In this document: in pieces, positions 1-64,000 of the stretch
Layout: each line of letters starts with the position of its first letter
How positions within the stretch are numbered: the stretch's first letter is position 1
Assembly: GCA_040753435.1 (NCBI GenBank)
Contig: JBFMEN010000058.1
Location: forward strand, 18,817 to 82,816
DNA length: 64,000 nt
Direction: 5' to 3'
Source: Candidatus Omnitrophota bacterium
GTDB taxonomy: Bacteria; Omnitrophota; Gorgyraeia; Zapsychrales; JANLHA01
Program-made: the position numbers and the translations under genes
Notes under the pieces: generated by a model
Databases searched by the model: none
Told to the model about the DNA's origin: nothing
Seen by the model: the letters and a program-made list of their open reading frames with translations, nothing else

Positions 1-1
1 C

Positions 2-556
2 CTGCTCGGTTTTTTGGGAAAAGATTATGATATGCCGGTGGCCGTCTTATCGGCTCTTACGCTGGGGCTGTCCGTTGATTTCTCAATTCATTTTATTGAA
101 AGAGCGATGGCGGTCAATAAGAAGACGGGGGCATGGTCTCAAACTGCCGATGAAATGTTTAAGGGGCCGGGACGGGCAATTGTAAGAAATGCTCTTGTCG
201 TCGCTATCGGATTCCTTCCTTTGCTGGCAGCGCCCTTGGTCCCGTATAAAACTGTCGGTTTTTTTATGTTTATGATTATGGCGGTATCAGGCATCGCGGC
301 GTTATTTATTTTGCCCGCGATAGTGACCGTGTCCCCAAAATTAATTTTTGAAAAAGAAAACAAGGCCGGATGTAAATGTGCGCATTGTTTACTAACCGGT
401 TTTTTTGTTGCGGTCTCCGTGGCATATGTATTGTTCGGGTTTAACGTGAGAAAGTGGACTTTGATGACTTTTATCACGATTGGGGTGATTGTTTTTTCTT
501 CTGTTCTGTGTTATTTTGCTTCAAAATCAGCAAGATGTTTTAGCGAGGAGGAATAA
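2..556 (+). CDS. RND/MMPL-family exporter, C-terminal portion; the gene runs off the 5' edge of the window
   Basis: The frame is open to position 2. The translated C-terminus is a run of hydrophobic helices with Gly/Pro-rich connectors (…GFLPLLAAPLVPYKTVGFFMFMIMAVSGIAALFILPAIV…), typical of the last transmembrane bundle of MMPL/RND transporters. Confidence 0.5.
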   Translation: MLGFLGKDYDMPVAVLSALTLGLSVDFSIHFIERAMAVNKKTGAWSQTADEMFKGPGRAIVRNALVVAIGFLPLLAAPLVPYKTVGFFMFMIMAVSGIAALFILPAIVTVSPKLIFEKENKAGCKCAHCLLTGFFVAVSVAYVLFGFNVRKWTLMTFITIGVIVFSSVLCYFASKSARCFSEEE

Positions 557-557
557 G

Positions 558-1352
558 ATGAGAACATTGATCGTTGTTGTATTGGGGATAATGATGGCGG
601 CGGGGCAAGGCCTTGCCCAGGATTTGAGCGTCGATCAGATCGTCGAGAAAGCAAATTTTGCTGCATATTACGGCGGGGATGATGGATTGTCGGATGCGAA
701 CATGACGATCAAGGATGCACAGGGGCGGACACGCAACCGTGTCTTCCGCATTCTGCGTTATGATGTTGAGGATGGTGGGGAGCAGAGGTTTTATGTTTAT
801 TTTTATAAACCCACAGATGTATCACGTATGGTTTATATGGTTTGGAAGCACATCGGGCGTGACGATGATCGATGGCTTTATTTGCCAGCCATGGATTTGG
901 TGAGGAGAATCGCCTCCAGCGACAAGCGTTCAAGTTTTGTTGGGTCCCATTTTGTTTATGAGGACGTTTCCGGCCGGGGAACCCAGGCGGATACTCATAA
1001 GTTAATTGAGACAACTGATGAATATTATAAAGTCAGGAACATTCCGAAGGACACTAAAGGGGTTGAGTTCGCCTATTATGATGTGTGGATAAGAAAAGAT
1101 AATTTTCTTCCCTACAAGTCCGAGTATTATGACAGTCTGGATAAAATGTACCGCTCAATTGAAGCGATGGAAATTAAAGACATTGAAGGAATTCCTACGG
1201 TCGTAAAATCAGTGGCAAAGGATGCTACCAGGGGCGGTGAAACCACCATGGAATTCTCAAACATTGATTATAATGTTGGTTTTGATGCGAGTCTTTTCGA
1301 AGAAAGGTATTTGCGGCGGCCTGCGATGCAATGGCTGAAGGAGGCGCAGTGA
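558..1352 (+). CDS. LolA-like outer-membrane lipoprotein-sorting family protein (secreted)
   Basis: GGAGGA RBS precedes the ATG at 558, and the N-terminus is a signal peptide (MRTLIVVVLGIMMAAGQGLAQD). Size (~265 aa) and position directly downstream of an MMPL exporter match the LolA-like family commonly paired with MMPL pumps. The track's 489 start looks too early. Confidence 0.5.
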   Translation: MRTLIVVVLGIMMAAGQGLAQDLSVDQIVEKANFAAYYGGDDGLSDANMTIKDAQGRTRNRVFRILRYDVEDGGEQRFYVYFYKPTDVSRMVYMVWKHIGRDDDRWLYLPAMDLVRRIASSDKRSSFVGSHFVYEDVSGRGTQADTHKLIETTDEYYKVRNIPKDTKGVEFAYYDVWIRKDNFLPYKSEYYDSLDKMYRSIEAMEIKDIEGIPTVVKSVAKDATRGGETTMEFSNIDYNVGFDASLFEERYLRRPAMQWLKEAQ

Positions 1353-2620
1353 GATCTTTGTTAATCGGAATCATGGTTGTTTTGATAAACGCTGTTTCTT
1401 ATGCGGCGATCCCTGATATTAACGGTTTTGTTGAGACTGCGGGAGGAATTCGTTTGAGCGGGAATGATCATGGCGTCCGTCATCAGGATTATACCTTGTT
1501 CGAAACACGACTGCAGTTGAAAAAACGGCATTTTTTTGACCAGGGATATCTGGGTGAACACGGCGGCATGATGGACGTGAAGCTTGAGGGCCTGCTTGAC
1601 GGATATTTTGGATGGAAGACAAATGTGACGGCGCGTGAGCTCAATTTCGGGATCAGTCCCATACCCCAGATGGATCTGAAACTGGGACGGCAGGTGCTGA
1701 CTTGGGGAACAGGAGATTATTTGTTCGTTAACGATATGTTTCCAAAGGATTACATTTCCTTTTTTGCCGGCCGTGATGATGAATACTTGAAAAAGCCTTC
1801 AGATGCAGTTCGCTCTCTGTTTTATTTTGACGCGGTGAATGTCGATCTGGTTTTTATTCCTTTTGCCGAACAGAATACGACGCCTGAAGGCGACAGGTTA
1901 TCTTTTTATGATTCGTTTCAGGGAGGTCTGGCAGGGGAAGACTCCGACCGCCATCTCATTGAACCGCCCCATCAATTATCAAACAGCGAGGTGGCATTAC
2001 GTCTTTTCCGTTCTTTAGGAAGTTATGAGACGGCAGCTTATTTTTTTCATGGGTTTTGGAAAAATCCTAATAGTTACAAGGATGAAATTAATCGGCAGCT
2101 TTTTTATCCCAGGGTGAATGTTTATGGCGCCAGTATTCGCGGTCCCTGGATGGGGGGGATCGCCAATGCGGAAGCTGGTTATTACCATTCCCAGGAAGAC
2201 AGCGACGGGAATAACCGCCTTATTGCCAATTCCATGGCGAAAATTATGACAGGCTATTCAAAAGATCTGGGTTCGGATCTGCAGGTCGGAGTTCAGTATT
2301 TAGTGGAGAGGACACTGGACTATGATGCCTATGCGAGCAGCTTGCTGTCCCAGGACTTGAGTTTTGACGAGTATCGTCACTTGATCACCCAGAGAGTGAC
2401 AAAACTATTCAGAAATCAAACCGTTGAATGTTCATTGTTTAACTTTTATTCTCCGTCAGATCAGGACGGGTATTTAAGGGCGTCTATTTCTTATGACTGG
2501 GCCGATCAATGGAATGTAACGACGGGTATTAATATTCCGTGGGGCGACGATGAATACACAGAATTTGGGCAGATGCAGGATAATAAAAACGCTTACGTGC
2601 GGGTGAGGTATAGTTTTTAA
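1349..2620 (+). CDS. Outer-membrane beta-barrel-type protein of unknown family, partner of the MMPL/LolA-like pair
   Basis: GGAGG RBS precedes an in-frame GTG at 1349. The N-terminus is a signal peptide (LLIGIMVVLINAVSYAAIPD). The sequence has alternating amphipathic segments and ends …VRVRYSF with a terminal aromatic residue, as in OM barrels. It overlaps the upstream gene by 4 nt (translational coupling). Confidence 0.4.
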   Translation: MRSLLIGIMVVLINAVSYAAIPDINGFVETAGGIRLSGNDHGVRHQDYTLFETRLQLKKRHFFDQGYLGEHGGMMDVKLEGLLDGYFGWKTNVTARELNFGISPIPQMDLKLGRQVLTWGTGDYLFVNDMFPKDYISFFAGRDDEYLKKPSDAVRSLFYFDAVNVDLVFIPFAEQNTTPEGDRLSFYDSFQGGLAGEDSDRHLIEPPHQLSNSEVALRLFRSLGSYETAAYFFHGFWKNPNSYKDEINRQLFYPRVNVYGASIRGPWMGGIANAEAGYYHSQEDSDGNNRLIANSMAKIMTGYSKDLGSDLQVGVQYLVERTLDYDAYASSLLSQDLSFDEYRHLITQRVTKLFRNQTVECSLFNFYSPSDQDGYLRASISYDWADQWNVTTGINIPWGDDEYTEFGQMQDNKNAYVRVRYSF

Positions 2621-2716
2621 TTAAAAATTAAATTGGAAGAGGGGGATGGAAAAATTTTATTGATTTTCGGCTTTCCATCGTCCATAATCTATCTTCCTTT
2701 GTAAAGGATAACAATT

Positions 2717-2896
2717 ATGGAGAGGATGTTAAGAGGAATCGCAGGCTTTTTTATTTTGGCTTCCGTGGTCTTAGCCGTAACGATCCATCCGGCCTGGTTA
2801 TGGTTTACCGGTTTTGTGGGTTTAAACCTTTTGCAGTCATCAATTACCAACTGGTGTCCTATGATGTGGTTTTTAAGGCGGATTGGTGTCAAGTGA
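2717..2896 (+). CDS. DUF2892/YgaP-like small inner-membrane protein (59 aa), absent from the ORF track
   Basis: ATG at 2717 runs to TGA at 2894-2896. Translation is MERMLRGIAGFFILASVVLAVTIHPAWLWFTGFVGLNLLQSSITNWCPMMWFLRRIGVK: two TM helices, then the hallmark NWCP…(F/L) motif of DUF2892. It falls just below the track's 60-aa cutoff. The antisense 2689..2892 ORF is probably spurious. Confidence 0.55.
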   Translation: MERMLRGIAGFFILASVVLAVTIHPAWLWFTGFVGLNLLQSSITNWCPMMWFLRRIGVK

Positions 2897-3030
2897 TGGA
2901 ATCAAAAAGAGCCTCTTTTTAAATAGATTCTTTCAGAAATTTTCAGCTTTTTCAGGTCGCTCTGATATCTCGCCGTTGTTTTCGATCTCCTTAATTTTAA
3001 CACTACATGTAAGTATAATTACGTATTGAC

Positions 3031-3046
3031 ACACTATATATAGTGT
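3031..3046. promoter_or_regulatory. NrdR box (NrdR repressor binding site) upstream of nrdDG
   Basis: ACACTATATATAGTGT is a perfect 16-bp palindrome matching the published NrdR-box consensus acaCwAtATaTwGtgt. It lies ~60 nt upstream of the nrdD start. A TATAAT hexamer sits at 3015-3020 and a degenerate palindrome TACATGTA at 3004-3011. Confidence 0.7.
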
Positions 3047-3107
3047 GTATGATGTTATTTGTTCTTGCTCATATTTTTTTCCATTTTTTTATTAAAAGGA
3101 GGTTCCG

Positions 3108-5216
3108 GTGGGGCCGACAACAACTATCACGAAGATCATCAAGAGAGATGGCTCAATCGAGGATTTTGAACCGCAAAAGATTATTAGCGCGATTCAAAAG
3201 GCAGGAGAGGCGACTGGAGAATTTGGGGAAGTTGTTGCGCGAAATTTAACGATGCGGGTCGTTAACATTGCCCATCAAATGATGGCCAACCGGGCCCCGG
3301 CAGTTGAGGAAATTCAGGACATCGTTGAAGAAGTCCTTTTAACTTCTCCTTATAAAAAGACAGCTAAAGCTTACATTATTTACCGCGATCAGCATGCCAA
3401 GATCCGGGAAATTACTTCAGCAAGTCAAGTGGGCATGGTCGACCAGTACCTGGAACGACTGGATTGGAAGGTCAATGAAAATAGTAATATGTCATATTCT
3501 CTTCAGGGGCTGAATAATTATATTTCGACAGAGGTCACCAAAATTTATTGGCTTAATAAAATATATCCGCCTGAGATCCGTGACGGTCATCAGAACGGCG
3601 ATTTTCATATTCATGATCTGGGGCTTTTAAGCGTTTATTGCGTTGGATGGGATTTGCAGGACCTCTTAATGCAGGGTTTTCATGGCGCCTCAGGCAAGAT
3701 GGAATCTTCTCCGGCCAAACATTTTCGTACGGCCCTCGGGCAGATTGTCAATTTCTTCTATACATTGCAAGGCGAGGCAGCAGGCGCTCAGGCCTTTTCG
3801 AATTTCGATACTCTTTTGGCCCCGTTTATCCGATATGATAATCTTGCATACAAGGAAGTTAAGCAGGCCCTCCAGGAATTTATTTTTAACGTCAACGTTC
3901 CTACCAGGGTTGGGTTTCAGACGCCGTTTACCAATCTAACGCTTGATTTAACTGTTCCTTCTCACTTGGCCGACCAACCCGCTGTTTATTGCGGCAAACT
4001 GCAGAAGGAAACTTACCGGGAATTTCAGGCGGAAATGGATGTGTTGAACAAGGCGTTTCTGGAAGTGATGCTTGAGGGAGATGCTAAAGGAAGGGTCTTT
4101 ACGTTCCCGATTCCCACGTACAATATCACAAAGGATTTTGATTGGGATAATCCCAATATCGAATTGTTGTGGAAGATCACGGCAAAGTATGGAATTCCTT
4201 ATTTTGCCAATTTTGTCAATTCCGATATGAGCCCGGATGACGCCCGCAGCATGTGTTGCCGTCTTCGTCTTGATAACAGAGAGTTGCGCAAACGGGGCGG
4301 GGGGTTGTTTGGCGCTTCGCCTCAAACTGGTTCTGCCGGCGTTGTGACTATTAATCTTCCTCGATTGGGGTACACTTCAAATAATGCCGAGGAATTCTAT
4401 ATCCGGCTGGAGCAGCTGATGCTGCTGGCCAAGGAGAGCCTTGAGATCAAACGTAAGGTTCTGGAGGATTTCACCGACTCAGGATTGTATCCGTATTCCC
4501 GATATTATTTGCGTAATGTGAAGAGCCGGTTGGGGCAATATTGGAAAAACCACTTTTCAACAATAGGTCTCGTTGGCATGAATGAAGCCTGCATGAATCT
4601 TTTTGGGGAAGGAATTTCTTTGGAAAGGGGAAAGAAGTTTTCAGGAGAAGTTTTAGATTTCATGCGCAATAAACTGGTTCAATTCCAGGAAGAAACCGGG
4701 AATAACTATAATCTGGAAGCGACTCCGGCGGAAGGTGTTTCTTACCGAATGGCTCGTCGGGATAAAGAGGAATTTCCAGATATTATTTGCGCAAATGAAA
4801 ATGAATATAAAACAGGAAAAGACCCGTTTTATACCAATTCCACGCATTTACCTGTAAATTATTCTGACGATATCTTTGAAGTTCTGGATATTCAAGATGA
4901 TTTGCAGACAAAGTATACGGGAGGAACCGTTCTTCATATTTTTGTTGGAGAACGCATTAAAGATACTGAGGCACTGAAACAGTTCATCAAAACCGTTTGC
5001 ACCACATATCGTCTCCCGTATTTTACGATCAGCCCGACATTCAGTGTGTGTCCCAGTTGCGGGTATATTGCCGGGGAATATACTTTATGTCCAAAATGCG
5101 GGGATGAGTGTGAAGTTTATTCAAGGGTTGTCGGATATCTGAGACCGGTGAAGCAGTGGAATAATGGTAAGAAAGCTGAGTTCGATACACGGAAGACATA
5201 TAAGTTATGCGTATAG
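3108..5216 (+). CDS. nrdD: Anaerobic ribonucleoside-triphosphate reductase (class III RNR)
   Basis: AAAGGAGG RBS precedes a GTG start. There is an N-terminal ATP-cone (KIIKRDGSIEDFEPQKIISAIQKAG), a C-terminal Zn ribbon (CPSCGYIAGEYTLCPKCG) and the glycyl-radical motif SRVVGYLRPV. Confidence 0.92.
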   Translation: MGPTTTITKIIKRDGSIEDFEPQKIISAIQKAGEATGEFGEVVARNLTMRVVNIAHQMMANRAPAVEEIQDIVEEVLLTSPYKKTAKAYIIYRDQHAKIREITSASQVGMVDQYLERLDWKVNENSNMSYSLQGLNNYISTEVTKIYWLNKIYPPEIRDGHQNGDFHIHDLGLLSVYCVGWDLQDLLMQGFHGASGKMESSPAKHFRTALGQIVNFFYTLQGEAAGAQAFSNFDTLLAPFIRYDNLAYKEVKQALQEFIFNVNVPTRVGFQTPFTNLTLDLTVPSHLADQPAVYCGKLQKETYREFQAEMDVLNKAFLEVMLEGDAKGRVFTFPIPTYNITKDFDWDNPNIELLWKITAKYGIPYFANFVNSDMSPDDARSMCCRLRLDNRELRKRGGGLFGASPQTGSAGVVTINLPRLGYTSNNAEEFYIRLEQLMLLAKESLEIKRKVLEDFTDSGLYPYSRYYLRNVKSRLGQYWKNHFSTIGLVGMNEACMNLFGEGISLERGKKFSGEVLDFMRNKLVQFQEETGNNYNLEATPAEGVSYRMARRDKEEFPDIICANENEYKTGKDPFYTNSTHLPVNYSDDIFEVLDIQDDLQTKYTGGTVLHIFVGERIKDTEALKQFIKTVCTTYRLPYFTISPTFSVCPSCGYIAGEYTLCPKCGDECEVYSRVVGYLRPVKQWNNGKKAEFDTRKTYKLCV

Positions 5217-5899
5217 GCGGTTTTCAAAAAATTTCGCTCATTGATTATCCCGGCAAAATTTCGGCAGTGGTTTTTACCCAAGGCTGTAATTTTCGCTGCC
5301 CTTTTTGCCATAATGCCCATCTGGTTTTGCCTTCACTTTTCCGGGAGTCACTGTCTGAGGAGGAAATCATCGGTTTCCTGGCTTCAAGGACGGGGAGACT
5401 TCAGGGTGTTGTAATTACCGGCGGAGAACCCACTCTCCAGAATGATTTAAAAGATTTTATTAAAAAAATCAAGGTCATGGGTTATGCAGTGAAGCTTGAT
5501 ACCAATGGAAGCAGGCCGTTCATTCTTGAAGAACTGATCCGGCAAAAGCTCGTTGATTTTGTAGCCATGGATGTCAAAGCCCCCATTGAACGGTATAGGG
5601 AAGTCTCTGGCGTTAATGTTAATCCGGATTTTATTAAAAAGAGCATTGAATTGCTCATTAATTCCGGATTGCAGTACCAATTCCGGACTACCTTTACCAA
5701 ACCGCTTTTAAATGAAGTCGATCTTTCGGGTATCATGTCTCTAATCGGGCAAGGTGCCAAAAATTTTTGTCTCCAGCCTTTTGTTCCCCAGGAGAGCATT
5801 CTTGACGATACGCTGCTGGACAAAGCACAGTATCAGGATGAAGAATTCAACCTGTTGCGGAAATGCTGTGAGGAGACGATTGAGGCCTTGGCAGGGTAA
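5207..5899 (+). CDS. nrdG: Anaerobic RNR activating protein (radical SAM)
   Basis: Carries the CNFRCPFCHN (CxxxCxxC) cluster near the N-terminus and GGEPTL. It overlaps nrdD by 10 nt. Size is 230 aa. Confidence 0.85.
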   Translation: MRIGGFQKISLIDYPGKISAVVFTQGCNFRCPFCHNAHLVLPSLFRESLSEEEIIGFLASRTGRLQGVVITGGEPTLQNDLKDFIKKIKVMGYAVKLDTNGSRPFILEELIRQKLVDFVAMDVKAPIERYREVSGVNVNPDFIKKSIELLINSGLQYQFRTTFTKPLLNEVDLSGIMSLIGQGAKNFCLQPFVPQESILDDTLLDKAQYQDEEFNLLRKCCEETIEALAG

Positions 5900-6097
5900 A
5901 CGAATTCCTTCCGGTTTCTTTTCCAAAAATTAATTTAACTGTTTTTGAGCGGCTTAGTGTTTAACAAACACGCTTTATTTTTTAATAAGCAGTGGTATAA
6001 TAACCTAATTTCTTTTTCCCTAAATATTATCAAAGCCGTTTTTTACGGCATTAGATATGTCCGGTGTAACCTTTTTAAAACAATCGAGAGGAATGTT

Positions 6098-9000
6098 ATG
6101 AATAGGCAAAAAGTTACTATTGACGGAAATGAGGCAGCGGCTTACGTTGCTCATCGAGTTTCAGAAGTTGTCGCGATTTATCCGATCACGCCTTCTTCAC
6201 CTATGGGTGAATGGGCGGATGCGTGGACTGCCATGGGGCAGGCAAATATCTGGGGAACCGTTCCTCTTGTACAGGAAATGCAGAGTGAGGGGGGAGCTGC
6301 AGGTGCTGTTCATGGAGCTCTGCAGACCGGTTCCCTTACAACGACCTTCACAGCATCCCAAGGGTTATTGCTGATGATTCCAAATATGTTTAAGATCGCC
6401 GGTGAACTTACTCCGACTGTCTTTCACGTTACGGCCCGTTCGATAGCCTGTCAGGCGTTATCGATTTTTGGCGACCATTCTGATGTAATGGCCACCCGTT
6501 CGACAGGTTTTGCCATGATCGCGTCAAACTCCATCCAGGAAGTCATGGACATGGCGATGATTTCACATGCCGCAACACTGGAAGCCAAGGTTCCATTTCT
6601 CCATTTTTTTGATGGATTTCGTACATCCCATGAGGTCGCAAAGATAGAACAGCTGACTGGTGATGACATCCGCGCAATGATCGACGACAAATATGTCTTT
6701 GAGCACAGGATGCGCGCGCTTTCGCCGGATCACCCGGTTTTAAGAGGGACAGCGCAGAACCCGGACGTTTATTTCCAGGGCCGTGAAACGGTGAATCCTT
6801 ATTACAATAAATGCGCTGCGATTGTTCAAAAGACCATGGATAAGTTTGCCGGATTGACAGGGCGTCAGTATAAATTGTTTGATTATGTCGGGGCTCCCGA
6901 TGCCGAACGGGTGATTGTGCTGATTGGTTCGGGTGCAGAAGCCGTTGAAGAAAGCGTTGATTATTTGACCAAAAAGGGTGAAAAGATTGGCGTGGTCAAA
7001 GTTCGTTTATACAGACCTTTCTCCGGCGAAGCCTGCGTCGCCGCTTTTCCAAAAACGGTTAAGAAGATCGCCGTCCTCGACAGGACTAAAGAGCCGGGAG
7101 CAGGCGGGGAGCCGCTGTATCTCGACGTGGTAAACGCATTTGCAGAATTCGGGGATGGACGGTCGCCAAAAATTGTCGGCGGACGATACGGACTTTCTTC
7201 CAAAGAGTTTAATTCAGGGATGATCAAAGGGCTGTTTGACGAGCTGGCAAAGAGCGAGCCAAAGAACCATTTTACTGTTGGTATTAACGATGATGTCACT
7301 CACACCAGCATCGCCTACGATTCATCATTTTCTATTGAAGACCCGCAAGGTGTCCAGGCTGTATTTTATGGGTTAGGTTCGGATGGAACGGTTGGTGCGA
7401 ATAAAAATTCCATTAAAATTATTGGTGAAGAAACGAATAATTACGCCCAGGGCTATTTTGTTTATGATTCCAAAAAGGCCGGTTCCGTCACTGTTTCCCA
7501 TTTGCGGTTCGGTCCGAACCCCATTAAGGCGACGTATCTGGTTTCAGAAGCGAGTTTTGTGGGATGCCATCAGTTTTCTTTTCTTGAGAAATATGACGTG
7601 CTCGATCAGCTTAAAACAGGCGGGGTGTTCTTACTGAACAGTCAGTTTGATTCTGAAGCAGTTTGGGACCATCTTCCCAAAAACATCCAGGAGAAGATCA
7701 TTGAGAAAAAGGCGAACTTTTATGTTATTGACGCTTACCAGGTAGCCAGGGATACGGGAATGGGAGTGCGCATCAATACCATTATGCAGACTTGTTTCTT
7801 TGCTATTTCCGGCGTTTTACCCAAAGATGAAGCCATCGCCGCCATCAAGAGCGCAATCAAGAAAACTTATGGGAAAAAAGGCGAGGAGATCGTTCAGAAG
7901 AATTATAAGGCGGTCGATGAATCCCTGGCGCATCTTCATAAGGTCAAGGTTCCCGGGAAGGCAACCAGTACGATCGAAAGACCTCCGATCGTGTCAAATC
8001 AGGCGCCGCAGTTCGTCAAGGACGTGACCGCCATGATCATGGCCGGTAAAGGCGACAGTATATCCGTTTCCCAAATGCCTTGTGACGGCTCTTTTCCCAC
8101 GGGAACAACAAAATGGGAAAAGCGTAACATTGCCTTGGAAATTCCTGTTTGGGACCCTGAAACATGCATTCAGTGCGGTAAGTGTATTTCCGTCTGTCCG
8201 CATGCCACTATCCGCATGAAGGCCTATGATCCGAAACATTTGGAGCATGCTCCAAAGACATTTAAATCTGCTGATTCAAAAAATAAAGATTGGCCGGGAA
8301 TGAAGTTCACCATCCAGGTCGCGCCTGAAGATTGTACCGGCTGCGGCATTTGCGGTCAGGCTTGCCCCGCCAAAAACAAACAGGAGCCCAGTAAGAAAGC
8401 TATCAACATGGCTCCGCAGCCTCCTCTTCGTGAACAGGAAAGAGCGAACTGGGAATATTATCAATCAATTCCCGAAATGGACCGCACCATGGTTAAGAAA
8501 AACGCGACCAGGACGGTTCAGGCTCTCCAGCCGTTGTTTGAATTTTCCGGATGCTGCGCCGGGTGCGGGGAAACTCCTTACATCAAACTGGTGACGCAGC
8601 TTTTCGGTGATCGAATGGTCGTGGCTAATGCCACGGGTTGCTCGTCCATTTATGGCGGAAATCTTCCAACCACTCCTTACACAGTCAATTCCGAAGGACG
8701 TGGACCGGCCTGGTCCAATTCCTTATTTGAGGATAACGCGGAATTCGGGTTAGGCTTCCGTCTGACTATTGATAAGCAGGCTGAGTTCGCCCGCGAATTG
8801 GTGAAGAAACTTGCGTCGAAGATCGGCGATCAGCTGGCGGCAGCGATACTTGAATCCAATCAGTCCGAGGAAGAAGGAATATTCGCCCAGCGCCAGCGCG
8901 TTGAGGAACTGAAAAAGAAACTGGTTAATGATAAATCCATCGAAGCCCAGCATTTATTAAGCGTTGCCGACATGCTGGTCAAGAAAAGCGTATGGATTTT

Positions 9001-9652
9001 CGGAGGCGACGGTTGGGCATATGATATTGGTTATGGCGGCCTTGACCACGTTCTGGCTTCAGATCGAAATGTCAATGTCATGGTGTTGGATACGGAAGTT
9101 TATTCCAATACGGGAGGACAGGCATCGAAATCGACTCCAAGGGCGGCGGTTGCAAAATTTGCAGCGAGCGGAAAACCTCTGGCCAAGAAGGACCTTGCCC
9201 GTATGGCCATGACCTATGGTTCAGTTTATGTGGCGATGATTGCCTTTGGGGCCAACGACAACCAGGCGGTGAAGGCCTTGCTGGAAGCGGAAGCTTATGA
9301 CGGTCCGTCGTTGATCCTTGCCTACAGCCATTGTATCGCTCACGGCATTAATATGATCGCCGGCCTTGATAACCAGAAAGCCGCCGTCGATTGTGGACAC
9401 TGGCCGTTGTTCCGTTTTAATCCGGCTTTATTGGCTGAAGGCAAGAATCCATTGACGCTGGATTCCACTGCTCCAAAATCATCGTTTGAGGATTTCGCTT
9501 ACAAGCAGAATCGTTTTAACATGCTGACAAAGAGCCAGCCTGAAATGGCAAAAGAGTTGTTACGGATGGCTCAGCATGACGTCGAAACGAAATGGCGCAG
9601 CTATGCCGCGTTAAAAGATCAGTATGATGTTATGTTAGGTCTGAATAAGTAA
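6098..9652 (+). CDS. por: Pyruvate:ferredoxin (flavodoxin) oxidoreductase, single-polypeptide form
   Basis: Begins MNRQKVTIDGNEAAAYVAHRVSEVVAIYPITPSSPMGEW (PFOR N-terminus). Two ferredoxin-type CxxCxxCxxxCP motifs sit mid-protein, and a TPP-binding GDGW…D region near the C-terminus. GAGAGG RBS precedes the ATG at 6098; the track's 5945 start is upstream non-coding. Confidence 0.93.
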   Translation: MNRQKVTIDGNEAAAYVAHRVSEVVAIYPITPSSPMGEWADAWTAMGQANIWGTVPLVQEMQSEGGAAGAVHGALQTGSLTTTFTASQGLLLMIPNMFKIAGELTPTVFHVTARSIACQALSIFGDHSDVMATRSTGFAMIASNSIQEVMDMAMISHAATLEAKVPFLHFFDGFRTSHEVAKIEQLTGDDIRAMIDDKYVFEHRMRALSPDHPVLRGTAQNPDVYFQGRETVNPYYNKCAAIVQKTMDKFAGLTGRQYKLFDYVGAPDAERVIVLIGSGAEAVEESVDYLTKKGEKIGVVKVRLYRPFSGEACVAAFPKTVKKIAVLDRTKEPGAGGEPLYLDVVNAFAEFGDGRSPKIVGGRYGLSSKEFNSGMIKGLFDELAKSEPKNHFTVGINDDVTHTSIAYDSSFSIEDPQGVQAVFYGLGSDGTVGANKNSIKIIGEETNNYAQGYFVYDSKKAGSVTVSHLRFGPNPIKATYLVSEASFVGCHQFSFLEKYDVLDQLKTGGVFLLNSQFDSEAVWDHLPKNIQEKIIEKKANFYVIDAYQVARDTGMGVRINTIMQTCFFAISGVLPKDEAIAAIKSAIKKTYGKKGEEIVQKNYKAVDESLAHLHKVKVPGKATSTIERPPIVSNQAPQFVKDVTAMIMAGKGDSISVSQMPCDGSFPTGTTKWEKRNIALEIPVWDPETCIQCGKCISVCPHATIRMKAYDPKHLEHAPKTFKSADSKNKDWPGMKFTIQVAPEDCTGCGICGQACPAKNKQEPSKKAINMAPQPPLREQERANWEYYQSIPEMDRTMVKKNATRTVQALQPLFEFSGCCAGCGETPYIKLVTQLFGDRMVVANATGCSSIYGGNLPTTPYTVNSEGRGPAWSNSLFEDNAEFGLGFRLTIDKQAEFARELVKKLASKIGDQLAAAILESNQSEEEGIFAQRQRVEELKKKLVNDKSIEAQHLLSVADMLVKKSVWIFGGDGWAYDIGYGGLDHVLASDRNVNVMVLDTEVYSNTGGQASKSTPRAAVAKFAASGKPLAKKDLARMAMTYGSVYVAMIAFGANDNQAVKALLEAEAYDGPSLILAYSHCIAHGINMIAGLDNQKAAVDCGHWPLFRFNPALLAEGKNPLTLDSTAPKSSFEDFAYKQNRFNMLTKSQPEMAKELLRMAQHDVETKWRSYAALKDQYDVMLGLNK

Positions 9653-9778
9653 TTAAGAGCGAAAAGGGAAGGGCGGAAAGTGAATGGTAAAATATAAGGC
9701 GCAGGGGATAAGGCATTCTTTATTCCTTTTCGCCCTTCACTTTTCATTCTTTTTTATAATTGCGAAAGGGGGCGCGGT

Positions 9779-10765
9779 ATGGATTTGACTACAGTGTATA
9801 TGGGGCTTAATTTAAAGAACCCTTTAGTAGTTTCATCGTCCCCACTGACAAAAGAGTTCGATAACTTCAAAAAATTGGAAGATGCCGGTGTTTCAGCCAT
9901 TGTCTGTCATTCCATTTTTGAAGAGCAGATCTCCGAGGAAATCCGGGAACTTAACCGCAATCTTATTAATGGTACGGAGAGTTTTGCGGAAGCGTTAAGT
10001 TATTTTCCAGAGCCCCAGGAATTCAAGCTGGGACCGGATGATTATCTTGAAATGATACGAAAGGCAAAAGCGCAATTAAGCATTCCTGTGATTGGAAGCC
10101 TGAACGGACATACTGCCGGAGGATGGGTAGATTATGCCAGAAAGATTGAAGAGGCCGGGGCTGACGCAATTGAACTGAATGTTTTCTTTCTGCCGACGAG
10201 GGTTGAGACAACTCCGGATGATGTTGAGCGCAATTATGAAAAGATCGTTCATGATGTCAAGGCCAATGTAAAGATCCCGGTTGCCGTCAAAATGTCCCCT
10301 TACTTCAGCGCGCTGGCGAACATGGCGAAATCTCTTGTGGACGAGGGGGCCGATGCCCTGGTCCTTTTTAACCGGTTTTATCAACCGGATATCGATATTG
10401 AGACGCTGGAAGTTGATCCCAAAGTTATGTTAAGCACGCCATATGATTTGCTCCAGCCGCTTCGCTGGATCGGCATTCTTTATGGCCAGGTGAACGCCAG
10501 TTTCGCCGCAACCGGGGGAATTCATACCGCCCGGGATCTCATTAAAGTGATTATGGCAGGCGCCGATGCAGGAATGATGTGCTCGGCATTATTGGAGAAT
10601 GGAATCCGGCATGCCGCAACAGTGTTGAAGGAATTGAGCGAGTGGATGACCCGCCACGATTATGATTCCGTAAGGGGTATGAAAGGTGTTATGAGCCAGC
10701 AGAAATGCGCCCATCCGGAAGCCTTTGAACGCGCAAATTATATGAAGGTGCTTCAGAGTTATTAA
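9779..10765 (+). CDS. Dihydroorotate dehydrogenase-like (PyrD-family) protein
   Basis: DHOD/DHPD TIM-barrel signatures are present (…NPLVVSSSPLT…, KIPVAVKMSPY, FNRF…P, ATGGIHTARD). It lies directly downstream of PFOR. Confidence 0.6.
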   Translation: MDLTTVYMGLNLKNPLVVSSSPLTKEFDNFKKLEDAGVSAIVCHSIFEEQISEEIRELNRNLINGTESFAEALSYFPEPQEFKLGPDDYLEMIRKAKAQLSIPVIGSLNGHTAGGWVDYARKIEEAGADAIELNVFFLPTRVETTPDDVERNYEKIVHDVKANVKIPVAVKMSPYFSALANMAKSLVDEGADALVLFNRFYQPDIDIETLEVDPKVMLSTPYDLLQPLRWIGILYGQVNASFAATGGIHTARDLIKVIMAGADAGMMCSALLENGIRHAATVLKELSEWMTRHDYDSVRGMKGVMSQQKCAHPEAFERANYMKVLQSY

Positions 10766-10909
10766 GTTACATCTTTTTACACGCGTTACACCAGCGGCAA
10801 AGATCCAATAATTAAAGAAGAAGATGCTGAATCGTATCTGGAATTTGCTTCCTTGAATTATTTCAAGGAGTGGGGCAGGTACGGTCGCAGTAATTTAAAC
10901 GTTATGACA

Positions 10910-10940
10910 GGCGGGTTCCCAAGACCCGCCCTTCTTGTTG
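10910..10940 (+). terminator. Putative rho-independent terminator downstream of the por/DHOD-like unit
   Basis: GGCGGGT-tcccaag-ACCCGCC forms a 7-bp GC-rich stem, followed by a CTTCTTGTTG U-rich tract. Confidence 0.4.
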
Positions 10941-11047
10941 TGGGAAAAAACCTGATTTGAAAATGATCTTGAAAATTTTGCCTGATGCTTAAGAAGATAA
11001 AGAGTTTGTGTTAAAATGAACGCATACTTACAGAGAAAGAAGGGCCC

Positions 11048-13297
11048 ATGTCTCAGCGTTTTCGGCGGGAGATGCTTTCATTTCTGTTAGGTTTTTCCGC
11101 GATCATCATACAGACAATATTATTGCGCGTTTTCCAGACGGTATTTTATGGAAATGAGCTTTCCTATGCTGTTCTTTTGGGGTTCTGGCTTTTATGGGTC
11201 TCTTTTGGGAGTTTTCTTGCGACCCTTGTTTTTTCCAGCAATAAAGCGCCCGGCTCTCTTTGCATTTTATCATTCCTTGCCCTGGCCATGTCCGCGCCGG
11301 CTGTTATTTTCGGCGTCCGTTTTATTCATCCCGTCCTGAATATTTCTCAAGGAGAAATGATCGGCGTTCTGCCCATGGTTATTTCCGCGTTACTGGTAAC
11401 GGCGCCGGTGGGTTTTATTGTCGGCGCTATTTTTGTTTTGTTATGCCTGCAAAGTGGGCGATCTGAAGATTCAAAAGGGCTGGATCCTTCTTTCGTTTAC
11501 TTTCATGAATCTTGCGGCAGCGCGATAGGCGGCGCATTGGTGTCATTGATCTTGTTGCGTCTTTTGACCCCTGTCAGGAGCATGTTATTGTTATCGACCT
11601 TGATGGTTGCCGTCATTTTTGTATCATTGAAAAAAATGGAGGGCATCAAATGGGTAATGATCGCCGTTATATTTTTTCTGGCAAGTTTTCTGATATTGGA
11701 CTTTACTGTTGATCTCGATTTTCTTTCACAAGAGAAGCAATGGCCTTATGGTAAACTTGTGGCCGCTGAAGATTCTCCTTATGCCGGCATTGCCGTTGTC
11801 GAACTGGAAGGAGCGATGAGCGTTTTTCAGAATGGCGTGTTAAGCTTCACGACGAATGATTTTCTTTCCGCGGAAGAAAATGTCCACTTTCCATTGCTTG
11901 TGTATCCGGATCCGCAACGTGTCCTGTTAATAGGAGGCGGGCTTGGAGGTGAAATAGAAGAAATCCTCAAGCATCCGGACGTTTTGCTGGATTATGTGGA
12001 AATTGACCGGGAGATGGTCGATGTGGTGAAACTTTATTTGCCGAGGCCGGAATTTCTTAAGAATCCAAGGGTTCGGATTTATTATCAGGATCCAAGAAAT
12101 TTTATCAGAACAACATCGTCGATATATGATGTGGTGATCGTGAACGCCGGGGATCCTTTGACGGCGGGAACGAACAGGTTTTACACTCTTGAATTTTTGA
12201 CGGAACTGGATCGGGTTCTTGCGGTCGGCGGAATCGCCGGCTTTCGTGTTTCTTCTTCCGAGAATTATTTAAGCGACGAAAATTTATTATTTCTCCGGAC
12301 ATTATTTTCCACCTTTAAAAAAGTTTTCCCCGAAGTCCGTTCCATTCCCGGAGCAACCCATACTTTTCTGGTTTCGAATCTTGAAGATCGTATCGTTTTG
12401 GATGAAGACCAGCTTTCAAGTCAGCTCGCTATTCGCCAAATCAACAATCGATATGTTAATGAAAATACGCTTCCGTTTATTTTAGATGAGCGGCGGATTC
12501 AACAGATGGAAAAACTGTTGAAGTCAGAAGAAGGCCTGATCAACCGCGACCTTTTTCCCCGCGGCTATTTGTTTAATATTCTTTTGTGGTCGACTCATTT
12601 TAACGATGGTCTCAAGAAATTAGTCGTTTCTGTCCAGGCAACGCCCTCCTGGGCGTTAATTGCAATTGTTTCCATGATCTTGCTATCCGCCGGTTTTTTC
12701 TCGGCGAAAAAAAACCGTACCGGTGGAATAGATCTCGCTGTTACTGTTACAGGTTTTTCTGAAATTGTTTTTGAAATTGTTGTGATCCTGTCATTTCAAT
12801 CGCTTTACGGAATTGCTTACGAAAAGATCGGTCTGATTCTGGCGTCTTTTATGCTCGGACTGGTCGCCGGGGCGAGAAAATCCGCTTTTATGAATGCGGG
12901 CGACAAAGAGGAACTCATTGCCGTGTTCAGAAAACTTCAATTTGGAATTATAATTTATCCGCTTCTGTTGCCTGTCATTTTTGTCATATTCAGGGATATG
13001 AGGACAGCGCAAATGTTACCGTCGGTATTCATGTTTCTTTTCACGCTGATTCCGTTTATTGCCGGATTTTTAGGAGGAGCTCAGTATCCCGTAGCCATCG
13101 CCTTGAAGAAAAAAATAGCCGGTGAAACCGAAATGAAGAGCGCCGGATTTCTTTACGCGCTTGATGTTTTGGGAGCGGCCCTGGGCGCACTTCTAACCGG
13201 TGTTTTCTTGATTCCTCTCTTTGGAATTACCGCTGTTTGTGTTCTCTGCTCTTTCATGAGCGCCATCGTTTATTTATTTATCCCTGGAAAAAAGTAG
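11048..13297 (+). CDS. Polytopic membrane protein with an internal spermidine-synthase-like (SAM aminopropyl/methyltransferase fold) domain
   Basis: About 6 TM helices at the N-terminus. A central region carries the SpeE-like GGGLGGE…DYVEID…DVVIVNAGDP signature. Further TM helices follow at the C-terminus. Confidence 0.55.
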   Translation: MSQRFRREMLSFLLGFSAIIIQTILLRVFQTVFYGNELSYAVLLGFWLLWVSFGSFLATLVFSSNKAPGSLCILSFLALAMSAPAVIFGVRFIHPVLNISQGEMIGVLPMVISALLVTAPVGFIVGAIFVLLCLQSGRSEDSKGLDPSFVYFHESCGSAIGGALVSLILLRLLTPVRSMLLLSTLMVAVIFVSLKKMEGIKWVMIAVIFFLASFLILDFTVDLDFLSQEKQWPYGKLVAAEDSPYAGIAVVELEGAMSVFQNGVLSFTTNDFLSAEENVHFPLLVYPDPQRVLLIGGGLGGEIEEILKHPDVLLDYVEIDREMVDVVKLYLPRPEFLKNPRVRIYYQDPRNFIRTTSSIYDVVIVNAGDPLTAGTNRFYTLEFLTELDRVLAVGGIAGFRVSSSENYLSDENLLFLRTLFSTFKKVFPEVRSIPGATHTFLVSNLEDRIVLDEDQLSSQLAIRQINNRYVNENTLPFILDERRIQQMEKLLKSEEGLINRDLFPRGYLFNILLWSTHFNDGLKKLVVSVQATPSWALIAIVSMILLSAGFFSAKKNRTGGIDLAVTVTGFSEIVFEIVVILSFQSLYGIAYEKIGLILASFMLGLVAGARKSAFMNAGDKEELIAVFRKLQFGIIIYPLLLPVIFVIFRDMRTAQMLPSVFMFLFTLIPFIAGFLGGAQYPVAIALKKKIAGETEMKSAGFLYALDVLGAALGALLTGVFLIPLFGITAVCVLCSFMSAIVYLFIPGKK

Positions 13298-13390
13298 AAA
13301 TCCGTCTATAAATCAATACCTTCCGATAATATTGTTTCATGAAGGATGCCGTATAATTATTTTGAATAAAAATAAGAAGGAGCAGGCCGA

Positions 13391-14965
13391 ATGAAAGCGA
13401 GAAGGATCCTTGCAATTGGAATTGTGGCGTCTATTTTGTTAAGCCTTCCGCTGTTAGCGGCGCTTTTTATCGGCGAGCATTGGCGCCTTTTTTCATTTGT
13501 TCCTTTTGATATTTTTGATTGGTTGAGCAGGGTTATTCCCGGATACGTCATTACCGTTGTCATTGATGCGATGGTGCGTTTTATCGCGTTTTTTAATGTC
13601 GGACCTACGGATATAGCGGCGAAGATTATTGAACAATTGATGGGTATCGGTATTTTTATTTTTTTATTGGCCATCATCGGGTTTTTAAATACATGGGGAG
13701 TCATTCGTTTTTCGAAAAAAACCTTCTGGATTGGATTATGCTCAGGTCTTTTTTTATCATTTGCCTTGATTCCAATTCAATTGTTTCTGCGGTCTCCGAT
13801 GAGTGAAAATTTCTCGACCGCGTTTGCCCTGGTGATATGGGCCATCGTGCATGCTTTCTTTGTCCGACAAATCATTTCAGTCCAGAAACCGTTAACATGG
13901 TTGGCAGGATTGACGGGCTTTTCTGTATTGCTGGCGGGTACACTGATGATCGCGGGAAGGGCAATTCCGGCGGGTCCCGAAGGTTTAGCAATGGCAGACA
14001 GGCCTTTGAATGAGGTGCGCCCTTCAACAGAGGCTTTTGGAGTCATGAAAGCGGCCGCCTCGGCAGCGCAACGTTCCGGGATTTTCCCCGTTCCCGGAAC
14101 CAGAGAGGAAATCACGCCCAATGAAAAATTTTTCCGCATTGATATCAACACCCTGCCTCCCAGAATTAATCTTGGCAAATGGAAGGTTCGCGTTGAAGGC
14201 CTTTTTACCCGTGCCCGCGACCTTGCATTTGAGGACCTGATGAAGTATCCGGAAGTGACAGTAGCGGCGACTCTTTCCTGTATTTCCAATCCTGTTGGAG
14301 GGGACTTGATCAGCACCGGATTCTTTACCGGGGTCCGTTTGATTGATGTGCTTAAAGACCTTGGAATTCGAAAGGAAGCGAAGGCATTGGAGATCAGGGC
14401 CGAGGACGGTTATTATGAAACGGTAGTGTACGAGGACATGATCGATCCGCGTACACTCTTGGTTTACGGACTCAACGGAAAAACATTGTCGGTTGAACAA
14501 GGGTTTCCTCTCCGTATTTTTATTGCCAATCGTTATGGGATGAAGCAGCCGAAATGGATCACGCAGATTAAGGCCGTTGAAACTATTGATGAGGGATATT
14601 GGGTGGAAAGAGGATGGAGCTTTGAAGCGCATCCTCAAACAGTATCCGTTATTGATATTATCGTAAAAACCGCTCAATCTGACGGCACAATTCCGATCGG
14701 AGGGATAGCGTGGGCCGGTGACAGAGGGATCCAGAAGGTCGAAATTCAGATTGACGGGGGGGAGTGGACTGAGGTTAAACTCCTGAATCCGCCGCTGAGT
14801 CCGCTTGCATGGGTTTTATGGCGATATGACTGGCCATTTCAGCCAGGAAGACATACCTTTCGCGTCAGAGCTGTAGATGGAACCGGCAAAATACAGGCTG
14901 AAAATCGAAGCGATCCTCATCCCGCCGGTGCTACCGGATATCATCAAATCGAAATGACGTTTTAA
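13391..14965 (+). CDS. Membrane-anchored molybdopterin-dependent oxidoreductase (sulfite-oxidase / MsrP-YedY family catalytic domain)
   Basis: The N-terminal ~200 aa are hydrophobic TM helices. The C-terminal domain carries Moco-oxidoreductase signatures (GLNGKTLSVEQGFPLRIFIANRYGMKQPKWITQIKAV… and a following Ig-like dimerisation-type segment). Confidence 0.55.
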   Translation: MKARRILAIGIVASILLSLPLLAALFIGEHWRLFSFVPFDIFDWLSRVIPGYVITVVIDAMVRFIAFFNVGPTDIAAKIIEQLMGIGIFIFLLAIIGFLNTWGVIRFSKKTFWIGLCSGLFLSFALIPIQLFLRSPMSENFSTAFALVIWAIVHAFFVRQIISVQKPLTWLAGLTGFSVLLAGTLMIAGRAIPAGPEGLAMADRPLNEVRPSTEAFGVMKAAASAAQRSGIFPVPGTREEITPNEKFFRIDINTLPPRINLGKWKVRVEGLFTRARDLAFEDLMKYPEVTVAATLSCISNPVGGDLISTGFFTGVRLIDVLKDLGIRKEAKALEIRAEDGYYETVVYEDMIDPRTLLVYGLNGKTLSVEQGFPLRIFIANRYGMKQPKWITQIKAVETIDEGYWVERGWSFEAHPQTVSVIDIIVKTAQSDGTIPIGGIAWAGDRGIQKVEIQIDGGEWTEVKLLNPPLSPLAWVLWRYDWPFQPGRHTFRVRAVDGTGKIQAENRSDPHPAGATGYHQIEMTF

Positions 14966-15014
14966 TTTGGAAGTCTTTTCCGAATTCCCCCCGGGTTTTT
15001 TATGGATTTGCCCC

Positions 15015-15088
15015 AGAAAATAGCGGAACTCCAATCATCAAAAAATGAATAATGTGTCTATGATATCTCACGAAAGGAGGTGGTGTTT
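15015..15088 (+). repeat. Conserved ~75-nt leader/promoter element, copy A, upstream of small acidic protein A
   Basis: Shares exact blocks AGAAAATAGCGG, TATGATATCT and CGAAAGG(A/G)GGTGGT with copy B at 16356-16430, in the same order and with the same spacing to the start codon. Confidence 0.6.
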
Positions 15089-15268
15089 ATGGATAAGAGA
15101 AAAGATCCCAAGGCAAAACCTGTCAAAGAAATTAAACAGAAATCGCTGGAATGCGAGCCGGATGATGATGATTGCGAACCTTTTTTTGATACCGAAATTA
15201 CGGAAGTTAAAGAGGAATATCATAAAGAATACCACGAGCATGATGATTATGAGGATTTGGAAGAATAA
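15089..15268 (+). CDS. Small (59 aa) basic-N / acidic, Tyr-rich-C protein, paralog A
   Basis: AAAGGAGG RBS sits 8 nt upstream of the ATG. Translation is MDKRKDPKAKPVKEIKQKSLECEPDDDDCEPFFDTEITEVKEEYHKEYHEHDDYEDLEE, whose composition and layout mirror paralog B. Confidence 0.5.
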   Translation: MDKRKDPKAKPVKEIKQKSLECEPDDDDCEPFFDTEITEVKEEYHKEYHEHDDYEDLEE

Positions 15269-15305
15269 ATAAAAATTATTATTTTAACAACAAAGGAGGT
15301 TAACC

Positions 15306-16253
15306 GTGCCAGATGTAGTGAGTCTTATTTCATGGGGAGCGATTTTTGCTGGTGTTGTTTTGATCCTGGCGTTTCAATTTATGTTTTCAGTGCTTGATTT
15401 GGCCCTGGGACTTTCCAGGATTAAACCGGCGGAAAACGGAAAAGAGGCGGGAAAAGTTTTAAAAGGAACGGCCATCGGCTGGATTATCGGGAGTTTGGTT
15501 GCCGTTTTTCTGGGAACATGGGTCACTGGAAGTTTAACGGGAGATATTTCTCCGTTTGATGCCATGCTTCATGGTGTTGTGGTATGGGGATTGACGGTGG
15601 TGATTGGAGCCTTTATTATTTCAAGCGCCGCCGGGACAATGCTTGGGGGAGCCATGGGCCTGTTGATGAGCAGCATTACTTCTGCCGCGCGTGCCGCACG
15701 CAAAGCGATTCACGGGGCGGTACCGCAAATTCAGGAATCGGTTCAGGAGAGAGGCGGGATTGAACAGCAATGGGCTAAGATGCGCTCTCAAATTGAAGAA
15801 ATTCTGAGAGAAACTGGAAAACCGGAACTTCAACCGGAGCACATGAAAGCCCAGGTTCAGGCGGAAGCGCAACGGACAAAGGCTCAGGGACAACAAGCAT
15901 CCCAGGACCCCCAGCAAATTCGTCAGGAATTGGAATCGGCTTTAAAAAGGATTCTGGAAGAAGGAGTTAAAACCACCCGTGGAGTTGACAAAGAAGCAAT
16001 AGCCAATGTCATCGAAAAACAAACGCATATGAGCCATGAGAAGGCTCAATCCACGGCTGATCGATGGGTATCGACTTACGAGCAGACAATTCCCAAGGTC
16101 CAGGAAAAGGTTGAGATGGCCAAGGAAAAAGCGGAAGAGGCTGCACAAAAGACTTCTGAAGTGGTCAGCAGTGCAGCGAAATGGTCCTTTGTGATGCTTT
16201 TTTTAACATTAATTATTGCCGCTTTAGGCAGTTGGGTCGGAACTTTAACCTGA
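15306..16253 (+). CDS. Membrane protein: 4 N-terminal TM helices, long charged Q/E/K-rich coiled-coil-like segment, C-terminal TM helix
   Basis: AGGAGG RBS precedes a GTG start. The hydrophobic N-terminus (…AIFAGVVLILAFQFMF…GWIIGSLVAVFLGTWV…VVVWGLTVVIGAFII…) is followed by a ~170-aa hydrophilic helical region and a terminal WSFVMLFLTLIIAALGSWVG helix. No family was recognised. Confidence 0.5.
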   Translation: MPDVVSLISWGAIFAGVVLILAFQFMFSVLDLALGLSRIKPAENGKEAGKVLKGTAIGWIIGSLVAVFLGTWVTGSLTGDISPFDAMLHGVVVWGLTVVIGAFIISSAAGTMLGGAMGLLMSSITSAARAARKAIHGAVPQIQESVQERGGIEQQWAKMRSQIEEILRETGKPELQPEHMKAQVQAEAQRTKAQGQQASQDPQQIRQELESALKRILEEGVKTTRGVDKEAIANVIEKQTHMSHEKAQSTADRWVSTYEQTIPKVQEKVEMAKEKAEEAAQKTSEVVSSAAKWSFVMLFLTLIIAALGSWVGTLT

Positions 16254-16355
16254 GACTGATATATAGCGGACAATTTCAGTTTAAGAAATCATGAATTGTC
16301 CGCTTTTTTATAATTTGTCAATGCCTCTTTGAAATTCGTTTTGGGGACTTTTAAT

Positions 16356-16430
16356 AGAAAATAGCGGCATGAGGAACATCACAAAATAATGTTTCGTGAA
16401 TATGATATCTGGCGAAAGGGGGTGGTCATA
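16356..16430 (+). repeat. Conserved ~75-nt leader/promoter element, copy B
   Basis: See copy A; the same three conserved blocks occur in the same order. Confidence 0.6.
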
Positions 16431-16574
16431 GTGGATAGAAAAAATGAAAGGCAGAAGGAAAATAAGAAGAAAAAGAAAGAGGTTTCCGATGACTATGAGG
16501 ATTGGAAAGCTGTTTATGGGAATGAAAGCTATGCTAATCCCGATGATTTTGCTGAATATGAAGAGGAAGAGTAG
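16431..16574 (+). CDS. Small basic-N / acidic, Tyr-rich-C protein, paralog B
   Basis: GTG at 16431 is preceded by a GGGGGTGG RBS-like block. Translation is (M)DRKNERQKENKKKKKEVSDDYEDWKAVYGNESYANPDDFAEYEEEE. The track's upstream ATG at 16389 lies inside the conserved leader and lacks an RBS. Confidence 0.45.
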   Translation: MDRKNERQKENKKKKKEVSDDYEDWKAVYGNESYANPDDFAEYEEEE

Positions 16575-16675
16575 GAACTTAAGAATTTAAACGATCCGTT
16601 TTCCGTATCAACCTGCTAAATCGTCAGCTTGGCGATAAAATTTTGCGTGATGAAATTTGCTTTTCGCTGGCAGCC

Positions 16676-16705
16676 GGTCATTTAAAAAATGACCAAAGAT
16701 TTTTT
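16676..16705 (+). terminator. Putative terminator after paralog B
   Basis: GGTCATTT-aaa-AAATGACC forms an 8-bp stem followed by AAGATTTTTT. Confidence 0.35.
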
Positions 16706-16868
16706 CCACGTAAAGCGCTGCGGCACAAGCCGTAAATTTCAAAAGAGTTTTTAAGAATTCTCGACGTGTCATAATATGATTTTTATTAGATTAGATTGCA
16801 GGACGCATGACACAAGACACATGAAAAAATTGGGTTTTGTGTCCTGTGTCGTGAGTCCTGTCGCTTGT

Positions 16869-17846
16869 TCACTTCCATATCCCCGGAATTTTTTCACCGC
16901 AGTTTCCGCAACGGCCTTCAACGATATTATTTTGTAAAATCCTGAATCCCGCCCGCTCAATTAATATTTTTTTGCAAGAAGGACAATACGTGCTGTTGCC
17001 CGCATGGCCCGGAATGTTTCCGACATAAACGTATTTAAGACCGGTTTCTCTGCCGATCTCCCATGCCCTGTCGAGAATTGAGGTCGGCGTGGGCGGGAGA
17101 TTTTTGAGCTGATGCATCGGCCAGAATTTAGAAAAGTGAAGAGGGGTATCTTCACCGCAGTAATCCTTTACCCATTTGCACAGGTCTCTGATATCGGTTT
17201 CACGGTCGTTCCATGTCGGGACAACCAAATTAGTGATTTCGACCCAAACATGATTTTTTTTCATAGTGATGATGGCATCTTGCACTGGTTTGAGACTGGC
17301 CTGACTCATTCGTTGATAGAATTGGTCAGTGATGCCTTTCAAGTCAACATTGGCTGCATGAACATGAGGGCATAAATCAATCAGCGGTTGTTGATTAATA
17401 TAACCGGCAGTGACAAGGACGTTCAGTATTCCTGAGATATTTGCTAGTTTGCTTGTATCGTAGGTGTATTCATAAAAAACCACAGGATCCGAATAGGTGT
17501 AGGCGATGGAGCGACAGCGTTCGGATAAGGCGGCCTGGACAGTTTGTTCCGGAGATAAATTATAATTGGTGAGCGCTTCAGGGGGTTGCTGGGAAATCTG
17601 CCAGTTTTGACAGTACTTGCAATGCAAGTTACATCCGGCTGTAGCAATTGAAAACGAAGAAGAGCCGGGCAGGACATGAAAAAGAGGCTTTTTTTCAATA
17701 GGGTCCACATGAATGGAGCAAGGGCTTCCGTATACGAGGGTTTGCAGTTTTCCGTCAAGGTTCAGCCGTACTCTGCAATCCCCACGCTGTCCGGGTTTTA
17801 ACCGGCAAGCCCTTGGACAAAGGAGACATTCAATCGTTTTCTTCAT
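16869..17846 (-). CDS. AmmeMemoRadiSam-system-type radical SAM enzyme (AmrS / PFL-activase-like)
   Basis: The N-terminus CLLCPRACRLKPGQRGDCRVRLNLDGKLQTLVYG…HVDPIEKKPLFHVLPGSSSFSIATAGCNLHCKYCQNWQIS follows the AmrS family pattern. It has a radical SAM CxxxCxxC cluster plus an extra N-terminal Cys cluster and a C-terminal Zn-ribbon-like CPSC…CGNC. Confidence 0.7.
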   Translation of the reverse strand: MKKTIECLLCPRACRLKPGQRGDCRVRLNLDGKLQTLVYGSPCSIHVDPIEKKPLFHVLPGSSSFSIATAGCNLHCKYCQNWQISQQPPEALTNYNLSPEQTVQAALSERCRSIAYTYSDPVVFYEYTYDTSKLANISGILNVLVTAGYINQQPLIDLCPHVHAANVDLKGITDQFYQRMSQASLKPVQDAIITMKKNHVWVEITNLVVPTWNDRETDIRDLCKWVKDYCGEDTPLHFSKFWPMHQLKNLPPTPTSILDRAWEIGRETGLKYVYVGNIPGHAGNSTYCPSCKKILIERAGFRILQNNIVEGRCGNCGEKIPGIWK

Positions 17847-19323
17847 GGTCGACCGTGCGCCAGTATTTAGCAGGGGAAGGAGTAATACCTTCCTCTTCGA
17901 GTTTTTTCAGGACATCCTGAATGTTACTATAAGCTTTAGTATCTTCGTTGACAATGGTTTTCCGGACCGGTGTCTTCCCGGTAATCGAATAAATGGAATT
18001 TGCGACAACAAAAATGAGCAGGATTACAGAAAAACCCGTCGCCAGTATAAAAAAGTTATTCTGAATCCGGTTGCTTTTTAAGACTGAATCTGAATGGCAA
18101 TGGTCACAATAAAAACATTCCGCGCAATCCGTGCAGGGATAAGAAGATGATGAACGTTTTTTTAAAATTTTAAACTGCGAGAACAGCGCGAGAACAGCGC
18201 CGAAAGGGCATAGATATTTGCACCAGAAACGTTGATAAAAAAAAGAGGCGCCCATAACTGCCGCCGCCAGAAGCCATGCCCCGATAGACCGAGTCCCGTT
18301 AAATACGGTCAGATAAACCTCGATCGCGCCTAAACCAGAATGTGCGAACCAGAGACTTGAACTCAGGATCAGGATCAGTGAAACATATTTAATCCAGCGA
18401 CAGATAGTATCTGTTTTAAGATTTGGGCTGGCTGTGCGCTTGAAGAGCTTTTTATTGATATGAAAAAGAAGTTCTTCGACGAAAGCAAACGGGCAGATTC
18501 CGGAGCAATAAATACGTCCGAGAAGAAAAGCCGTAATGAACGCCCCAAATAGCAGCAGGTAAAGGTCAGGCTGGGATGTCAGGGCCGGGAGCTGCCCCAG
18601 AACGGTTCCGGCCACATGCATGAGCGAAAGCATGTTGCCCGTGATAAGACCGATGATGATGAATCCTGAGGACAATGTTAACCAGCGGAGAATCGGATTT
18701 TTTTTCAGGCAACCAACAACAGCCAGAATAAAAATTAATGTCAAGGCCGGGATTAACAGGAGTTTGTCGGGTTTAAGGATACGAGTTCGGTTGATGGATT
18801 CGTTTTGAATTTTTCTTGATAAAAGGGAAGGCAAAACTTTTGTGGCCGCTTGATTGATTGTTTCAAGCACGGCCCGGCTTGTTATGGTAGCGCCGCTAAT
18901 TCCATCGATATCGTCCGAAAGGGTTAAGGGACTTTCAATATTTTTACCAATTAATTGTTGCATGAAATCAGGAAGGGAGGATGTCAATCCCGGAGTTTCA
19001 TGGTGCTGTAAGATTTGTGCGGTGATGATTTTTCCATTTGGGTCAATCACAACAACCAGATGGATTGGACCTGCATAACCGGAGACGCCGGTGACAATAT
19101 CTGAAGTGAAAAAATAATATCCGATCAGATTATGATCCTTGTCAAATACCTGATAACAGGGGAAATCTGTGGCGGCCGGCCGGGTAAAAACTGCCTGGGG
19201 GAAAAAGTCTCCAGTGCCTGGACGGGGAATATTTTCCCGGGTTTTGGTTGAAGTGAACCTGGAAATCGTCCCGAAAGAAACGATAATCAAGAAAAGGATC
19301 AGGAAAAGACGATAAGGTTTCAT
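17830..19323 (-). CDS. NosR/NapH-like membrane redox protein: periplasmic FMN-binding domain + TM helices + polyferredoxin (CxxxCP) domain
   Basis: A signal/anchor (MKPYRLFLILFLIIVSF) is followed by an FMN_bind signature (DGISGATITSRAV), multiple TM helices, then CSGICPFAF, CKYLCPFGAV and CTDCAECFYCDHC iron-sulfur motifs. It overlaps the downstream AmrS gene by 17 nt. Confidence 0.6.
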   Translation of the reverse strand: MKPYRLFLILFLIIVSFGTISRFTSTKTRENIPRPGTGDFFPQAVFTRPAATDFPCYQVFDKDHNLIGYYFFTSDIVTGVSGYAGPIHLVVVIDPNGKIITAQILQHHETPGLTSSLPDFMQQLIGKNIESPLTLSDDIDGISGATITSRAVLETINQAATKVLPSLLSRKIQNESINRTRILKPDKLLLIPALTLIFILAVVGCLKKNPILRWLTLSSGFIIIGLITGNMLSLMHVAGTVLGQLPALTSQPDLYLLLFGAFITAFLLGRIYCSGICPFAFVEELLFHINKKLFKRTASPNLKTDTICRWIKYVSLILILSSSLWFAHSGLGAIEVYLTVFNGTRSIGAWLLAAAVMGASFFYQRFWCKYLCPFGAVLALFSQFKILKKRSSSSYPCTDCAECFYCDHCHSDSVLKSNRIQNNFFILATGFSVILLIFVVANSIYSITGKTPVRKTIVNEDTKAYSNIQDVLKKLEEEGITPSPAKYWRTVDHEEND

Positions 19324-19423
19324 GTGTAATTATTTTAAGCACAGGGGTTTAAGAATGCAATGGAAAAAGAGGAGATTGATGATATAATTTAGCCTGTAAT
19401 TTCAATCATTTAATCGTATATTA

Positions 19424-20212
19424 ATGAATAAAAATTTTAGTTACATTTATGGCCCCGTTTATTCCTGGCGATTGGGAGTGTCTTTGGGGATTGATCCAAT
19501 CGGTCAGAAAAGGAAATATTGCAATTTTAACTGTGTTTATTGTCAGTTGGGGAAGACCCCTGTGCTGACAGGAAAGCGCAGCGTTTTTGTCCCTGCCCGT
19601 GCGGTCCTGGATGAAGTTAATGCGCTTGACCCCAATCTCAAACTGGACTATCTGACTTTCTCCGGTCGCGGGGAACCTACCCTGGCAAACAATCTGGGCG
19701 AAATGATTGATCTGTTGAAGCAACACCGACGGGAGAAAATCGCCGTCATTACAAACTCCGGATTAATGGGAAATCCCGGGGTCCGTTCGGATCTTTTAAA
19801 AGCGGATTTTGTCCTGGCAAAACTTGATGCCTGCGAGGAGAAATCTTTTGAAACGGTAGACAGGCCGTTGCCTTCTCAAACGCTGTCATCGATTGTTGAT
19901 GGCCTGAAGATGTTTTCCAAAGAGTTTAAAGGGAAGCTGGCATTACAGATGATGTTTATCGACCTGAACAAACATTGTGCGCCAGAAATGGCCAGAATAG
20001 CTGAGGAGATCGATCCGGATGAAATTGAATTGAATACTCCTCTTCGCCCCTGTGCCGTCCGGCCTCTTTCCAGTGAAGAAATGCTTGAGATTAAATCATT
20101 TTTTCATCGCTCAACCGTGATGGTTTATGAGCGGGAAAAGAAAGACGTTACGGCCATGGATGAAAAACAGACTGTGCGGCGTCATGGAAAATATCTGGAA
20201 GAAAATGAGTAA
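19424..20212 (+). CDS. Small radical SAM protein (262 aa), family not resolved
   Basis: GPVYSWRLGVSLGIDPIG…CNFNCVYCQLG has a CxxxCxxC cluster at residues ~33-40, and GEPTL is also present. It reads directly into the histidine kinase gene with a 2-nt gap. Confidence 0.6.
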   Translation: MNKNFSYIYGPVYSWRLGVSLGIDPIGQKRKYCNFNCVYCQLGKTPVLTGKRSVFVPARAVLDEVNALDPNLKLDYLTFSGRGEPTLANNLGEMIDLLKQHRREKIAVITNSGLMGNPGVRSDLLKADFVLAKLDACEEKSFETVDRPLPSQTLSSIVDGLKMFSKEFKGKLALQMMFIDLNKHCAPEMARIAEEIDPDEIELNTPLRPCAVRPLSSEEMLEIKSFFHRSTVMVYEREKKDVTAMDEKQTVRRHGKYLEENE

Positions 20213-20214
20213 GG

Positions 20215-20922
20215 ATGGAAGAATATTCCCCGGAAAAAATTGTTGAGCTTGAAAACAAGGTAAGATCGTTGCCCCAGCGGATTATTGAGGTCCAGGAGGC
20301 CGAACGGCATCGGATCGCGAAAGAGATCCACGATGATCTGGGACAGTCATTGGCCGCGCTCAAGATGCTCATACAGTCCAGCGTTCTTCCGGAATATATT
20401 ACTGATGCATCTAACCGCAGGGCTTATCAGCGCGTCGTTGATTATATCGATGAGATTATCGAAAAGACGCGGGACATCGCCACTGCCCTGCGGCCCAAGA
20501 TCATTGAAACTATGGGATTGACCCGGGCAATTAAAAAGATGCTGGCCGGGTTTCGTAAAAATAAAGGACTTCATATCAAAGCCCAGGTTGGTAATCTCAA
20601 TGACATCAAGTTCGAAAGTTCTTCCATTAATCTGTATCGTATCGTTCAGGAAGCCCTGGCCAATTTGTATCATCATGCAGAAGCGACAAGTGTTGAAGTG
20701 CTCTTCCGGCGAGGGAAACAATCTTTGACCATGACCATTAAAGATAATGGTAAGGGTTTTTTCCCACATAAGGCATCAAAAGGAACAGGTCATGCGAGTA
20801 AACACGGGCTGTCGACCATGTATGAAAGGGCCAGGCTTTTAGGGGGAGAGCTGGAGATTGAGTCTGAGCCGGGAAAAGGGACTCTGATCCGTCTGCACAT
20901 TCCAATTTCGATTAAAGAGTAG
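20215..20922 (+). CDS. Cytoplasmic sensor histidine kinase, HisKA_3/NarX-type, no sensor or TM domain
   Basis: A coiled-coil N-terminus leads to an H-box (ERHRIAKEIHDDLGQSLAALKM) and an HATPase_c domain (N, G1, G2 boxes). It is only 235 aa. Confidence 0.8.
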   Translation: MEEYSPEKIVELENKVRSLPQRIIEVQEAERHRIAKEIHDDLGQSLAALKMLIQSSVLPEYITDASNRRAYQRVVDYIDEIIEKTRDIATALRPKIIETMGLTRAIKKMLAGFRKNKGLHIKAQVGNLNDIKFESSSINLYRIVQEALANLYHHAEATSVEVLFRRGKQSLTMTIKDNGKGFFPHKASKGTGHASKHGLSTMYERARLLGGELEIESEPGKGTLIRLHIPISIKE

Positions 20923-20930
20923 GGGACAGT

Positions 20931-21587
20931 ATGGATGAAAAATCCATTAAAATCATTCTGGCCGACGATCACTTGATGTTTCGCGCGGGTTTAAAGACCT
21001 TGATCGAGCGCTCAGACCGTTTTCTTGTTGTCGATGAGGCAAGCAATGGCGAAGAGCTCCTGGCAAAACTGAAAGGGGGGCGATGCGATCTCGTCGTTAT
21101 GGACCTTTCGATGCCAAAAATGGGAGGCTTGGAGGCGCTCAGCAAGATTGCGGCAAAGTATCCGCGAATCAGGGTCCTTGTGCTGACAATGCAGAAAGAC
21201 ACGCATTATTTTCATCGCACCATGTCGACAGGAGCCTGCGGATATGTTTTGAAAGATGACGCCTTTGAGCAGCTTGTCGAGGCGATCGATATTATTTTGA
21301 CTGGTAAAGAGTTTGTTTCTCCATCGATCAGATCATTGCTTGACGAGCAAAGCGGCGAGACGGTTAAAGAAGAGAAGGTTCTCCCGCCTGTTGATTTGCT
21401 CACGAAGAGGGAGCGCCAGGTGTTGAAACTTATCGCTTCCGGGGATGCCAATAAAAATATCGCCAAACAGCTTGGTATCAGCATTCGGACGGTGGAAGTC
21501 CATCGTTCAAACCTGATCAGGAAACTGGGAATCAAAACCACGGCGGGTTTGGTTAAATATTCGATGGCGGAAGCGTTTAAAGAATAA
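20931..21587 (+). CDS. NarL/LuxR-family response regulator (REC + HTH)
   Basis: The REC domain begins IKIILADDHLMFRAGL…DLVVMDLSMP. The C-terminal LuxR HTH is LTKRERQVLKLIASGDANKNIAKQLGISIRTVEVHRSNLIRKLG. Confidence 0.85.
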   Translation: MDEKSIKIILADDHLMFRAGLKTLIERSDRFLVVDEASNGEELLAKLKGGRCDLVVMDLSMPKMGGLEALSKIAAKYPRIRVLVLTMQKDTHYFHRTMSTGACGYVLKDDAFEQLVEAIDIILTGKEFVSPSIRSLLDEQSGETVKEEKVLPPVDLLTKRERQVLKLIASGDANKNIAKQLGISIRTVEVHRSNLIRKLGIKTTAGLVKYSMAEAFKE

Positions 21588-21683
21588 GCGTTGCTTGTAT
21601 TTAATATGAATTTTTTCTTTTTTTATCGTCAGACTTGTTTATACTAATAACATAATATTAAAATATAACACGTTACAAAAGAT

Positions 21684-22124
21684 ATGAGTGAAGAAAATTC
21701 ATCCCAGGCCCATCAGGATAATCAGAAAGCGGAACAGCCAAACGAACAGAAGCCCGAAGGTCTCCGTAAAATTTTGAATTCGTTTGACGAGAAACCGGGC
21801 GATTCTGGACCTGACGAGAGCGGGGCACAGCCTCCGAAGGAAGAAGATTCTCCTGAAGAGCTGCCTTTACCGCCTCTGAAAGAGGAGACGCCCCAGGCTG
21901 AGGCTGTTTCTGAAACCACGGCTCCTGAAATCAAAGAACAGCACGAGAAGACAGGATCGAGCGATGAACTCTCGCCGGCCATACCCCCTGATTCCAGGGA
22001 GGGGGACGCTTCCCGGATTGATCCTGAACAAATCATTTCTGAAGCGATGAAAAAGCTTGATAAATTACTCGAAGAGATCAAAAAGAATGAGTTTAAGCCT
22101 GATGAGCACGTTAATGAAGGGTGA
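21684..22124 (+). CDS. Acidic, Pro/Glu/Ser-rich low-complexity protein (likely intrinsically disordered)
   Basis: An ORF with strongly biased composition (EEDSPEELPLPPLKEETPQAEAVSETTAPEIKE…). No domain was recognised, and its coding status rests on ORF length and context only. Confidence 0.35.
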   Translation: MSEENSSQAHQDNQKAEQPNEQKPEGLRKILNSFDEKPGDSGPDESGAQPPKEEDSPEELPLPPLKEETPQAEAVSETTAPEIKEQHEKTGSSDELSPAIPPDSREGDASRIDPEQIISEAMKKLDKLLEEIKKNEFKPDEHVNEG

Positions 22125-22152
22125 CATTCTTTAATCCGATTGATATGGAAAA

Positions 22153-24273
22153 ATGCAAATCATCAGCCGCTTTAAAAGTTTTTTAACCTCATCGTTATTC
22201 CTTCCGTTCATATTATCATTCGCTGTCTGGATTTTTGCCTTTCGTGGATTTGTATTCGGCTCTCTTGCCTTTGTTGAAGATGCCGTCTCATATCTCAATC
22301 AGACTAAATTTTTGACAGATTCCATGCTCCAGGGCACGTTGCTTCTATGGAGCAGTGAAGCTTTCGGAATGCCCAATGACTTTTTTCTATTGCGTCTGGG
22401 CGCCTTTAATCCGTTGTTCGTCATAATCACGCTGCTGAGATCTGCGGGAATTCCTTTCTTTGTTGTCTATGTCTGGTCCATGGCCGGATATTATTTTCTG
22501 GGGTGCTGCGGGTTTTATTTTCTTTCAAAGCGAATAACTGGACACCGGCTGGCCGCATTGATGGGATTTCTGTTATTATATTTCTCCGCGCTCGGCACGA
22601 GGATCTTTGATTCTTACATTATTCTTGTCTTTGTTCCGTTAATGTGGTTTTTCTTTTTCATCGTGGATTTCTTCACCGCGCCTTCAAGGAAAAGTTTCAT
22701 CGGTAGCGTTTTTACCATGATGCTTTTGTTGAGCACATATATCCCGTTTTACTTCCTGTTTATCTTGCTGGTTTTCCTGGTATTTATGGCAGTGGTTTTT
22801 CCAAAAAAATTTTTAAACAAAACCAGCCAATTAGTTTCATTTATCGCAAGCAACAAGATTCTTTGTTTCTGCGGGCTCATTGCGCTGCTTGTAGCCTTGA
22901 TCCCGGGAGTTTTCTTTTTTCAGTCTTCACACAGAGGGGAGTTTGTTATGCCGTTACGGCATGATTTGCTTTCGTCAAATGACGCGGCGCTTGAAGTTCA
23001 TCCCAGGGTGACATCAACATGGGCCTCGATTGAGGATATTGCTTTTTCAAATTATTTTACCGATTTGCGTCAAATGAAATTCGCCATTATCTATGTGCCG
23101 TTTTTGACCTGGATTTTGTTAAGTCTTGGCCTGTTAACAAAAATGACAAAACGTTTTTTATTTTATTTTCTGTTCGCAGGTTTTTTTCTGGCTCTGGGAA
23201 TTCCGCAAGACCTTCCGTTATATCAGTTTTTGCATGAGCGCATTTTCTTTTTTAAATATTTCCGGAATCTTCATTTTTTTTTATGGTGGGTGATCCTTCC
23301 TGTGATGTTTCTGTTAATTGCAGAACAAACCGGGCAAATTTTAGGAATGCTGAAACACCGACGAAGATTCGATTTAATTGTCCTGTTAGCGCTGCACATA
23401 ATGTGGTTATACGTGATTTTTAAACAACCGGATTATATTTTATCCACCGTCATTTCCATTCTGCTCAGCTGGATTTTTTTCACGTTGATCTGGCTGGGGG
23501 CGGATCAAAAAAAGGTGCTTTGGCTCGGATTAGGCGCTATGGTTGTTTTTTCCGCGCAACCGCTCGAAGTGTTTTTTCATTTAAGTTCTAATTCGAAAAG
23601 CAAAGAGCAGCCGTATTATTTCGAGCGAATCAAAGAAAAGTCATCTTATCTGAATGATGCGCTTGATGCTTCCGGCGCAGTGTCGTTTTATATCGCCATG
23701 AATCAGGTTGTTACTCTACAAAATAATCTTCCGCCGGAAATTTTTTATCGTTATTCATTGCCGGAATTTGTTGTTTACGATCAGTTCAAAATGCTTAAGG
23801 AACCCGCAGACTGGAATGAGATTTCGGATTCTTTTAAAGGGGAGAGAAATATTGTTTTCGTTGAAGACTGGGACGAGAAATTTTTACTTGCCGGGAAGCA
23901 GAAGCGCCGGATTCCCATTGAAGGACCCGGGCAAGGCGTTAATGTTATTTCCGACCGGCCCAATCAGTTAAAGGTTGAAACATTTTTTGACCAGCCCAAG
24001 CTCCTGGTTTTCAATGATACATTCTCGCCCCATTGGAAGGCAGACATTGATGGAGTCTCAACCCGGGTTTATAAAGCGAATCTGGCGTTTAAAGGGGTTT
24101 ACGTTCCTGACGGGAAGCATACTGTCACCTTGCGTTTCGAAAAACATTTATGGATCAATCGGGGCGTCTGGCTGGTTTTTATGTCTGTATTTGCAGCGTT
24201 ATTATTTTTTTCATTAACCGATAAACGGTTTTGTGGCGAATGCGATGAAAGCCTTTTTCCAAAAAATTGTTAG
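22153..24273 (+). CDS. YfhO-like polytopic membrane protein (GT-C-type glycosyltransferase family)
   Basis: About 14 predicted TM helices precede a C-terminal soluble domain ending …FSPHWKADIDGVSTRVYKANLAFKGVYVPDGKHTVTLRFE, which matches the conserved Y.PGWKA.VDG…RAN.AF..V.VP.G.H.V.F.Y tail of YfhO-family proteins. Confidence 0.55.
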   Translation: MQIISRFKSFLTSSLFLPFILSFAVWIFAFRGFVFGSLAFVEDAVSYLNQTKFLTDSMLQGTLLLWSSEAFGMPNDFFLLRLGAFNPLFVIITLLRSAGIPFFVVYVWSMAGYYFLGCCGFYFLSKRITGHRLAALMGFLLLYFSALGTRIFDSYIILVFVPLMWFFFFIVDFFTAPSRKSFIGSVFTMMLLLSTYIPFYFLFILLVFLVFMAVVFPKKFLNKTSQLVSFIASNKILCFCGLIALLVALIPGVFFFQSSHRGEFVMPLRHDLLSSNDAALEVHPRVTSTWASIEDIAFSNYFTDLRQMKFAIIYVPFLTWILLSLGLLTKMTKRFLFYFLFAGFFLALGIPQDLPLYQFLHERIFFFKYFRNLHFFLWWVILPVMFLLIAEQTGQILGMLKHRRRFDLIVLLALHIMWLYVIFKQPDYILSTVISILLSWIFFTLIWLGADQKKVLWLGLGAMVVFSAQPLEVFFHLSSNSKSKEQPYYFERIKEKSSYLNDALDASGAVSFYIAMNQVVTLQNNLPPEIFYRYSLPEFVVYDQFKMLKEPADWNEISDSFKGERNIVFVEDWDEKFLLAGKQKRRIPIEGPGQGVNVISDRPNQLKVETFFDQPKLLVFNDTFSPHWKADIDGVSTRVYKANLAFKGVYVPDGKHTVTLRFEKHLWINRGVWLVFMSVFAALLFFSLTDKRFCGECDESLFPKNC

Positions 24274-25168
24274 ATCGTCCGGATGGCTGTTCTCGCGGGC
24301 AGGGTTCTTTTATCTGGCCGTGTTTCTGGCGATGGGCATGTTCATTGATATCGAAAAGATCTGGGGCAACGCAAGGATCCGGTCAATGAATCGAATCATG
24401 CCGTTGTTCGAGGACCTGGCTTCAAACCTGGTCGCCGGCAAGTCCCTGACTTTCGATCAATGGCAAGAATATGCTTTGTACTATCAAAAGATTTCGGAGT
24501 TGATACCGGCCGATCCCGGCGCTTATTTTTTCCTTGGTTATTGTTTGAGTCATTTGAACAGGGAGGAAGAAGCTCTTTCCAATTTTGAAAAAGCCGTTCA
24601 AAAGGCGCCCGGAGTTTTTTGGTTCGAATATAATCTCGCGATGGCCTATTATAAAAAAGCTGATTATGAAAAAGCGGGCGAGTTTTTTCGCAGAAGCATT
24701 GATTCAGGGGCAGCAGCCGCGCAATTTTATATGAGAAATTCCACGCTATATAAACAAGTTCTTGCAAGCGCGTTGAGACAGGGGTTTGATCCCGAGACAT
24801 CGTTTAACGCATCTTTTGCGCATGCCCATATCATGACGGCACGTTGTCTTTATGAATTGGGAAAGTACGATCAGGCTATTCAGTTAGCCTATTATCATTT
24901 GAGACGGGGACTGGGAGCGCCGCAAGATTATTATTATCTGATTGCTTTAAGCCTGAAAGCAACTGGAAAGCTGACAGATATGATGTCAGTGCTTCAGCTT
25001 TTGCTGAAACATGACCCGGATCATCTTGGCGCTTGGCAGATGATGCGGGAGTTTTTTATCAGGGTTCAGGACTTGGAGAATGTGAAGCGCGCCGAACTTA
25101 AGCTGGAGTATCTGCGGAAAGATGGACCGGATGTTGATAAGGCGGTGAGACAACAAAAGCTCATGTGA
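24233..25168 (+). CDS. TPR-repeat protein (start uncertain)
   Basis: Repeated TPR-like helices are visible (…AYFFLGYCLSHLNREEEALSNFEKAVQKAP…YNLAMAYYKKADYEKAGEFFRRSI…). It overlaps the YfhO-like gene by ~40 nt at the track's start; later in-frame ATGs are possible. Confidence 0.55.
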   Translation: MANAMKAFFQKIVRSSGWLFSRAGFFYLAVFLAMGMFIDIEKIWGNARIRSMNRIMPLFEDLASNLVAGKSLTFDQWQEYALYYQKISELIPADPGAYFFLGYCLSHLNREEEALSNFEKAVQKAPGVFWFEYNLAMAYYKKADYEKAGEFFRRSIDSGAAAAQFYMRNSTLYKQVLASALRQGFDPETSFNASFAHAHIMTARCLYELGKYDQAIQLAYYHLRRGLGAPQDYYYLIALSLKATGKLTDMMSVLQLLLKHDPDHLGAWQMMREFFIRVQDLENVKRAELKLEYLRKDGPDVDKAVRQQKLM

Positions 25169-25271
25169 TTTATTTTTTTTGTCATGTTGAATTCTTTTTC
25201 CGTTTATTGTCTCTTATTTGTTTAATGCTATACTAAGTTAAAACAGAATCACAATTAGTAACGGGGGCCTT

Positions 25272-25667
25272 ATGCCAAAACGAATCCTGGTGGTCGATGA
25301 TGAGGAAGATATCGTTGCAATCCTTAAAGCCAGACTGGAGAATGCCGGTTATGAGGTAGATGTGGCCTACGACGGAAAGCAGGGATTAGAGAAAATCAGG
25401 GAGCGTAAACCGGATCTGGCGATTTTTGACATTATGATGCCGGAAATTAATGGTTCGACTCTCTGCGGCATGCTGAAATTCGATGAACGGTTTAAGGATA
25501 TTGCGATTATTATTTTAACAGCGAAAGGACGGGAACTGGACAAAGAGATTTCCCATACCGTTGGCGCTGATGCCTATATGGTCAAACCTTTTGAAACACA
25601 AGTTCTTCTGGATACTGTCGCTCATCTGTTGACAGGAGCGGATGATCGGGGGGGAGTAATCCAATAA
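25272..25667 (+). CDS. Stand-alone receiver (REC-only, CheY-like) response regulator
   Basis: KRILVVDDEEDIV…DLAIFDIMMPEINGSTLCGMLK…AYMVKPF; no output domain is present. Confidence 0.85.
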   Translation: MPKRILVVDDEEDIVAILKARLENAGYEVDVAYDGKQGLEKIRERKPDLAIFDIMMPEINGSTLCGMLKFDERFKDIAIIILTAKGRELDKEISHTVGADAYMVKPFETQVLLDTVAHLLTGADDRGGVIQ

Positions 25668-25672
25668 ACAAG

Positions 25673-26053
25673 ATGAGTAAAAATTTTTCTATTTTAGTTA
25701 TTGATGATAATCCCACGGACTTGAAGCTCATTTCTTCTCTCCTGGCAAATAACGGCTATGATGTGTCTTCTGCCCAGGAAGCTCCTGCCGGAATAGAGCT
25801 TGCCATGCAAATGCGCCCAGATCTGATTATTCTCGATGTCATGATGCCGATTATCAATGGGTATAATATTTGCCGTTTAATTAAGGACCAGGCTGAATAT
25901 TCAGGAATTCCTATTGTGCTGCTAACGTCGCGTTCTAATGAAGAAGATCACCGGATCGGCCGGGAGGCGGGGGCTGACGCTTATATCTCAAAACCCTTCG
26001 ACTCTGAAGGGCTTCTGTGTACCATAAAAGATCTGCTGAATAACTATGCTTAA
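25673..26053 (+). CDS. Second stand-alone receiver (REC-only) response regulator
   Basis: ILVIDDNPTDLKLISSLL…DLIILDVMMPIINGYNICRLIK…AYISKPF. Confidence 0.85.
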   Translation: MSKNFSILVIDDNPTDLKLISSLLANNGYDVSSAQEAPAGIELAMQMRPDLIILDVMMPIINGYNICRLIKDQAEYSGIPIVLLTSRSNEEDHRIGREAGADAYISKPFDSEGLLCTIKDLLNNYA

Positions 26054-26843
26054 ACTGTTTGAAAAAATCGGTATAGCGGTTAAGGAATGGGCGACTGTGT
26101 CTATCGGATTTATGAGGCTCTTTGCTGATGCCTGCTACTGGATTGTCTTCGGCCCGTCCCGCCAAAAGCCGGTTAAGAGAGCTCCTCTTTTTGAACAAAT
26201 GGTTTTTATGGGGACGAAATCCATCGTGATTGTTTTTTTTGTTTGTTTCTTCACGGGGATTGTCCTCGCCATGCAGTCAGCGTATCAATTGGAAAAAATG
26301 GGGGGGCTCATTTATGTGGCCAGTTTGGTATCGATCGCGATTTGCCGTGAGTTGGGACCTGTATTGACGGCGCTTGTTCTTGCAGGAAGAATCGGGGCCG
26401 CGATCACGGCCGAAATCGGTTCGATGAAAGTCAATGAGCAGATTGAGGCGCTCGAAACCATGGGAATCAATCCAGTGCGTTTTCTTGTTGCGCCTAAAGT
26501 TCTGGCGCTGTTTTTGATGTTGCCTTGTTTAACAGTAGTGGGCGATTTGGCCGGCATATTTGGCGGATACCTTGTCGGGGTCGGAGATCTCAAGATCAAT
26601 TCATATCTTTATATGCAGGTGGCGTTCAAGTTTTTGAGCTTGAAAGATATTTATACGGGCTTATCCAAAGCATTCGTCTTTTCTCTGATCATTTCATTGG
26701 TAGGGACGTACCAAGGGCTGAATACAAAAGGCGGAGCGGTTGGAGTAGGAAGGGCAACGACGATCAGCGTGGTGACGAGTTTTATCATGATCATTATCGC
26801 AGATTGTCTCATAACGGGAATTTATTATTACTGGAACGTTTAA
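26046..26843 (+). CDS. mlaE: Mla/Ttg2-type ABC transporter permease
   Basis: Polytopic permease with conserved MlaE segments (…TGIVLAMQSAYQLEKMGGLIYVASLVSIAICRELGPVLTALVLAGRIGAAITAEIGSMKVNEQIEAL…). Confidence 0.85.
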   Translation: MLKLFEKIGIAVKEWATVSIGFMRLFADACYWIVFGPSRQKPVKRAPLFEQMVFMGTKSIVIVFFVCFFTGIVLAMQSAYQLEKMGGLIYVASLVSIAICRELGPVLTALVLAGRIGAAITAEIGSMKVNEQIEALETMGINPVRFLVAPKVLALFLMLPCLTVVGDLAGIFGGYLVGVGDLKINSYLYMQVAFKFLSLKDIYTGLSKAFVFSLIISLVGTYQGLNTKGGAVGVGRATTISVVTSFIMIIIADCLITGIYYYWNV

Positions 26844-26872
26844 ATATTGGCGGCCGGGAGTTATGGCCGTAG

Positions 26873-27667
26873 TTGTTTATGAACGAAGAATATCCTATTG
26901 CCATTTCCGTTCAAAATTTGACGAAATCTTTTAATCGCCGGACAATACTTGAGGAAGTAAACCTCGATATCCGCCGCGGGGAGATCTTTGTTATCATGGG
27001 CGGTTCAGGCTGCGGGAAAAGCACTTTGTTGCGGCTGATGACAGGGGCGATTAAACCCGATATCGGAAAGGTTGAATTCAATAACCAGGACCTGACCATG
27101 TTGTCTGAGGTGGAACTGGAGAAAGTGAAGAGGCGTTTCGGCATGAGCTTTCAAAGCGCGGCCTTGCTTGACTTTATGTCTGTTGAAGATAATGTCAGTC
27201 TTCCTTTAAGGGAACATACCCGGCTAGGAAAGAAGATTATCGATATTATCGTCAGAATGAAGCTTGGCCTTGTCGGGATGCAGGGTTTTGAAAAAATGAT
27301 GCCCAATGAACTTTCGGGAGGGATGCGTAAACGTGTCGGCCTGGCGCGGGCCATTGCAATGGATCCAGAGGTTGTTTTTTATGATGAGCCTTCTGCCGGT
27401 CTTGATCCGATTGCCTGCGCTGTTGTTGATCAATTGATCGTGGACCTCAGCAAAAAACTTTTATTGACCTCAGTCGTCGTCACACATAATATGGACAGTG
27501 TGTTCCGAATCGCAGACAGGATCGGGATGTTATATAGAGGGAGACTGCTTGAAGTCGGGACCCCGGAGCAGATCAAAAATTCATCCAATCCCGTGGTTCA
27601 GCAGTTTATTCAGGGAAAATTGTCCGGCCCCATAGATATAAGGGCCCATGAGGATATGGCATCATAA
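26873..27667 (+). CDS. mlaF: Mla-type ABC transporter ATP-binding protein
   Basis: Walker A (GGSGCGKST), the ABC signature (LSGGMRKRVGLARA), Walker B (VFYDEPSAGLDP) and an H-loop are all present. Confidence 0.85.
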   Translation: MFMNEEYPIAISVQNLTKSFNRRTILEEVNLDIRRGEIFVIMGGSGCGKSTLLRLMTGAIKPDIGKVEFNNQDLTMLSEVELEKVKRRFGMSFQSAALLDFMSVEDNVSLPLREHTRLGKKIIDIIVRMKLGLVGMQGFEKMMPNELSGGMRKRVGLARAIAMDPEVVFYDEPSAGLDPIACAVVDQLIVDLSKKLLLTSVVVTHNMDSVFRIADRIGMLYRGRLLEVGTPEQIKNSSNPVVQQFIQGKLSGPIDIRAHEDMAS

Positions 27668-27678
27668 AGGAGCCAGGT

Positions 27679-28386
27679 ATGAAGATCAACAATGAAATGC
27701 GAATCGGTATATTTTTTGTTTCCGTCATAATTATTCTTGGAATATTGACTTGGCGCGCCGGCGATATCAAAATTCGAAACGGCGGCTATGAGGTCATGGT
27801 GCATTTCAAAAATATCGATGGGGTTGCCCTCAATGCTCCTGTCACAGTTAACGGACTTGAGGTCGGGAGGGTTTCCGGTATCAATATCCTTTATGGGCAA
27901 GAGACTATTATGCAGGTGAAATTATGGATGCAGGATCATGTCAAACTTCATGAAGGAGCGCAGGCTTTTATTAAAAATCTGGGGTTTCTGGGAGAAAAAT
28001 ATGTCGGGCTGACAACGGGTGATGACACAAAGGCTTTTTTAAAGCCCGGCTCGATCATCCGGGGGGATGAGCCTCCGAGTTTTGAAAAACTTTTAAGCCA
28101 GGGAGACAAGATCGCCCTTAATCTGGAAAGCATTTCCACTCAGCTTGACGAACGTCTCAAGAATAACGCCCGGTCCATCGACAGCATTATCCTGAATCTT
28201 GACACGACTGTAAAAGACTTTGCCTCGATTTCGGCAATTATAAAAGAGAGACTGGAAAATAACGGGGGTTCTATCGACGAGATTGTCTCTAACGTTAATA
28301 TGGCCACCAAGAATCTGGAGGAGATGAGTTTTGATTTGAAGGAAAATCCGTGGAAACTTTTATATAAAGGCAAGCCAAGAAAATGA
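27679..28386 (+). CDS. mlaD: MCE-domain periplasmic substrate-binding protein
   Basis: An N-terminal TM anchor is followed by an MCE domain (…YEVMVHFKNIDGVALNAPVTVNGLEVGRV…). Confidence 0.8.
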   Translation: MKINNEMRIGIFFVSVIIILGILTWRAGDIKIRNGGYEVMVHFKNIDGVALNAPVTVNGLEVGRVSGINILYGQETIMQVKLWMQDHVKLHEGAQAFIKNLGFLGEKYVGLTTGDDTKAFLKPGSIIRGDEPPSFEKLLSQGDKIALNLESISTQLDERLKNNARSIDSIILNLDTTVKDFASISAIIKERLENNGGSIDEIVSNVNMATKNLEEMSFDLKENPWKLLYKGKPRK

Positions 28387-28571
28387 AAATGAATTATCAT
28401 TGCCCTGTTTGCCGCATGGATTTTAACAGCGACTTTGAGGATTATATCCATCATGTGGAATCTGAAATCGTTGAATTGATTAAGCGTGATCATCCGGAAT
28501 GGTCGATTTCTGATGGAACTTGTCCCAAGTGCTATAAGTATTATAAAAAGGAATTACGTGGAGAATCTTAA
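28383..28571 (+). CDS. Small zinc-ribbon protein (62 aa)
   Basis: The CPVC…CPKC pairs (MKMNYHCPVCRMDF…SDGTCPKCYKYYKK) are present. It overlaps the mlaD stop by 4 nt (ATGA). Confidence 0.45.
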   Translation: MKMNYHCPVCRMDFNSDFEDYIHHVESEIVELIKRDHPEWSISDGTCPKCYKYYKKELRGES

Positions 28572-28588
28572 ACTGACTGGAGGGAGCG

Positions 28589-29422
28589 ATGAAAAGTGTG
28601 ATGAAAATAATTAAGTGGATCTTGATTGTTGTGCTGGTTTTGATTGTCATTCTGCTGATTGGGCGGAATGTTATTGTGAAACAAGTCGCCAAATTTGTGG
28701 TCAGCGCCAAAACAGATCTGAGCATGGACATTCAGAAGCTTGATATTGGGCTTTTTTCTTCCCATCTGGATGTTCAGGGTCTTAAAATCTATAACCCTCA
28801 AGGGTTCCAGGATCCGGTTATGCTGGACCTTCCAAGGTTGTACATTGATTATAATTTATCTGAGATTATCGGAGGTAAATTACACCTGCCGGTTGTTATT
28901 TTTCATTTGAATGAGTTCGTACTCATTAAGCAGGCCGACGGCACCTCGAATATTGATTCCCTGAAAGAGTTCGGCGGCAAGGAGAAACCCGCTGAACCTG
29001 AACCTGTCGCAAAGCCGGAGGAAGGGAAAGAGCCGATGGATTTTCAAATCGATCAGCTTGATCTTAAAATCGGCAAGGTTGTGCTTAAAGAGTATTCGGG
29101 CAAAGCGAAGCCTTCCGTTAATGTTTATGATATTAACCTGGAGCAGCGGTATGAGAACGTTATCAGCACGCGCAGGTTTGTGACCGCACTGCTTCTGGAG
29201 CACATGAATCAGTTTGTTCTTCAGGCGATCCAAAACGTCGGGCTGGATGAGGTCAGAGGGCTTTTGGGTGATTCCGTTGATGCGATTGGGAAATTCGGGA
29301 AAGAGGCGGTTAATGCGGTAACCGGCGTCGGTAAAGGAGCCATCGGAGAAGCAGAAAAGATTTTAAAAGGTACGAAAGAAGGCCTTGAAAATATTATTAA
29401 GTTGCCTTTTGGCGGTAAGTAA
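28589..29422 (+). CDS. AsmA-like / DUF748-like membrane-anchored protein (putative inter-membrane lipid-transport family)
   Basis: An N-terminal TM anchor (IIKWILIVVLVLIVILLIG) is followed by a beta-rich repetitive domain (…DLSMDIQKLDIGLFSSHLDVQGLKIYNP…LHLPVVIFHLNEFVLIKQADG…). The assignment is tentative. Confidence 0.35.
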   Translation: MKSVMKIIKWILIVVLVLIVILLIGRNVIVKQVAKFVVSAKTDLSMDIQKLDIGLFSSHLDVQGLKIYNPQGFQDPVMLDLPRLYIDYNLSEIIGGKLHLPVVIFHLNEFVLIKQADGTSNIDSLKEFGGKEKPAEPEPVAKPEEGKEPMDFQIDQLDLKIGKVVLKEYSGKAKPSVNVYDINLEQRYENVISTRRFVTALLLEHMNQFVLQAIQNVGLDEVRGLLGDSVDAIGKFGKEAVNAVTGVGKGAIGEAEKILKGTKEGLENIIKLPFGGK

Positions 29423-29424
29423 TA

Positions 29425-30099
29425 ATGAATTTAACAGGAAGTTTTACTGATTTATTTATTGTTTTCACCGCCGGGGTTATCGTTTCATTCACTCCGTGCG
29501 TTTATCCTGTTATGCCGTTGACGGCTGCTTTTATCGCCAGGGCCAATACCACCGGAAGCCATATTCGCGCATTTTTTCTTTCCCTGGTCTTTGTTTCAGG
29601 TCTTGCTGTTACTTACAGCATTTTTGGCATCGGCGCGGCCTTGGCGGGAAAGGTTTTCGGCCAATTCCAGAACCAGCCGTGGATGTACGGGATCATTTCG
29701 GCCCTGCTGTTGTTTTTTGCGTTGATCACCCTCGATATTTTGTCGCTGCCTTATTTCGGCCTTTCCATCCAGAGCAGGATTAAACCAGGGAATATATGGG
29801 CTGTCCTTTTGTTTGGAGCAACCTCTGGCCTTGTCGTGGGTCCCTGCACAGCGCCGATTCTTGGAACAATCCTGATTTATATCGCGGCAAGAGAAAATTT
29901 TTATTATGGCGCTTTCCTGATGCTTTTGTTTTCGTATGGCGTCGGGTTTTCATTGATCCTTGTCGGAACCTTTAGCGGAGCATTGTCGATTTTGCCAAAA
30001 ACAGGCCCTTGGATGATTCAGGTCAAGCATGTGAGCGGATTTATCATTCTCGCGGCTGCATCCTGGTTCTTTTTAAAAGCAATTGGAATAATTATTTAA
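29425..30099 (+). CDS. CcdA/DsbD-family transmembrane thiol-disulfide electron transporter
   Basis: Six TM helices carry the two conserved cysteines in SFTPCVYPVMPL and VVGPCTAPILG. Confidence 0.7.
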   Translation: MNLTGSFTDLFIVFTAGVIVSFTPCVYPVMPLTAAFIARANTTGSHIRAFFLSLVFVSGLAVTYSIFGIGAALAGKVFGQFQNQPWMYGIISALLLFFALITLDILSLPYFGLSIQSRIKPGNIWAVLLFGATSGLVVGPCTAPILGTILIYIAARENFYYGAFLMLLFSYGVGFSLILVGTFSGALSILPKTGPWMIQVKHVSGFIILAAASWFFLKAIGIII

Positions 30100-30101
30100 C
30101 G

Positions 30102-30174
30102 TTTAGGGTTTGGTTTTTTATGAATCATAAATGCAAAAGAACGGGGTCATTTTTTAAACCATAAGCGCTAAACC
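30102..30174. promoter_or_regulatory. Candidate operator motifs upstream of the EndoQ-like gene
   Basis: GTTTAGGGTTT at 30102-30112 and the near-palindromic TAAGCGCTAAACC at 30162-30174; both motifs recur upstream of the adjacent UvrD-like gene. Confidence 0.4.
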
Positions 30175-30186
30175 ACAAACATTTTT

Positions 30187-31470
30187 ATGATATACTTCGC
30201 GGACCTTCATATACATTCCAGATACTCGAGAGCGACCTCAAAAAGTTTGGATCTTGAGGAGCTGGCTTATTGGGCCCGACTGAAGGGGATCCAGGTGATC
30301 GGGACGGGGGACTGCCTTCATCCGGAATGGATGAAAGAGCTGAAAACCAGACTTGAACCCGCGGAACCAGGTCTTTTCAAATTGAAGTCTGCGTATGAAC
30401 GTGATGTGAAACGAAGGTTGCCGGCTGCTTGCCAGGGTGAGGTTAGATTCTTGCTGTCGACGGAGATATCAAGCATTTATAAAAAAGATAATAAAGTCAG
30501 AAAAGTTCATAATGTTTTGTTTTTTCCATCATTTGAAATAGCTGACAATGTCTTCAAGCGCCTGGATCGGATCGGGAATTTACATTCCGATGGAAGACCC
30601 ATCCTGGGGCTGGACGCCAGGGATTTGCTTGAGATCGTTTTGGAAGCAGACGCTTCAAACGTTCTGGTTCCGGCGCACATCTGGACTCCATGGTTTTCAG
30701 TTCTCGGCTCAAAGAGCGGATTTGATTCCATTGAAGAATGTTTTGAGGACCTGACTACCTGTATTTTTGCCCTGGAGACAGGGCTGTCTTCAGACCCATT
30801 GATGAACTGGCGGTTGAGCAAGCTTGATGCCTTCGTCATGATGTCGAATTCCGACGCTCATTCGGCGCCCAATCTTGGACGCGAATCAACGATGTTTGAT
30901 ACAGACCTTTCTTATCCGGCCATGATGGACGCGATGAGAAACAATTCAAAGGGACTTGCGGGAACGGTTGAGTTTTTTCCCGAGGAAGGGAAATATCATT
31001 ATGACGGCCATCGCGCCTGTCACTGCCGGCTCCATCCAAAAGAAACGATTGTTCATAAAGGAGTTTGCCCGGTCTGCGGTCAAGGCGTTACGGTCGGGGT
31101 CATGACCAGGGTTGAAGAACTTGCGGACCATCCCGAGGGCCGGAAATCTCCGCGCGGGCGTCCTTATTACAGTTTGATCCCTTTGCCTGAAATTATAGGC
31201 GCGGCCCGCGGCATGGGTGTCGGCTCTAAATCCGTCCAGGAGACGTATGAGACCGCGCTTCGGGAACTTGGCCCGGAAATGAAGATTTTGATGGAACTTC
31301 CGATTGAAGCTATCGGCGAGGTTACGGGTGGGTTGATTGCCGAAGGCGTCAATCGAGTTCGCCAGGGCAAGGTGAGTATTGCCGCCGGATATGACGGCGA
31401 ATACGGGACCATTAATATTTTTTCTGAACAGGAGAGACAAGGGTCAAAAGGACAGATGACCCTTTTTTAG
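30187..31470 (+). CDS. Endonuclease Q-like PHP-domain nuclease (TIGR00375-type)
   Basis: N-terminal YFADLHIHSRYSRATS (PHP HxH metal site); central Zn finger HRACHCRLHPKETIVHKGVCPVCG; C-terminus …GQMTLF. Confidence 0.65.
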   Translation: MIYFADLHIHSRYSRATSKSLDLEELAYWARLKGIQVIGTGDCLHPEWMKELKTRLEPAEPGLFKLKSAYERDVKRRLPAACQGEVRFLLSTEISSIYKKDNKVRKVHNVLFFPSFEIADNVFKRLDRIGNLHSDGRPILGLDARDLLEIVLEADASNVLVPAHIWTPWFSVLGSKSGFDSIEECFEDLTTCIFALETGLSSDPLMNWRLSKLDAFVMMSNSDAHSAPNLGRESTMFDTDLSYPAMMDAMRNNSKGLAGTVEFFPEEGKYHYDGHRACHCRLHPKETIVHKGVCPVCGQGVTVGVMTRVEELADHPEGRKSPRGRPYYSLIPLPEIIGAARGMGVGSKSVQETYETALRELGPEMKILMELPIEAIGEVTGGLIAEGVNRVRQGKVSIAAGYDGEYGTINIFSEQERQGSKGQMTLF

Positions 31471-31499
31471 TTTTTATTCCCGTTTGTTTAATTAAACTC

Positions 31500-31635
31500 T
31501 AAGCGCTAAACCCGGGATTCTAAACAATTTCAAAATTAGAAATTCAAGATCCGAGCTTTTTATTTTTGATTAAGTTCCGGTCATTGGGTTTTCAGCATTT
31601 GCTATTGTTTAGGGTTTAGAGTCCCTGGTTTAGAG
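31500..31635. promoter_or_regulatory. Candidate operator motif cluster upstream of the UvrD-like gene
   Basis: TAAGCGCTAAACC at 31500-31512, TCTAAAC at ~31520, GTTTAGGGTTTAG at 31607-31619 and GGTTTAGAG at 31627-31635. These are the same GGTTTAG/CTAAACC heptamer and TAAGCGCTAAACC block found upstream of the EndoQ-like gene. Confidence 0.4.
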
Positions 31636-31651
31636 ATTGTGTAATAATTTT

Positions 31652-33163
31652 ATGTTTACAGACCTGAATGAAGATCAGTTGAAGGCTGTTCACAGTCAGG
31701 CGCGAAGTCTGTTGATTGTCGCCGGTCCGGGGACCGGTAAAACCCACACGCTAGTCCGGCGGATCCTGTCCAGGATTCATGCCCTCCCGCCAGCGACGAG
31801 AATTTCGGCGATCACGTTTACAAATAAATCCACGGATGAGATGCGCACGCGCCTGGCCTCGCAAATTTCTGATATGAATAAAATTTTTATCGGGACTTTT
31901 CATCAGTTCTGTTTAATGATCCTGAAAGATTATTTCAACATTTCATTTGCCGTCATTGACAGGGAGGCATGTGAGACCCTGACCGGTTCCATTTGGCCAG
32001 AGTTTCCTATGTCCCGGCGCAAACGAAATCTGGAAGAGATTTCGCGCTGGAAGAACACATCTTTTGATGATCAAATTCCGCCCCTGGTTCATCAATATCA
32101 ACAGGCACTGCGCGCGGGAAAACAGTATGATTTTGATGATCTGCTGTTGGAAACGCTGATCCGTTTGCGAGAAGATCATGACGTGCTTGAACGGGTCAGA
32201 AAAGATTTTTATGATGTGTACATTGATGAGTACCAGGATATCAATTTGCTGCAGCATGAACTGTTGGTCCTGTTGATCGGAGACGATCAATCTATTACTG
32301 CGATCGGTGATCCTGATCAGGCAATTTATGGTTTCCGCGGTTCGGATGTTAAATTTTTTCATTCCTTTACGAAAGACTTCCCCGATGCCGAAGTCCTTTA
32401 TTTGCGCCGCAATTATCGTAACGCATCCGATCTTTTGTCAGCTTCAAGACAGATCATTAAAGTCAGCGGATATCGGGATATCCCCGCCCAGGTCGCATCT
32501 ATTTATCAAAAAGGAAGCCTGGTTATACATTCCGCATTGACGGATAAGGCCGAAGCCGAGTTTATTGTTCATTCGATTGAGAAAATGACCGGCGGAATCA
32601 GCATGTTTTCCCGGGATTCACAAAGAGTCGGGGAGGACGATGAGGGGAAATTTTCTTTCGGCGATATTGCTGTTCTATTTCGCTTGAAAAGCCAGGCGAG
32701 AGAATCGATCAAGGCCCTGGAGAGAAGCGGAATTCCCTTCCATTTTAATGGTCTTATTCGAGAGAATGGGATGGATATCGACGATGATCTTTTTGATCAG
32801 CACTTTGAGGAGGGCGGTTATCAACCGGAAAAGATTTCGTTGATGACTCTGCATGCATCCAAGGGGCTGGAATTTCCTTGTGTGTTTATTTGTGGCTGTG
32901 AAAAGGGCCTGATGCCTTTGAATTTGCTGAAAATGAAATCTGACGATGAGGAGGAGCGGCGGCTTTTTTACGTCGGAATGACGCGGGCGAAAGAACGCTT
33001 GATTTTTACACATGCAAAAAAAAGAATGCTTTATGGAAAGACCTTAAATCCCGAACCTTCCCCATATCTTCAAGATATCGAGGAATCGCTAAAGAATTAT
33101 ACAGCGTCTCAATATTTAAAGAAAAAACAGAAGGCCGATGACGGGCAGATGACTCTTTTTTAA
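31652..33163 (+). CDS. Short UvrD/PcrA-family (SF1) DNA helicase
   Basis: Walker A (AGPGTGKTH), motif II (YIDEYQD), TLHASKGLEF and YVGMTRAKERL are present. At ~500 aa it is much shorter than canonical UvrD (2B domain reduced). C-terminus is …DDGQMTLF. The ATG at 31652 is preferred over the track's TTG at 31637. Confidence 0.75.
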   Translation: MFTDLNEDQLKAVHSQARSLLIVAGPGTGKTHTLVRRILSRIHALPPATRISAITFTNKSTDEMRTRLASQISDMNKIFIGTFHQFCLMILKDYFNISFAVIDREACETLTGSIWPEFPMSRRKRNLEEISRWKNTSFDDQIPPLVHQYQQALRAGKQYDFDDLLLETLIRLREDHDVLERVRKDFYDVYIDEYQDINLLQHELLVLLIGDDQSITAIGDPDQAIYGFRGSDVKFFHSFTKDFPDAEVLYLRRNYRNASDLLSASRQIIKVSGYRDIPAQVASIYQKGSLVIHSALTDKAEAEFIVHSIEKMTGGISMFSRDSQRVGEDDEGKFSFGDIAVLFRLKSQARESIKALERSGIPFHFNGLIRENGMDIDDDLFDQHFEEGGYQPEKISLMTLHASKGLEFPCVFICGCEKGLMPLNLLKMKSDDEEERRLFYVGMTRAKERLIFTHAKKRMLYGKTLNPEPSPYLQDIEESLKNYTASQYLKKKQKADDGQMTLF

Positions 33164-33192
33164 AGCCACAAGTCGCCGGGCCGCATGTTTAT

Positions 33193-33231
33193 GTCACGAG
33201 AATAAAATAATTTTACGTTTGTTCTTGTGAC
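33193..33231. terminator. Putative bidirectional terminator hairpin between convergent UvrD-like and metF genes
   Basis: GTCACGAGAA…(19-nt AT-rich loop)…TTCTTGTGAC forms a 10-bp stem with one G-U pair. Confidence 0.3.
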
Positions 33232-33239
33232 CAGTGACT

Positions 33240-34109
33240 TTACTTGATTTCGTTTAGAATGTCCGCGGCAGGATAATATTTGTTGAGTGTGTAGAAGTGG
33301 ATTCCGGGCGCCCCTCCCGCCAGCAGGTCCTTGCATTGTTCTATGGCAAAAGCCTTGCCAGCTTCAAGGGTTTTCTCAGGGTCATGCTGAATTGGTTCGA
33401 AGATCTCTTTTATACGGGGGGGAATGGTAATATGGTCATGTTTTGAAAATTCCTGCAGCCGTTCGTAATTCGCAATGGGAAGAACCCCTGGAATGATTCT
33501 CGCCGTCACCCCGATATCCGTCAATCTCCGGACATAATTAAAATAAAATTGATTATCCAGAAAAAATTGAGTGATAACAAAGTCACCACCCTGGGCGAGT
33601 TTGTTCTTTAGAAAGAAGGCATCTTTTTCCAGACTTGGAGCCAATGGGTGTCCTTCTGGGAAACCGGCTACTCCAATTCCAAAATGATCGCCAAAGTTAT
33701 GTCTGATAAAGGAGCAAAGCTCGTAACTGAAGCGGAAGTTCTCGGGTCCAGGGGTCCAGCCGGGATATTCTTTGGGCGGATCACCGCGGAGAGCCAGAAT
33801 ATTACGAATTCCTCTTTTTTCGATATCTTCAATGATCGTTTTAATCTGGTTGCGTGTATTAAGCACGCATGTAAGATGGGCAACAGCCGGTATACCAAAC
33901 TGGTCCTGGACATGTTGGGCGATTTCAAATGTTTTATCGCGGTTACCTCCGCCAGCGCCATAAGTACAGGAAATAAAATCTGGTTTCAACTCAGCCATTT
34001 GACCGATTGTCGCCAAAAGATTCTCATAGCCCTTTTCTGTTTTTGGGGGGAAGAATTCGAATGAAAAGGTCCTTGATTTTTTGCTGAATATTGTTGTTAG
34101 TTTTTCCAT
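33240..34109 (-). CDS. metF: 5,10-methylenetetrahydrofolate reductase
   Basis: FSFEFFPPKTEKG…SCTYGAGGG…AVAHLTC…LALRGDPP are canonical MetF motifs. Confidence 0.9.
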   Translation of the reverse strand: MEKLTTIFSKKSRTFSFEFFPPKTEKGYENLLATIGQMAELKPDFISCTYGAGGGNRDKTFEIAQHVQDQFGIPAVAHLTCVLNTRNQIKTIIEDIEKRGIRNILALRGDPPKEYPGWTPGPENFRFSYELCSFIRHNFGDHFGIGVAGFPEGHPLAPSLEKDAFFLKNKLAQGGDFVITQFFLDNQFYFNYVRRLTDIGVTARIIPGVLPIANYERLQEFSKHDHITIPPRIKEIFEPIQHDPEKTLEAGKAFAIEQCKDLLAGGAPGIHFYTLNKYYPAADILNEIK

Positions 34110-34228
34110 AGAAATTTAATAAAACCGTTGTGAATTGGGAACATTATAGCATGCTTTTATCATATGTATAATACATATATACATATTTTTAAATTATGAT
34201 AAGATAAAAAACATTATAGGAGATTATT

Positions 34229-35305
34229 ATGTCTGATTGTGTGTTGGTTACAGGAGCATCCGGATTGATCGGGTCCCAAACTGTAGAGTTTTTTGCGGAA
34301 AAAGGATTCAAAGTCATTGGTATTGATAATGATATGCGCGCTTATTTCTTTGGTCCCGATGGCTCGACCTTATGGCGAAAAGTTGAACTTCAGAAGAAGT
34401 TTTCATCCTATGAACATCATGGTATTGATATTCGCGACAATGAGCAGTTAAAACATGTCTTTGAAGACTTTTCAGGAAACATCAAACTTATTGTCCATAC
34501 AGCCGCACAGCCTTCCCATGACTGGGCCGCGAGGGAGCCTTTGACTGATTTTGGGATTAATGCCTTCGCAACTCTCAACCTTCTTGAACTCACCCGCAAA
34601 CATTGCCCCAGGGCAATATTTATTTTCACCAGCACAAACAAAGTTTATGGAGATACCCCGAATTTTTTGCCATTGATAGAAAAGGAAACGCGTTGGGAGT
34701 TACCGGAAGGTCACCGATTTTTTGATGGAATTGACGAGACCATGAGCATTGATCAAAGCAAACATTCATTATTTGGGGCTTCGAAAGTGGCAGGGGATAT
34801 CCTTGTTCAGGAATATGGGAGATATTTCGGGATGAAAACAGCTTGTTTTCGGGGGGGATGTCTCACCGGTCCGAATCATTCAGGGGCGGAACTTCATGGG
34901 TTTTTATCCTATTTAATGAAATGTTGCGTTGAAAACCGTGTTTACAAAATTTTCGGCTATAAAGGCAAACAGGTTCGAGACAATATCCACTCTTTTGATT
35001 TAGTGAATGCTTTTTGGCATTTTTATCAAAATCCCAGGGAGGGTGAGGTTTATAATAGAGGCGGAGGCCGGGCCAACAGTTGTTCTATTCAAGAGGCAGT
35101 GGCCATTTGTGAAGAGGTTTCCGGGAAAAAACTCCGGACGGAATATGTGGAAACAAACCGTTCAGGAGATCATATCTGGTATATCTCGTCTTTGAGAAAA
35201 TTCATCAATCATTATCCCGGTTGGAGCATCACCATTAATCTAAAGGAGATATTGAAACAAATCCACATGCAGCTATCGAATGACAGCGAAAGGGAAAGAT
35301 TATGA
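34229..35305 (+). CDS. NAD-dependent sugar-nucleotide epimerase/dehydratase (CDP-paratose-2-epimerase-like SDR)
   Basis: Rossmann motif [12 protein letters not shown], an extended-SDR fold, and the catalytic YxxxK region (FGASKVAGD). Confidence 0.6.
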
Positions 35306-36243
35306 TTCATCATGAGGACAAAATCTATGTAGCCGGCCATCGGGGGATGGTTGGATCGGGTTTGGTCCGATTGCTTCATGAACGCGGCTTTCAAAACCTT
35401 GTCCTTAAAACCCATGAGGAGCTTGATTTATGTGACCAGAAAGCTGTGGCGGAATTTATGGCGCAAGAGAGACCCGATGTCGTGATTCTTGCCGCCGCTC
35501 GTGTCGGCGGTATCAAAGAGAATATGACCCACCTGGCCGAATTTCTTTACCAGAATTTGATGATTGAGACGAATGTGATCCACCAGTCGTATTTGAATGA
35601 TGTCCGCAAGCTTTGTTTTTTGGGAAGTTCGTGCATCTATCCCCGCGAATGCCCTCAGCCGATTAAGGAAGAATATTTAATGACCGGGCCGCTGGAACCG
35701 ACGAATGAGGGTTATGCTATCGCTAAGATCGCCGGAATGAAAATGGTCGAATTCTATCGTCGTCAATACCATCTCCAATGGATAAGCATCATGCCTTGTA
35801 ATTTATATGGCACGAATGACTCTTTTGATCTGGAAAGATCCCACGTGTTGTCGGCTTTGGTGAAAAAATTTGTGGATGCGGTCGATGACGGGAAAGAGGT
35901 TGTTGAAGTCTGGGGAACCGGTGCGGCCTTAAGGGAGTTTTTGCATGTTGATGACGCCGCAGATGGGATTTTATTTATTATGGATAATTATGATGGGGAC
36001 AAGACCATTAATTTGGGAAGCGGAACAGAAATCTCAATCAAGAATTTGGTGGATTTAGTAAAGATTTTAAGCGGTTATCAGGGCGGGATTCATTGGGATA
36101 ATGAAAAACCAGACGGAATGCTGCGGAAATGTATGGATGTTTCCCGGTTGAAATCTTTGGGGTGGAGACCGAAGATTTCTCTGGAGCAGGGAATCGAAAG
36201 AACGATTAAAGAGTACCGCCGGTTAAAAACCGTAAAGCAATAA
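35302..36243 (+). CDS. fcl: GDP-L-fucose synthase (GDP-4-keto-6-deoxymannose 3,5-epimerase/4-reductase)
   Basis: [19 protein letters not shown]…[14 protein letters not shown]…[35 protein letters not shown]…FLGSSCIYP is near-colinear with E. coli Fcl. Confidence 0.9.
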
Positions 36244-36258
36244 AGGAAGGCGTGTCAC

Positions 36259-37026
36259 ATGGATGAACGGAAGCGGGTTAGGGTTCTTGATATTTTGGTG
36301 GATGTGATTGATATGGATATTGCAATTGATCGTGTTGAATCATGGATCAGGCAGAGAAAGAAAAGCTATATTTGTGTGGTTCCGGTTTCGACGATCGTTG
36401 AAGCTGTTGATGATAAGGATTATCGCCGGATTATCAACAATGCGGATATGGTCACGCCTGATGGAATGCCTATTGTCTGGAGCGGCCGGTTTAAAGGACA
36501 TTCGAAGATCAAAAGGGTCTGCGGCCCTGATTTTATGAAGAAAATCTGCAAGGATCCTTGTCTTGCTCACTGGAAACATTTTTTTCTTGGGACGACCCCG
36601 GCTACTTTAAAAAGGCTTGAGCGTAAACTCCGCCAATGGAATCCCGATATCCAGGTATGCGGTTCTTATGCCCCACCCGTTGACGAAAAAGCCCGGGCTG
36701 AAGATGAAAGCATTATTGCGCAAATTAACGGGGTCCAGCCCGACATTTTATGGGTGGGGATGGGCGCGCCCAAACAGGATTACTGGATGAAGCTGAATCG
36801 TGAACGGCTTGATGTTCCGGTGATGATTGGAGTGGGAGCCGCTTTTGATTTTCTGGCCGGGGTCAAGCCACGTGCGCCTGAATGGATGCAGCGAATCGGC
36901 ATGGAATGGTTTTTCCGCCTGTGTTGTGAGCCGAGAAGATTATGGCGGCGTTATGTCATTGGAAATGCAAGATTTTGTTTTGAAATGTTTAAAGAAATCT
37001 TCAGATTGAGGAACGTTAAGTCATAA
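36259..37026 (+). CDS. WecB/TagA/CpsF-family glycosyltransferase
   Basis: …ADMVTPDGMPIVW…ILWVGMGAPKQDYWM… matches GT26-family signatures. Confidence 0.75.
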   Translation: MDERKRVRVLDILVDVIDMDIAIDRVESWIRQRKKSYICVVPVSTIVEAVDDKDYRRIINNADMVTPDGMPIVWSGRFKGHSKIKRVCGPDFMKKICKDPCLAHWKHFFLGTTPATLKRLERKLRQWNPDIQVCGSYAPPVDEKARAEDESIIAQINGVQPDILWVGMGAPKQDYWMKLNRERLDVPVMIGVGAAFDFLAGVKPRAPEWMQRIGMEWFFRLCCEPRRLWRRYVIGNARFCFEMFKEIFRLRNVKS

Positions 37027-37280
37027 ATAACGGTATGAATAGTAATTCTGATTTACACCATCCCATGGGAAGTTTCCGTTACAAGAAAAATCCGGCGATA
37101 CCGGAAACCGGTATGTGCGTTTGAAGTTTTGATCCATATGATGATAAATCATTTGGGTAAAGTCAGGGGCTGCGTCCGTTTTGATCCGGAAAGGGTTGGT
37201 GATTTTTGGGGAGTTCCTGAGGCGCGCCAGATTATTATTTTTATCGATTGTTTTTAACCGCGACGAGAAAGGTGGGAAGA

Positions 37281-38120
37281 ATGATCGCAAAGATTGAAGA
37301 CCTGAAAAACAAGGCCGTTGAGATCAGAAAGCGAATGCTCGAGATGTGTATCAAAGCGGAGACCGGGCACGTTACTTCGTCGCTTTCATGCATCGACCTC
37401 CTGGTCGTTTTATATTATAGCGGTCACATGCATCATGATCCCCGCAATCCTGAATGGTCCGAACGGGACCGCTTTATTCTAAGTAAAGGCCAGGCCAGTC
37501 CGGCGCTGTACACCATTCTTGCGGATTGCGGTTATTTTAGCGAAAAGGATTTGGACAGCTTCGCCCAACCCGGAGGAAAGTTCGGAGTCCATCTTCAGGA
37601 CAGTGTTCCTGGGATTGAAATCACATCTGGTTCTCTGGGACAGGGATTCGGCACAGCGGCAGGGATGGCGCTGGGCGCTAAAATGGACCGCGATTTGCAC
37701 CTGGTCTTTACACTACTCGGCGACGGGGAGTGTTATGAAGGATCTATTTGGGAGACGGCCATGTTCGCGGCGCATAACCGTTTGAATAATCTGATCGCTA
37801 TTGTCGACCGGAACTATTTGTGCGTGACGGATTTTACCGAAAATCTGATTGAGCTTGAACCGATGAAGAGCAAGTGGGAGTCGTTCGGATGGGATGTGAC
37901 CTGGATTAACGGGCATTCGATGGAAGAGTTCATGACGGCATTGAATTCTGTCCGGTCCCGTCGTTCCAGCCGCCCGCTTGCGATTATTGCCGATACGGTC
38001 AAAGGGGAGGGAGTCGAATCGTTGTGTTACAATCCGCTTTGGCACGGCATCGCTCCCAAAGGAGCCGCGGCGATACGGGCGATGAGTGAATTTGAAAGGA
38101 GATTCTGCGGATATGAATAA
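37281..38120 (+). CDS. Transketolase, N-terminal (TPP-binding) subunit of a split transketolase
   Basis: …GHVTSSLSCIDLLVVLYY…GQGFGTAAGMALGAKM…LLGDGECYEGSIWE…; an RBS precedes the ATG at 37281. Confidence 0.8.
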   Translation: MIAKIEDLKNKAVEIRKRMLEMCIKAETGHVTSSLSCIDLLVVLYYSGHMHHDPRNPEWSERDRFILSKGQASPALYTILADCGYFSEKDLDSFAQPGGKFGVHLQDSVPGIEITSGSLGQGFGTAAGMALGAKMDRDLHLVFTLLGDGECYEGSIWETAMFAAHNRLNNLIAIVDRNYLCVTDFTENLIELEPMKSKWESFGWDVTWINGHSMEEFMTALNSVRSRRSSRPLAIIADTVKGEGVESLCYNPLWHGIAPKGAAAIRAMSEFERRFCGYE

Positions 38121-39048
38121 TATGAATTCTACCACTCAACGGGACGCGTTCTGGGATACCCTTTATGAAATGGCTCACGAGGACAAATCAATTGTGGTCG
38201 TTACGGCCGATATGGGAGCCCCGGCGCTCGATAAATTCCGTAAGGATTATCCCTCTCAATTTGTCAATGTCGGTATTGCCGAACAGAATGGAATTCTGGT
38301 GGCGGCCGGATTGGCCTTAACAGGAAAGAAGGTTTTTGCTTACGCCATCGCGCCGTTTATTACCCTTCGCTGCCTTGAACAGATCCGCGTTAATGACGCC
38401 ATCATGAAAATTCCAATTAATATAGTTGGGGTAGGGGCAGGGTTCGGATATCAGGATTCCGGTCCGACCCACCATATCATTGAAGACATCGCCGTAATAA
38501 GGTCCATGCCGAATGTCCAGATTCAAAGTGTTTCAGACAGCGTGATGGCGGCTGCTATGCCGAAGTTATGTTGCCAATTATCAACCACCCGCTATATCCG
38601 CCTGGATCGTTTGATTCTTCCGGCCCTTTATGATGAGGGCGCCGATTTTTCAAATGGGTTTGCAGTGTTGAAAGAGGGATCTGTGTATGTGGTAGCCACG
38701 GGAAGCATGGTGCATGTGGCCCTGGAAGTCTCCGGGAGACTGGAAAAGGAAAATTTTCGCCTGGGCGTGATCGACGCTTACCAGATCCCGCTTTCGTTAA
38801 ATTTGACTGATATTTTAAAAACGACCAAACGCGTCATTACCCTTGAAGAACATTTTCTGCCCGGAGGTTTGGGGAGCGCGGTTTGTGAACTTTTGCAGGA
38901 TCAAGAGGTGAATATCCCGGTTAAGCGTATCGGAATCACCCATCAAAAGCAGTATTGTTATGACTACGGCGGGCGCGATGCTATCCGCAAGTATTATGAC
39001 ATTGATCCGGACAGCGTGTTCCTGAAGATTAAAGAATATCTGGCTTGA
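38113..39048 (+). CDS. Transketolase, C-terminal (pyrimidine-binding) subunit
   Basis: …VVVTADMGAPALDKF…QFVNVGIAEQNGILVAAGLAL… plus a C-terminal transketolase_C-like region. It overlaps the N-subunit gene by ~8 nt; the exact start is uncertain. Confidence 0.75.
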   Translation: MNNMNSTTQRDAFWDTLYEMAHEDKSIVVVTADMGAPALDKFRKDYPSQFVNVGIAEQNGILVAAGLALTGKKVFAYAIAPFITLRCLEQIRVNDAIMKIPINIVGVGAGFGYQDSGPTHHIIEDIAVIRSMPNVQIQSVSDSVMAAAMPKLCCQLSTTRYIRLDRLILPALYDEGADFSNGFAVLKEGSVYVVATGSMVHVALEVSGRLEKENFRLGVIDAYQIPLSLNLTDILKTTKRVITLEEHFLPGGLGSAVCELLQDQEVNIPVKRIGITHQKQYCYDYGGRDAIRKYYDIDPDSVFLKIKEYLA

Positions 39049-39211
39049 GAAAATCCAAAATCCGAAATTTGAAGGAAATTTAAAGCTGAAAACAGGAATA
39101 ATTTATTGTTTCTTGAATTTGTGATTTCAGGCTTCCTTCGGATTTCGCCTGCCTGCCGGCAGGGATTTATACTTTCGGATTTAACTTAATTCAAAAAAGG
39201 AATTAGTTTGG

Positions 39212-40693
39212 ATGTCCAGAGATGTTGTCCTCGTAAATCCCAGTAATAAAAAACAGGTTTATGCTACTGTCAGTGATTCTCTTGTCGGAATAGAACCTCC
39301 GCTGTGGACTGCGCTTTTAGCCGCTTTCCTTAAGGAGAGGGGCTTTTCAGTCGCCATTATCGATGCCGATGCTGAAAACTACAGTCCCGAAGAAACGGCG
39401 GACAGGGTCCTGGAATATGATCCGTTGCTGGTAGGACTTGGAGCGATCGGCTCAAACCCTTCCGCGGCTTCCACGCCCAAGATGGCCGCTGTCCGTGCTG
39501 TTGGGCAGTTACTGAAACAACGGGCGCCTGATTTAAGAAGTATCATTTATGGAATCCATCCTTCCGGTCTCCCTGAACAGACCTTGAGGGAGGAACCGGT
39601 TGATTTTCTTTGCCGGGGTGAAGCCTTTTTCCCCTTTGCCGAGTTTTTGAAACGGCTTAAAAAGGGAGACTGCGGGCCGGAGTATGATATTAAAGGGCTA
39701 TGGTATCGTCGAGGTAATACGATTGTGGATCATGGCTGGGCAGACATCGTACAGGATCTGGATTCGCTTCCTTTTGCCTCATGGGATCTTTTGCCAATGA
39801 ACAAATACCGCGCCCATAACTGGCATTGTTTCGGCCACATCAATGAACGTTCTCCATACGCGATGATCCACACAAGTCTCGGATGTCCCTATCATTGCCA
39901 TTACTGCAATATTCACGCGCTTTACGCCGGGAAGCCGGGCATCCGTTATCGGAGTCCTGAAAAGGTGGTGGAAGAAATCGATTTGCTTGTTGAACGATAT
40001 GGAATCAGGCATCTTAAATTCCTGGATGAATTGTTCATCATGAAACATCCGCGAGTCGAGAAGATTTGTGATTTGCTGATTGAGCGGAATTATGGTTTGA
40101 ATATCTGGGCCTACGCGCGCATCGACACGGTGACACCTGAATTACTAAAAAAAGCCAGGGCTGCCGGTATTAACTGGGTTTGTTACGGGATCGAGGCGGG
40201 AAGCAAGAACGTTCGGACCGGCGTATCGAAAGGGAGATTTGACCAGGAGGCGATTGACCGCGCGGTAAAGATGGCTTATGACGCGGGTATGTATATTCTG
40301 GGCAACTTTATGTTCGGCCTTCCTGATGACGACATGAGTACGATGCATGAAACGTTTGAATTGGCGAAAACTATCAACTGCGAATACATCAACTTTTATA
40401 CGACGATGGCTTATCCCGGATCGCCTCTCTATGATGACGCCGTAAAACAGGGACTGCGTCTGCCGGAAACATGGCTGGGTTTTTCCCAATTCAGCCGACA
40501 GACCGTACCGCTGCCGACGAAATATTTATCTCCCGAGGATGTGCTGGGTTTTCGGGACCGGGCTTTTGTCGAATATTTCAGCCGGCCTGAATATCAGGAA
40601 AAAATTCTCCGCATATTCGGGCAGGAAACTGTTGATCACGTAAAGCGCCTGTTAACAAAACCTTTACAACGTGATTTATTGGTTAGCAAATAA
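39212..40693 (+). CDS. B12-binding-domain radical SAM enzyme (class B radical SAM methyltransferase-like)
   Basis: An N-terminal cobalamin-binding Rossmann-like segment (VVLVNPS…LAAFLKERGFSVAIIDAD) is followed by the radical SAM cluster TSLGCPYHCHYCNI. Confidence 0.7.
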   Translation: MSRDVVLVNPSNKKQVYATVSDSLVGIEPPLWTALLAAFLKERGFSVAIIDADAENYSPEETADRVLEYDPLLVGLGAIGSNPSAASTPKMAAVRAVGQLLKQRAPDLRSIIYGIHPSGLPEQTLREEPVDFLCRGEAFFPFAEFLKRLKKGDCGPEYDIKGLWYRRGNTIVDHGWADIVQDLDSLPFASWDLLPMNKYRAHNWHCFGHINERSPYAMIHTSLGCPYHCHYCNIHALYAGKPGIRYRSPEKVVEEIDLLVERYGIRHLKFLDELFIMKHPRVEKICDLLIERNYGLNIWAYARIDTVTPELLKKARAAGINWVCYGIEAGSKNVRTGVSKGRFDQEAIDRAVKMAYDAGMYILGNFMFGLPDDDMSTMHETFELAKTINCEYINFYTTMAYPGSPLYDDAVKQGLRLPETWLGFSQFSRQTVPLPTKYLSPEDVLGFRDRAFVEYFSRPEYQEKILRIFGQETVDHVKRLLTKPLQRDLLVSK

Positions 40694-41821
40694 ATGGACT
40701 TAAACCGGCAGGATTGCCTGAAAAAAACATTTGCTGAAGATCTGCGGATTAAACGGCAATCCGAATTAGACGGGGTGATCGTCGGTTACTGGTCTTATTA
40801 TGAAAATCAATGTCTGAATAATCAGCGGTTCCTGCGTTCAGATTTCGGCACCAATGAAAATTGTTTGAAAAAATACAACGAGCTTTACGCGCGGGGTAGG
40901 GAAGAGAAGATCCATTTCCTGAGCCTCGACTTGATTGACGATTTCTCCAAGGTGGATCTTTTTGTTTTCTCGGACGTTCCGAAAAAGAACAGCCTGCTTG
41001 CCAAGAAGGCTTATGCCCAGAACAAGCCCATGTTTTTAATCCTTGAAGAGTCAGCGGTTGTCTATCCGAGAAACTGGGACTTGAAGAACCATGAGCCATT
41101 CGAGAAAATTCTGACCTGGGATGACAGGTTTGTCGATAATAAAAAATATTTTAAATTTAACCATTATTTTATCGCAACGCGAACAGTTCCCAGAAATATT
41201 GATGAAAAAAAGAAACTTTGCGTGACTATCGCGGCCAATAAAAAGTCGGCTCATCCTCTTGAACTCTATTCGGAAAGGGAACGCGCGATCCGGTGGTTTG
41301 AAAAATATCATCCGGAAGATTTTGACCTTTACGGTTTCGGCTGGGATGAACGGGCTTTTCCTATGGATATCCCGTTGATCAGATTATTAAACGGGCGCAA
41401 GATGAAGTTTCTCCGCAAATATCTCGCGCCGAAGTATCCGTCCTGGAGAGGCACTGTTAAAAAAAAGAGCGATATTCTCGGCCGATACTGGTTTTCGATC
41501 TGTTATGAAAACGCGAGGGATATTACCGGTTATATTTTGGAAAAGATATTCGATTGTTTTTTTTGCGGGACTGTTCCGGTCTACCGCGGCGCCGACAACA
41601 TCGGTGATTATATTCCCAAAGAATGCTATCTGGACCAGCGGGATTTCAAAAATTATGATGAGTTATATGACGTGATGAAGCGCATGTCACGGGAGGAGTA
41701 TCTGTCTTATCTGGACAACATTGAAGCGTTTTTAAACAGCGAAGCGGCCGGGATTTTCTCCAGTGAATATTTTGTCGGGCTTGTTTTGACCGAAATCCGA
41801 AAGTCATTAAATAAAGGATGA
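40694..41821 (+). CDS. GT10-like (alpha-1,3-fucosyltransferase-type) glycosyltransferase, tentative
   Basis: The C-terminal region YWFSICYENARDITGYILEKIFDCFFCGTVPVYRG resembles the conserved FENS…YVTEK…VPVV motif block of family GT10 fucosyltransferases. Confidence 0.45.
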   Translation: MDLNRQDCLKKTFAEDLRIKRQSELDGVIVGYWSYYENQCLNNQRFLRSDFGTNENCLKKYNELYARGREEKIHFLSLDLIDDFSKVDLFVFSDVPKKNSLLAKKAYAQNKPMFLILEESAVVYPRNWDLKNHEPFEKILTWDDRFVDNKKYFKFNHYFIATRTVPRNIDEKKKLCVTIAANKKSAHPLELYSERERAIRWFEKYHPEDFDLYGFGWDERAFPMDIPLIRLLNGRKMKFLRKYLAPKYPSWRGTVKKKSDILGRYWFSICYENARDITGYILEKIFDCFFCGTVPVYRGADNIGDYIPKECYLDQRDFKNYDELYDVMKRMSREEYLSYLDNIEAFLNSEAAGIFSSEYFVGLVLTEIRKSLNKG

Positions 41822-41824
41822 AGT

Positions 41825-42739
41825 ATGGGATTGCTTCCGGGGCATTTGCATATACTCGCGATTGAGCAGGGGAAACGGCCTTGTATTGACGGGGACGTGC
41901 TGACTTTGGGTGAGCAGGCGGTGTATGCGACTTTAAAAGAAGTTCATGAAATTTACCGGCGGCATGATCTGGCGTTAAATGAACTCCCTGATGATTTCGA
42001 TACGGCAAACAAAATCCCCGCCTGGAAACAGACAGTTTATGAAAAGAATACCAATGCCCATGCCGCTTTGACGCTGCTTGGGGCAAGGCGCGTTTATTCC
42101 GTTGATGTGAATGATTATGAGAATCCTGATTTTATTTTTGATTTAAATGATAAAGTTGACAATGCCTTTCACGAAAGGTTCGACGTCGTCTTTGATTGCG
42201 GGACGCTGGAACATGTATTTAACGTTCCCGAAGCACTGAAGAACATTTGCCGTATGCTTAAACCAGGAGGCATGGTCGTCCTGATGAATCCGGCCAGCAA
42301 CGCCGTTGATCATGGTTTTTATTCTTTCAGCCCGACGTTATTCTATGATTTTTTTCAATCGAACGGATTTCAGGAATTCAGTTGTTATTTAATGGAAGTG
42401 AATAATTATAATTACCTGAAAAAGGGACGGGTTTTCCGTTACAAACAGGTCGGGAGGGAATATCCGTTGAACCTCGCGCAAGGCATGGATGTCTGCTTCT
42501 TCGCAAAGAAACGCAAATCGTTGACTGAAGTCGAGTATAACCCGCCGGCCCAATCCGTTTATCCGGCATATTTCTGGAATAAAGAAAAGTATCGAGAAGG
42601 TCTTTTTAAAACGACGAAGATGAAGGAATTATTAAAAAAGATTGAGCTGACCACATCATCCTTCAGACCGGTTTGGATCGACAGGTTGGTGAAGGACAGA
42701 AAGCGGCGAGCCGGTTTGGAGTATCTGGGAAGGTTCTAG
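41825..42739 (+). CDS. Class I SAM-dependent methyltransferase
   Basis: FDVVFDCGTLEHVFNVPEALKNICRMLKPGGMVVLMNP is methyltransferase motif II/III-like. Confidence 0.6.
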   Translation: MGLLPGHLHILAIEQGKRPCIDGDVLTLGEQAVYATLKEVHEIYRRHDLALNELPDDFDTANKIPAWKQTVYEKNTNAHAALTLLGARRVYSVDVNDYENPDFIFDLNDKVDNAFHERFDVVFDCGTLEHVFNVPEALKNICRMLKPGGMVVLMNPASNAVDHGFYSFSPTLFYDFFQSNGFQEFSCYLMEVNNYNYLKKGRVFRYKQVGREYPLNLAQGMDVCFFAKKRKSLTEVEYNPPAQSVYPAYFWNKEKYREGLFKTTKMKELLKKIELTTSSFRPVWIDRLVKDRKRRAGLEYLGRF

Positions 42740-44434
42740 ATGATCAAAGAGGAAATTAAAAAATTCAGAGTTTTGTATCTGATACTGAGGCCTGCGTTCA
42801 GGGCTGGCCGTTATTTAAAGGAACTGACGCGATATTTTTTGGCCAGATTTTTTTCCCGCCCCTATTTTGGGCGTTACATGCTGGCGGGATTGGCATGGCC
42901 GGAGCGTCAGGAGGCCATGAAAAGTTTGTTAAGAAAAGAATTGGCCGCCTCCGGCAAGGAATTCAATATTCTGGAAATAGGGACATGGGCCGGCTCTTCT
43001 GCTTTTATCTGGGCCGGCATTTGTAAAGAAGAGGGAAAGGGCAAAATTTTTTGTGTCGACCATTGGCGGGCTTCGCCAAACAGTCCCGAAGTAATGAAAA
43101 AGGCTGTCAAAAATGACCGCATTTTTAACTTGTTTTTACATAACATGAGAGCGGGTGGGCATGAGAATGTTTTTTCGTTGAGGGGACCCAGTGATGAGTT
43201 GCTGAAAGTATTAAAGCCTGAAAGTTTTGATTTTATTTATGTCGATGGAGACCACGGCTATTCCCAGGCCAGAAAAGATATCCTTAGCGCCGTTTCATTG
43301 TTAAAGGATGGGGGAATTATATGCGGAGATGATTTGGACGTCCATCCAGATTCCGTCGAACAGGAATTTCTTCAACAGCATAAAGAAGAGGATTATGTCC
43401 AGTACCCGTCCACCGGGGAATATTTACATCCGGGGGTAGCGCTGGTCATTAAAGAGATATTTGATGAGGTTGACTGTTGGAACGGGTTTTGGGCTGTTAG
43501 AAAGAATCAATCCGGCTGGGAAAAAACAGGTCTGAAAACAGCCGGCGCCGGTTCTCTTGAAATCAGTGGTTTTGATTTTTTTATTGATCGTGAAAAAGGA
43601 AAGCCTTGTCTGGTTGCTGGTAACGCCCCGAGCATTCAGAGTTTTCCTTTCAACGATTTTAAAGGTGTTTCGATCTTGATGAATTCAGGGCCCGTGTTAT
43701 TGAAAGGGAAAATAGCTCCTGATTATTGGATGTCCGCCAATTATTATTATCCGATCCCTGATAAAGACTTTCATGAGATTAATCGTTATATGAATACGGT
43801 TTTTATTTTTTCAGATACGGCTGTTTATCTTAAAAGAAACTCTTATAACCATTCTTCTATTGATCAGAAATTAAATATCCCCTGGTTCGCTTTTGATGTT
43901 TTTCACAGCAATGGAGAACCGTGCCAGCCACGGCGTGGATGTTGCGAGGTCCTGAAACAGTATCCGGACCGCCTCAGCATTTTTGAATTTTTAAAAAAGC
44001 ATTATCAGACGCGATCGACGATGCCCACGCCGAATACGGCCGTCGTTTTTTCCCTCGCGTTTGCCGTCTTGATGGGCTGTTCTCCGATCTATGTCAACGG
44101 AGTTGAGCTTCCTCAACAGATGAAAGATTACCGGCAGGGCGGATTTTTAGGGTTATGCGGAAGCGCGAATCCTTATGCCAACGGAATATATAATTGGTAT
44201 TTAATCCTTGGCGCATGGATAAAAAAGTGGTTCCTGAAGAAAGAAGCACCTTCTGCATTTGTCGAGAATATCGACGATACCCTTGAAGCCTTTCGTTATT
44301 TATATGATGTCGCCTGTTTCAGGGGGCAGAAGATTTATAATTTGAGCGAGACTTCCTTGCTTGAGAAGGAAAAAGTGTTGCCGTATCTTGATCCGGACAA
44401 GGTTCGTCCTAATCCGCTAAACAGGAAGGGCTAA
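42740..44434 (+). CDS. Class I SAM-dependent methyltransferase (TylF/Methyltransf_24-like) with ~300-aa C-terminal domain of unknown function
   Basis: …FNILEIGTWAGSSAFIWA…FDFIYVDGDHGYSQARKDILSAVSLLKDGGIICGDDL…. Confidence 0.6.
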   Translation: MIKEEIKKFRVLYLILRPAFRAGRYLKELTRYFLARFFSRPYFGRYMLAGLAWPERQEAMKSLLRKELAASGKEFNILEIGTWAGSSAFIWAGICKEEGKGKIFCVDHWRASPNSPEVMKKAVKNDRIFNLFLHNMRAGGHENVFSLRGPSDELLKVLKPESFDFIYVDGDHGYSQARKDILSAVSLLKDGGIICGDDLDVHPDSVEQEFLQQHKEEDYVQYPSTGEYLHPGVALVIKEIFDEVDCWNGFWAVRKNQSGWEKTGLKTAGAGSLEISGFDFFIDREKGKPCLVAGNAPSIQSFPFNDFKGVSILMNSGPVLLKGKIAPDYWMSANYYYPIPDKDFHEINRYMNTVFIFSDTAVYLKRNSYNHSSIDQKLNIPWFAFDVFHSNGEPCQPRRGCCEVLKQYPDRLSIFEFLKKHYQTRSTMPTPNTAVVFSLAFAVLMGCSPIYVNGVELPQQMKDYRQGGFLGLCGSANPYANGIYNWYLILGAWIKKWFLKKEAPSAFVENIDDTLEAFRYLYDVACFRGQKIYNLSETSLLEKEKVLPYLDPDKVRPNPLNRKG

Positions 44435-44914
44435 ATGACTCTTAAAGATATCGATTTGATTGTTTATGACTTTGATGGCGTAATGACGGACAATCGCGTC
44501 CTTGTTTTTCAAAATGGACAGGAAGCTGTTTTTTGCAACCGTTCTGACGGAATGGCTGTTTCTTTTTTAAAAGAGAAAGGAGTCCGTCAGGTTATCCTTT
44601 CGACTGAGGAAAACGGGGTGGTTTCAGCCCGGGCCAGAAAACTTGGCATTGAATGTATTCAGAATGCCCATGACAAGAAAAAAGAACTTGTTGGTTTCGT
44701 CAAAAAAAACGGGATAGATCTTGAAAAGGTTTTGTATATCGGCAATGACCTTAACGACCTTGAGGCGATGAAGGTAGCCGGTTATGCCATGTGCCCCGAG
44801 GATGCCGCGGATGAAATCAAAAATTTAGTTAATCAGGTTATTCCGGAAAAAGGGGGGCATGGTGTTATTCGACGATTATGGGATATTTTAACCACAGGTG
44901 AAAAAGATGAATAG
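44435..44914 (+). CDS. HAD-IIIA sugar-phosphate phosphatase (KdsC / nonulosonate-9-phosphate phosphatase-like)
   Basis: DLIVYDFDGVMTDN carries the HAD motif I (DxDGV). The size is 159 aa, and YIGNDLNDLEAM is motif IV. Confidence 0.75.
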   Translation: MTLKDIDLIVYDFDGVMTDNRVLVFQNGQEAVFCNRSDGMAVSFLKEKGVRQVILSTEENGVVSARARKLGIECIQNAHDKKKELVGFVKKNGIDLEKVLYIGNDLNDLEAMKVAGYAMCPEDAADEIKNLVNQVIPEKGGHGVIRRLWDILTTGEKDE

Positions 44915-45662
44915 GGCGATTTTTATTACAGTGAGAACTGGCTCATCCCGTCTTCCTCAAAAGGCCTTGAAAGAGATTTGCGGTGCGCCGGCCATCGTTC
45001 AGTTGATCAGAAGGGTGAGGCATTCGGTCATGGCAGAAGGGATCGTTCTTTGCACAACAGAGCTTCCGGAAGATGATATATTAGTCGAGATTGCGAAAAA
45101 TGAAGAGATCGGCTTTTTCAGGGGAAGCGTGAAAGATAAATTAATAAGATGGCATGGCGCGGCCAGTCAATTCAAAGTTGAATTTTTCGTGACTGCCGAC
45201 GGGGACGATCTTTTATGTGAACCGGAACTGATCGACCTGGCTTTCCGGCAGTATGAGAGGGAATCGCCCGATTTTATTGAAGGAACAGGGCTTGTCTGCG
45301 GATCATTTACTTATGGGATAAAGGCCTCGGCGTTAAGTAAGGTTTGCGAAATTAAAGATTCAGAAGATACTGAAATGATGTGGGTTTATTTTAAGGACAC
45401 CGGTTTGTTCGAGTGCGCCGAATTGAAAGATGTTCCCGATATTTTTAAAAGACCGGAAATCCGGATGACGCTGGATTATGAGGACGATCTCAGGTTTTTC
45501 AGGACGATCTTCAATCATTTTAAAGGCGGATATGCCGGCCTTCGGGAAGTGATCGAGTATCTGGATCAACATCCCGACGTGATTAAGATCAATCAGTATC
45601 TTCAGGAAAGGTTTCTCGAGAACCAGAAGAAAAGGACAACGTTGATTTTAAAAAGGAAGTAA
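44898..45662 (+). CDS. CMP-sugar cytidylyltransferase (NeuA/SpsF-like, CTP_transf_3 fold)
   Basis: AIFITVRTGSSRLPQKAL… is an N-terminal glycine/arginine nucleotide-binding loop typical of acylneuraminate/KDO cytidylyltransferases. Confidence 0.65.
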   Translation: MKKMNRAIFITVRTGSSRLPQKALKEICGAPAIVQLIRRVRHSVMAEGIVLCTTELPEDDILVEIAKNEEIGFFRGSVKDKLIRWHGAASQFKVEFFVTADGDDLLCEPELIDLAFRQYERESPDFIEGTGLVCGSFTYGIKASALSKVCEIKDSEDTEMMWVYFKDTGLFECAELKDVPDIFKRPEIRMTLDYEDDLRFFRTIFNHFKGGYAGLREVIEYLDQHPDVIKINQYLQERFLENQKKRTTLILKRK

Positions 45663-45665
45663 GGC

Positions 45666-46883
45666 ATGGATAAACTGACCAACCCGATCAAATATCTCGG
45701 CAATGAACTGGAGTACTTGAAAAAGGTCCTGGAGTCCGAAAGCTGGTCGGCGACCGCAGGCAGCTGGAACCGGGTTTTTGAAAAGGCCTTTGCTGAAAAA
45801 TGCGGGGTCCAATACGCTGTGGCGATGAATTCGGGCACTTCAACCCTTCATGCTGCTCTGGAAGCGGCGGGGGTTGGGCCAGGAGATGAAGTGATCTCTC
45901 CGGCTTTGACTGTTTTCATGAATACATCTTCCACCATTCATGCCAACGCTGTTCCTGTTTACGCAGATATCGATCCTCTGACATGGACAATCGATCCAAA
46001 GGATGTGGTTAAAAAAATTACCGCAAAGACAAAAGCCATTATGCCCGTCGCGCTTTATGGCCTCCCTCCTGATATGGATCCGATAATGGAATTGGCAGAC
46101 AAGCATGGTCTGGTCGTGATAGAAGATAACGCGCAGTGTTTCGGGAGTCTTTATAAGGGCAGAAAGACCGGTACCATCGGGCACATGGCAAGTTACAGTT
46201 TTGAAAATACAAAACATATTTCCTGCGGAGAAGGCGGCGCCGTTATTACCAATGATGAAATTTTAGCGGAAAAAGTGAGAAAGGTCGGAGGGCATGGATT
46301 CAAGAATTTAACTGCCTCAGAGGGGAGAGTCCGTTTGAGGGCTGAAGAGTTCCAGCATCCGGATTATAAAAGGCACAGTGAATTGGGGTGGAATTACCGT
46401 TTACCCGAATTTAACGCGGCCGTGGCCCTGGCCCAGCTGGAACGCGTTGATGAGCTTGTCCGGTTGCGGATAGAATCCGCCAATATGTTCATTGACGTGA
46501 TGAGGGAGTGTGACTTTTTGAAGCCGCAAGCGGAGCCGGACGGATATACCAATACATATTACACTCTCGGAGTTCTTTATGAAGGAGAGGAAAAACTTGG
46601 GGTCTCCTGGAAAGAATTCAGAAAAAGGTATGTTGATATGGGAGGAGACGGTATCTATGGCGCATGGAGTGTGCCGTATCTCGAACCCGTGATGGTTAAC
46701 AGGACTTATGTGAAACGTTGTCCATGGGTGTATGAACGCGTTCGATACGGAAAGGGGTTGTGCCCAACGGCTGAACGGATTCAGCCCAGACTGATGCAGT
46801 TCAAGACAAATTACAGGGATCTGGATCTGGCCAGACAAAAGGCCGATATTTTAAAAAGACTTATTCGGGAATTAAAAAAGTAA
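45666..46883 (+). CDS. DegT/DnrJ/EryC1/StrS-family PLP-dependent sugar aminotransferase
   Basis: …YAVAMNSGTSTLHAALEAAGVGPGDEVISPALTVF… and an active-site region around …SFENTKHISCGEGGAV…. Confidence 0.8.
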   Translation: MDKLTNPIKYLGNELEYLKKVLESESWSATAGSWNRVFEKAFAEKCGVQYAVAMNSGTSTLHAALEAAGVGPGDEVISPALTVFMNTSSTIHANAVPVYADIDPLTWTIDPKDVVKKITAKTKAIMPVALYGLPPDMDPIMELADKHGLVVIEDNAQCFGSLYKGRKTGTIGHMASYSFENTKHISCGEGGAVITNDEILAEKVRKVGGHGFKNLTASEGRVRLRAEEFQHPDYKRHSELGWNYRLPEFNAAVALAQLERVDELVRLRIESANMFIDVMRECDFLKPQAEPDGYTNTYYTLGVLYEGEEKLGVSWKEFRKRYVDMGGDGIYGAWSVPYLEPVMVNRTYVKRCPWVYERVRYGKGLCPTAERIQPRLMQFKTNYRDLDLARQKADILKRLIRELKK

Positions 46884-46892
46884 AAGGAACAT

Positions 46893-47948
46893 ATGTTCGA
46901 TATCGGATTTTATCAGAAAATTTATGATTTAAAATACCGTCTGATGGGCGGGGAAAAGGTCGGCCGTGATTTTCTGTGGGAGATGCTGGAACAGAGCCGT
47001 TCCAGAACGCCGGTAGTTTATAATATTGAAACGACGAACGCCTGTAACATGAAATGCGCGATGTGTCCCCGGACAACGATGATGACCCGCAAGATAGAGA
47101 CAATGTCTCTGGGCCTCTTTGAGAAAGTCGTTGATCAGCTTTCGGCGTTTTCAAATGATGAATGGGGGCGCTGGCAGGACTTCGCGGAAGCAAAGTACAA
47201 GGTCAGCCGTCAGGGAATGAGCGAAAACCATTTCTTTCTTTATGTGATCCCCAAAGTAATCGTGCTGCATGGTTATGGGGATCCGTTGCTAGATAAATAT
47301 ATGCCTGAAAGGGTGAAGATGCTGACGGAGAGGGGAATAGAGTCATATTTCAGCTGCAATCCGGCCAACATCAGTATTGATAAAACTCTTGAGATGTTTG
47401 AGAACGGATTGGGCTATATTAAATATTCGGTTGAGAGTGTTGACGACATGAAACATAAAAAGATCAGGGGAGAGGCTTCTGATTTCTCTAAAAGTTATGA
47501 AAAGATATGCCGTTTGCTGAAATACAAGAAGGACAAAATGTATAAGACCGCGATTGTGATTACCATGCTTAACCTTTATGGAAAAAATCAGGAGGCGGAG
47601 TTCGTGGAGCTTAAGAAAGCGTTTGAAGGCCAGGATGTGTATCTCTATTTAAAAAGTCAGGATCAGCAATGGTATCAGAAAGAATATTACGGAACGAAAT
47701 CGATTCACTGGCTTGAATTCTGTCAGTTCCCCTGGTCATCTATGACGGTCAAATCAAATGGCGAAGCCGCCATGTGCGTCGAAGATTTCAACAATGAAAT
47801 TATTTTGGGGGATTGCGGCCGCGAAACCCTGGCAGATATCTGGAACGGGCCGCGTTATGAGCGGCTGAGGAGAGACCATTTTAATAAAACCCCGGGGATT
47901 AAGTGCACCGAGCAATGCGATATGAAATTATTTAACAGTTGTTTTTAA
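46893..47948 (+). CDS. Radical SAM / SPASM-type domain enzyme embedded in the sugar pathway
   Basis: TTNACNMKCAMCPRTT is the CxxxCxxC cluster. The C-terminal Cys-rich segment (…AAMCVED…GDCG…CTEQCDM) is an auxiliary-cluster/SPASM-like region. Confidence 0.65.
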   Translation: MFDIGFYQKIYDLKYRLMGGEKVGRDFLWEMLEQSRSRTPVVYNIETTNACNMKCAMCPRTTMMTRKIETMSLGLFEKVVDQLSAFSNDEWGRWQDFAEAKYKVSRQGMSENHFFLYVIPKVIVLHGYGDPLLDKYMPERVKMLTERGIESYFSCNPANISIDKTLEMFENGLGYIKYSVESVDDMKHKKIRGEASDFSKSYEKICRLLKYKKDKMYKTAIVITMLNLYGKNQEAEFVELKKAFEGQDVYLYLKSQDQQWYQKEYYGTKSIHWLEFCQFPWSSMTVKSNGEAAMCVEDFNNEIILGDCGRETLADIWNGPRYERLRRDHFNKTPGIKCTEQCDMKLFNSCF

Positions 47949-47968
47949 AGTAATAACCGGAGAAAAAA

Positions 47969-48829
47969 ATGAAATTTTCGGAACTCAAAAGTTTGTATCT
48001 TATTGCAGAGATCGGGATTAATCATAACGGCGATATGCAGATCGCCAAGAAACTGATCGATGCCACTCATGCATGTTCATGGCACTGCGTCAAGTTTCAA
48101 AAACGTAATCCGGACGTATGCGTTCCGGAAGATCAAAAGAATGTAATGAGGGATACGCCCTGGGGACGAATGACATATCTGGAATACAAGTACCGCATGG
48201 AGTTCGGTAAGGAGGAGTACGATTACATTGACAAGTACTGCCGTGAAAAGCCCATCTCCTGGACGGCATCGGTATGGGATATGGACAGCCTCGGGTTTCT
48301 TTTGAATTACGATGTCCCGTTCATAAAGATCCCGTCCGCTCATTTGACGAACAAAGAGATGCTGGAGGCGTGCGGGAAGTCGGGCAAATCAATAATCCTC
48401 TCAACCGGGATGTCCACTCTCGATGAAATCGATTCGGCCGTGGATCTTTTAAGAAAACTCGATGTGGACTTTTTGCTGATGCACACTAATTCCAGTTATC
48501 CCACGCCCACCAATGAATTAAATCTTAACTGTATCAAAACTTTACGTGAACGATACGGCTGTGAGATCGGCTACAGCGGGCATGAGTATGGTTTGGAACC
48601 GACTGTTTTTGCCGCTGTTCTCGGAGCGAAAGTCATCGAGCGCCATATTACTCTCGATCATGAAATGTGGGGGACCGATCAGAAGGCCAGTATCGCTCCT
48701 ATGGGCATGGATATGCTTTATAAGCGTATCAGAGATGTTTCGGCCATTTTAGGGGATGGCCTGAAAAGGGTCACGGAGAGTGAGATTTCCGTCATTCAGC
48801 GGTTGAGAGGAAATACCATTAAAAAATGA
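47969..48829 (+). CDS. NeuB-family nonulosonic/ulosonic acid synthase (PEP-condensing), no C-terminal SAF domain
   Basis: LIAEIGINHNGDMQIAKKLIDA…VKFQ…YSGHEYGLEPTVFAAVLGAKVIERHITLD is colinear with the NeuB catalytic TIM barrel. It ends at 286 aa. Confidence 0.8.
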   Translation: MKFSELKSLYLIAEIGINHNGDMQIAKKLIDATHACSWHCVKFQKRNPDVCVPEDQKNVMRDTPWGRMTYLEYKYRMEFGKEEYDYIDKYCREKPISWTASVWDMDSLGFLLNYDVPFIKIPSAHLTNKEMLEACGKSGKSIILSTGMSTLDEIDSAVDLLRKLDVDFLLMHTNSSYPTPTNELNLNCIKTLRERYGCEIGYSGHEYGLEPTVFAAVLGAKVIERHITLDHEMWGTDQKASIAPMGMDMLYKRIRDVSAILGDGLKRVTESEISVIQRLRGNTIKK

Positions 48830-50313
48830 AAGAAAAAAGAGATTTTATAGTGATCGGATTAGGCAATATTCTGCATACTCTGATAGTATTCGCCTCGATC
48901 CGTTTAATGACATTTTTCCTTTCGCCAAAAGAGATGGGGGAATATTCATTATTTTATGCTTTCGGCACCATGTTTTTTTCATTGTTCATTGTTCCGGCGT
49001 CACTTTACATGCAGCGAAAGGTATTGGAATGGGCGGAAGCCGGCACACTCGCGGCGTATACTCAAAAGTTTTTGATTTATCTTTCAGCCGTCGGGATTTT
49101 ATCCGGGGCCCTGGCAGTCTTGATAAAAATTGTATTTGATATTGCCCTGCCTTTTTCTAACAGCACGTTTTTTATCCTGGTGAGCGCGGTCACTGTTTTC
49201 ATGAACGGCAACGCTTTTTTTTTCAGCACGTTCAATCTGTTTCAGATGCGGTTCAAATATGTGATATTTTCTTCGTTGACGGCCCTGTTCATTTTTATCG
49301 GAGGTGCAGTTTTCGTATTTTCCTTCGGCAGAAATTCTTTTAACTGGATATCCGGCCAGGTTGTCGGTCATCTTTTGATGATGGCGTTAAGCGGCATCCT
49401 TTTTTTCCGTTTTATATCATCAAAAGAGAGCAGGAAAGGTCTATGGACATGGTCGCGAAATAAAGAAGATATTTCTGGTTTTTTAACTTTTGTTTTTCCA
49501 GTCGTAGCCGGAAGTTTTGTTCTGTGGATTCAAAGCGAATCTTACCGGTTTTTCCTTGGAAGGTTGGCGGGAGTAGAAATGCTGGGGCTTTTTTCTGTAG
49601 GCTTCACCATGGCCAACCGGGTGGTTGAAAAGTTTGATACACAGTTCTCCAATTTTTATAATCCGATTTTTTATAAAGATATTATTGCCAATGACAGTGA
49701 TGAGCAGAAGATAAAGGCATGGGCCAATTACGCTCAAATGTACATCCCCTCGATCTTGATCGCCGTGCTGTTCGTCTTTTCTTCTGCGTCTTTGCTGGAA
49801 AAGATCCTCATCGACCCGCAGTATCACGGGGTTTCCGTAGAAACAATCCGCTGGGGAAGTGTGGTCATGGGACTTTTTTCTCTTTTGTCGTTGTACCGGA
49901 TGATCGGTATCGCCAAATTAAAAATGGAAGGAATTCTTATCCCCTATATTCTTGGCGCTGCCGTGATGACTTTTTCCATCGTTTTTCTGGCGCCTCTTGC
50001 GCCTGTCACGGGAACAGGCTTTTCAATGGCGGCAGGCGCCTTTGTCTCTACCTTCACATTGCATATTGAAATGAAGAAGATCCTTCCCGTAAGGTTTCCA
50101 AAGAAGATGTTATTGAAGACATCGCTTTTTTCCGTCCCGCTGATCAGTTATTTAATGATTGATTCCTGTGTTCCTAAAGATCTCATCAGTTGTTTGTTTT
50201 TCCTGATCGTTTTGGGAGGATATACGGCGTTTTCCATTTTCTATCTTACAAACAATGAAATCAGTTCAAGAAATCTTAAAAATAATGCGGATTTAATAAA
50301 GGTGGCGCAGTGA
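48826..50313 (+). CDS. Wzx-type polysaccharide/oligosaccharide flippase (MOP superfamily)
   Basis: About 12-14 TM helices; the N-terminal segment …LGNILHTLIVFASIRLMTFFLSPKEMGEY… is typical of PST-family flippases. Confidence 0.65.
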   Translation: MKEKRDFIVIGLGNILHTLIVFASIRLMTFFLSPKEMGEYSLFYAFGTMFFSLFIVPASLYMQRKVLEWAEAGTLAAYTQKFLIYLSAVGILSGALAVLIKIVFDIALPFSNSTFFILVSAVTVFMNGNAFFFSTFNLFQMRFKYVIFSSLTALFIFIGGAVFVFSFGRNSFNWISGQVVGHLLMMALSGILFFRFISSKESRKGLWTWSRNKEDISGFLTFVFPVVAGSFVLWIQSESYRFFLGRLAGVEMLGLFSVGFTMANRVVEKFDTQFSNFYNPIFYKDIIANDSDEQKIKAWANYAQMYIPSILIAVLFVFSSASLLEKILIDPQYHGVSVETIRWGSVVMGLFSLLSLYRMIGIAKLKMEGILIPYILGAAVMTFSIVFLAPLAPVTGTGFSMAAGAFVSTFTLHIEMKKILPVRFPKKMLLKTSLFSVPLISYLMIDSCVPKDLISCLFFLIVLGGYTAFSIFYLTNNEISSRNLKNNADLIKVAQ

Positions 50314-51296
50314 ACTGTGAATCTGCCATGGTTTCAATTATCATGCCTGTTTATAATGCACGGGCTTTCATCGCTGAAAGCATTGAATCTGTTTTGGGGC
50401 AGAGTTATGGCCATTGGGAATTGATCATTGTGGACGATTGCTCCCGGGATGATACCGTTCGTATTGCCCGGCGGTATGAGGATGTGGATTCACGGGTACG
50501 GGTCGTTACGTTAACCCAGAACAGCGGCCGGCCGGCTGTTGCGCGCAATCATGGTTTGCGGCTGGCCAGTGGGCAATATGCGGCATTTCTGGATGCCGAT
50601 GATCTCTGGAATCCCGGAAAGCTCAAGCGACAGGTGGAGTTCTTTCAGGATAAACCCGGGAAGGCCCTCGTCTTTGGGAAGTTCAGGGTTATGTGCAACG
50701 ATCCCCGTTTTGACGGTAAAGAGATTGGCCCGTCAAAGGGTATAAATTGGGAAAAATCGGTTTACGAACGTTTGTTAAAGTATGATTTTATTGTGAATTC
50801 TTCCGTCATGATCGATCTGACAAATATCGCGCAAGAAGAACATTTTTTCGATGAAGATCCGAAACTGGCTTTTGTTGAAGACTGGGATTTGTGGTTACGA
50901 ATAGCCAGGAACGGTCTTTTCGGCTATATTCCTGAAACATCAGGCATTTACCGGATGCACGGGGCAAATTTTTCATTGGGCCCGGCAAGGCTGGATCGTG
51001 CAATGGCCGTTGTCGATAAACACGTCGCCAAAGGTTTTGTTGACCACGTTGCCGCCGATCGCGCCAGGGCCAATATTTTGTTCACGGTTGCCTGGAGCAT
51101 TGTTGATCAGGATGCGTCAAAGGCCGGAAAATTATTCGGGAAGGCGATGCGCCTGGCCAAAGTGTTTTCAAAGATTTACTTGATGAACGCGCTCGGACGT
51201 TTTCTTGCATTATTTCCAGGTGTGTGCGTATGGATGAAGCAGAACTCAATTGACCGCAAGGTTGGAAAATTATTTTTTAACCACCAGGATTTATAA
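50310..51296 (+). CDS. Family 2 glycosyltransferase
   Basis: VSIIMPVYNARAFIAESIESVLGQSY…LIIVDDCSRDDT…FLDADD (DXD). Confidence 0.8.
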   Translation: MNCESAMVSIIMPVYNARAFIAESIESVLGQSYGHWELIIVDDCSRDDTVRIARRYEDVDSRVRVVTLTQNSGRPAVARNHGLRLASGQYAAFLDADDLWNPGKLKRQVEFFQDKPGKALVFGKFRVMCNDPRFDGKEIGPSKGINWEKSVYERLLKYDFIVNSSVMIDLTNIAQEEHFFDEDPKLAFVEDWDLWLRIARNGLFGYIPETSGIYRMHGANFSLGPARLDRAMAVVDKHVAKGFVDHVAADRARANILFTVAWSIVDQDASKAGKLFGKAMRLAKVFSKIYLMNALGRFLALFPGVCVWMKQNSIDRKVGKLFFNHQDL

Positions 51297-51298
51297 CC

Positions 51299-52024
51299 AT
51301 GACGGATTATAAAGAATATCTTTCACAAATAAGGTTTAATTTTCTTCAACCGCATCATGTCGTTCCGGAAAAGGCCCATAAGATTTTTTCTTTGCTGTCT
51401 AAAACAGGAATCGACCTTGAGATGGCTAATACACGTTTGCCGGATCGGTCTCTTTTGTTAAAAGCAGGATTCAAAAAACTTTGCCGTATTCCCAGAATGT
51501 CGACCTTTGCCGTCGGTGCGCTTATTCAACGCGGCGTTTTTTTAATGCCGGAGGGAAGCGCGTTTGTTAATGTGGGAGTTTGGCATGGGTTTACCCTCTT
51601 GTCCGGGATGATGGGTAATCCGGACAAGAGATGCATCGGCATTGATAATTTTTCCGAGTTCGGCGGGCCGAGAGAAGAATTTTTAAAAAGATTTTCCAGG
51701 CACAAGAGCGACAGGCATTTTTTTTATGAAGAGGATTATCGCGTGTATTTTACAAAGCATCATCAGGATCCCATCGGCTTTTATATTTATGATGGAGAGC
51801 ACAGTTATCAGAATCAGCTGGAAGGCCTGAAGGCCGCGGAACCTTTTTTGTGCAAAGGGGCCGTGATCCTGGTCGATGACACGAATTGGCCGGAACCCTA
51901 TCAGGCAAGTCTCGATTTTATCAGGCAAAGCCGGTATCGATATGAGGTGCTGTTCGATCAAAAGACAGCGGTTAAGACCCATCCGACTTTCTGGAATGGT
52001 ATTTTTATCTTTCGCAGATTATAG
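51299..52024 (+). CDS. TylF/MycF-like class I SAM-dependent (O-)methyltransferase
   Basis: …VNVGVWHGFTLLSG…FYIYDGEHSYQNQLEGLKAAEPFLCKGAVILVDDTNW…. Confidence 0.6.
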   Translation: MTDYKEYLSQIRFNFLQPHHVVPEKAHKIFSLLSKTGIDLEMANTRLPDRSLLLKAGFKKLCRIPRMSTFAVGALIQRGVFLMPEGSAFVNVGVWHGFTLLSGMMGNPDKRCIGIDNFSEFGGPREEFLKRFSRHKSDRHFFYEEDYRVYFTKHHQDPIGFYIYDGEHSYQNQLEGLKAAEPFLCKGAVILVDDTNWPEPYQASLDFIRQSRYRYEVLFDQKTAVKTHPTFWNGIFIFRRL

Positions 52025-52044
52025 GATCAAACCAGGGAAGCTGA

Positions 52045-53199
52045 ATGAAAATCCTCGTTGTTCATAACCAGTATCTTTTTCCAGGGGGAGAGGACCAAAT
52101 CGTAACTTCAGAGACGGATCTGCTTAAGCGCATGGGGCATGAAGTCATCGTTTATACCAGGGCGAATGAGGAGGCCAGGAAAAAACCGGTCCGTGCCTTG
52201 ATAGAAGGGCTATTAGGGTCGCGAAAGACTTATCAGGACCTGGCCGCGTTGATTAAAGAACACCGCCCTGATGTGGCGCATATCCACAATCCTTTTTTTA
52301 TGATGACGGCTTCCGCATATGAAGCGTGTTTTGATTGCAGTGTCCCCGTCGTTCAAAGTCTTCATAATTACCGTTTCCTTTGCGCCAACGGGCTTTTGTT
52401 TTATAAGGGAAAGGTTTGCGATAAATGTCTGTCGGGAAATTATCGTCAGGCTGTTTTTTCCCGTTGTGTTCATGGTTCTCTTTTAAAGACGGCCGTTTTT
52501 AAAGGAGTTTTAAGAGTCTATCGAAAGCGGAAGATTTTACAAAAGATCAGCAGGTTTATCGCTCCGAGCAAGTTTTGTAAGGAGCTCTACTGCAGTTATG
52601 CAGGACTTGATCAGGCAAAGGTCATTGTTAAGCCTCATTTTGTTGAGGACCACGGATATTCTCAGGAACCGGGTGAGTATGCTTTATATGTTGGAGCCAT
52701 TCGCGAGTATAAAGGAGTGGAGATTCTATTGCGGGCGTGGCAGTCGGTTAAGTCGATTCCTTTAAAATTAGTCGGAGCTATTCCTTCCGGAAATATATTT
52801 TCAGAAGAGTTGATGAAACAGGAGAATGTCGAATTTCTTGGCGAATTGTCATTTAAAGAGACATTGGCGGTGATGCGGAAGGCATCATTTGTTATTGTTC
52901 CGTCGCTATGTTATGAGACGTTCAACCGCGTTATCATTGAAGCCTATGCTTTGGGGAAAACGGTCATTGCAAGCAACATCGGCGCCATTCGTGAACGGGT
53001 CGCTGACGGGGAAACAGGGCTGCTTTTTGAAACCGGCGATAGTGATGACCTTGCCAGGAAGATTGGAGAGTTAAAGGCAAATCCCGATCGTCTTAAGGTT
53101 TTCAGCGACAAGGCCCGGCGCGTTTATGAGCGCTTTTATACACCCCAGCGGAATTACGAGCAGTTGATGACCGTTTATCATCAAGCAACGGGAATGTGA
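52045..53199 (+). CDS. GT4-family (group 1) glycosyltransferase
   Basis: The C-terminal E…E motif region is ETFNRVIIEAYALGKTVIASNIGAIRERVADGETGLLFE. Confidence 0.8.
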   Translation: MKILVVHNQYLFPGGEDQIVTSETDLLKRMGHEVIVYTRANEEARKKPVRALIEGLLGSRKTYQDLAALIKEHRPDVAHIHNPFFMMTASAYEACFDCSVPVVQSLHNYRFLCANGLLFYKGKVCDKCLSGNYRQAVFSRCVHGSLLKTAVFKGVLRVYRKRKILQKISRFIAPSKFCKELYCSYAGLDQAKVIVKPHFVEDHGYSQEPGEYALYVGAIREYKGVEILLRAWQSVKSIPLKLVGAIPSGNIFSEELMKQENVEFLGELSFKETLAVMRKASFVIVPSLCYETFNRVIIEAYALGKTVIASNIGAIRERVADGETGLLFETGDSDDLARKIGELKANPDRLKVFSDKARRVYERFYTPQRNYEQLMTVYHQATGM

Positions 53200-53280
53200 T
53201 ACGGGAGGAATATTTTGATTATTATCCTGATTCTTGCTATTTTAATAATATTATTCATTTAAAATTAATCGAGGTTGTCA

Positions 53281-54702
53281 ATGGGACGTTTTGGAAAATT
53301 TTGTATCCGGATGATTTACATGTTGACTGACGCCTGTTTTGGCTATCTGGCGATCTTTCTTGCATGTTTAATCCGTTCTCACAAGGTCCCGTTTAATGTC
53401 AATCTGCATAGTGTTTTATTCGATGCGGAGAATCCGTTCAGACTTGTTTTTGCGTTGTGGCTTTTGATGGTCATTATTATAAACCGCGCCCATCGCTTAT
53501 ATCATACGGACCGGATGTCGAGTGAAATCAGTGAATTGCTGAAAGTCCTTCAGTCCAATTTCATCGGGATGGTGCTGGTTATCGTCGCCAGTTATCTTTT
53601 GAAAGTAGAGGGGCTTCCGAGAACGGTTGTAGCTATCGGATTCCTGTTGATGGCCCTGTTTTTTTCTCTGTGGCGGGTTATCAAGCGGTTTATCGTCGAA
53701 TCGCTTGTGATTCGAGGATACAATAACCGGAATGTTTTGATCATCGGCGCCGGCAAGGCGGGAAGAGGATTGAAGGAAGAAATCGAACGGTATCCTGGAA
53801 TGGGGCTGCGCGTGAAGGGATTCCTGGATGACGCTCCGGAACATGTTGATGAAGATCTGCGGGGCCTTGTTTTAGGGAAGATTATTGATTTTCGTCGTAT
53901 CGCAACCCAATATTTTATTGACCACGTCTTTGTGACGGCTTATCACACTGAAGAAGTTTTTTTAAAGCTGTTGCTGCAGGCCCGGAAATTCGGCATTGCG
54001 GTTGATGTCGTTCCATTTGGTTACCGCATGATTTCAGGGGATCTTGTGAAGCACAATATAGGATTTGTTCCGCTATTGTCATATTCTCCAAACGGAAAAG
54101 GCCAGCATAATATCGGGAAGAGAATTTTTGATTTGATCGTTGCGTGGTCAGGGTGTATCTTGCTGGCCGTCCCTTTTTTAGCGATCGGGATTCTTATTAT
54201 CCTTGATGGCGCCGGTCCTGTCTTTTATTTTTCTGAACGCTTCGGACGGGGAGGCAAGCGTTTTAAAATGATGAAGTTCCGGACCATGATTGTGGGTGCG
54301 GATCGGATGCAGGAAGAACTCCGGGAGCGAAATGAGGCGGATGGGCCCATTTTTAAAATGCGCGATGATCCGCGGGTGACCCGATTCGGAAAGTTTTTAA
54401 GGAAATACAGCCTGGATGAATTGCCGCAGCTTTTCAATGTCATTAAAGGAGACATGAGCCTCGTCGGCCCGAGACCGTTTCCTGTTGATCAGATTGAATC
54501 AAGTGATTTGCGCCAGTTGCGCCGTCTTGGTGTACGTCCCGGAATTACAGGCCTGTGGCAGGTGAAAGGACGAAGCGACGCTCCCTTCGGGCGGTTGCTT
54601 CGCTGGGACATCTGGTATATCAATAACTGGTCCTTTGGACTGGATTTAAGCATTCTCTGGCAAACAATCCCCGCCGTGGTTAAGGGAAGAGGAGCGTACT
54701 AA
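53281..54702 (+). CDS. Polyprenyl-phosphate sugar-1-phosphate transferase (WbaP/WcaJ-type initiating transferase)
   Basis: N-terminal TM helices and a Rossmann-like domain precede the C-terminal bacterial sugar-transferase domain (…[25 protein letters not shown]…SLVGPRP…PGITGLWQV). The ATG at 53281 is preferred over the track's TTG at 53275. Confidence 0.85.
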
Positions 54703-54767
54703 ACTGCAGCGAAGAGCGAGAATCGAAGAGGGATAAGAAAAGAAGTTCTAAAGAAAGGAAAAGATCT

Positions 54768-55778
54768 ATGTCACAAAAAACCGCGCTGATTACCGGCGTT
54801 ACTGGCCAGGACGGATCTTATTTAACGGAATTTTTATTGAATCGAGGGTATAAAGTTTACGGGCTCATCCGGCGTTCGAGTTCTTTCAACACCGGAAGGA
54901 TCGATCATTTGTATCAGGATGTGCACATCAAGGATGCAAATTTGCGTCTTGTTTACGGCGATTTAAGCGATGCGAGTTCTTTGTCCCGTCTGCTGAAGGG
55001 TATCGACCCAGATGAGATCTACAATCTGGGCGCCCAAAGCCATGTGCGGGTAAGTTTCGATATCCCTGAATATACTGCGGATATTACAGCGTTAGGGACA
55101 ATCCGTTTGCTGGAGGCGATTCGCGACACCGGGATCAGAACTAAATTTTATCAGGCATCAAGTTCAGAGATGTTCGGCAAGGTTCAGGAAATTCCGCAAA
55201 AGGAGACGACACCTTTTTATCCACGCAGTCCTTATGGTGCGGCGAAGGTCTATGCCTATTGGATGACTGTGAATTACAGGGAGGCTTATAAGTTATTTGC
55301 CTGTAACGGCATCCTTTTTAATCACGAATCCCCAAGACGGGGGGAAACATTCGTTACCAGAAAAATTACCAAAGCGCTTGCCCGTATTAAACATGGGGTT
55401 CAGGACAAGTTGTATCTGGGAAATCTGGACGCGAAGAGAGATTGGGGCTATGCGGATGATTATGTCGAGGCTATGTGGTTGATGCTTCAAGCCGGTGAGC
55501 CGGATGATTATGTGATCGCCACGGGAGAGACACATTCTGTTCGTGAATTTTTACAAGAGGCCTTCGGGTATGCCGGACTGGACTGGAAGAAATATGTTGA
55601 AATCGATTCGAGATATTTGCGGCCGACCGAGGTTGACATTCTTATCGGTGACAGTACAAAAGCCCGGCAAAAGCTTGGATGGAAACCGCGTGTGGCTTTT
55701 AAAGAACTGGTCAAAATGATGGTTGAGGCGGACATGAGATCGGTCGAAAAAGAACTTTACGGGACGAAAAAGATGTAA
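54768..55778 (+). CDS. gmd: GDP-mannose 4,6-dehydratase
   Basis: [46 protein letters not shown]… is near-colinear with E. coli Gmd. Confidence 0.9.
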
Positions 55779-55821
55779 AATCAGGCATTGCCTACCGTTG
55801 AAAGGAAGGGAATCTCTCTCT

Positions 55822-57486
55822 ATGACAGGACAAAAACTCTTCAGATTTATTTTTTCGGTTTTGATTGGCGCTGGCGTTCTTGCATTTATAAGCGGGAGTT
55901 CGCTTGCCAATAATTTATCAATCAGCAATGTCTCTTTGGAAGATCGGGATGCAGGCGGGAATACCGCGGTGGTTGAATTTGATATTTCCTGGCAAAACTC
56001 ATGGCGTAATGACATCAACCGTGACGCAGTCTGGGTTTTTTTAAAAGTCTGTAAAGGCACAGCTTGCTCACCGGATGCCAATGTGGCATGGACACACGGG
56101 ATGCTGGCTACAGCCGGCGATAACCCTGCAGATAGCGCTCCGGGAGATAACGCGGACATGAATATTTACGTGACAAGCGATCTTGTCGGGGCGTTTTTAT
56201 ATCGTAAATCATCCGGCAACGGGACAATGTCTGCCAATGATGTACAGCTGAGGCTGGATTACGGGGCTTCCCCGACAAGCGCAGGGGATACGGACCAGAT
56301 CCAGGTCAGGGTCTTTGGCATCGAAATGGTGTATATTCCGGAGGGGGATTTTTATATCGGGGATGGGAACGGGACGAGCGAGTCAACCAGTGCCTTTCAC
56401 AGCGGTACGGGGAACGCCGCGGTGCAGATTACATCGGCGTTGACCGGGGATATCAGGGTAGACGCCGGCACTTACGACGATACACAGATTGAGAATACCG
56501 GAATCGGCATCGACGGTGACGGCGGGTTGGACACGGATGACAACGGCAGCGTGGATAACGCGAATTTCCCTACCGGCTGGACAGAGTTTTATTTAATGAA
56601 GTATGAAATGAACCAGGCGCAGTACCGGGATTTTTTGAACACGCTGACCCAGGAACAACAGAACACCCGCACGGGTACAGATTTAAGTGCGGAAGGCGCT
56701 TCGGGATATTATGTAATGCACAATGCAACTACCTCCAGTTTTCGCGAGACAATAAAAGCGGGTGACGATCCTGCCGACGGCATGCCGTATACCTTTGGCT
56801 GTGATCTGAATGACAACGAGGTTCTTGATGAATATGACGACGGCGAGTGGATTGCGATGCATTATTTGACGTGGATGGATTTGTGCGCCTACGCGGACTG
56901 GGCGGGGTTAAGGCCCATGACAGAACTTGAGTTTGAGAAGGCGGCGCGCGGTTCCCGGGACGAAATTTACGGGGAATACAGCTGGGGTACGACCTCGGCT
57001 ACCCAGGCCGATAGTACGGTTGTGAACAGCGGGCAATCAAACGAGGCGGCAAGCACAACCGGCTCGGGACTGGCAAACTATAGTGCGCTGACTATTCTGG
57101 GACCATTACGGACAGGATTCGCGGCAACCTCTTCGACAAACCGGACAGGGGCCGGGGCAGGGTATTACGGAGTGATGGAGTTGAGCGGCAATATCGGAGA
57201 AAGGACAGTCACCGTGGGCAATACTGATGGAAGATCATTTGAAGGAACCCATGGGGACGGAGTGTTGACGGCAAGCGCAAGTTATGAAGGCAATGCTACC
57301 AATACTGACTGGCCCGGGATTGATGATGTCCAGGAAAGGGGCGTGACTGGCGCCAGCGGCAGCGGTATTCGGGGGGGGCAGTGGTTCGCCAATGAAGATG
57401 ACATGTACATATCGTACCGTTACAATGCGGCCAATCCAACCACGCGCACCAGCGAATACGGGGGACGATGCGCACGGGGGCTTTAA
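55822..57486 (+). CDS. Secreted protein with C-terminal FGE/SUMF1-like (formylglycine-generating-enzyme superfamily) domain and large N-terminal domain of unknown function
   Basis: A signal peptide (MTGQKLFRFIFSVLIGAGVLAFISGSSLA) follows the RBS. The FGE-superfamily blocks YLMKYEMNQAQYRDFLN, WMDLCAYADWAGLRPMTELEFEKAARGS and GGQW are present. The ATG at 55822 is preferred over the track's TTG at 55798. Confidence 0.55.
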   Translation: MTGQKLFRFIFSVLIGAGVLAFISGSSLANNLSISNVSLEDRDAGGNTAVVEFDISWQNSWRNDINRDAVWVFLKVCKGTACSPDANVAWTHGMLATAGDNPADSAPGDNADMNIYVTSDLVGAFLYRKSSGNGTMSANDVQLRLDYGASPTSAGDTDQIQVRVFGIEMVYIPEGDFYIGDGNGTSESTSAFHSGTGNAAVQITSALTGDIRVDAGTYDDTQIENTGIGIDGDGGLDTDDNGSVDNANFPTGWTEFYLMKYEMNQAQYRDFLNTLTQEQQNTRTGTDLSAEGASGYYVMHNATTSSFRETIKAGDDPADGMPYTFGCDLNDNEVLDEYDDGEWIAMHYLTWMDLCAYADWAGLRPMTELEFEKAARGSRDEIYGEYSWGTTSATQADSTVVNSGQSNEAASTTGSGLANYSALTILGPLRTGFAATSSTNRTGAGAGYYGVMELSGNIGERTVTVGNTDGRSFEGTHGDGVLTASASYEGNATNTDWPGIDDVQERGVTGASGSGIRGGQWFANEDDMYISYRYNAANPTTRTSEYGGRCARGL

Positions 57487-57550
57487 GAAACACAAGAATG
57501 AAAGAAAGTTGGTGTTTTTTCATCGCTCAAATCCGGATCATTTTCAAAAA

Positions 57551-57578
57551 TTGACAAACGAAAGGCTTTGGATATAAT
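57551..57578 (+). promoter_or_regulatory. Sigma70-type promoter for pgk-tpiA-secG
   Basis: TTGACA at 57551-57556, a 16-nt spacer, then TATAAT at 57573-57578, ~60 nt upstream of pgk. Confidence 0.6.
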
Positions 57579-57641
57579 ACTGAAGTTATTTTCGGCCCTT
57601 TATATTTATAATACTAACTTTATTAGGGAAAGAGGTTGTAG

Positions 57642-58823
57642 ATGAATAAAAAGACGGTTAAAGACCTGGCTCTTAAGGGCAAAAAAGTGATTGTGCGTGT
57701 AGATTTTAATGTCCCCCTTGATGAGAAACTCAACATTACCGATGACCTCCGGATTCAATCTTCTTTACCGACCATTAAATATATTCTTGAAGAAGGAGCT
57801 TCGAAGGTTATATTGATGAGTCATTTGGGCAGGCCAAAAGCCAAGGTTGTGGATTCGATGCGGCTGACTCCGGCAGCTAAAAGACTTGAAGAACTTCTTG
57901 GCCAAAAGGTTCTAAAACTTGACGAGTGTGTTGGTCCGGATGTAAAAAAAGCCATTGATGCATCAAAAGAGAAAGTGATCTTGCTGGAGAACCTTCGTTT
58001 TCATAAAGAAGAAGAAGCCAATGATCCGGGATTTGCCAGGCAACTGGCCGAGCTTGCCGATATTTATGTCAATGATGCCTTCGGAACAGCTCACCGTGCG
58101 CATGCTTCGACGGAAGGGATAACAAAGTATCTTCCTTCGGCGGCGGGATTCCTTTTGGAAAAGGAAATTCAATTCTTAATCGGAGCGGTACAATCTCCCA
58201 AGAGGCCTTTTGTGGTGATCCTGGGCGGGGCCAAGGTTTCCTCAAAGATCGCCCTGATTGAAAATATTCTAACAAAAGCCGACAAGGTTGTTATCGGCGG
58301 TGGCATGGCATACACTTTTTTAAAAGCCCGGGGGATTGAAATCGGAAAATCATTGTTTGAACCGGAAACCCTGGCTGTGGCAAAAAACATCTTGAAAAAG
58401 GCAGACGAGAAGGGCGTTAAAATTATTCTTCCTGACGATTATGTCGTTGTGACCGATTTTGATAAACCTCAGGAGAAGAAGGTTGTTTCCGGGAACATCG
58501 ACCCTGATTGGGAAGGGGTTGACATCGGGCCCGGGAGCATCAGGAAATTTACGGCGGCTATTGCAGATGCAAAGACGATCGTTTGGAACGGACCGGTCGG
58601 CGTTTTTGAGATCGATGCCTATGCCGAGGGGACAAAAAAAATAGCCGAGTTTATAGCCGGTCTTGATGCCGTATCTATCGTAGGCGGAGGAGATACAGCA
58701 GCCGCTGTAGCCAAATTTAATCTGGAAAGCGGGATGACACATATTTCAACCGGAGGCGGAGCTTCTCTGGAATTGCTTGAAGGGAAAGAACTGCCGGGAC
58801 TGGTTGCTTTGAATGATAAATAA
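57642..58823 (+). CDS. pgk: Phosphoglycerate kinase
   Basis: …KKVIVRVDFNVPLDE…RIQSSLPTIKYILEEGASKVILMSHLGRPK… is canonical. Confidence 0.95.
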   Translation: MNKKTVKDLALKGKKVIVRVDFNVPLDEKLNITDDLRIQSSLPTIKYILEEGASKVILMSHLGRPKAKVVDSMRLTPAAKRLEELLGQKVLKLDECVGPDVKKAIDASKEKVILLENLRFHKEEEANDPGFARQLAELADIYVNDAFGTAHRAHASTEGITKYLPSAAGFLLEKEIQFLIGAVQSPKRPFVVILGGAKVSSKIALIENILTKADKVVIGGGMAYTFLKARGIEIGKSLFEPETLAVAKNILKKADEKGVKIILPDDYVVVTDFDKPQEKKVVSGNIDPDWEGVDIGPGSIRKFTAAIADAKTIVWNGPVGVFEIDAYAEGTKKIAEFIAGLDAVSIVGGGDTAAAVAKFNLESGMTHISTGGGASLELLEGKELPGLVALNDK

Positions 58824-58918
58824 TTAACATGTGCTCCGGAGCAAATGTTCCCCGGATTTTTGTTAATCGGGGAACGGGGTTCAGGGGAGTTGGGGAACTT
58901 AAAAGAGGAGTTATTTAA

Positions 58919-59686
58919 ATGAGAAAGCTGTTTGTCGCAGGAAACTGGAAAATGAACAACACGATCACCCAGGCAATTGAACTGGTTAATGGGCTGAAGC
59001 GTGAAATCGGCGATGTTGAAGAGGTGGACATGGCGGTTTGCCCAACAGCGGTTTGTCTGGTTGAAACCGTTGATACGGCGGTGGATTCGAATATTAAAGT
59101 TGGCGCTCAAAATATTTATTGGGAAGATTCCGGGGCTTTTACCGGGGAAATTTCTGCTTCGATGGTTAAGGAAGCAGGCGCCACTTACGTGATTCTCGGC
59201 CATTCCGAGCGCCGGCAGTTCTTTGGCGATACCAATGAAACAGTGAATAAAAAGATTAGAGCTGCGTTATCTCACGGGTTGCTTCCAATTGCCTGCATTG
59301 GAGAGAGTTTGGAAGAGCGTGAGGCTGGAAAGACAATGGCCGTGATTCAGGAACAATGTGCAGGAACATTCGCGGGGTTAACGGCTGAGGAAATGGAAAA
59401 AATCACGGTCGCCTATGAGCCGATTTGGGCGATTGGAACAGGTAAGACTGCGACATCGCAGCAAGCCCAGGAAGTACATGCATTTATCCGTAAATGGCTT
59501 GAAGGAAGATTCGGTCAGGAGACTGCGCAAGTAATTCGAATTCAATATGGCGGAAGCGTTAAGCCCGAAAACACAGCTGATTTATTATCCCAATCTGATA
59601 TTGACGGTGCCCTGGTCGGCGGCGCAAGTCTGAAAGTAGATTCTTTCAGCGGGATCATTAAATCGGCGGCAAGGATTAGAAAATAA
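58919..59686 (+). CDS. tpiA: Triosephosphate isomerase
   Basis: FVAGNWKMN, AYEPIWAIGTGKTAT and GGASLK are present. Confidence 0.95.
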   Translation: MRKLFVAGNWKMNNTITQAIELVNGLKREIGDVEEVDMAVCPTAVCLVETVDTAVDSNIKVGAQNIYWEDSGAFTGEISASMVKEAGATYVILGHSERRQFFGDTNETVNKKIRAALSHGLLPIACIGESLEEREAGKTMAVIQEQCAGTFAGLTAEEMEKITVAYEPIWAIGTGKTATSQQAQEVHAFIRKWLEGRFGQETAQVIRIQYGGSVKPENTADLLSQSDIDGALVGGASLKVDSFSGIIKSAARIRK

Positions 59687-59726
59687 AAGATTCGGAGTGA
59701 CTACATAAGAATGTGAGGTTAAAAGC

Positions 59727-60095
59727 ATGACAGGACTTTTTATTTTTGTTCACGTATTAGTATGTGTGATGCTGATTGTGATCATACTGATGCAGTCGGG
59801 ACGAGGCGGCGGTTTGACCGAAGGGTTTGCAGCGGCAGAGTCTGTTTTTGGCGCTAAAACAAATGAGTTTATGATCAAGGCAACAGCGATTGCCGGAATT
59901 ATTTTTTTAGTAACTAGTCTGACGCTGGCCCATTTGTCCTCACGGGCAGAGCGATCTATTATGGCTGATCAAGAGCAGAAAATGGAGCAAGAGATGGAAA
60001 CTCTGCCTTTGCTGCCGGATGACGTCAAGTCCCCGGAAGCAGGGCCAATTGAAGACATGGAAAATCCTTCTCCGGTTACCGTTCCTGAAAACTAG
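59727..60095 (+). CDS. secG: Preprotein translocase subunit SecG
   Basis: LIVIILMQSGRGGGL is the SecG signature; two TM helices, 122 aa. Confidence 0.85.
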   Translation: MTGLFIFVHVLVCVMLIVIILMQSGRGGGLTEGFAAAESVFGAKTNEFMIKATAIAGIIFLVTSLTLAHLSSRAERSIMADQEQKMEQEMETLPLLPDDVKSPEAGPIEDMENPSPVTVPEN

Positions 60096-60308
60096 ATCGG
60101 CATCAAAACGTTTCCACTCTCTAAAATGGCATTGGAAATGGTGGCAGGGTGATTAAGCCGACAGAATGTTTTTCACTGTCGTATTGAATGATGGCAGAAT
60201 GGTTGAATAGGAGTGAGTTCAGAGAGGGATGTCTTCTTGATTTTTAAGATGATTACTTTCAAAATCGCTTTAAATCCTATCCTTACCCCCGGTGGAAAAG
60301 GAGATTTT

Positions 60309-62042
60309 ATGAGTTTCCTATTTCGAAAAGGATTTTTGTTGTTTCTTTCTTTTCTTCTGTTCACCGGGATCACTCCGCCAGATTCTTTTTCTGAAACGGA
60401 CAAACATGGCGGGGTCCTTGTTATCGCCTCAAGCAGCGACCCAAAATCCTTCAATCCCATCATGGCGAAAGAAACAACGACATCGATGATCACGTCAATG
60501 ATTTTTGAAGGTTTGACCAGACTGGATGGCGAAACCCTCGAAGTAAAACCTCAATTGGCCGAAAGGTGGAGTGTCAGTCATGACGGGCTGATGTGGACAT
60601 TTTATTTACGCAAGGATGTGAAGTGGAATGACGGCCACCCGTTTACAGCTGATGATGTGGTCTTTACTTTTAAAGACCTTGTCTATAACGATAATATACC
60701 AAGTTCCGCGCGTGATATTTTCACGATTGATGGACAACGTTTTGACGTGAGGAAGGTAGATGAATATACAGTGCAGTTTATTCTTCCTGTTCGGTTCGCT
60801 CCTTTTTTAAGTTCATTAAGCCAGGAGATATTGCCAAAGCACCGTTTGGAAAAGACGGTTTCTTCCGGTGATTTTAATTTTACTTGGGGGATTGATGCTG
60901 ATCCGGACGATGTTGTCGGCACAGGGCCTTTCAAATTGAAGCGCTATTATCCCGGCGAAAGGGTGGTTTTTGAACGTAATCCGCATTACTGGAAACGCTC
61001 TGAGGAAGATGGCTCTTTGCCATATCTTGATGGCATTGTTCTCCTGATTGTTCAGAATCAGGACGCAGTCGTTTTGAAATTCCTGGAAAATGAAGTCGAT
61101 TATTGTGAGGTCCGCGGCATCGATTATCCGGTCCTTAAACCTCTCGAAGAACAAAAGAATTTCACGTTGTTTGAAGCCGGACCGGATTTTGGCAGCAATT
61201 TTCTGGTCTTTAACCAGTCGTTAGCCGTTGATCCGTTGACACAAAAGCCAGTCATTTCCGGGAATAAATTGCGATGGTTCAGGGACACTGACTTTCGCCG
61301 CGCCGTAGCTCACGCTATTGATAAAGAAAAGATGGTGATGATTATCAAGAATGGATTAGGTTATCCCCAGCGTTCCGCCATGAGTCCTTCTTCGGGGGTT
61401 TTTTACACGGATGAAGTCAGAAACTATCCTTATAGTATAGAGACAGCCCGGAGCATTCTTTCAGTTGCCGGTTATCGCGACAGGGACAACGATGGCATCA
61501 TCGAAGATATGCAAGGGGTTCCGGTGGAATTTAATCTTTACACGAACGCCGGCAATCCGGAGCGCGAACAGATTGCCGCGATGATCCGCCATGATCTTGC
61601 CCTTCTTGGAATGAAAGTCAATTTTATCAGTATGGAATTTAATACCCTTATTCAAAAACTGAATTCAACATTCGACTGGGATGCTGTCATTATGGGACTG
61701 ACAGGGGGCATAGAACCACATTTCGGGAAGAATGTCTGGCACTCCAGCGGACAGCTTCATCTGTGGTATCCCAATCAAAAACAACCTTCGACGGAATGGG
61801 AAAAAAGAATTGATACGGTTTTTAATCTGGGGGTCCAGGAACTTGATCAGGAGAAACGCAAGAGGCTTTATGATGAATGGCAGATGATTGTTTCTGAACA
61901 GTTGCCGTTAATATACACTGTTTTGGGAGAGAATATGTTTGCAGTTAGAAATCGGTTTGGCAATCTTCGTCCGACTGCTTATGGGGGGGCGTTTCATAAC
62001 TTGGAAGAAATATATGTGAAACAAGTAACAAGTGACAAGTGA
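60309..62042 (+). CDS. ABC transporter periplasmic substrate-binding protein, family 5 (oligopeptide/dipeptide/nickel type)
   Basis: An AAAGGAG RBS and signal peptide (MSFLFRKGFLLFLSFLLFTG) precede SBP_bac_5 blocks (…FNPIMAKETTTSMITSMIFEGLTRLD…). The track's 60213 start includes non-coding leader. Confidence 0.8.
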   Translation: MSFLFRKGFLLFLSFLLFTGITPPDSFSETDKHGGVLVIASSSDPKSFNPIMAKETTTSMITSMIFEGLTRLDGETLEVKPQLAERWSVSHDGLMWTFYLRKDVKWNDGHPFTADDVVFTFKDLVYNDNIPSSARDIFTIDGQRFDVRKVDEYTVQFILPVRFAPFLSSLSQEILPKHRLEKTVSSGDFNFTWGIDADPDDVVGTGPFKLKRYYPGERVVFERNPHYWKRSEEDGSLPYLDGIVLLIVQNQDAVVLKFLENEVDYCEVRGIDYPVLKPLEEQKNFTLFEAGPDFGSNFLVFNQSLAVDPLTQKPVISGNKLRWFRDTDFRRAVAHAIDKEKMVMIIKNGLGYPQRSAMSPSSGVFYTDEVRNYPYSIETARSILSVAGYRDRDNDGIIEDMQGVPVEFNLYTNAGNPEREQIAAMIRHDLALLGMKVNFISMEFNTLIQKLNSTFDWDAVIMGLTGGIEPHFGKNVWHSSGQLHLWYPNQKQPSTEWEKRIDTVFNLGVQELDQEKRKRLYDEWQMIVSEQLPLIYTVLGENMFAVRNRFGNLRPTAYGGAFHNLEEIYVKQVTSDK

Positions 62043-62203
62043 CAAGAAAAATTTAAAACAAAGAATTCAAAAACTGAAATTTAAATTTTACATATCGAAT
62101 GACTTGTATTGTTCCGGGGATTGATTATAAAAGATTCTTTTCTAAAAAAGTTGCGTTTATCAGATCTCCTTATCACATGTAACTTGTAACTATTAAAAGA
62201 ATT

Positions 62204-63175
62204 ATGACCAAATATATCTTAAAACGTTTTTTGATTGCGATTCCGATGCTGTTCATGATGGCGTTTCTGACATTTCTTTTAATGCAGAAAACGGCGGGAA
62301 GTTATTACGACCTTTTGAAAATGGATCCGCGGATTTCTCCTCAAACGATTGAAAGATATGTCCAGTTGTACCAGTTAGATAAGCCTTTGGTTATTCAGTT
62401 TCTGAATTGGGCCAAAAATCTTTTCCGTTTTGAATTCGGATATTCATTTTATTACAACATCCCCGTCTCAAAGGTTATCGGCGGACGCCTCTGGAATACA
62501 TTTATTCTGTCATTTTCCGCTATCCTGGTGACATGGCTTGTGGCGATTCCTTTGGGGATTTTAGCTGCCCTTAATCGCAATCGTTGGCTCGACCGGTTGA
62601 TCCAAATTTTTTCTTATGCGGCGTTATCGACTCCCGGTTTTTTTCTCGGAATGCTGCTGCTTTTTTTTGCAAGTAAAACAGGCTGGCTTCCGATCGGCGG
62701 CATGCACAGCGCTCGTTATGAGCAAATGATGTGGTTTGAGCGGGCCTGGGATCTTATGAAGCACATGATTATTCCCGTTACGGCATTATCTGTCGCATCA
62801 ATCGGAGCGCTCCAGCGGATTATGCGGGGAAACATGCTTGAAGTTTTGGGACAACAATATATTTTGTCGGCGCGGGCGAAAGGCATTCCCGAGCATCGCG
62901 TGATTTATTTCCATGCGCTGCGTAACGCAGTCAATCCACTAATCACTCTTTTAGGGTATGAGTTTTCCGCGCTGTTAAGCGGAGCCGCTCTTCTGGAAAT
63001 TATCACTTCCTGGCCGGGTCTCGGTTCGCTTATGTTGACCGCAGTTCGATCAAAGGATATTTACCTGGTCATGGCCAGCTTCATGATGGGGTCAGTATTG
63101 TTTTTAATAGGGAATCTTGTCGCGGATATTCTGTTAGCCAATTCCGATCCGAGGATAAGATATGAGGAAATCTAG
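62204..63175 (+). CDS. ABC transporter permease (OppB/DppB-type)
   Basis: Polytopic permease with an EAA-like loop region (…ILSARAKGIPEHRVIYFHALRNAVNPLITL…). Confidence 0.85.
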   Translation: MTKYILKRFLIAIPMLFMMAFLTFLLMQKTAGSYYDLLKMDPRISPQTIERYVQLYQLDKPLVIQFLNWAKNLFRFEFGYSFYYNIPVSKVIGGRLWNTFILSFSAILVTWLVAIPLGILAALNRNRWLDRLIQIFSYAALSTPGFFLGMLLLFFASKTGWLPIGGMHSARYEQMMWFERAWDLMKHMIIPVTALSVASIGALQRIMRGNMLEVLGQQYILSARAKGIPEHRVIYFHALRNAVNPLITLLGYEFSALLSGAALLEIITSWPGLGSLMLTAVRSKDIYLVMASFMMGSVLFLIGNLVADILLANSDPRIRYEEI

Positions 63176-64000
63176 TTACGGTGCAATGATGAAAAAACAT
63201 CAGAGTGAATTTCAGATTGCCCTGCATAGTTTCTGGAGAAACCGCTTCGCAGCGATTTGCCTGGGCGTCCTTATCTTGCTTTATATTTCAGCGATATTTG
63301 CCGACTTTCTAGCTCCGTATTCTTATGATACTGAAGACCGGCAATATTCTTATGCTCAACCCATGAAAATCAACTGGCGGGATGAAAAGGGACACTGGCG
63401 CTGGCCGTTTGTGTTCGGAGTTAATATAACGTTTAATGAATTTCATGGGCGGGATTATGAAATTGATAATACGCAAAAATATCCGTTGCGTTTTTTTGTT
63501 GAGGGAGAGGAATATAAACTGTTTGGGATTTTTGCATCAAACATAAGGCTGTTCGGGGTCAAAGAGCCTGGACGTATTTATCTGCTGGGTGCTGATTCGC
63601 GCGGGCGGGACCTCTTATCAAGAATCCTCTATGGAGGCAGGGTGTCTTTATCCATAGGGCTGATCGGCGTAGCGATTTCTTTTACCATCGGTTTGCTGGT
63701 TGGCGGGATATCAGGATATTATGGAGGTCGTATTGATAACGTTCTTATGCGGATTTGCGAACTGTTCATGATGGTTCCAGGATTTTATCTGCTGCTGGCA
63801 TTACGCGCTGTTGTTCCTGCGAGTTTTAATTCTGTTCAGGTTTATTTCTCGATCATTATAATTTTATCGTTTATTGGATGGGCTGGTCTGGCCAGGATCA
63901 TTCGGGGCATGGCCCTATCATTACGCGAGCGGGAATATGTCCTTGCGGCCAAAACCATGGGGCTTTCCGATTTTCAGATTATTGTGCGGCATATTCTGCC
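63162..64000 (+). CDS. ABC transporter permease (OppC/DppC-type), 3' end beyond the window
   Basis: ATG at 63162 overlaps the upstream stop. The translation is a TM-rich permease (…SLSIGLIGVAISFTIGLLVGGISGYYGGRIDNVLMRICELFMMVPGFYLLLALRAV…). It is absent from the ORF track because it is open to the window edge. Confidence 0.7.
   Translation, partial: MRKSSYGAMMKKHQSEFQIALHSFWRNRFAAICLGVLILLYISAIFADFLAPYSYDTEDRQYSYAQPMKINWRDEKGHWRWPFVFGVNITFNEFHGRDYEIDNTQKYPLRFFVEGEEYKLFGIFASNIRLFGVKEPGRIYLLGADSRGRDLLSRILYGGRVSLSIGLIGVAISFTIGLLVGGISGYYGGRIDNVLMRICELFMMVPGFYLLLALRAVVPASFNSVQVYFSIIIILSFIGWAGLARIIRGMALSLREREYVLAAKTMGLSDFQIIVRHIL

Follow-up and report, generated by a model that had tools for sequence, protein, structure and literature searches.

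A duplicated leader and small-gene unit on either side of a membrane-protein gene in a Candidatus Omnitrophota genome

Two paralogous units around a membrane-protein gene

The stretch analysed here, a 64-kb window of a Candidatus Omnitrophota MAG, contains a gene for a 315-residue membrane protein that stands between two small open reading frames (ORFs), each preceded by a non-coding leader. The features of the locus are collected in Table 1; the annotation of the small ORFs is that of the NCBI record of this MAG.

Table 1. Features of the locus, with positions in the window.
Feature	Position	Strand	Description
Leader 1, non-coding 5′ region of small ORF 1	15015..15088	+	53/75 columns identical to leader 2 (71%)
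Upstream box AGAAAATAGCGG, copy 1	15015..15026	+	12-mer otherwise only at 16356; 10/12 bases kept in the L034 copy, AAAAAAAAGCGG
TATGATATCT, copy 1	15059..15068	+	putative −10 TATGAT at 15059-15064, 5/6 against consensus
Shine-Dalgarno region of small ORF 1, CGAAAGGAGGTGGT	15071..15084	+	GGAGG 7 nt before ATG 15089; block kept in leader 2 and L034
Small ORF 1, 59 aa, AB1650_07335, MEW5895550.1	15089..15268	+	ATG start 15089; NCBI-annotated; Lys-rich N-terminus, acidic Tyr/His-rich C-terminus
Shine-Dalgarno of membrane-protein gene, AAAGGAGGT	15292..15300	+	within the 37-nt gap 3′ of small ORF 1
Membrane protein, 315 aa, AB1650_07340, MEW5895551.1	15306..16253	+	N-terminal helical membrane domain with SWGAIFAG, hydrophilic helical middle, C-terminal membrane helix
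Intrinsic terminator 3′ of membrane-protein gene	16265..16310	+	stem GCGGACAATT / AATTGTCCGC, then U-run
Leader 2, non-coding 5′ region of small ORF 2	16356..16430	+	box 16356-16367, TATGATATCT 16401-16410, Shine-Dalgarno block 16413-16426
Small ORF 2, 47 aa, AB1650_07345, MEW5895552.1	16431..16574	+	GTG start 16431; NCBI-annotated; paralogue of small ORF 1
Terminator-like hairpin GGTCATTT..AAATGACC with T-run, 3′ of small ORF 2	16676..16704	+	from terminator scan; folds

An earlier note on this DNA had described two leaders that share exact blocks in the same order and at the same distance from a start codon. Our alignment agreed with this in coordinates, blocks, order and spacing, with an identity of 71% counted from the first block up to the start codon. 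The blocks identical in both leaders were AGAAAATAGCGG, CATCA, AAAAT, GTG, TATGATATCT, CGAAAGG-GGTGGT (15071-15084 in leader 1, 16413-16426 in leader 2) and TGGATA at the start codon; the first begins 74 and 75 nt 5′ of the start codons of leaders 1 and 2, and 20 nt separate the end of TATGATATCT from the start codon in both. Identity in the 30 columns 5′ of the leaders was 10/30. A search of the window for the 26-nt TATGATATCTNNCGAAAGGRGGTGGT, with at most 3 mismatches tolerated, found the two leader sites only (expected 0), the exact 12-mer AGAAAATAGCGG likewise had 2 sites, both in the leaders, and no ORF ran in a consistent frame across both leaders. The homology continued past the leaders: blastn aligned 14998-15197 with 16339-16527 (64% over 203 columns, E 6e-15) and, as a second segment, 15194-15263 with 16438-16509. 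Since the similarity extends into the ORFs, the two units are paralogues.

Small ORF 1 reads MDKRKDPKAK...HDDYEDLEE and small ORF 2 reads MDRKNERQKENKKKKKEVSDDYEDW...EYEEEE, with MDKRK and MDRKN as their starts. The claim that both join a basic N-terminus to an acidic C-terminus was borne out by net charges of +5 over the first 18 residues of each and of −18 (ORF 1) and −11 (ORF 2) over the remainder. Both are preceded by a full Shine-Dalgarno sequence at optimal spacing, and in both the own frame had the best codon log-odds of the six (0.46 bit per codon for ORF 1). The DDYED unit is shared at the DNA level (15242-15263 versus 16488-16509, 86%), and small ORF 2 is shorter, with an apparent internal deletion relative to ORF 1. 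With composition correction off, the two proteins aligned at about 28% identity (E about 0.05-0.08); with the correction on, the pair gave no match at E≤5. The leaders, at 71% nucleotide identity, are thus better conserved than the proteins, as had been noted. The small-ORF regions carry no residual similarity to the bodies of membrane-protein genes, and are therefore not decayed fragments of such genes.

We found no credible homologue of either small protein among 5.8 billion proteins, and a word-indexed search returned the self-matches only. When ORF 1 was compared exhaustively by phmmer with 1.84 billion representatives, the one match besides ORF 1 itself was a 1130-aa repeat protein aligned in 9 stretches, which was rejected as repeat-inflated. 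Pfam gave no family at E≤1 for the small proteins, hence none of the dehydrin or LEA families, and PADLOC and PHROGs gave none; an NCBIfam match to a beta-lactamase model (E 0.22) was set aside as chance. tblastn with both proteins found nothing in any of the fetched loci of membrane-protein homologues. The statement of the earlier note that no described family was recognised for the small proteins or the module is consistent with all family and homologue searches, and a literature search on the module found nothing specific. The small proteins would be lineage-restricted and probably disordered, and in our best explanation they are real gene products.

No hairpin or terminator was found in the gap between small ORF 1 and the membrane-protein gene (15266-15310), so the two are probably co-transcribed. 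The terminator after the membrane-protein gene folded at −18.5 kcal/mol (z = −4.64), with 0/200 shuffles as good. Past small ORF 2 lie radical SAM genes (16869-17846 and 19424-20212), and their proximity raises the idea that the two small paralogous ORFs, with similar N-termini and variable C-termini, are RiPP-like precursors, in which a conserved leader peptide and variable acidic cores would be processed by a neighbouring radical SAM enzyme. ORF 1 also contains a CEPDDDDCEP stretch, which we take to recall Cys-Asp thioether motifs loosely. However, the closest of these radical SAM genes is in convergent orientation past the terminator-like hairpin and encodes an enzyme of the AmmeMemoRadiSam system (TIGR04337, 374 bits against a cut-off of 220). 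Moreover, no peptidase, exporter or SPASM-type maturase was found among the genes examined (9779-22124), and the Cys motif is absent from ORF 2, which has neither the Cys nor the His of ORF 1. We regard a RiPP-like role as highly improbable.

Promoter-like elements and RNA structure in the leaders

We searched the leaders for a −10 hexamer similar to TATAAT in which positions 2 and 6 are A and T, respectively, and for a TTGACA-like −35 hexamer 16-18 nt 5′ of it. TATGAT, which is 5/6 identical to TATAAT and has both of these bases, is present in both leaders (16401-16406 in leader 2) and on this consensus match would be a sigma-70-type −10 box. At 3026-3053 the window also has a canonical TTGACA-N16-TATGAT promoter, which shows that the organism uses −10 boxes of the TATGAT type. 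The candidate −35 hexamers of leader 1, CATCAA and TCATCA, 17-18 nt 5′ of TATGAT, are weak and absent from the promoter-scan list; in leader 2 the scan gave ATCACA-17-TATGAT at 16378-16406, with 9/12 matches overall and 4/6 in the −35 hexamer. By eye, no alternative sigma consensus (ECF GGAAC..CGTT, sigma-54, SigB, SigH, FliA) was conserved in both leaders. If TATGAT is the −10 box, AGAAAATAGCGG lies at about −56 to −45 and may be an activator or UP-like site. The poor −35 together with this conserved box at about −50 suggests activator-dependent transcription.

The earlier note had also allowed for a structured 5′ UTR. In such a reading, a riboswitch, an RNA thermometer or a hairpin masking the Shine-Dalgarno sequence would control translation of the small ORFs; AUCU(C) can indeed pair with the ribosome-binding GGAGG/GGGGG around a CGAAAG loop in both copies, and UAUGAU is able to pair near the start codon. 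The folding analysis argued against this. Fold energies did not beat those of shuffles, with z-scores of −0.24, −0.03, −1.36 and −0.16 for the window leaders and +1.46 and −0.23 for a third copy (L034, below), the pairing registers were not alike between copies, and RNAalifold on the three leader copies returned 0 consensus pairs. Rfam gave 0 matches at gathering scores for the whole window and 0 at E≤1 for 14900-16750. Furthermore, most of the blocks would not be transcribed if TATGAT is the −10 box. A structured 5′ UTR is accordingly very unlikely, and z-scores near zero, the lack of consensus pairs and the lack of an Rfam match together suggest that the leader most likely acts as DNA and as a ribosome-binding site.

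We also considered whether the blocks could derive from a mobile repeat (MITE or IS), as its ends or as fragments of it, since two copies lie 1.3 kb apart; nothing more speaks for it. Neither inverted repeats nor target-site repeats flank the copies, the position relative to the start codon is fixed in both copies, and the 64-kb window holds 2 copies, a third being found there neither with an nhmmer leader profile nor by pattern searches. The near-match TCTGATATCT at 2961 belongs to the upstream region of an unrelated gene, nrdD. Scans of GTDB representative genomes and JGI metagenomes with the exact pattern GAAAATAGCGG-N30-36-TATGATATC returned 9 and 19 stretches from genome and metagenome contigs, respectively, all unrelated. 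Most of these stretches were one conserved sequence from Aminicenantes-type contigs. A mobile repeat is hardly credible as the source of the blocks.

A third leader copy and the membrane-protein family

The AF2 model of the membrane protein was all-helical, with helices at 10-38, 46-77, 83-138 and 244-314, the last of which takes in the hydrophobic C-terminus; the model is of low confidence (mean pLDDT 66, pTM 0.46). In Foldseek no PDB entry matched the model at an E-value under 1, and a PADLOC match to ZorA (21 bits) was disregarded, as it covered only the helical and partly low-confidence region 120-289. Homology searches found 42 homologues, 0 of them with a Pfam domain; 40 had E-values from 1e-62 to about 1e-14 and two were weaker. 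The closest, P0002, is 38% identical over 94% of the query. The family is marked by SWGAIFAG, GG(W/Y)VAGRL, MLHG, TGKPELQP and a C-terminal membrane helix, and W10, G11, A12, H89 and G90 are invariant in the homologue alignment (A2). On these motifs the window's protein is a clear member of an undescribed SWGAIFAG membrane-protein family, for which no relatives were found in Pfam, NCBIfam or the PDB. One member, from Pontibacter silvestris, is labelled 'PhnA-like protein'.

The neighbourhoods of the homologues offered a hint at function. A gene of the DUF2382/YsnF type lies directly 5′ of the homologue, on the same strand, in three loci (L002, L036, L037), and genes for Mn catalase (L036) and Pmp3 (L037) are also close by. 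These stress-gene-linked homologues are distant, at 31-35% identity, and a stress role of the module would be guilt by association. The leader and the small acidic ORFs were found neither at P0002 nor at homologues from other phyla. Among L001, L002 and L031-L033, one weak 33-aa candidate for a small acidic ORF adjoined a homologue (L033), and the window's protein is the sole family member seen with flanking small acidic ORFs.

A third, more diverged leader copy was found directly 5′ of a paralogous membrane-protein gene, P0016, in soil metagenome contigs (L034/L035). P0016 is 69% identical to AB1650_08720 of the source MAG, this type of paralogue is about 34% identical to the window's membrane protein, and the gene starts with MDREK, comparable to the starts of the small ORFs. 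The local alignment scores of L034 and L035 were 37 and 36, matched by 3 and 12 of 1000 dinucleotide shuffles. When the Shine-Dalgarno part was left out, the copy was still the top-scoring of 453 upstream regions (35 versus a mean of 17.7, sd 3.5), and the blocks are collinear in L034. A blind nhmmer search over 310 kb with the profile of the two leaders gave the L034 copy only 7.2 bits (E = 1.7), and its weight rests on its position exactly 5′ of a paralogue. The spacing between the CATCA and TGATA blocks is about 20 nt longer in L034, where TGATAGCT makes a poor −10, so that the promoter assignment is not cleanly transferable. An OmpR-type response regulator adjoins P0016 and is divergent from it; it would be a candidate for the activator. 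The nearest two-component pair in the window is of the HisKA_3/LuxR type and 4 kb off, and none adjoins the module. The earlier note had proposed a search for the leader in this genome and in relatives; a diverged copy was found 5′ of a paralogous gene in a related organism, and the window itself had no further copy. The copy at the paralogue lends support to a link between the leader and a particular set of genes.

The earlier note had further read the blocks as a sign of selection on discrete leader elements, which our statistics did not sustain. In column shuffles the clustering of identities into blocks was only marginally non-random (p = 0.056 for the sum of squared runs, p = 0.037 for the two longest runs), and the third copy did not retain the positions shared by both window copies significantly better than the others (Fisher p = 0.16). 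Both results would fit a neutral leftover of duplication, in which the likeness of the leaders reflects ancestry and incomplete divergence and ORF 2, or both ORFs, are dispensable or decaying by-products. It would agree as well with a homology that runs through leader and ORF alike, with the orphan status of both ORFs and with the shortened, apparently deleted ORF 2. Against it, both ORFs are intact, with equal charge polarity, complete Shine-Dalgarno sequences and the best score in their own frame, and the leader is still recognisable before a paralogue of about 34% protein identity, which neutral drift in a non-coding stretch would hardly explain. We therefore hold a neutral leftover to be unlikely.

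Most homologues carry hydrophilic N-terminal tails of 20-65 residues, rich in D, E, H, Y and R (for example SDYDRNDYDRHDYDGRP in P0022 and PDHEVHEHDV in the P0023 group), whereas the window's protein has 8 residues before SWGAIF. This raises the possibility of gene fission, by which the small proteins would be free-standing versions of such tails that act on the membrane protein in trans. In line with it, the leader and an MD(R/K) start belong to the membrane-protein gene in L034 and to a small ORF in the window, and the best local match pairs EYHEHDDYE with EVHEHDVYE. However, the similarity to the tails was no better than that of composition-preserving shuffles (51/500 and 238/500 as good), the tails are rich in Arg but the small proteins in Lys, and ORF 1 and the membrane-protein gene lie in different frames with separate ribosome-binding sites. 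In addition, P0002 and P0015/P0016 are tail-less too, and neither the P0002 locus nor the P0016 contig yielded a small acidic ORF. Gene fission is on this evidence improbable. The same doubt attaches to a wider scheme, in which the small proteins would be detached, trans-acting acidic Tyr/His-rich tails, the leader would be the operator of one dedicated regulator, possibly the OmpR-type one adjacent to P0016, for both membrane paralogues and the free tails, and the whole would form a stress module of Omnitrophota; we consider it a long shot.

Proposed arrangement and comparison with known systems

We favour, with a probability of roughly 0.55, a duplicated promoter and small-gene unit whose leader acts at the DNA level, with two co-regulated units and small proteins that partner the membrane protein and are stress-induced. 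One unit of about 200 bp, comprising the promoter region, the Shine-Dalgarno sequence and the 5′ part of the small gene, would have been duplicated locally, thereby placing one copy on each side of the membrane-protein gene. Its non-coding part would be the regulatory 5′ region that characterises this lineage of membrane-protein genes and would work as DNA and ribosome-binding site rather than as folded RNA. The first unit would contain small ORF 1 and the membrane-protein gene and end at the 16265-16310 terminator, the second would contain small ORF 2 alone, and both are presumably co-regulated. The small proteins would be produced along with the membrane protein and most likely work jointly with it. 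As the membrane-protein family is embedded in general-stress clusters in other phyla, the module is most likely stress-induced.

If this is true, the leader would be a first candidate cis-regulatory signature for Omnitrophota, with a candidate set of co-regulated genes; to our knowledge these bacteria have no genetic system and their promoters are essentially unstudied. It would also tie the two disordered orphan proteins to a membrane-protein family that occurs in several bacterial lineages and is unstudied, and the DUF2382/YsnF-type neighbourhood in the three loci would give a handle on the function of that family.

Activator-dependent sigma-70 promoters, for example of the OmpR/PhoB type, have a good −10, a poor −35 and an activator site centred near −50. 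The leaders resemble them in TATGAT, in the weakness of the −35 and in a conserved 12-nt box some 45-56 nt 5′ of the putative start, and the OmpR-type regulator divergent from the third-copy gene is a further likeness. They differ in that direct-repeat half-sites at 10-11-nt spacing are not evident in the leaders, the distance from box to −10 differs by about 20 nt in L034, and no regulator adjoins the module in the window.

The small proteins are similar to hydrophilins, dehydrins and LEA proteins in their hydrophilicity (GRAVY −1.8 and −2.23), charge, probable disorder and Lys-rich segments, and in the stress-gene clusters around homologues of the neighbouring membrane protein; the Tyr-containing VYGNESYANP stretch of ORF 2 presumably recalls, loosely, the dehydrin Y-segment. 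Hydrophilins are defined by more than 6% glycine together with high hydrophilicity, and the small proteins have 0/59 (0%) and 1/47 (2%) glycine, which places them outside that definition. Their strict division into a basic N-terminal and an acidic C-terminal part is not a feature of these families either.

ElaB, YqjD and YgaM (DUF883) are tail-anchored, stress-associated proteins, and the membrane protein is like them in its helical hydrophilic domain with a C-terminal membrane anchor and in its association with stress genes, but has no Pfam match to DUF883 and has an additional N-terminal multi-helix membrane domain. Within its own SWGAIFAG family it is set apart by the missing N-terminal hydrophilic tail and by the flanking small acidic ORFs. 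Collectively, nothing points to a new mechanism: the feature is real and looks like an ordinary local duplication, and the present evidence is that of a small orphan gene duplicated locally with its promoter, a common origin of lineage-specific small genes.

Duplicated leader and small-ORF units

The earlier note had described a conserved leader in two copies, each 5′ of a small ORF with a Lys-rich N-terminus and an acidic C-terminus, on either side of a membrane-protein gene, and this observation proved correct. All of its shared blocks were found in both leaders at equal distances from the start codons. Between the beginning of the first shared block and the start codon, 53 of 75 aligned columns were identical, and in the stretch just 5′ of both leaders 10 of 30; clustering of the identities into blocks was marginally above that of shuffled columns (p = 0.04-0.06). 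A 26-nt pattern made up of TATGATATCT and the Shine-Dalgarno block matched only the two leader sites in the window with up to 3 mismatches (0 expected), and both exact occurrences of AGAAAATAGCGG in the window lay in the leaders. The window held 17 12-mers within 2 mismatches of AGAAAATAGCGG (8.1 ± 2.7 in shuffled sequence; 0 of 100 shuffles reached 17). Judged by position against the ORF list only, none beyond the two exact copies was leader-like before a gene start, and one (16300-16311, minus strand) was a terminator arm with its T-run.

Blastn revealed that the homology runs past the start codon (14998-15197 versus 16339-16527, 64% identity, E = 6e-15), and a second, off-diagonal segment paired the DDYED-coding stretches of ORF 1 and ORF 2. 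Since the leader similarity continues into the ORFs, with the DDYED segment in addition, the two units are paralogous, each a putative combination of an ORF with the promoter region and ribosome-binding site that precede it. They are explained most simply if a small orphan gene was duplicated locally along with its promoter and ribosome-binding site.

Both ORFs had features of genes. A near-perfect Shine-Dalgarno sequence (AAAGGAGGTG and AAAGGGGGTG) lay 7 nt 5′ of each start codon, and with codon log-odds trained on the long genes of the window the own frame was the best of six (0.46 and 0.39 bit per codon for ORFs 1 and 2, compared with 0.27 for the membrane gene). The leaders themselves are not coding, because a 1-nt indel shifts the frame of the shared blocks relative to the ORFs. 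As the earlier note had held, they were better conserved than the peptides: nucleotide identity was 71%, compared with 28% for the barely alignable proteins (E about 0.05-0.08 with composition correction off; no match detected with it on). ORF 2 differed from ORF 1 by an internal deletion and one additional DD(Y/F)-type unit. The DDYED-type unit occurred once in ORF 1 (15242-15263) and twice in ORF 2 (16488-16509 and 16542-16563), and ORF 1 also contained an internal repeat (ECEPDDDD versus EYHEHDDY, 15149-15172 and 15227-15250). Common to both was a charge polarity, net +5 over the first 18 residues and then strongly negative; the products may be described as bipolar, disordered proteins. They fell outside described families, as had been proposed: Pfam, PADLOC and PHROGs gave no matches and NCBIfam a chance match only, and no credible homologues were found among 5.8 billion clustered proteins. 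The sole other phmmer match to ORF 1, from an exhaustive search of 1.84 billion representatives, was a repeat protein (9 stretches) that we regarded as spurious.

In the source, an NCBI metagenome-assembled genome (MAG) labelled Candidatus Omnitrophota bacterium, the locus showed no evident tie to the flanking enzyme genes. The radical SAM gene on its 3′ side overlaps the end of the NosR/NapH-like gene by 17 nt. No hairpin was found in the 37-nt gap that separates ORF 1 from the membrane gene, and the latter is preceded by a ribosome-binding site of its own. This gap, the strong terminator 3′ of the membrane gene and the terminator-like hairpin 3′ of ORF 2 indicate two transcription units: one comprises ORF 1 and the membrane gene, the other only ORF 2.

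Positions of features in the window and at fetched loci (L-numbers)
Feature	Sequence	Position	Strand	Details
Small ORF before nrdD promoter	window	2718-2896		about 59 aa
Palindrome ACACTACATGTAAGTA	window	3000-3015		
TTGACA-N16-TATGAT promoter	window	3026-3053		5′ of nrdD
Palindrome ACACTATATATAGTGT	window	3031-3046		
nrdD	window	3108-5216		
nrdD radical SAM activase	window	5207-5899		
Polyamine aminopropyltransferase-like	window	11048-13297		749 aa; fused to multi-helix membrane domain; 5′ of locus
Sulfite-oxidase-type molybdopterin oxidoreductase	window	13391-14965		524 aa; multi-helix membrane fusion, hydrophobic N-terminal half; 5′ of locus
Leader 1	window	15015-15088		
ORF 1	window	15089-15268		AB1650_07335, MEW5895550.1; 59 aa; NCBI: hypothetical protein
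Membrane protein	window	15306-16253		AB1650_07340, MEW5895551.1; 315 aa; NCBI: hypothetical protein
Strong terminator	window	16265-16310		z = -4.6; 3′ of membrane gene
Leader 2	window	16356-16430		
ORF 2	window	16431-16574		AB1650_07345, MEW5895552.1; 47 aa; NCBI: hypothetical protein
Terminator-like hairpin	window	16676-16704		3′ of ORF 2
AmmeMemoRadiSam-system radical SAM	window	16869-17846	-	TIGR04337, 374 bits; 3′ of locus
NosR/NapH-like	window	17830-19323	-	FMN-binding and ferredoxin domains; 3′ of locus
DUF2382/YsnF-type	L002	4107-4967		
DUF2382/YsnF-type	L036	3070-3969		
DUF2382/YsnF-type	L037	2181-3917		
OmpR-type response regulator	L034	2-505	-	receiver domain and start of Trans_reg_C; cut by contig end
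OmpR-type response regulator	L035	2-472		as on L034

The membrane-protein family

We found 42 homologues of the window membrane protein, which define an undescribed family present in several bacterial lineages. Its members share the motifs SWGAIFAG, GG(W/Y)VAGRL, MLHG and TGKPELQP; after these come a hydrophilic, helical region and, at the C-terminus, a membrane helix. One subgroup, of about 217 aa, is without the long helical middle region. No relatives of the family were found in Pfam, NCBIfam or PDB, in line with the earlier note, which had recognised no described family for the module. The AF2 model was all-helical, of low confidence and without structural neighbours. Gene neighbourhoods varied across the family. 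At three independent loci (L002, L036 and L037) a DUF2382/YsnF-type gene lay directly 5′ of the homologue on the same strand, and genes for Mn catalase and DUF4142 (L036), Pmp3 (directly 3′ of the homologue on L037) and an ECF-type sigma factor were also found near homologues. By gene association only, these neighbours suggest a role in general stress.

A hydrophilic tail of 20-65 residues, rich in Asp, Glu, His, Tyr and Arg, forms the N-terminus of most homologues; it is variable in P0003, P0008, P0017 and P0020-P0039 (for example SDYDRNDYDRHDYDGRP and PDHEVHEHDV). Because most homologues have such tails and the window protein has none, the small proteins could be detached N-terminal tails of this family. 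This is possible but unsupported: alignments of small proteins with tails were no better than composition-preserving shuffles, no comparable small acidic ORFs were found beside homologues elsewhere, and the small-ORF regions yielded no traces of membrane-gene sequence.

A probable third leader copy

The same MAG encodes a paralogue of the window membrane protein (P0015, AB1650_08720), and a homologue 69% identical to it, P0016, is encoded on two contigs from soil metagenomes (L034 and L035). About 100 nt 5′ of the P0016 start codon were collinear with the window leaders, with AAAAAAGCGGCAT, TCATTA, AAATGAAATGTTT, TGTG, TTGATAGCT-ACGAAAGGAG and ATGGATCGT in order, and P0016 begins MDREK where the small ORFs begin MDKRK and MDRKN. 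Statistical support for this copy was moderate. Of 1000 dinucleotide shuffles, 3 and 12 reached the local alignment scores of 37 and 36, respectively. Out of 453 upstream regions, drawn from the window and every fetched locus, this one ranked first even with the Shine-Dalgarno sequence removed (35 versus a mean of 17.7, sd 3.5), ranks 2-5 coming from loci fetched for containing the search pattern. When 310 kb were searched blind with the two-leader profile, it scored only 7.2 bits (E = 1.7), and positions common to the window leaders were not significantly better retained in it (Fisher p = 0.16). We accepted it as a relative because it lies exactly where the paralogue's leader should be, and consider it quite probably real. 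P0016 shares only about one third of its residues with the window membrane protein; recognisable non-coding similarity despite this divergence suggests either that the leader is constrained or that it was copied from one locus to another at a later time. In this lineage, the duplicated 5′ region would then typify a stress-linked family of membrane-protein genes. The OmpR-type response regulator gene divergent from P0016 encodes a candidate regulator of that leader, nothing more.

Leaders as RNA or DNA elements

The similarity had been ascribed to selection on a shared regulatory region, either promoter/operator or structured 5′ UTR. A regulatory region is a reasonable inference, to which the third copy lends some further weight; the reading as a structured RNA was set aside. 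Compared with dinucleotide shuffles, folding was no better for the two leaders (z = -0.24 and -0.03), their parts 3′ of TATGAT (-1.36 and -0.16) or the third copy (+1.46 and -0.23). RNAalifold found no consensus pairs across the three copies, and where AUCU might pair with the ribosome-binding site, leaders 1 and 2 would do so in different registers. Rfam had no match over the window at gathering scores, or over the locus at E ≤ 1.

TATGAT, a 5/6 match to the -10 consensus, is also the -10 of a textbook TTGACA-N16-TATGAT promoter 5′ of nrdD; promoters of this type are thus evidently in use in the organism. Overlapping the nrdD promoter are two palindromes 31 nt apart, which we take to resemble NrdR boxes, and the long gap before it holds a small ORF (MERMLRGIAGFFILASVV...NWCPMMWFLRRIG) whose product is presumably a DUF2892-type small membrane protein.

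The leader -35 elements were weak: ATCACA in leader 2 (9/12 matches overall), which the promoter scan listed, and, in leader 1, CATCAA, which it did not list. About 20 extra nt lie between the CATCA and TGATA blocks of the L034 leader, and its TGATAGCT makes a poor -10, so that the promoter assignment carries over to this copy only in part. Taking TATGAT as the putative -10, AGAAAATAGCGG would lie between about -56 and -45. Promoters that depend on an activator typically combine a good -10 and a poor -35 with a conserved box further upstream, and from this pattern we infer that the leaders are candidate promoters of that kind.

Follow-up and report, generated by a model that had tools for sequence, protein, structure and literature searches.

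A membrane flavoprotein encoded with an AmrS-type radical SAM enzyme in Candidatus Omnitrophota belongs to a conserved multi-gene membrane system and is a probable redox partner of the enzyme

What a radical SAM enzyme might gain from a flavin-bearing membrane protein is the question raised by a 64-kb stretch of DNA (64,000 nucleotides; hereafter the window) from a Candidatus Omnitrophota bacterium, in which the gene of an AmrS-type enzyme overlaps that of a membrane protein, here called C2. AmrS belongs to the AmmeMemoRadiSam system, described by the models TIGR04335 (AmrA, AMMECR1-like), TIGR04336 (AmrB, Memo-like) and TIGR04337 (AmrS). The conservation of Memo and AMMECR1 reaches from archaea to humans, and the two have links to human disease. 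The AmmeMemoRadiSam neighbourhood, the three-way linkage and AMMECR1-Memo fusions have already been described (Balaji & Aravind 2007; PMC2034487). We found that the pair in the window belongs to a conserved multi-gene membrane system of several bacterial phyla. On balance we favour, with modest confidence, the view that the pair is the core of a modular, membrane-bound variant of AmmeMemoRadiSam, in which AmrS would dock onto C2 and be reduced by it, most likely extracytoplasmically. The features discussed below are collected in Table 1.

Table 1. Positions in the window of the genes and motifs of the AmrS locus
Feature	Coordinates	Strand	Description
C1	11048..13297	plus	749 aa; 7 TM helices, SpeE-like AdoMet-fold domain (about residues 236-500), 7 TM helices
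Small ORF	16608..16772	minus	54 aa; previously uncalled; 96 nt downstream of AmrS; Tat-like
AmrS core	16869..17846	minus	325 aa; AmmeMemoRadiSam-type radical SAM enzyme; TIGR04337 and Pfam Radical_SAM
C2	17830..19323	minus	497 aa; FMN_bind and two Fer4_5 (Pfam)
C2 tail segment A-K-Y-W-R-T-V-D	17848..17871	minus	TIGR04337 positions 1-8; in the C2 frame, next to the AmrS start
Two-CX3CP region of C2	18205..18507	minus	CSGICP 18490..18507; CKYLCP 18205..18222
S-G-A-T of C2, residues 143-146	18886..18897	minus	FMN domain (extracytoplasmic); predicted to be flavinylated here by ApbE

The assignment of the enzyme to AmrS, which the earlier note had made from a motif pattern, was borne out by the HMM check, with 373.9 bits against TIGR04337 (curated cut-off, 220). 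The protein also matched Pfam Radical_SAM (55 bits), and the cluster motif CxxxCxxC was read in the translation as C72-N-L-H-C76-K-Y-C79. An identity as a PFL/glycyl-radical activase was rejected, the scores being far under the cut-offs (46.0 against 231.75 bits for TIGR02493; 26.2 against 174.35 bits for TIGR02494). The closest solved structure is that of PflA (3c8f, E = 1.7e-5).

The architecture proposed for the partner, an FMN-binding domain with TM helices and CxxxCP sites of NosR/NapH type, was likewise found by Pfam, which placed FMN_bind (PF04205) at residues 82-160 (68 bits) and matched Fer4_5 (PF12801) twice. In C2, a signal-anchored FMN domain is combined with a NapH/NosR-like membrane core that bears both CX3CP motifs; the protein also has a loop rich in Cys, a seventh TM helix and, at its C-terminus, a tail. 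The S-G-A-T site matches the published flavinylation motif [S/T]GA[S/T] (PMC8238504), and across 37 C2 family members its A145 never varies, while conservation of T146 is at least 90%; C273, C277, P278, C368 and C372 are invariant in the alignment. In the AF2 model of C2 (mean pLDDT 79), the CX3CP motifs come after helices H252-268 and H347-362, at the predicted cytoplasmic TM ends. With two PF12801 domains, an N-terminal anchor helix and a PF04205 domain that carries SGAT and is predicted to be extracytosolic, C2 would fall among the 'NapH-like systems' of Meheust et al. 2021, flavinylated proteins that are proposed to carry electrons through the membrane, either to an extracytoplasmic enzyme or from one (PMC8238504). 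It shares with NosR/NirI and PceC/RdhC the N-terminal, extracytoplasmic FMN_bind domain with [S/T]GA[S/T], the pair of CX3CP motifs in a PF12801 membrane core and a Cys-rich segment in the cytoplasm, but differs from them in its much shorter cytoplasmic ferredoxin region, its extra C-terminal TM helix and a tail that carries a segment of AmrS. Membership of the characterised families was rejected: NF046105 (NosR/NirI) gave 98.6 bits against a cut-off of 1000, with a match confined to the FMN region at the N-terminus and a portion of the membrane core and not reaching the C-terminal double-ferredoxin domain, TIGR02163 (NapH/MauN) gave 65.5 bits against 213, and the RnfG match was also under its cut-off. 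Foldseek returned RnfG/NqrC only, and for the FMN domain only, and a 100% identical NCBI protein bears only the name 'FMN-binding protein'. No nosZ or nir genes were found in the survey of the window or in more than 160 related loci, the linked genes being AmrS, C1 and the AmrB-AmrA fusion (AmrBA); no ApbE domain was found among the window genes scanned with Pfam, and no Tat genes in the window.

We found C2 adjoining or neighbouring AmrS in about 47 of the 80 loci anchored on AmrS relatives, and loci with both genes span Omnitrophota, Planctomycetota, Gamma- and Deltaproteobacteria, Spirochaetes and Methylomirabilis. In the reciprocal test, AmrS, C1 or AmrBA lay near 45 of 57 strong C2 relatives from metagenomes; when at least 5 kb was available on both sides, a partner was present in 18/18 loci and AmrS in 16/18. 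AmrS was found at none of seven generic NapH-like loci. The adjacency, being reciprocally confirmed, is conserved far beyond chance. Pairs of C2 and AmrS persist where AmrBA and even C1 are absent (L011, L015, L046, L060, L064, L071 and L075), which ties C2 to AmrS itself. Certain clusters with AmrS, AmrBA and C1 (Prolixibacter, L162 and L164) have no C2, which is therefore not indispensable.

The earlier note had described AmrS as an orphan with no AMMECR1 or MEMO1 partner nearby. The second part of this description held, since a Pfam scan of the genes within the first ~42 kb of the window detected neither AMMECR1 nor Memo domains, and tblastn with 20 fusion probes gave no AmrB-AmrA match anywhere in the 64 kb. 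The first part had to be given up, because the homologous clusters of other Omnitrophota and of other phyla carry an AmrB-AmrA fusion, and the window itself also keeps C1 and the small ORF of Table 1. The fusion from a related cluster clears the two curated cut-offs (223 and 165 bits). Given its presence in the same cluster of relatives, we read the window as an extended AmmeMemoRadiSam system in reduced form.

This wider cluster also offers C2 a different client, namely the exported AmrBA, which it could serve as NosR serves periplasmic NosZ, AmrS being a neighbour only through a common pathway. Export signals were predicted on 20/20 AmrB-AmrA fusions of these clusters, complete C2-AmrS-AmrBA-C1 clusters occur in Omnitrophota and Pirellulales, and extracytoplasmic oxidoreductases are the characteristic clients of NapH-like flavinylated proteins (PMC8238504). 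However, at least 25 loci, the window included, keep C2 and AmrS with no AmrBA within 8 kb on either side (64 kb here), C2 occurs about as often with a local AmrBA as without one, and its tail bears a segment of AmrS and not of AmrBA. We consider AmrBA quite unlikely to explain the presence of C2, although such a role is compatible with the reading that we prefer, a C2 dedicated to AmrS, because C2 could serve both.

Both ORFs lie on the minus strand at the positions first reported, and their overlap of 17 nt was read directly from the sequence, the C2 frame ending GTC GAC CAT GAA GAA AAC GAT TGA and the AmrS frame starting ATG AAG AAA ACG ATT GAA TGT. The translational coupling proposed on this basis explains too little when taken alone, because the gene boundary cuts through the conserved N-terminus of AmrS. 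The TIGR04337 alignment of AmrS begins at model position 10, positions 1-9 being missing from its ORF, and the counterpart of positions 1-7 (A-M-Y-Y-E-K-L) is found on the C2 tail. A conceptual chimera of the C2 tail and AmrS matched TIGR04337 from position 1 and gained 6 bits (380.0 vs 373.9). The N-terminal AmrS motif was found on 37 C2 tails and on 26 small ORFs placed after C2, in full-length AmrS forms it is contiguous with the rest of the enzyme, and C2 has no tail wherever AmrS retains its own anchor and motif. Since the C2 tail holds the segment that is missing from the AmrS ORF, docking of the two proteins is predicted, and on this sequence evidence they would associate physically via the split N-terminal segment.

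The same collinearity with the family model, in which the tail and the AmrS ORF are separated by a +1 offset and one extra residue, could reflect a single C2-AmrS fusion polypeptide, produced by programmed +1 frameshifting at the overlap or concealed by an assembly error in a fused gene. However, two-frame overlaps recur in independent MAGs with lengths of 4, 8, 7-14 and 17 nt and no common slippery site, the motif-bearing C2 tail of Pirellulales is encoded ~4 kb away from the AmrS gene, and many loci have the motif on a separate small ORF, so that we regard a single polypeptide as extremely improbable.

The small ORF of the window reads MTRREFLKT..., followed by a hydrophobic stretch and then ...HHAKFYRQADDLAG; it contains S/T-R-R-x-F-L-K and a hydrophobic region (M-T-R-R-E-F-L-K-T-LLKFTACAAALYV). 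Homologues were found in at least 59 of 112 loci, starting -19 to +177 nt from the AmrS stop and nearly all within 100 nt, and the S/T-R-R-x-F-L-K motif is present in at least 59 of these homologous ORFs. With the Tat-signal model TIGR01409 (cut-off, 16.7 bits), the window ORF scored 12.3 bits, two relatives reached the cut-off (16.7 and 20.3), others stayed below it (15.6, 13.6, 13.0 and 11.7) and several were unmatched; it was reached by only 2 of the 16 sequences tested, and the N-terminal extensions of Prolixibacter AmrS gave no match, so that the backing from this model is marginal. The window ORF aligned end to end with the extension of the full-length Prolixibacter AmrS (E = 2e-7). A Tat-like small ORF was present at none of the 10 loci with an intrinsic AmrS N-terminal motif or signal, as compared with 57 of the 100 others (Fisher p = 4e-4). 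In split systems such as that of the window, AmrS may thus hitchhike on the small ORF, a presumed detached 'signal + N-terminal strand' piece of the enzyme.

A radical SAM gene with a conserved, translationally coupled gene for a short peptide, in whose family aromatic residues and a C-terminal Gly are conserved, could also be taken for a RiPP-like system, in which the small ORF and the EA-x-YY tails would be peptide substrates or cofactor precursors modified by AmrS, the product being exported and processed by AmrBA; the comparators are PqqA (E-x3-Y) and the mycofactocin peptide MftA (C-terminal Tyr). The placement of Memo within a ring-opening dioxygenase superfamily (PMC2034487) would suit such processing. 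The motif, however, equals TIGR04337 positions 1-7 and is a covalent part of full-length and canonical AmrS, the small ORF is mutually exclusive with an intrinsic AmrS N-terminus, and the Pirellulales small ORFs have no EA-x-YY motif. A peptide substrate seems to us very unlikely. That two different pieces, the C2 tail and the small ORF, carry the N-terminal strand of one AmrS core, and that the Pirellulales small ORFs lack the motif, also speak against the docking and export scheme that we prefer.

In the AF2 model of C2, five TM helices lie between the FMN domain and the Cys loop, with one more helix before the tail; the experimentally determined topology of NosR also has five TM helices between its FMN domain and Cys loop. 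The positive-inside rule, applied to 24 single-TM anchors, gave 0.40 vs 0.12 K+R per residue, with 16 anchors N-in and 2 reverse, and full-length AmrS forms with RR/KR-type or Sec-like N-terminal signals occur in Prolixibacter, L052, L058, L065, L074 and others. On account of helix parity, the positive-inside rule, the signal-bearing AmrS forms and the exported AmrBA, we would place the docking outside the cytoplasm, and the predicted site is most likely beside the covalent-FMN domain.

The earlier note had implied the opposite side, with a cytoplasmic AmrS that is fed by the polyferredoxin of C2. On this view, the cytoplasmic-face Fe-S sites of C2 would pass on low-potential electrons that originate in quinol or, by way of the FMN domain, in an outer donor. 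To our knowledge, no radical SAM enzyme works outside the cytoplasm, all characterised ones being cytoplasmic and dependent on SAM, and we know of no periplasmic source of S-adenosylmethionine. The AmrS ORF of the window has no signal peptide, the CX3CP and Cys-rich sites are modelled on the cytoplasmic face, and the linkage of C2 to AmrS fits a cytoplasmic enzyme equally well. However, the AmrS N-terminal segment on C2 follows the extra TM helix, on the opposite side from the Cys loop, the motif-carrying single-TM anchors are predicted to be N-in/C-out, and full-length AmrS forms bear N-terminal signals or anchors. A cytoplasmic AmrS would also leave the Tat-like small ORF unexplained, and inward transfer from quinol to the radical SAM cluster should be strongly uphill, against the membrane potential. 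We consider this arrangement rather unlikely. What survives of the proposed electron delivery is its central idea, that C2 is a dedicated partner of AmrS, as supported by the reciprocal adjacency, the gene fusions and the split AmrS N-terminus on the C2 tail; for the cytoplasmic polyferredoxin route we would substitute delivery by the covalent FMN of the outer face, which is more likely on the side that we infer. Sec-like signals or anchors on AmrS in L074, L046, L075 and L097 are hard to square with the export of a folded Fe-S enzyme.

C1, encoded convergently with AmrS, is the commonest companion of this AmrS subfamily (45 of 80 AmrS loci); in Pirellulales and Sedimenticola it is fused to C2 in single proteins of 1180-1340 aa. 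Its AF2 model (pLDDT 86.7, pTM 0.87) matched SpeE only in Foldseek and PDB comparisons (TM-score normalised to the target, 0.74-0.79). C1 missed all curated cut-offs, and its identification as a spermidine synthase was rejected (135.9 against 472 for PRK03612; 93.3 against 249.55 for TIGR00417), as was an aminopropyltransferase activity, both specific acidic residues (the acid of GGG(D/E)G and the catalytic Asp of D-x-x-D-P) being absent in 41/41 family members; C1 of the window has GGGLGG and VNAGDP at these sites. Judged from these motifs, the spermidine-synthase-like domain is non-catalytic as an aminopropyltransferase, and modelling predicts that it faces outward. C1 thus shares the SpeE fold and overall architecture with membrane-anchored spermidine synthase-like proteins (PRK03612; NF037959 'fused MFS/spermidine synthase'), and NCBI gives its relatives such names, but it differs from those proteins in the lost acidic residues, the missed cut-offs, the predicted outward domain, and the linkage to C2 and AmrS, both genomic and by fusion to C2.

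Our best reading is that C2 tethers AmrS and gives it electrons. C2 would be a transmembrane electron conduit of NosR/NapH type, in which CX3CP/Cys Fe-S sites at the cytoplasmic face are wired to an ApbE-flavinylated FMN domain at the outer face. Its tail past the last TM helix would supply the first ~8 residues of the AmrS fold, AmrS docking non-covalently by strand complementation next to the FMN domain, which may act as a built-in, flavodoxin-like reductant of the radical SAM cluster. PFL-activase-type radical SAM enzymes are physiologically reduced by flavodoxin (FMN), and in the same manner as flavodoxin or ferredoxin with these enzymes, the FMN of C2 is proposed as a one-electron donor to the [4Fe-4S] cluster of AmrS; unlike flavodoxin, the proposed flavin is covalent, membrane-anchored, extracytoplasmic and encoded beside its client, in an unrelated RnfG/NqrC-like fold. 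Export of AmrS would then take place in the fully folded state, and in some lineages by way of its own N-terminal twin-arginine-type signal. C1, with its 14 TM helices and outward AdoMet-fold domain, and the exported lipoprotein AmrB-AmrA fusion, where present, would complete the machine; the version in the window, with no AmrBA found within 64 kb, would be reduced to C2, AmrS, the small ORF and C1. More tentatively, and as a possibility that we hold with less than even confidence, the whole may be a complete radical SAM system outside the membrane, with a Tat-exported folded AmrS clipped to the C2 tail and reduced by FMN, C1 supplying or retaining SAM, an exported Memo-AMMECR1 lipoprotein, and an envelope or lipid substrate.

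As in the canonical AmmeMemoRadiSam system, AmrS is a clear HMM member and stands beside an AmrB-AmrA fusion in related clusters. Unlike in that system, AmrBA of this subfamily has export signals, AmrS is presumably tethered to the membrane, is N-terminally split or bears a signal, the system is enlarged by the polytopic C1 and C2 and by one or two small ORFs, and no AmrA or AmrB was found in the 64-kb window. Memo contexts were reportedly extended by Burroughs et al. 2019 (JBC 294:10211) and linked to isoprenoid modification, and some of the C1/C2 association may already have been published there. Cytoplasmic RNA-base modification, the published prediction for AmmeMemoRadiSam (PMC2034487), does not fit an exported machine; the predicted envelope location thus argues against it for this branch, and towards an envelope or lipid substrate. 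The variant offers a dedicated redox partner of AmrS, a predicted docking interface, an AdoMet-fold membrane protein and a predicted envelope location, and its presence in cultured Prolixibacter species makes genetics and biochemistry feasible.

If the extracytoplasmic reading is true, AmrS would become the first enzyme of the radical SAM class with a demonstrated function outside the cytoplasm, and one would have to ask how SAM and low-potential electrons get to the periplasm. Flavinylated NapH-like conduits would gain a new class of client, the proposed client of C2 being a radical SAM enzyme and not a respiratory reductase as for NosR/PceC-type conduits. In the main text of Meheust et al. 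2021 (PMC8238504) and in the supplements covered here, no association with radical SAM, Memo, AMMECR1 or spermidine synthase is described. Split-gene Tat hitchhiking would also be new. Tat exports Fe-S proteins in the folded state, in some cases as hitchhikers (PMC10924467), and the locus resembles those of hydrogenase and formate dehydrogenase subunits in that a signal-less Fe-S protein is encoded beside a twin-arginine-type partner. Unlike the known hitchhikers, the predicted signal carrier is a detached N-terminal fragment of its passenger, of ~50 aa, and the passenger is a radical SAM enzyme. One of the small ORFs also gave a weak match to TIGR02811, 'formate dehydrogenase region TAT target' (20.5 bits).

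Both minus-strand open reading frames described in the earlier note, an AmrS-type radical SAM enzyme and an FMN-binding, NapH/NosR-like membrane protein upstream of it (hereafter C2), were found exactly where that note had placed them, and the 17-nt overlap between them can be read straight from the nucleotide sequence. The assignment of the enzyme to AmrS was upheld by the family model TIGR04337, and a PFL/glycyl-radical activase was rejected, as the protein scored far below the cut-off on every such model. Matches of C2 to the NosR, NapH and RnfG models were all sub-threshold. The nearest relatives of the window AmrS are Omnitrophota proteins with 60-71% identity, and the identical NCBI proteins are named merely "FMN-binding protein" and "hypothetical protein AB1650_07325". 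As had been noticed, AMMECR1 and MEMO1 are absent nearby; no AMMECR1 or Memo domain was detected in the window genes scanned, and tblastn with 20 probes of AmrB(Memo)-AmrA(AMMECR1) fusions (AmrBA) gave no matches across all 64 kb. No Rfam family or tRNA was found within the window, and a promoter/terminator consensus scan around the C2-AmrS operon gave uninformative matches.

Coordinates and assignments of the window features considered here
Feature	Coordinates	Strand	Length (aa)	Remarks
NrdD/NrdG	3108..5899			Anaerobe marker
Pyruvate:ferredoxin oxidoreductase-like ORF	5945..9652		1235	Likeness by eye only; anaerobe marker
C1	11048..13297	+	749	Convergent with AmrS
Mo protein	13391..14965	+	524	N-terminal multi-TM region and sulfite-oxidase/MsrP-like molybdopterin domain; Oxidored_molyb 113.7 bits, Mo-co_dimer
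Inserted protein	15306..16253	+	315	Membrane/coiled-coil; no family match
Small ORF	16608..16772	-	54	Previously uncalled; in the 615-bp "gap" after AmrS
AmrS	16869..17846	-	325	TIGR04337 373.9 bits, cut-off 220
C2	17830..19323	-	497	Pfam FMN_bind (residues 82-160) and two Fer4_5 (CX3CP) matches
Radical SAM protein	19424..20212	+	262	Unclassified; divergent from C2-AmrS; best matches tungsten-cofactor maturase and MoaA, far under cut-off
HisKA_3/LuxR two-component pair	20215..21587	+		Follows the 262-aa radical SAM gene
MTHFR gene	33240..34109	-		

The adjacency of C2 and AmrS is conserved, reciprocal and specific. For a forward test, AmrS relatives with at least 49% identity were taken from 80 genome loci, and all ORFs neighbouring them were clustered. 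The C2 family was present in about 47 of these loci; it directly preceded AmrS in virtually all of the close relatives from Omnitrophota, and did so as well in Sedimenticola, Chromatiaceae, Deltaproteobacteria, Planctomycetia, Spirochaetes and Methylomirabilis MAGs. In the reverse test, metagenomes were scanned with an alignment of 37 C2 sequences; a scan from a single C2 sequence returned no matches, its patterns being too specific. AmrS, C1 (a 14-TM protein with a spermidine-synthase-like AdoMet-fold domain) or AmrBA was found near 45 of 57 strong C2 relatives. When at least 5 kb was available on both sides, a system partner accompanied the strong relatives in 18/18 cases and AmrS in 16/18, compared with a system partner in 0/7 comparably roomy loci showing generic NapH-like similarity only. 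C1 -> C2 pairs with no AmrS within +/-6 kb were seen in the comparison loci L094 and L159 (also in the incomplete L092, L099, L115 and L127); they form a more divergent branch of about 30% identity, and the C1-C2 unit may also work where AmrS is lacking or encoded far away.

The description of the pair as an "orphan" was not borne out, since C1 and AmrBA families recur in related loci, and the window pair represents a larger system in reduced form. C1 was present in 45 of the 80 loci, and the AmrBA fusions, of about 490-590 aa, passed the cut-offs of both TIGR04336 (223 bits) and TIGR04335 (165 bits). The window-type architecture is C2 -> AmrS -> <-C1 with no AmrBA, while Pirellulales have AmrS -> AmrBA -> C1-C2 fusion (1180-1340 aa), Sedimenticola and Chromatiaceae have C1-C2 fusion -> AmrS -> AmrBA, and cultured Prolixibacter has AmrBA -> C1 -> AmrS. 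AmrB-AmrA fusions are common among Omnitrophota, and all five that were looked up lay inside the same cluster, in the order Lgt, C2 (or an FMN_bind-only remnant), small ORF, AmrS, small ORF, AmrBA and <-C1. These clusters indicate that the window is a variant in which AmrBA was lost or relocated and three unrelated genes were inserted between AmrS and C1. Such shared clusters would suit the second-ranked rival explanation, that C2 serves AmrBA; C2-AmrS pairs without C1 or AmrBA also occur, which ties C2 to AmrS itself. Lgt, a prolipoprotein diacylglyceryl transferase gene, is immediately upstream of the cluster and co-oriented in L161, L162, L164, L165, L167 and L168, and the AmrB-AmrA fusion of this Omnitrophota clade carries a lipoprotein-type signal. 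C2 has shrunk to a 192-aa FMN_bind-only protein in L161, and a tiny anchor small ORF is its sole remnant in L162 and L164.

Across the alignment of 37 C2 members, both CX3CP motifs, the core of the FMN domain and A145 of the motif S-G-A-T are invariant, and T146 of that motif is conserved in at least 90%. The S-G-A-T motif, a predicted flavinylation site, fits the published ApbE target motif [S/T]GA[S/T] (PMC8238504). The AF2 model of C2 (pLDDT 79) starts with an N-terminal anchor helix and the FMN domain. Five TM helices come next, of which TM4 and TM6 each carry a CX3CP motif at the same end, and then a Cys-rich loop modelled with low confidence (C-x2-C-x2-C-x2-C-x2-C), the seventh TM helix (419-448) and a 50-residue tail. 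We take this topology to be the experimentally established one of NosR plus one extra helix, which brings the tail back to the FMN side. A fold search gave solved relatives for the FMN domain only (RnfG, NqrC), with none for the NapH-like core among the matches listed.

In several lineages an upstream extension of the AmrS frame encodes a signal or anchor and then the motif E-A-x-[YF]-Y, and the TIGR04337 alignment of these extended proteins begins at model position 2-3, which identifies A-M-Y-Y-E-K-L as the canonical family N-terminus. The window AmrS aligns only from position 10; the missing segment, A-K-Y-W-R-T-V-D, was found at the end of C2 in the other reading frame, and a conceptual chimera of the C2 tail and AmrS aligned from position 1 with a gain of 6 bits. 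These features would also be expected of a C2-AmrS frameshift fusion, the fourth-ranked rival. The two-frame arrangement recurs in independent MAGs with differing overlap lengths, and the tail motif, with the consensus ...LSD[RKH]EA.[FY][YW][KR]K[VI][ED], terminates 37 C2 proteins and 26 single-TM small ORFs directly after C2. It is also present on the Pirellulales C1-C2 fusions, about 4 kb from the AmrS gene. Where AmrS retains its own anchor and motif, C2 is without the tail motif, and in Zixibacteria the anchor small ORF is present and C2 absent. The simplest reading of these sequences is that of a split protein, in which AmrS would receive its first strand in trans from a membrane-anchored peptide and so be docked. 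An assembly error at the C2/AmrS boundary was ruled out by the independent MAGs, the motifs on both sets of proteins and the Pirellulales separation.

The small ORF following AmrS begins with MTRREFLKT..., continues with a hydrophobic stretch and then reads ...HHAKFYRQADDLAG. Of 112 loci, at least 59 from different phyla encode homologues, which start -19 to +177 nt from the AmrS stop codon and nearly all within 100 nt. They have a near-consensus twin-arginine motif, and those of Omnitrophota also carry the AmrS N-terminal motif; on a curated Tat-signal model their support was marginal. One of them aligned over its full length with the N-terminal extension of the full-length Prolixibacter AmrS (E = 2e-7), and the small ORF and an intrinsic AmrS N-terminus were mutually exclusive (0/10 vs 57/100, p = 4e-4). 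A short conserved ORF beside a radical SAM gene may also recall a peptide substrate, a reading that ranks third among the rivals. The L019 small ORF (MKPKQMSRRSFLKIF...) weakly matched TIGR02811 (20.5 bits, cut-off 48.45), the "formate dehydrogenase region TAT target" model, whose members are likewise very small proteins with a Tat signal, encoded next to an exported Fe-S/Mo enzyme. In Pirellulales-type loci (L044, L048-L051, L062, L085, L096, L100-L117 and others), the small ORF retains the MTRR(K/E)F(I/L) start, with a conserved tail, ...PRKF(V/I)RA(V/I)R.KKYPG..KP..DI.KQ.KWSG, that differs from the AmrS N-terminal motif.

Five independent predictions agree in pointing to outward docking of AmrS. 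These include the helix parity of the C2 model; the positive-inside rule applied to 24 single-TM anchors (0.40 vs 0.12 K+R per residue; 16 N-in, 2 reverse); the RR/KR-type or Sec-like signals of full-length AmrS forms; and export signals, several of lipoprotein type, on 20 of 20 AmrB-AmrA fusions. As the fifth, C1 was modelled (pLDDT 86.7, pTM 0.87) with its AdoMet-fold domain between two sets of seven TM helices and an N-terminus rich in Arg. Judged from the junction in the C1-C2 fusions, the C-terminus of C1 lies inside, so that the soluble domain is predicted to face out. This domain has the SpeE fold, and the membrane domain of C1 had no solved relative among the fold-search matches listed. 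A genuine spermidine synthase was excluded, because both aminopropyltransferase-specific catalytic acidic residues are missing in 41/41 members; the adenosyl-binding residues are kept.

We conclude that C2 probably serves AmrS as both a dedicated tether and an electron conduit. The dedicated electron-delivery partner proposed in the earlier note is supported by linkage, gene fusions and the split N-terminus, although the donor site is likely the outer-face FMN instead of the cytoplasmic polyferredoxin pictured there. Export of AmrS would proceed through Tat, directed in cis or with AmrS as a hitchhiker on the small ORF (for background on such transport, PMC10924467). Its most likely reductant would be the covalent FMN on the outer face, in a flavodoxin-like role. 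The main objections are that we know of no radical SAM enzyme that acts outside the cytoplasm and of no periplasmic source of SAM, that AmrS bears Sec-like signals in some lineages, and that the outward mechanism does not account for the same strand on two different pieces, the C2 tail and the small ORF; HMM support for the Tat signals is also weak. The first-ranked rival is cytoplasmic electron delivery to AmrS, against which stand the topology predictions. An exported radical SAM machine, as a categorically new reading, seems to us possible but somewhat doubtful. The predicted location suggests an envelope or lipid substrate, as does a polyprenyl diphosphate synthase gene, which six Omnitrophota loci (L028, L032, L035, L036, L039 and L054) have inserted between AmrS and the convergent C1. 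The inserted gene, which may hint at a substrate of isoprenoid or lipid nature, is of heptaprenyl/octaprenyl type (about 250 bits, under equivalog cut-offs), and the six clusters are without C2.

No literature was found on an exported radical SAM enzyme, and searches for AmmeMemoRadiSam, or for AMMECR1, MEMO1 and radical SAM together, gave incidental mentions only. Part of the extended C1/C2 context may reportedly have been described already by Burroughs et al. in 2019. Both the triad of AMMECR1, Memo and radical SAM enzyme and the fusions of AMMECR1 with Memo were already on record in 2007, when a role in RNA modification was predicted (PMC2034487). Flavinylated NapH-like conduits were surveyed in 2021 (PMC8238504) with no mention of a radical SAM/AmmeMemo client. 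We found neither the split N-terminus of AmrS nor the Tat-like small ORF described before, and the same holds for the outward topology as a coherent whole and for the use of C1-C2 fusions as a Rosetta stone.

The three genes between AmrS/small ORF and C1 are present only in the window genome, AmrS and C1 being directly adjacent in close relatives. The membrane-fused periplasmic Mo enzyme might be a second client of the flavinylated conduit; its placement is not conserved. The 262-aa radical SAM gene and the two-component pair are probably not part of the system, being syntenic only in the closest relatives (L002, L003, L006 and L027). GC skew is positive across the window (1..64000) and almost all genes are on the plus strand; the sole minus-strand units are the MTHFR gene and the operon of C2, AmrS and the small ORF.

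Follow-up and report, generated by a model that had tools for sequence, protein, structure and literature searches.

Two adjacent genes in a 64,000-nucleotide stretch of the genome of a Candidatus Omnitrophota bacterium (the window) encode an EndoQ-family nuclease and a short UvrD-like helicase, and they are probably a widespread bacterial EndoQ–helicase repair enzyme encoded as two separate genes, a reading that takes in their C-terminal tails, a proposed mechanism and a REP/MITE-like element beside them. The main new result is the fusion of the two modules in other bacteria together with this two-gene form. Because the modules are fused elsewhere and the window carries this fusion in two-gene form, sequence comparison strongly supports the pair as a putative clamp-tethered nuclease-helicase. 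In the initial annotation the same interpretation was joined to a shared operator or SOS-like regulon; the gene identities have stood, tails and synteny are conserved, a role in host metabolism is favoured, and the regulon is not supported. The features discussed below are as follows.

29425..30099, + strand: DsbD_TM-like membrane protein gene, upstream of the pair and last of an Mla/DUF748/DsbD block conserved in this lineage; context only
30100..30174, no strand assigned: intergenic element A, a shorter, weaker copy of the element B arms in opposite order (CGTTTAGGGTTTGG ... TTAAACCATAAGCGCTAAACC)
30187..31470, + strand: EndoQ-family lesion-specific endonuclease gene (427 aa; PHP catalytic domain, Zn-ribbon, C-terminal helical domain)
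31450..31467, + strand: C-terminal GQMTLF codons of EndoQ, putative β-clamp-binding motif (stop codon 31468-31470)
31492..31640, no strand assigned: palindromic intergenic element B (left arm TTAAACTCTAAGCGCTAAACCCGGGATTCTAAAC; right arm GTTTAGGGTTTAGAGTCCCTGGTTTAGAGATT)
31652..33163, + strand: short UvrD/PcrA-type SF1A helicase gene (503 aa; 1A/1B/2A domains, without 2B and without the Tudor C-terminal domain)
32756..32815, + strand: stub at the 2B position (aa 369-388; pLDDT <50; gap in the PcrA alignment), where UvrD/PcrA carry a 2B domain of ~160 aa
33143..33160, + strand: C-terminal GQMTLF codons of the helicase, putative β-clamp-binding motif, with a basic linker ahead (stop codon 33161-33163)

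Results

Identity of the two proteins

Profile and PDB comparisons identify the ORF at 30187-31470 as a full-length EndoQ-family nuclease, in agreement with its earlier description as an EndoQ-like PHP nuclease. The TIGR00375 profile matches it at 1.7e-51 over positions 2-374 of 374, and the Pyrococcus furiosus enzyme (PfuEndoQ; 5zb8/7k30) can be aligned across residues 1-414 at 3e-56 (for 5zb8, residues 2-413 to 2-384). Since TIGR00375 was built on archaeal-type sequences and the window protein scores 175.7 bits, under the curated cut-off of 326.6, we place it in a divergent bacterial subfamily; PF27218 (MJ0043_C) is present in its homologues. The catalytic and metal-binding residues D6, H8, H10, E93, H108, H164, D223 and H225 are invariant in 28 homologues, as are the lesion-pocket residues G199/S201 (Pfu G169/S171); in the alignment E93, H108 and H164 correspond to Pfu E76, H84 and H139, whose roles, with those of PHP motif I, the DAH motif and G169/S171, have been described (PMC8307549). 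Zn-ribbon positions C278, C294 and C297 are also invariant, the second Cys (C280 here) varies among homologues, and a nearly invariant H283 may stand in for it. The AF2 model has a pLDDT of 84.6 and a pTM of 0.86. Judged by its sequence, the first gene encodes a complete EndoQ whose metal-binding and predicted uracil/hypoxanthine-pocket residues are intact.

The second gene had been described as a 2B-reduced UvrD-like helicase, and Pfam (PF00580, 2e-55; PF13361, 2.3e-32), alignment to PcrA and Foldseek all agree. Its residues 3-368 and 383-481 align to residues 10-383 and 547-646 of PcrA (1pjr), so that PcrA residues ~384-546, the 2B domain, have no counterpart; the alignment stops at residue 646 of 724, and the C-terminal Tudor/RNAP-interaction domain is missing. 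Walker A (AGPGTGKT), DEYQD, GDPDQAIYGFRG and YVGMTRAK are invariant, the invariant motifs including III, V and VI, and the best structural matches of the model are UvrD, PcrA and Rep (3e-34, TM up to 0.72). The predicted product is a complete SF1A motor without the 2B and RNAP-binding Tudor domains. Scores on the equivalog models are well under their cut-offs (TIGR01073, PcrA: 314.6 against 911.2 bits; uvrD: 259.6 against 1144 bits) and, with the TIGR00375 score of the nuclease, suggest that substrate specificities may differ from those of characterised enzymes.

A fused form in other phyla

In most non-Omnitrophota phyla EndoQ and helicase make up one uncharacterised polypeptide of ~1,100 residues, laid out as EndoQ, GQxxLF, a low-complexity linker of 40-130 aa, helicase and QLxLF. 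A single ORF of ~970-1,190 aa was found in 57 of 80 species-representative loci, from about 20 phylum-level lineages. The family comprises at least 599 species-level matches and 1,076 clusters (E ≤ 1e-30), mostly helicase fusions, and the best 150 of the 1,076 clusters are almost all 950-1,250 aa long. Proteins named 'UvrD-helicase domain-containing protein' (for example from Desulfonema magnum, 1,145 aa; Sorangium; Saccharopolyspora hirsuta; Lachnospiraceae) contain orthologous modules in identical order and, like the window pair, carry Qxx[LF]F behind each module. They differ in being one polypeptide and in usually retaining a 2B-sized insert in the helicase (48-209 extra residues at the 2B position of fused relatives, median 125). 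Outside Omnitrophota nothing matches the window helicase better than their helicase modules, at 400-450 bits in the top loci as against 221 bits for PcrA and 195-218 bits for UvrD, and we therefore take these modules to be its orthologues.

The strict motif lies at the end of 101 of the 126 complete fused representatives, and in 75 of 126 Qxx[LMIF]F falls precisely where the EndoQ module ends (background, 0.4% per 25-aa window); in a Desulfobacterota-type set the internal motif occurs in 111 of 111 and the terminal motif in 111 of 120. The internal copy is more degenerate than the free C-terminal motif of the window protein, with L or M at position 2 in only 15 of 75, and it is missing from 40% of diverse fused representatives. 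Fusion with a motif for each module is the strongest genomic evidence that nuclease and helicase may act as a functional couple. Neither the helicase partner nor the fusion nor the paired motifs are described in any paper that we found.

Synteny and the intergenic repeats

The pair is syntenic in all eight Omnitrophota loci examined and is kept together also where the other flanking genes differ (loci L090 and L091); stop and start codons overlap at L083, L088 and L090. The order MlaE-ABC-MlaD-DUF748-DsbD_TM-EndoQ-helicase, followed by MTHFR on the opposite strand, is complete in L083 and partial in L081, L082 and L088.

Intergenic DNA precedes both window genes. The 13-mer TAAGCGCTAAACC is present in exactly two copies (30162-30174 and 31500-31512) and extends to 21 nt with 19/21 identity, and GTTTAGGGTTT is common to both spacers (30101 and 31607), which bears out the earlier observation that the same elements precede each gene. 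The copy numbers then given for the heptamer GGTTTAG/CTAAACC were slightly too high, although the tandem GGTTTAGAG (31613 and 31627) and the repeats upstream of both genes are as described: there is one exact heptamer upstream of the nuclease (30168), with CGTTTAG at 30100, and there are three upstream of the helicase (31506, 31613, 31627), with two hexamer-level matches (31520, 31607). Over the whole window the heptamer is not over-represented (6 found, 5.8 expected). The 64 kb contain 12 GTTTAG/CTAAAC hexamers, however, and seven of them fall within the two spacers on either side of the nuclease gene, 268 bp in all, a clustering far beyond chance.

Such sharing is what led to the proposal that the motifs are the operator of a common damage-responsive, SOS-like repressor with a wider regulon. 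The palindromic AGCGCT speaks for it as well; that both element copies flank a single gene, endoQ, would fit local regulation too. We consider an operator unlikely on the evidence of the 64-kb window and the orthologous loci, to which the search for operators and REP families extended. One chance match aside, the motif is missing from 83 loci (L001-L083); a k-mer comparison that included L088, L089 and L091 was likewise empty, and the upstream regions of six Omnitrophota loci share no GC-containing 9-mer. In the closest relatives (70-72% aa identity) the EndoQ start overlaps the DsbD-like gene, leaving no spacer upstream of endoQ, and L083 has no intergenic DNA between endoQ and the helicase gene. 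Further copies were not found elsewhere in the window, nor was a lexA-like gene among the ten large ORFs searched by Pfam, the flanking genes annotated in related loci or the pair itself. An operator conserved upstream of orthologues and at several damage-response genes, as in a LexA/SOS-type system, was not found in the window or the searched loci.

The words instead pair with one another as hairpin arms. Element B contains inverted repeats (I2 and I13) that are 84-88% complementary, and its RNA fold of -47.8 kcal/mol (z = -3.9) was equalled in stability by none of 200 shuffles; it has no Rfam family match and does not recur at the orthologous loci. Element A is tied to it by direct repeats D2 (21 nt, 90%) and D16 (11 nt, 100%), and its own fold is not significant (z = -1.0). 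Unrelated hairpins occupy the same spot in other Omnitrophota (z = -4.4 and -6.8). Most likely, GGTTTAG, CTAAACC and TAAGCGCTAAACC are not a conserved operator but the arms of a palindromic, REP/MITE-like intergenic element that is specific to this lineage and has inserted to either side of endoQ.

Host metabolism or defence

A nuclease next to an SF1 helicase is a frequent layout of defence systems, Gabija and Nhi-type systems among them. Like Gabija, the window pair consists of two genes, for a nuclease and a ~500-aa UvrD-like helicase, and the helicase is matched by PADLOC GajB models (up to 257 bits) and by GajB in the PDB (3e-15); a passage in a review that cites Shiraishi 2017 also states that Bacillus EndoQ 'may participate in antiviral defense' (PMC8307549). 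An anti-phage module of this kind would destroy uracil-containing or otherwise modified phage DNA, its clamp tail directing it to replicating foreign DNA, and we judge that reading quite unlikely. The GajB models are generic, the helicase scoring higher on PcrA (315 bits), and GajB ranks just 45th among its structural matches. The nuclease has no PADLOC match and is EndoQ, not the OLD-family ABC ATPase plus TOPRIM protein GajA, which is missing from the pair; on this ground and that of the Mla, DsbD and MTHFR neighbours Gabija was rejected as an identification, and the clamp motif is a further difference. The genes around the pair have housekeeping functions (Mla transporter, DsbD-like protein, MTHFR, sugar epimerases, NrdD, PFOR); their synteny is conserved, and neither mobile nor defence genes were seen among them. 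EndoQ modules from distant phyla share 53-63% identity, which is atypical of fast-evolving, patchy defence genes. A Gabija-type role is unlikely given the absence of GajA, the housekeeping context and the high cross-phylum conservation, and the initial preference for host DNA metabolism over such defence is favoured by these results.

The C-terminal tails

Both ORFs end in GQMTLF, as first reported, and QMTLF forms the final five residues of each protein. Within the last 10 residues, Q[LMIVF]x[LMIF]F occurs in only two of the 54 predicted window proteins, namely EndoQ and the helicase, and it is conserved there in 107 of 120 EndoQ orthologues and 109 of 120 helicase orthologues. pLDDT is low for the EndoQ tail in its AF2 model and for helicase residues 489-503 in the predicted structure; both tails are thus predicted to be flexible and to end in Q[LM]x[LF]F. 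The β-clamp-binding consensus is QL[SD]LF, found as a rule at exposed termini or in disordered stretches, and in sequence and in low pLDDT both tails have the pentapeptide of this type found in DnaN clients. The same consensus is summarised in PMC4858679. From the five-residue motif we infer that the tails may dock onto the β clamp (DnaN). No dnaN turned up among those window proteins that the scans or synteny identified.

A common docking peptide for SSB, RNA polymerase, a protease adaptor or mutual EndoQ–helicase binding is conceivable for a motif of just five residues, whose clamp role is read from sequence and whose internal copy in fused proteins is degenerate, but it is very unlikely. 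At the extreme C-terminus, past a disordered linker, Q[LM]x[LF]F is the textbook β-clamp arrangement, and it stands exactly where archaeal EndoQ has its PIP box, for which PCNA binding has been proven by experiment. The peptides through which UvrD-family proteins bind SSB and RNAP carry other signatures, and the Tudor domain that contacts RNAP is missing here; mutual binding would leave unexplained why covalently fused proteins keep both motifs.

Discussion

The closest characterised relatives of the window nuclease are the archaeal EndoQ proteins of Pyrococcus furiosus and Thermococcus kodakarensis (5zb8, 7k30), which belong to the same family over the full length, share its catalytic and lesion-pocket residues and, with variation at the second Cys, those of the Zn ribbon, and likewise carry a sliding-clamp-binding-type peptide at the extreme C-terminus past the last β-strand (GxYGxI). 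The archaeal peptide is the PIP box QRSITEFL, whereas that of the window protein is of the bacterial β-clamp type; and unlike the archaeal enzyme, window EndoQ is coupled, and elsewhere fused, to a dedicated SF1A helicase with its own clamp motif. We know of no dedicated helicase partner described for archaeal EndoQ. The archaeal PIP box binds PCNA with a KD of 55 nM, and PCNA stimulates cleavage (PMC4858679). In the same paper Shiraishi et al. (2016) remarked on a β-clamp-binding consensus at the C-terminus of bacterial EndoQ homologues, and that part of our finding was therefore already noted.

To our knowledge, the only bacterial EndoQ studied biochemically is that of Bacillus pumilus and B. 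subtilis (YqxK), and Bacillus proteins were not among the closest relatives retrieved here. B. subtilis YqxK is enriched on abasic-site DNA (PMC10220248). The literature places EndoQ in 'only a few bacterial genera', in contrast to the size of the family found here.

UvrD, PcrA and Rep, which share the fold and all motor motifs of the window helicase, are SF1A 3'-5' helicases that load at nicks in NER and MMR and displace the damaged strand. They have a 2B domain and a C-terminal Tudor/RNAP-binding domain, in place of which the window helicase has a ~20-residue stub and a clamp-type tail. Removal of 2B from UvrD1 unmasks its helicase activity (PMC13646824), which by analogy suggests that the natural Δ2B helicase of the window may be free of 2B regulation. 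RecBCD is likewise an SF1A helicase-nuclease machine with a short clamp motif, RecB QVEMEF, which binds the canonical β-clamp cleft (PMC13254535). It differs in resecting double-strand breaks with a RecB-family nuclease, without lesion-specific incision, and in that its motif is internal and exposed after Chi recognition, whereas the window motifs are C-terminal.

The β clamp is a dimer with two hydrophobic clefts. If the pair is a clamp-tethered repair enzyme, both tails would dock into these clefts, and the two clefts could permit a tool-belt arrangement. EndoQ would nick directly 5' of dU, dI or an AP site on clamp-bearing DNA, behind forks or at repair patches, leaving a 3'-OH. The helicase would load at the nick, translocate 3'-5' on the intact strand and peel the lesion-bearing strand away, and without 2B it may do so as a constitutively active monomer, like engineered Δ2B variants. 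A clamp-bound polymerase would then extend the 3'-OH, and flap removal and ligation would finish the patch. The hand-off from nick to unwinding, the polarity and the polymerase and flap steps in this scheme are drawn from knowledge of the families.

If true, this would be a bacterial, helicase-assisted counterpart of the archaeal PCNA-stimulated EndoQ pathway, and the findings point to a cut-and-unwind device for DNA repair that is widespread among bacteria and has so far gone unstudied.

Two adjacent genes with a common C-terminal tail

Two neighboring open reading frames (ORFs) on one strand, described in the initial annotation as a nuclease-helicase pair with identical tails, both terminate in GQMTLF immediately before the stop codon:

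30187-31470, same strand as the helicase ORF: EndoQ-family nuclease, 427 amino acids, ending ...GQMTLF and stop
31652-33163, same strand as the EndoQ ORF: short UvrD-like helicase, 503 amino acids from ATG (also open from a TTG at 31637), ending ...GQMTLF and stop

No other protein among the 54 predicted in the window has Q[LMIVF]x[LMIF]F within its last ten residues. The tail is conserved in the orthologues of both proteins: the same pattern occupies the last ten residues of 107 of the 120 best EndoQ homologues (Omnitrophota, 62–72% identity) and of 109 of the 120 best helicase homologues (41–59% identity), where a basic linker precedes it.

The nuclease was confirmed as an EndoQ-like member of the PHP family by a match to the whole TIGR00375 profile (1.7e-51) that lies under the curated cut-off, and its alignment with the crystallized Pyrococcus furiosus enzyme (PfuEndoQ; 3e-56) spans the full length. 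The catalytic zinc site and the uracil/hypoxanthine pocket of PfuEndoQ involve E76, H84, H139, G169, S171, PHP motif I and a DAH motif (PMC8307549); the counterparts here are E93, H108, H164, G199, S201, D6/H8/H10 and D223/H225, all invariant in 28 homologues. The AF2 model (pLDDT 84.6, pTM 0.86) is confident except for the last ~14 residues. The NCBI gene model, P0001 (391 amino acids, matching 92% of the query at 100% identity), begins at GTG/V37 (window 30187-30297), a start that removes the invariant PHP motif I (D6, H8, H10) aligned in all homologues; the correct gene model is the 427-residue ORF from the ATG at 30187.

A UvrD-like helicase without a 2B domain

The assignment of the second protein as a UvrD-like helicase also held, since it belongs to the SF1A UvrD/PcrA/Rep type (PF00580, 2e-55; PF13361), with all motor motifs invariant in the homologue alignment. 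It aligns with PcrA over two segments only (residues 3-368 with 10-383, and 383-481 with 547-646), so that a stub of ~20 residues stands where PcrA has its ~160-residue 2B domain, as had been proposed, and there is no C-terminal Tudor domain. The AF2 model (pLDDT 81) has low confidence exactly at residues 369-388 and in the tail, 489-503. The best Foldseek matches were UvrD, PcrA and Rep, with GajB at rank 45. An engineered UvrD1 variant lacking 2B gains helicase activity (PMC13646824), and by analogy the Omnitrophota helicase may, having lost 2B, be a constitutively active monomer.

An Rfam scan of 29900-33400 yielded no family in the intergenic regions. Within the helicase coding region, in the area of motifs V-VI, there was a sub-threshold match to RF03531 ('C. 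difficile sRNA included into helicase gene') at 32921-33020 (+), with 41.3 bits where the gathering score is 65.2 (E = 1.4e-4), which probably reflects conserved coding sequence.

Fused EndoQ-helicase proteins in other phyla

An EndoQ alignment scan of one genome per GTDB species placed the family in at least 599 species. The best 80 of these loci (53–63% identity) span ~20 phylum-level lineages, which include KSB1, Planctomycetota, Fibrobacterota, Chloroflexota, Desulfobacterota, Myxococcota, Bacillota, Actinomycetota, Gemmatimonadota, Acidobacteriota, Nitrospirota and CPR. EndoQ and helicase form a single ORF of about 970–1,190 amino acids in 57 of the 80; separate genes, each with its own tail, were seen in Planctomycetales, Peregrinibacteria/Peribacteria and one Nitrospirota locus, and EndoQ occurs without the helicase in a few Nitrospirota-type loci. 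At E<=1e-30 an exhaustive profile-free search returned 1,076 clusters of the family; nearly all of the best 150 representatives are 950–1,250 amino acids long. In the databases the fused proteins are named just 'UvrD-helicase domain-containing protein'. Some stand-alone EndoQ homologues of ~430 amino acids (P0071 and P0082) are labeled 'DNA helicase UvrD' or 'DNA helicase II/PcrA' in NCBI/JGI, names that were probably transferred from fused proteins.

The fused proteins carry the motif at two positions. The strict motif lies at the C-terminal end of 101 of 126 complete fused representatives, as QLxLF in 64 of them, and in 75 of the 126 a Qxx[LMIF]F, usually after a G, marks the exact end of the EndoQ module (background rate, 0.4% per 25-residue window). 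For a set of Desulfobacterota type, the internal motif was present in all 111 of 111 proteins and the terminal motif in 111 of 120. A low-complexity linker of 40–130 residues follows the internal motif, and the fused helicase modules usually keep a 2B-sized insert (median 125 residues).

Because the window helicase scores 400–450 bits against its closest fused counterparts and about 200–220 against PcrA/UvrD, it is, on sequence comparison, an orthologue of the helicase module of the fusion and not the housekeeping UvrD. By this orthology, the window pair is read as a widespread EndoQ-helicase protein in two-gene form, divided at the linker, which leaves each half with a free, putative clamp-type motif at its end. 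A broken or pseudogenized fusion, or an assembly artifact, was rejected: each gene has its own start and a canonical free C-terminal motif, no linker remnant was found, and the split layout recurs in more than 100 orthologues. Separately, in Acetatifactor aquisgranensis (L056:6959-10417) and an Acidobacteriota metagenome-assembled genome (L059:6839-10357) the fused gene seems to be broken up, with ORFs that overlap or are shifted: the EndoQ ORF extends into the helicase N-terminus and the rest lies in another frame, which suggests a frameshift, pseudogene or sequencing error.

Conservation of the pair and its neighborhood

Wherever an Omnitrophota locus has enough flanking sequence (the window, L001, L082, L083, L088, L089, L090 and L091), the helicase gene lies downstream of endoQ on the same strand. 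The two coding regions abut or overlap in L083, L088 and L090, and three small genes separate them in L089. The flanking genes in L090 and L091 are entirely different, and the pair therefore travels as a unit. Immediately 3' of it are a PIF1-family helicase gene in L091 (8298-9623) and comEA-like (HHH) and comEC genes in L090 (7616-9350). Clustering of neighbors in 80 loci found no third gene universally conserved beside the pair or fusion; the sole recurrent neighborhood was dnaN-gyrB near the fused gene, specific to Desulfobacterota. In eight such loci (L026, L029, L037, L051, L074 and L076, also L023 and L031; e.g. L026:1869-5503) dnaN is on the opposite strand, 1.5–3 kb upstream of the fused gene; gyrB comes after it in six of the eight, and in most two small conserved genes come before it.

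The initial annotation weighed a superficial likeness to two-gene defense modules such as Gabija and favored host DNA metabolism, and our results lead to the same preference. A Gabija-like module is unlikely: GajA is absent and Gabija membership was rejected, EndoQ has no PADLOC match, and the GajB models that hit the helicase are generic and score below PcrA. The window neighbors are housekeeping genes (Mla transporter, DsbD-like, MTHFR, epimerases, NrdD and PFOR), and identity across phyla is high. A 706-residue ORF at 22153-24273 (+) had no Pfam match at E<=1e-5.

Intergenic words and hairpins

Sequence words shared by the regions preceding the two genes had been taken to suggest an unrecognized operator. 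The near-palindromic 13-mer TAAGCGCTAAACC does have exactly two occurrences, one 12 nt ahead of the nuclease ATG (30162-30174) and one 29 nt past the nuclease stop (31500-31512), and the repeat lengthens to 21 nt (19/21 identical); GTTTAGGGTTT is also common to both spacers. Repeats of the heptamer GGTTTAG/CTAAACC are present as described, and the counts given for them, two upstream of the nuclease and at least four upstream of the helicase, were slightly generous: there are one exact and one 6/7 copy before the nuclease, and three exact and two hexamer-level copies before the helicase. The heptamer GGTTTAG is not enriched across the window (6 found versus 5.8 expected). Of the 12 GTTTAG/CTAAAC hexamers in the 64 kb, seven fall in the 268 bp of the two spacers, a significant clustering. 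The hexamers are under-represented window-wide (12 found versus about 38 expected from base composition), so the cluster of seven around endoQ stands out more.

A shared operator or SOS-like regulon was not borne out. The core word is missing from the loci compared (L001-L083) apart from one chance match, and the window holds no further copy. In the closest relatives (70–72% identity) endoQ begins before the upstream DsbD-like gene has ended, and in L083 the helicase gene likewise begins within the end of endoQ; these spacers are thus nonexistent there, the EndoQ-helicase one in L083. The upstream regions of six Omnitrophota loci have no GC-containing 9-mer in common, sharing AT-rich TATAAT-like words only, and a scan for sigma-70 promoters and terminators, with counts at shuffle level, placed no site in either spacer. 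A metagenome scan for TTAAACYMTAAGCGCTAAACC gave four matches, three in degenerate CCCTAAA-type (telomere-like) arrays and one in unrelated sequence, and is therefore uninformative on a regulon or repeat family; the contigs L084, L085 and L087 are those in which the 21-mer query fell in such arrays. By coincidence, the window's word CTAAACC/GGTTTAG is identical to the telomere unit of plant type, TTTAGGG, and pattern scans are contaminated as a result.

Within the window, CTAAACCCGGGATTCTAAAC and GTTTAGAGTCCCTGGTTTAG are complementary arms. The 185-nt EndoQ-helicase spacer folds at -47.8 kcal/mol (z = -3.9), and the spacer upstream of endoQ, with the same arms in opposite order, folds weakly (z = -1.0). 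Hairpins of unrelated sequence occupy the EndoQ-helicase spacer in other Omnitrophota: strong ones at L091:6291-6459 (-70.2 kcal/mol, z = -6.8) and L082:4684-4881 (-72.4 kcal/mol, z = -4.4), and a terminator-like one at L001:8290-8384. An intercistronic hairpin may thus be a recurrent feature of this spacer, or these may merely be each genome's own palindromic repeats. The words are most economically read as two copies of a palindromic intergenic element (REP/MITE-like) specific to the lineage, or of an intercistronic RNA hairpin; they may also serve local regulation.

Discussion

The protein-level proposal of the initial annotation is upheld and the regulon is not; the pair is real, conserved and testable. 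A Q[LM]x[LF]F-COOH terminus behind a disordered linker is the canonical ligand of the DnaN cleft. In archaea, EndoQ is held to PCNA by a PIP box at its C-terminus (KD 55 nM), and both binding and stimulation are lost when the box is deleted; a single sentence in the same 2016 paper already remarked on a β-clamp-binding consensus at the PIP-box position of bacterial homologues (PMC4858679). From this analogy and the form of the tails, we infer that both proteins would dock on the dimeric β clamp. A partner other than the clamp is improbable for the tail, and such a partner would leave the retention of both motifs in the fused proteins unexplained.

With both proteins docked in this way, incision by EndoQ would fall 5' of dU, dI or AP sites. 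The resulting nick would be the entry point for the helicase, which would strip off the strand carrying the lesion, as UvrD does in NER and MMR, and the 3'-OH would be extended by a clamp-bound polymerase. The pathway in the original EndoQ paper requires 'helicase activity', invoked simply as 'a helicase' (PMC4357722). Use of a clamp-binding motif by an SF1A helicase-nuclease has a precedent in RecBCD (PMC13254535). We tentatively propose, as a reading that is quite possible yet short of probable, that EndoQ and its dedicated UvrD-like helicase, fused or split, form a widespread, previously unrecognized bacterial repair machine whose two motifs fill both clefts of one β-clamp dimer, coupling incision at dU, dI or AP sites to strand displacement and then passing the 3'-OH to a polymerase. 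This would amount to a glycosylase-independent 'nick-and-unwind' excision pathway in the wake of replication forks across many anaerobic and uncultured phyla, with the 2B-less Omnitrophota helicase as a constitutively active monomeric SF1A motor restrained by clamp tethering alone.

Our search of the openly readable literature turned up no paper on EndoQ and helicase as a fusion or operon, on an experimental test of clamp interaction for a bacterial EndoQ, on UvrD-type helicases that end in a clamp motif, or on how widely the EndoQ family extends in bacteria. The enzyme is described there as essentially archaeal with a few bacterial stragglers, and the step after incision as an open question. 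Our analysis finds the family abundant in bacteria and almost always joined, physically or genetically, to its own SF1A helicase, with a putative clamp-binding peptide on both modules. Generic annotations on EndoQ proteins ('UvrD-helicase domain-containing protein', 'DNA helicase UvrD') can be corrected, and a natural Δ2B UvrD-type helicase becomes available for mechanistic work. By analogy, the PCNA-EndoQ paradigm would extend to the unrelated bacterial clamp. The helicase is a concrete candidate for the missing step downstream of EndoQ incision, and the pathway is directly testable in cultured carriers of the fused gene, namely Sorangium, Saccharopolyspora, Desulfonema and Lachnospiraceae.
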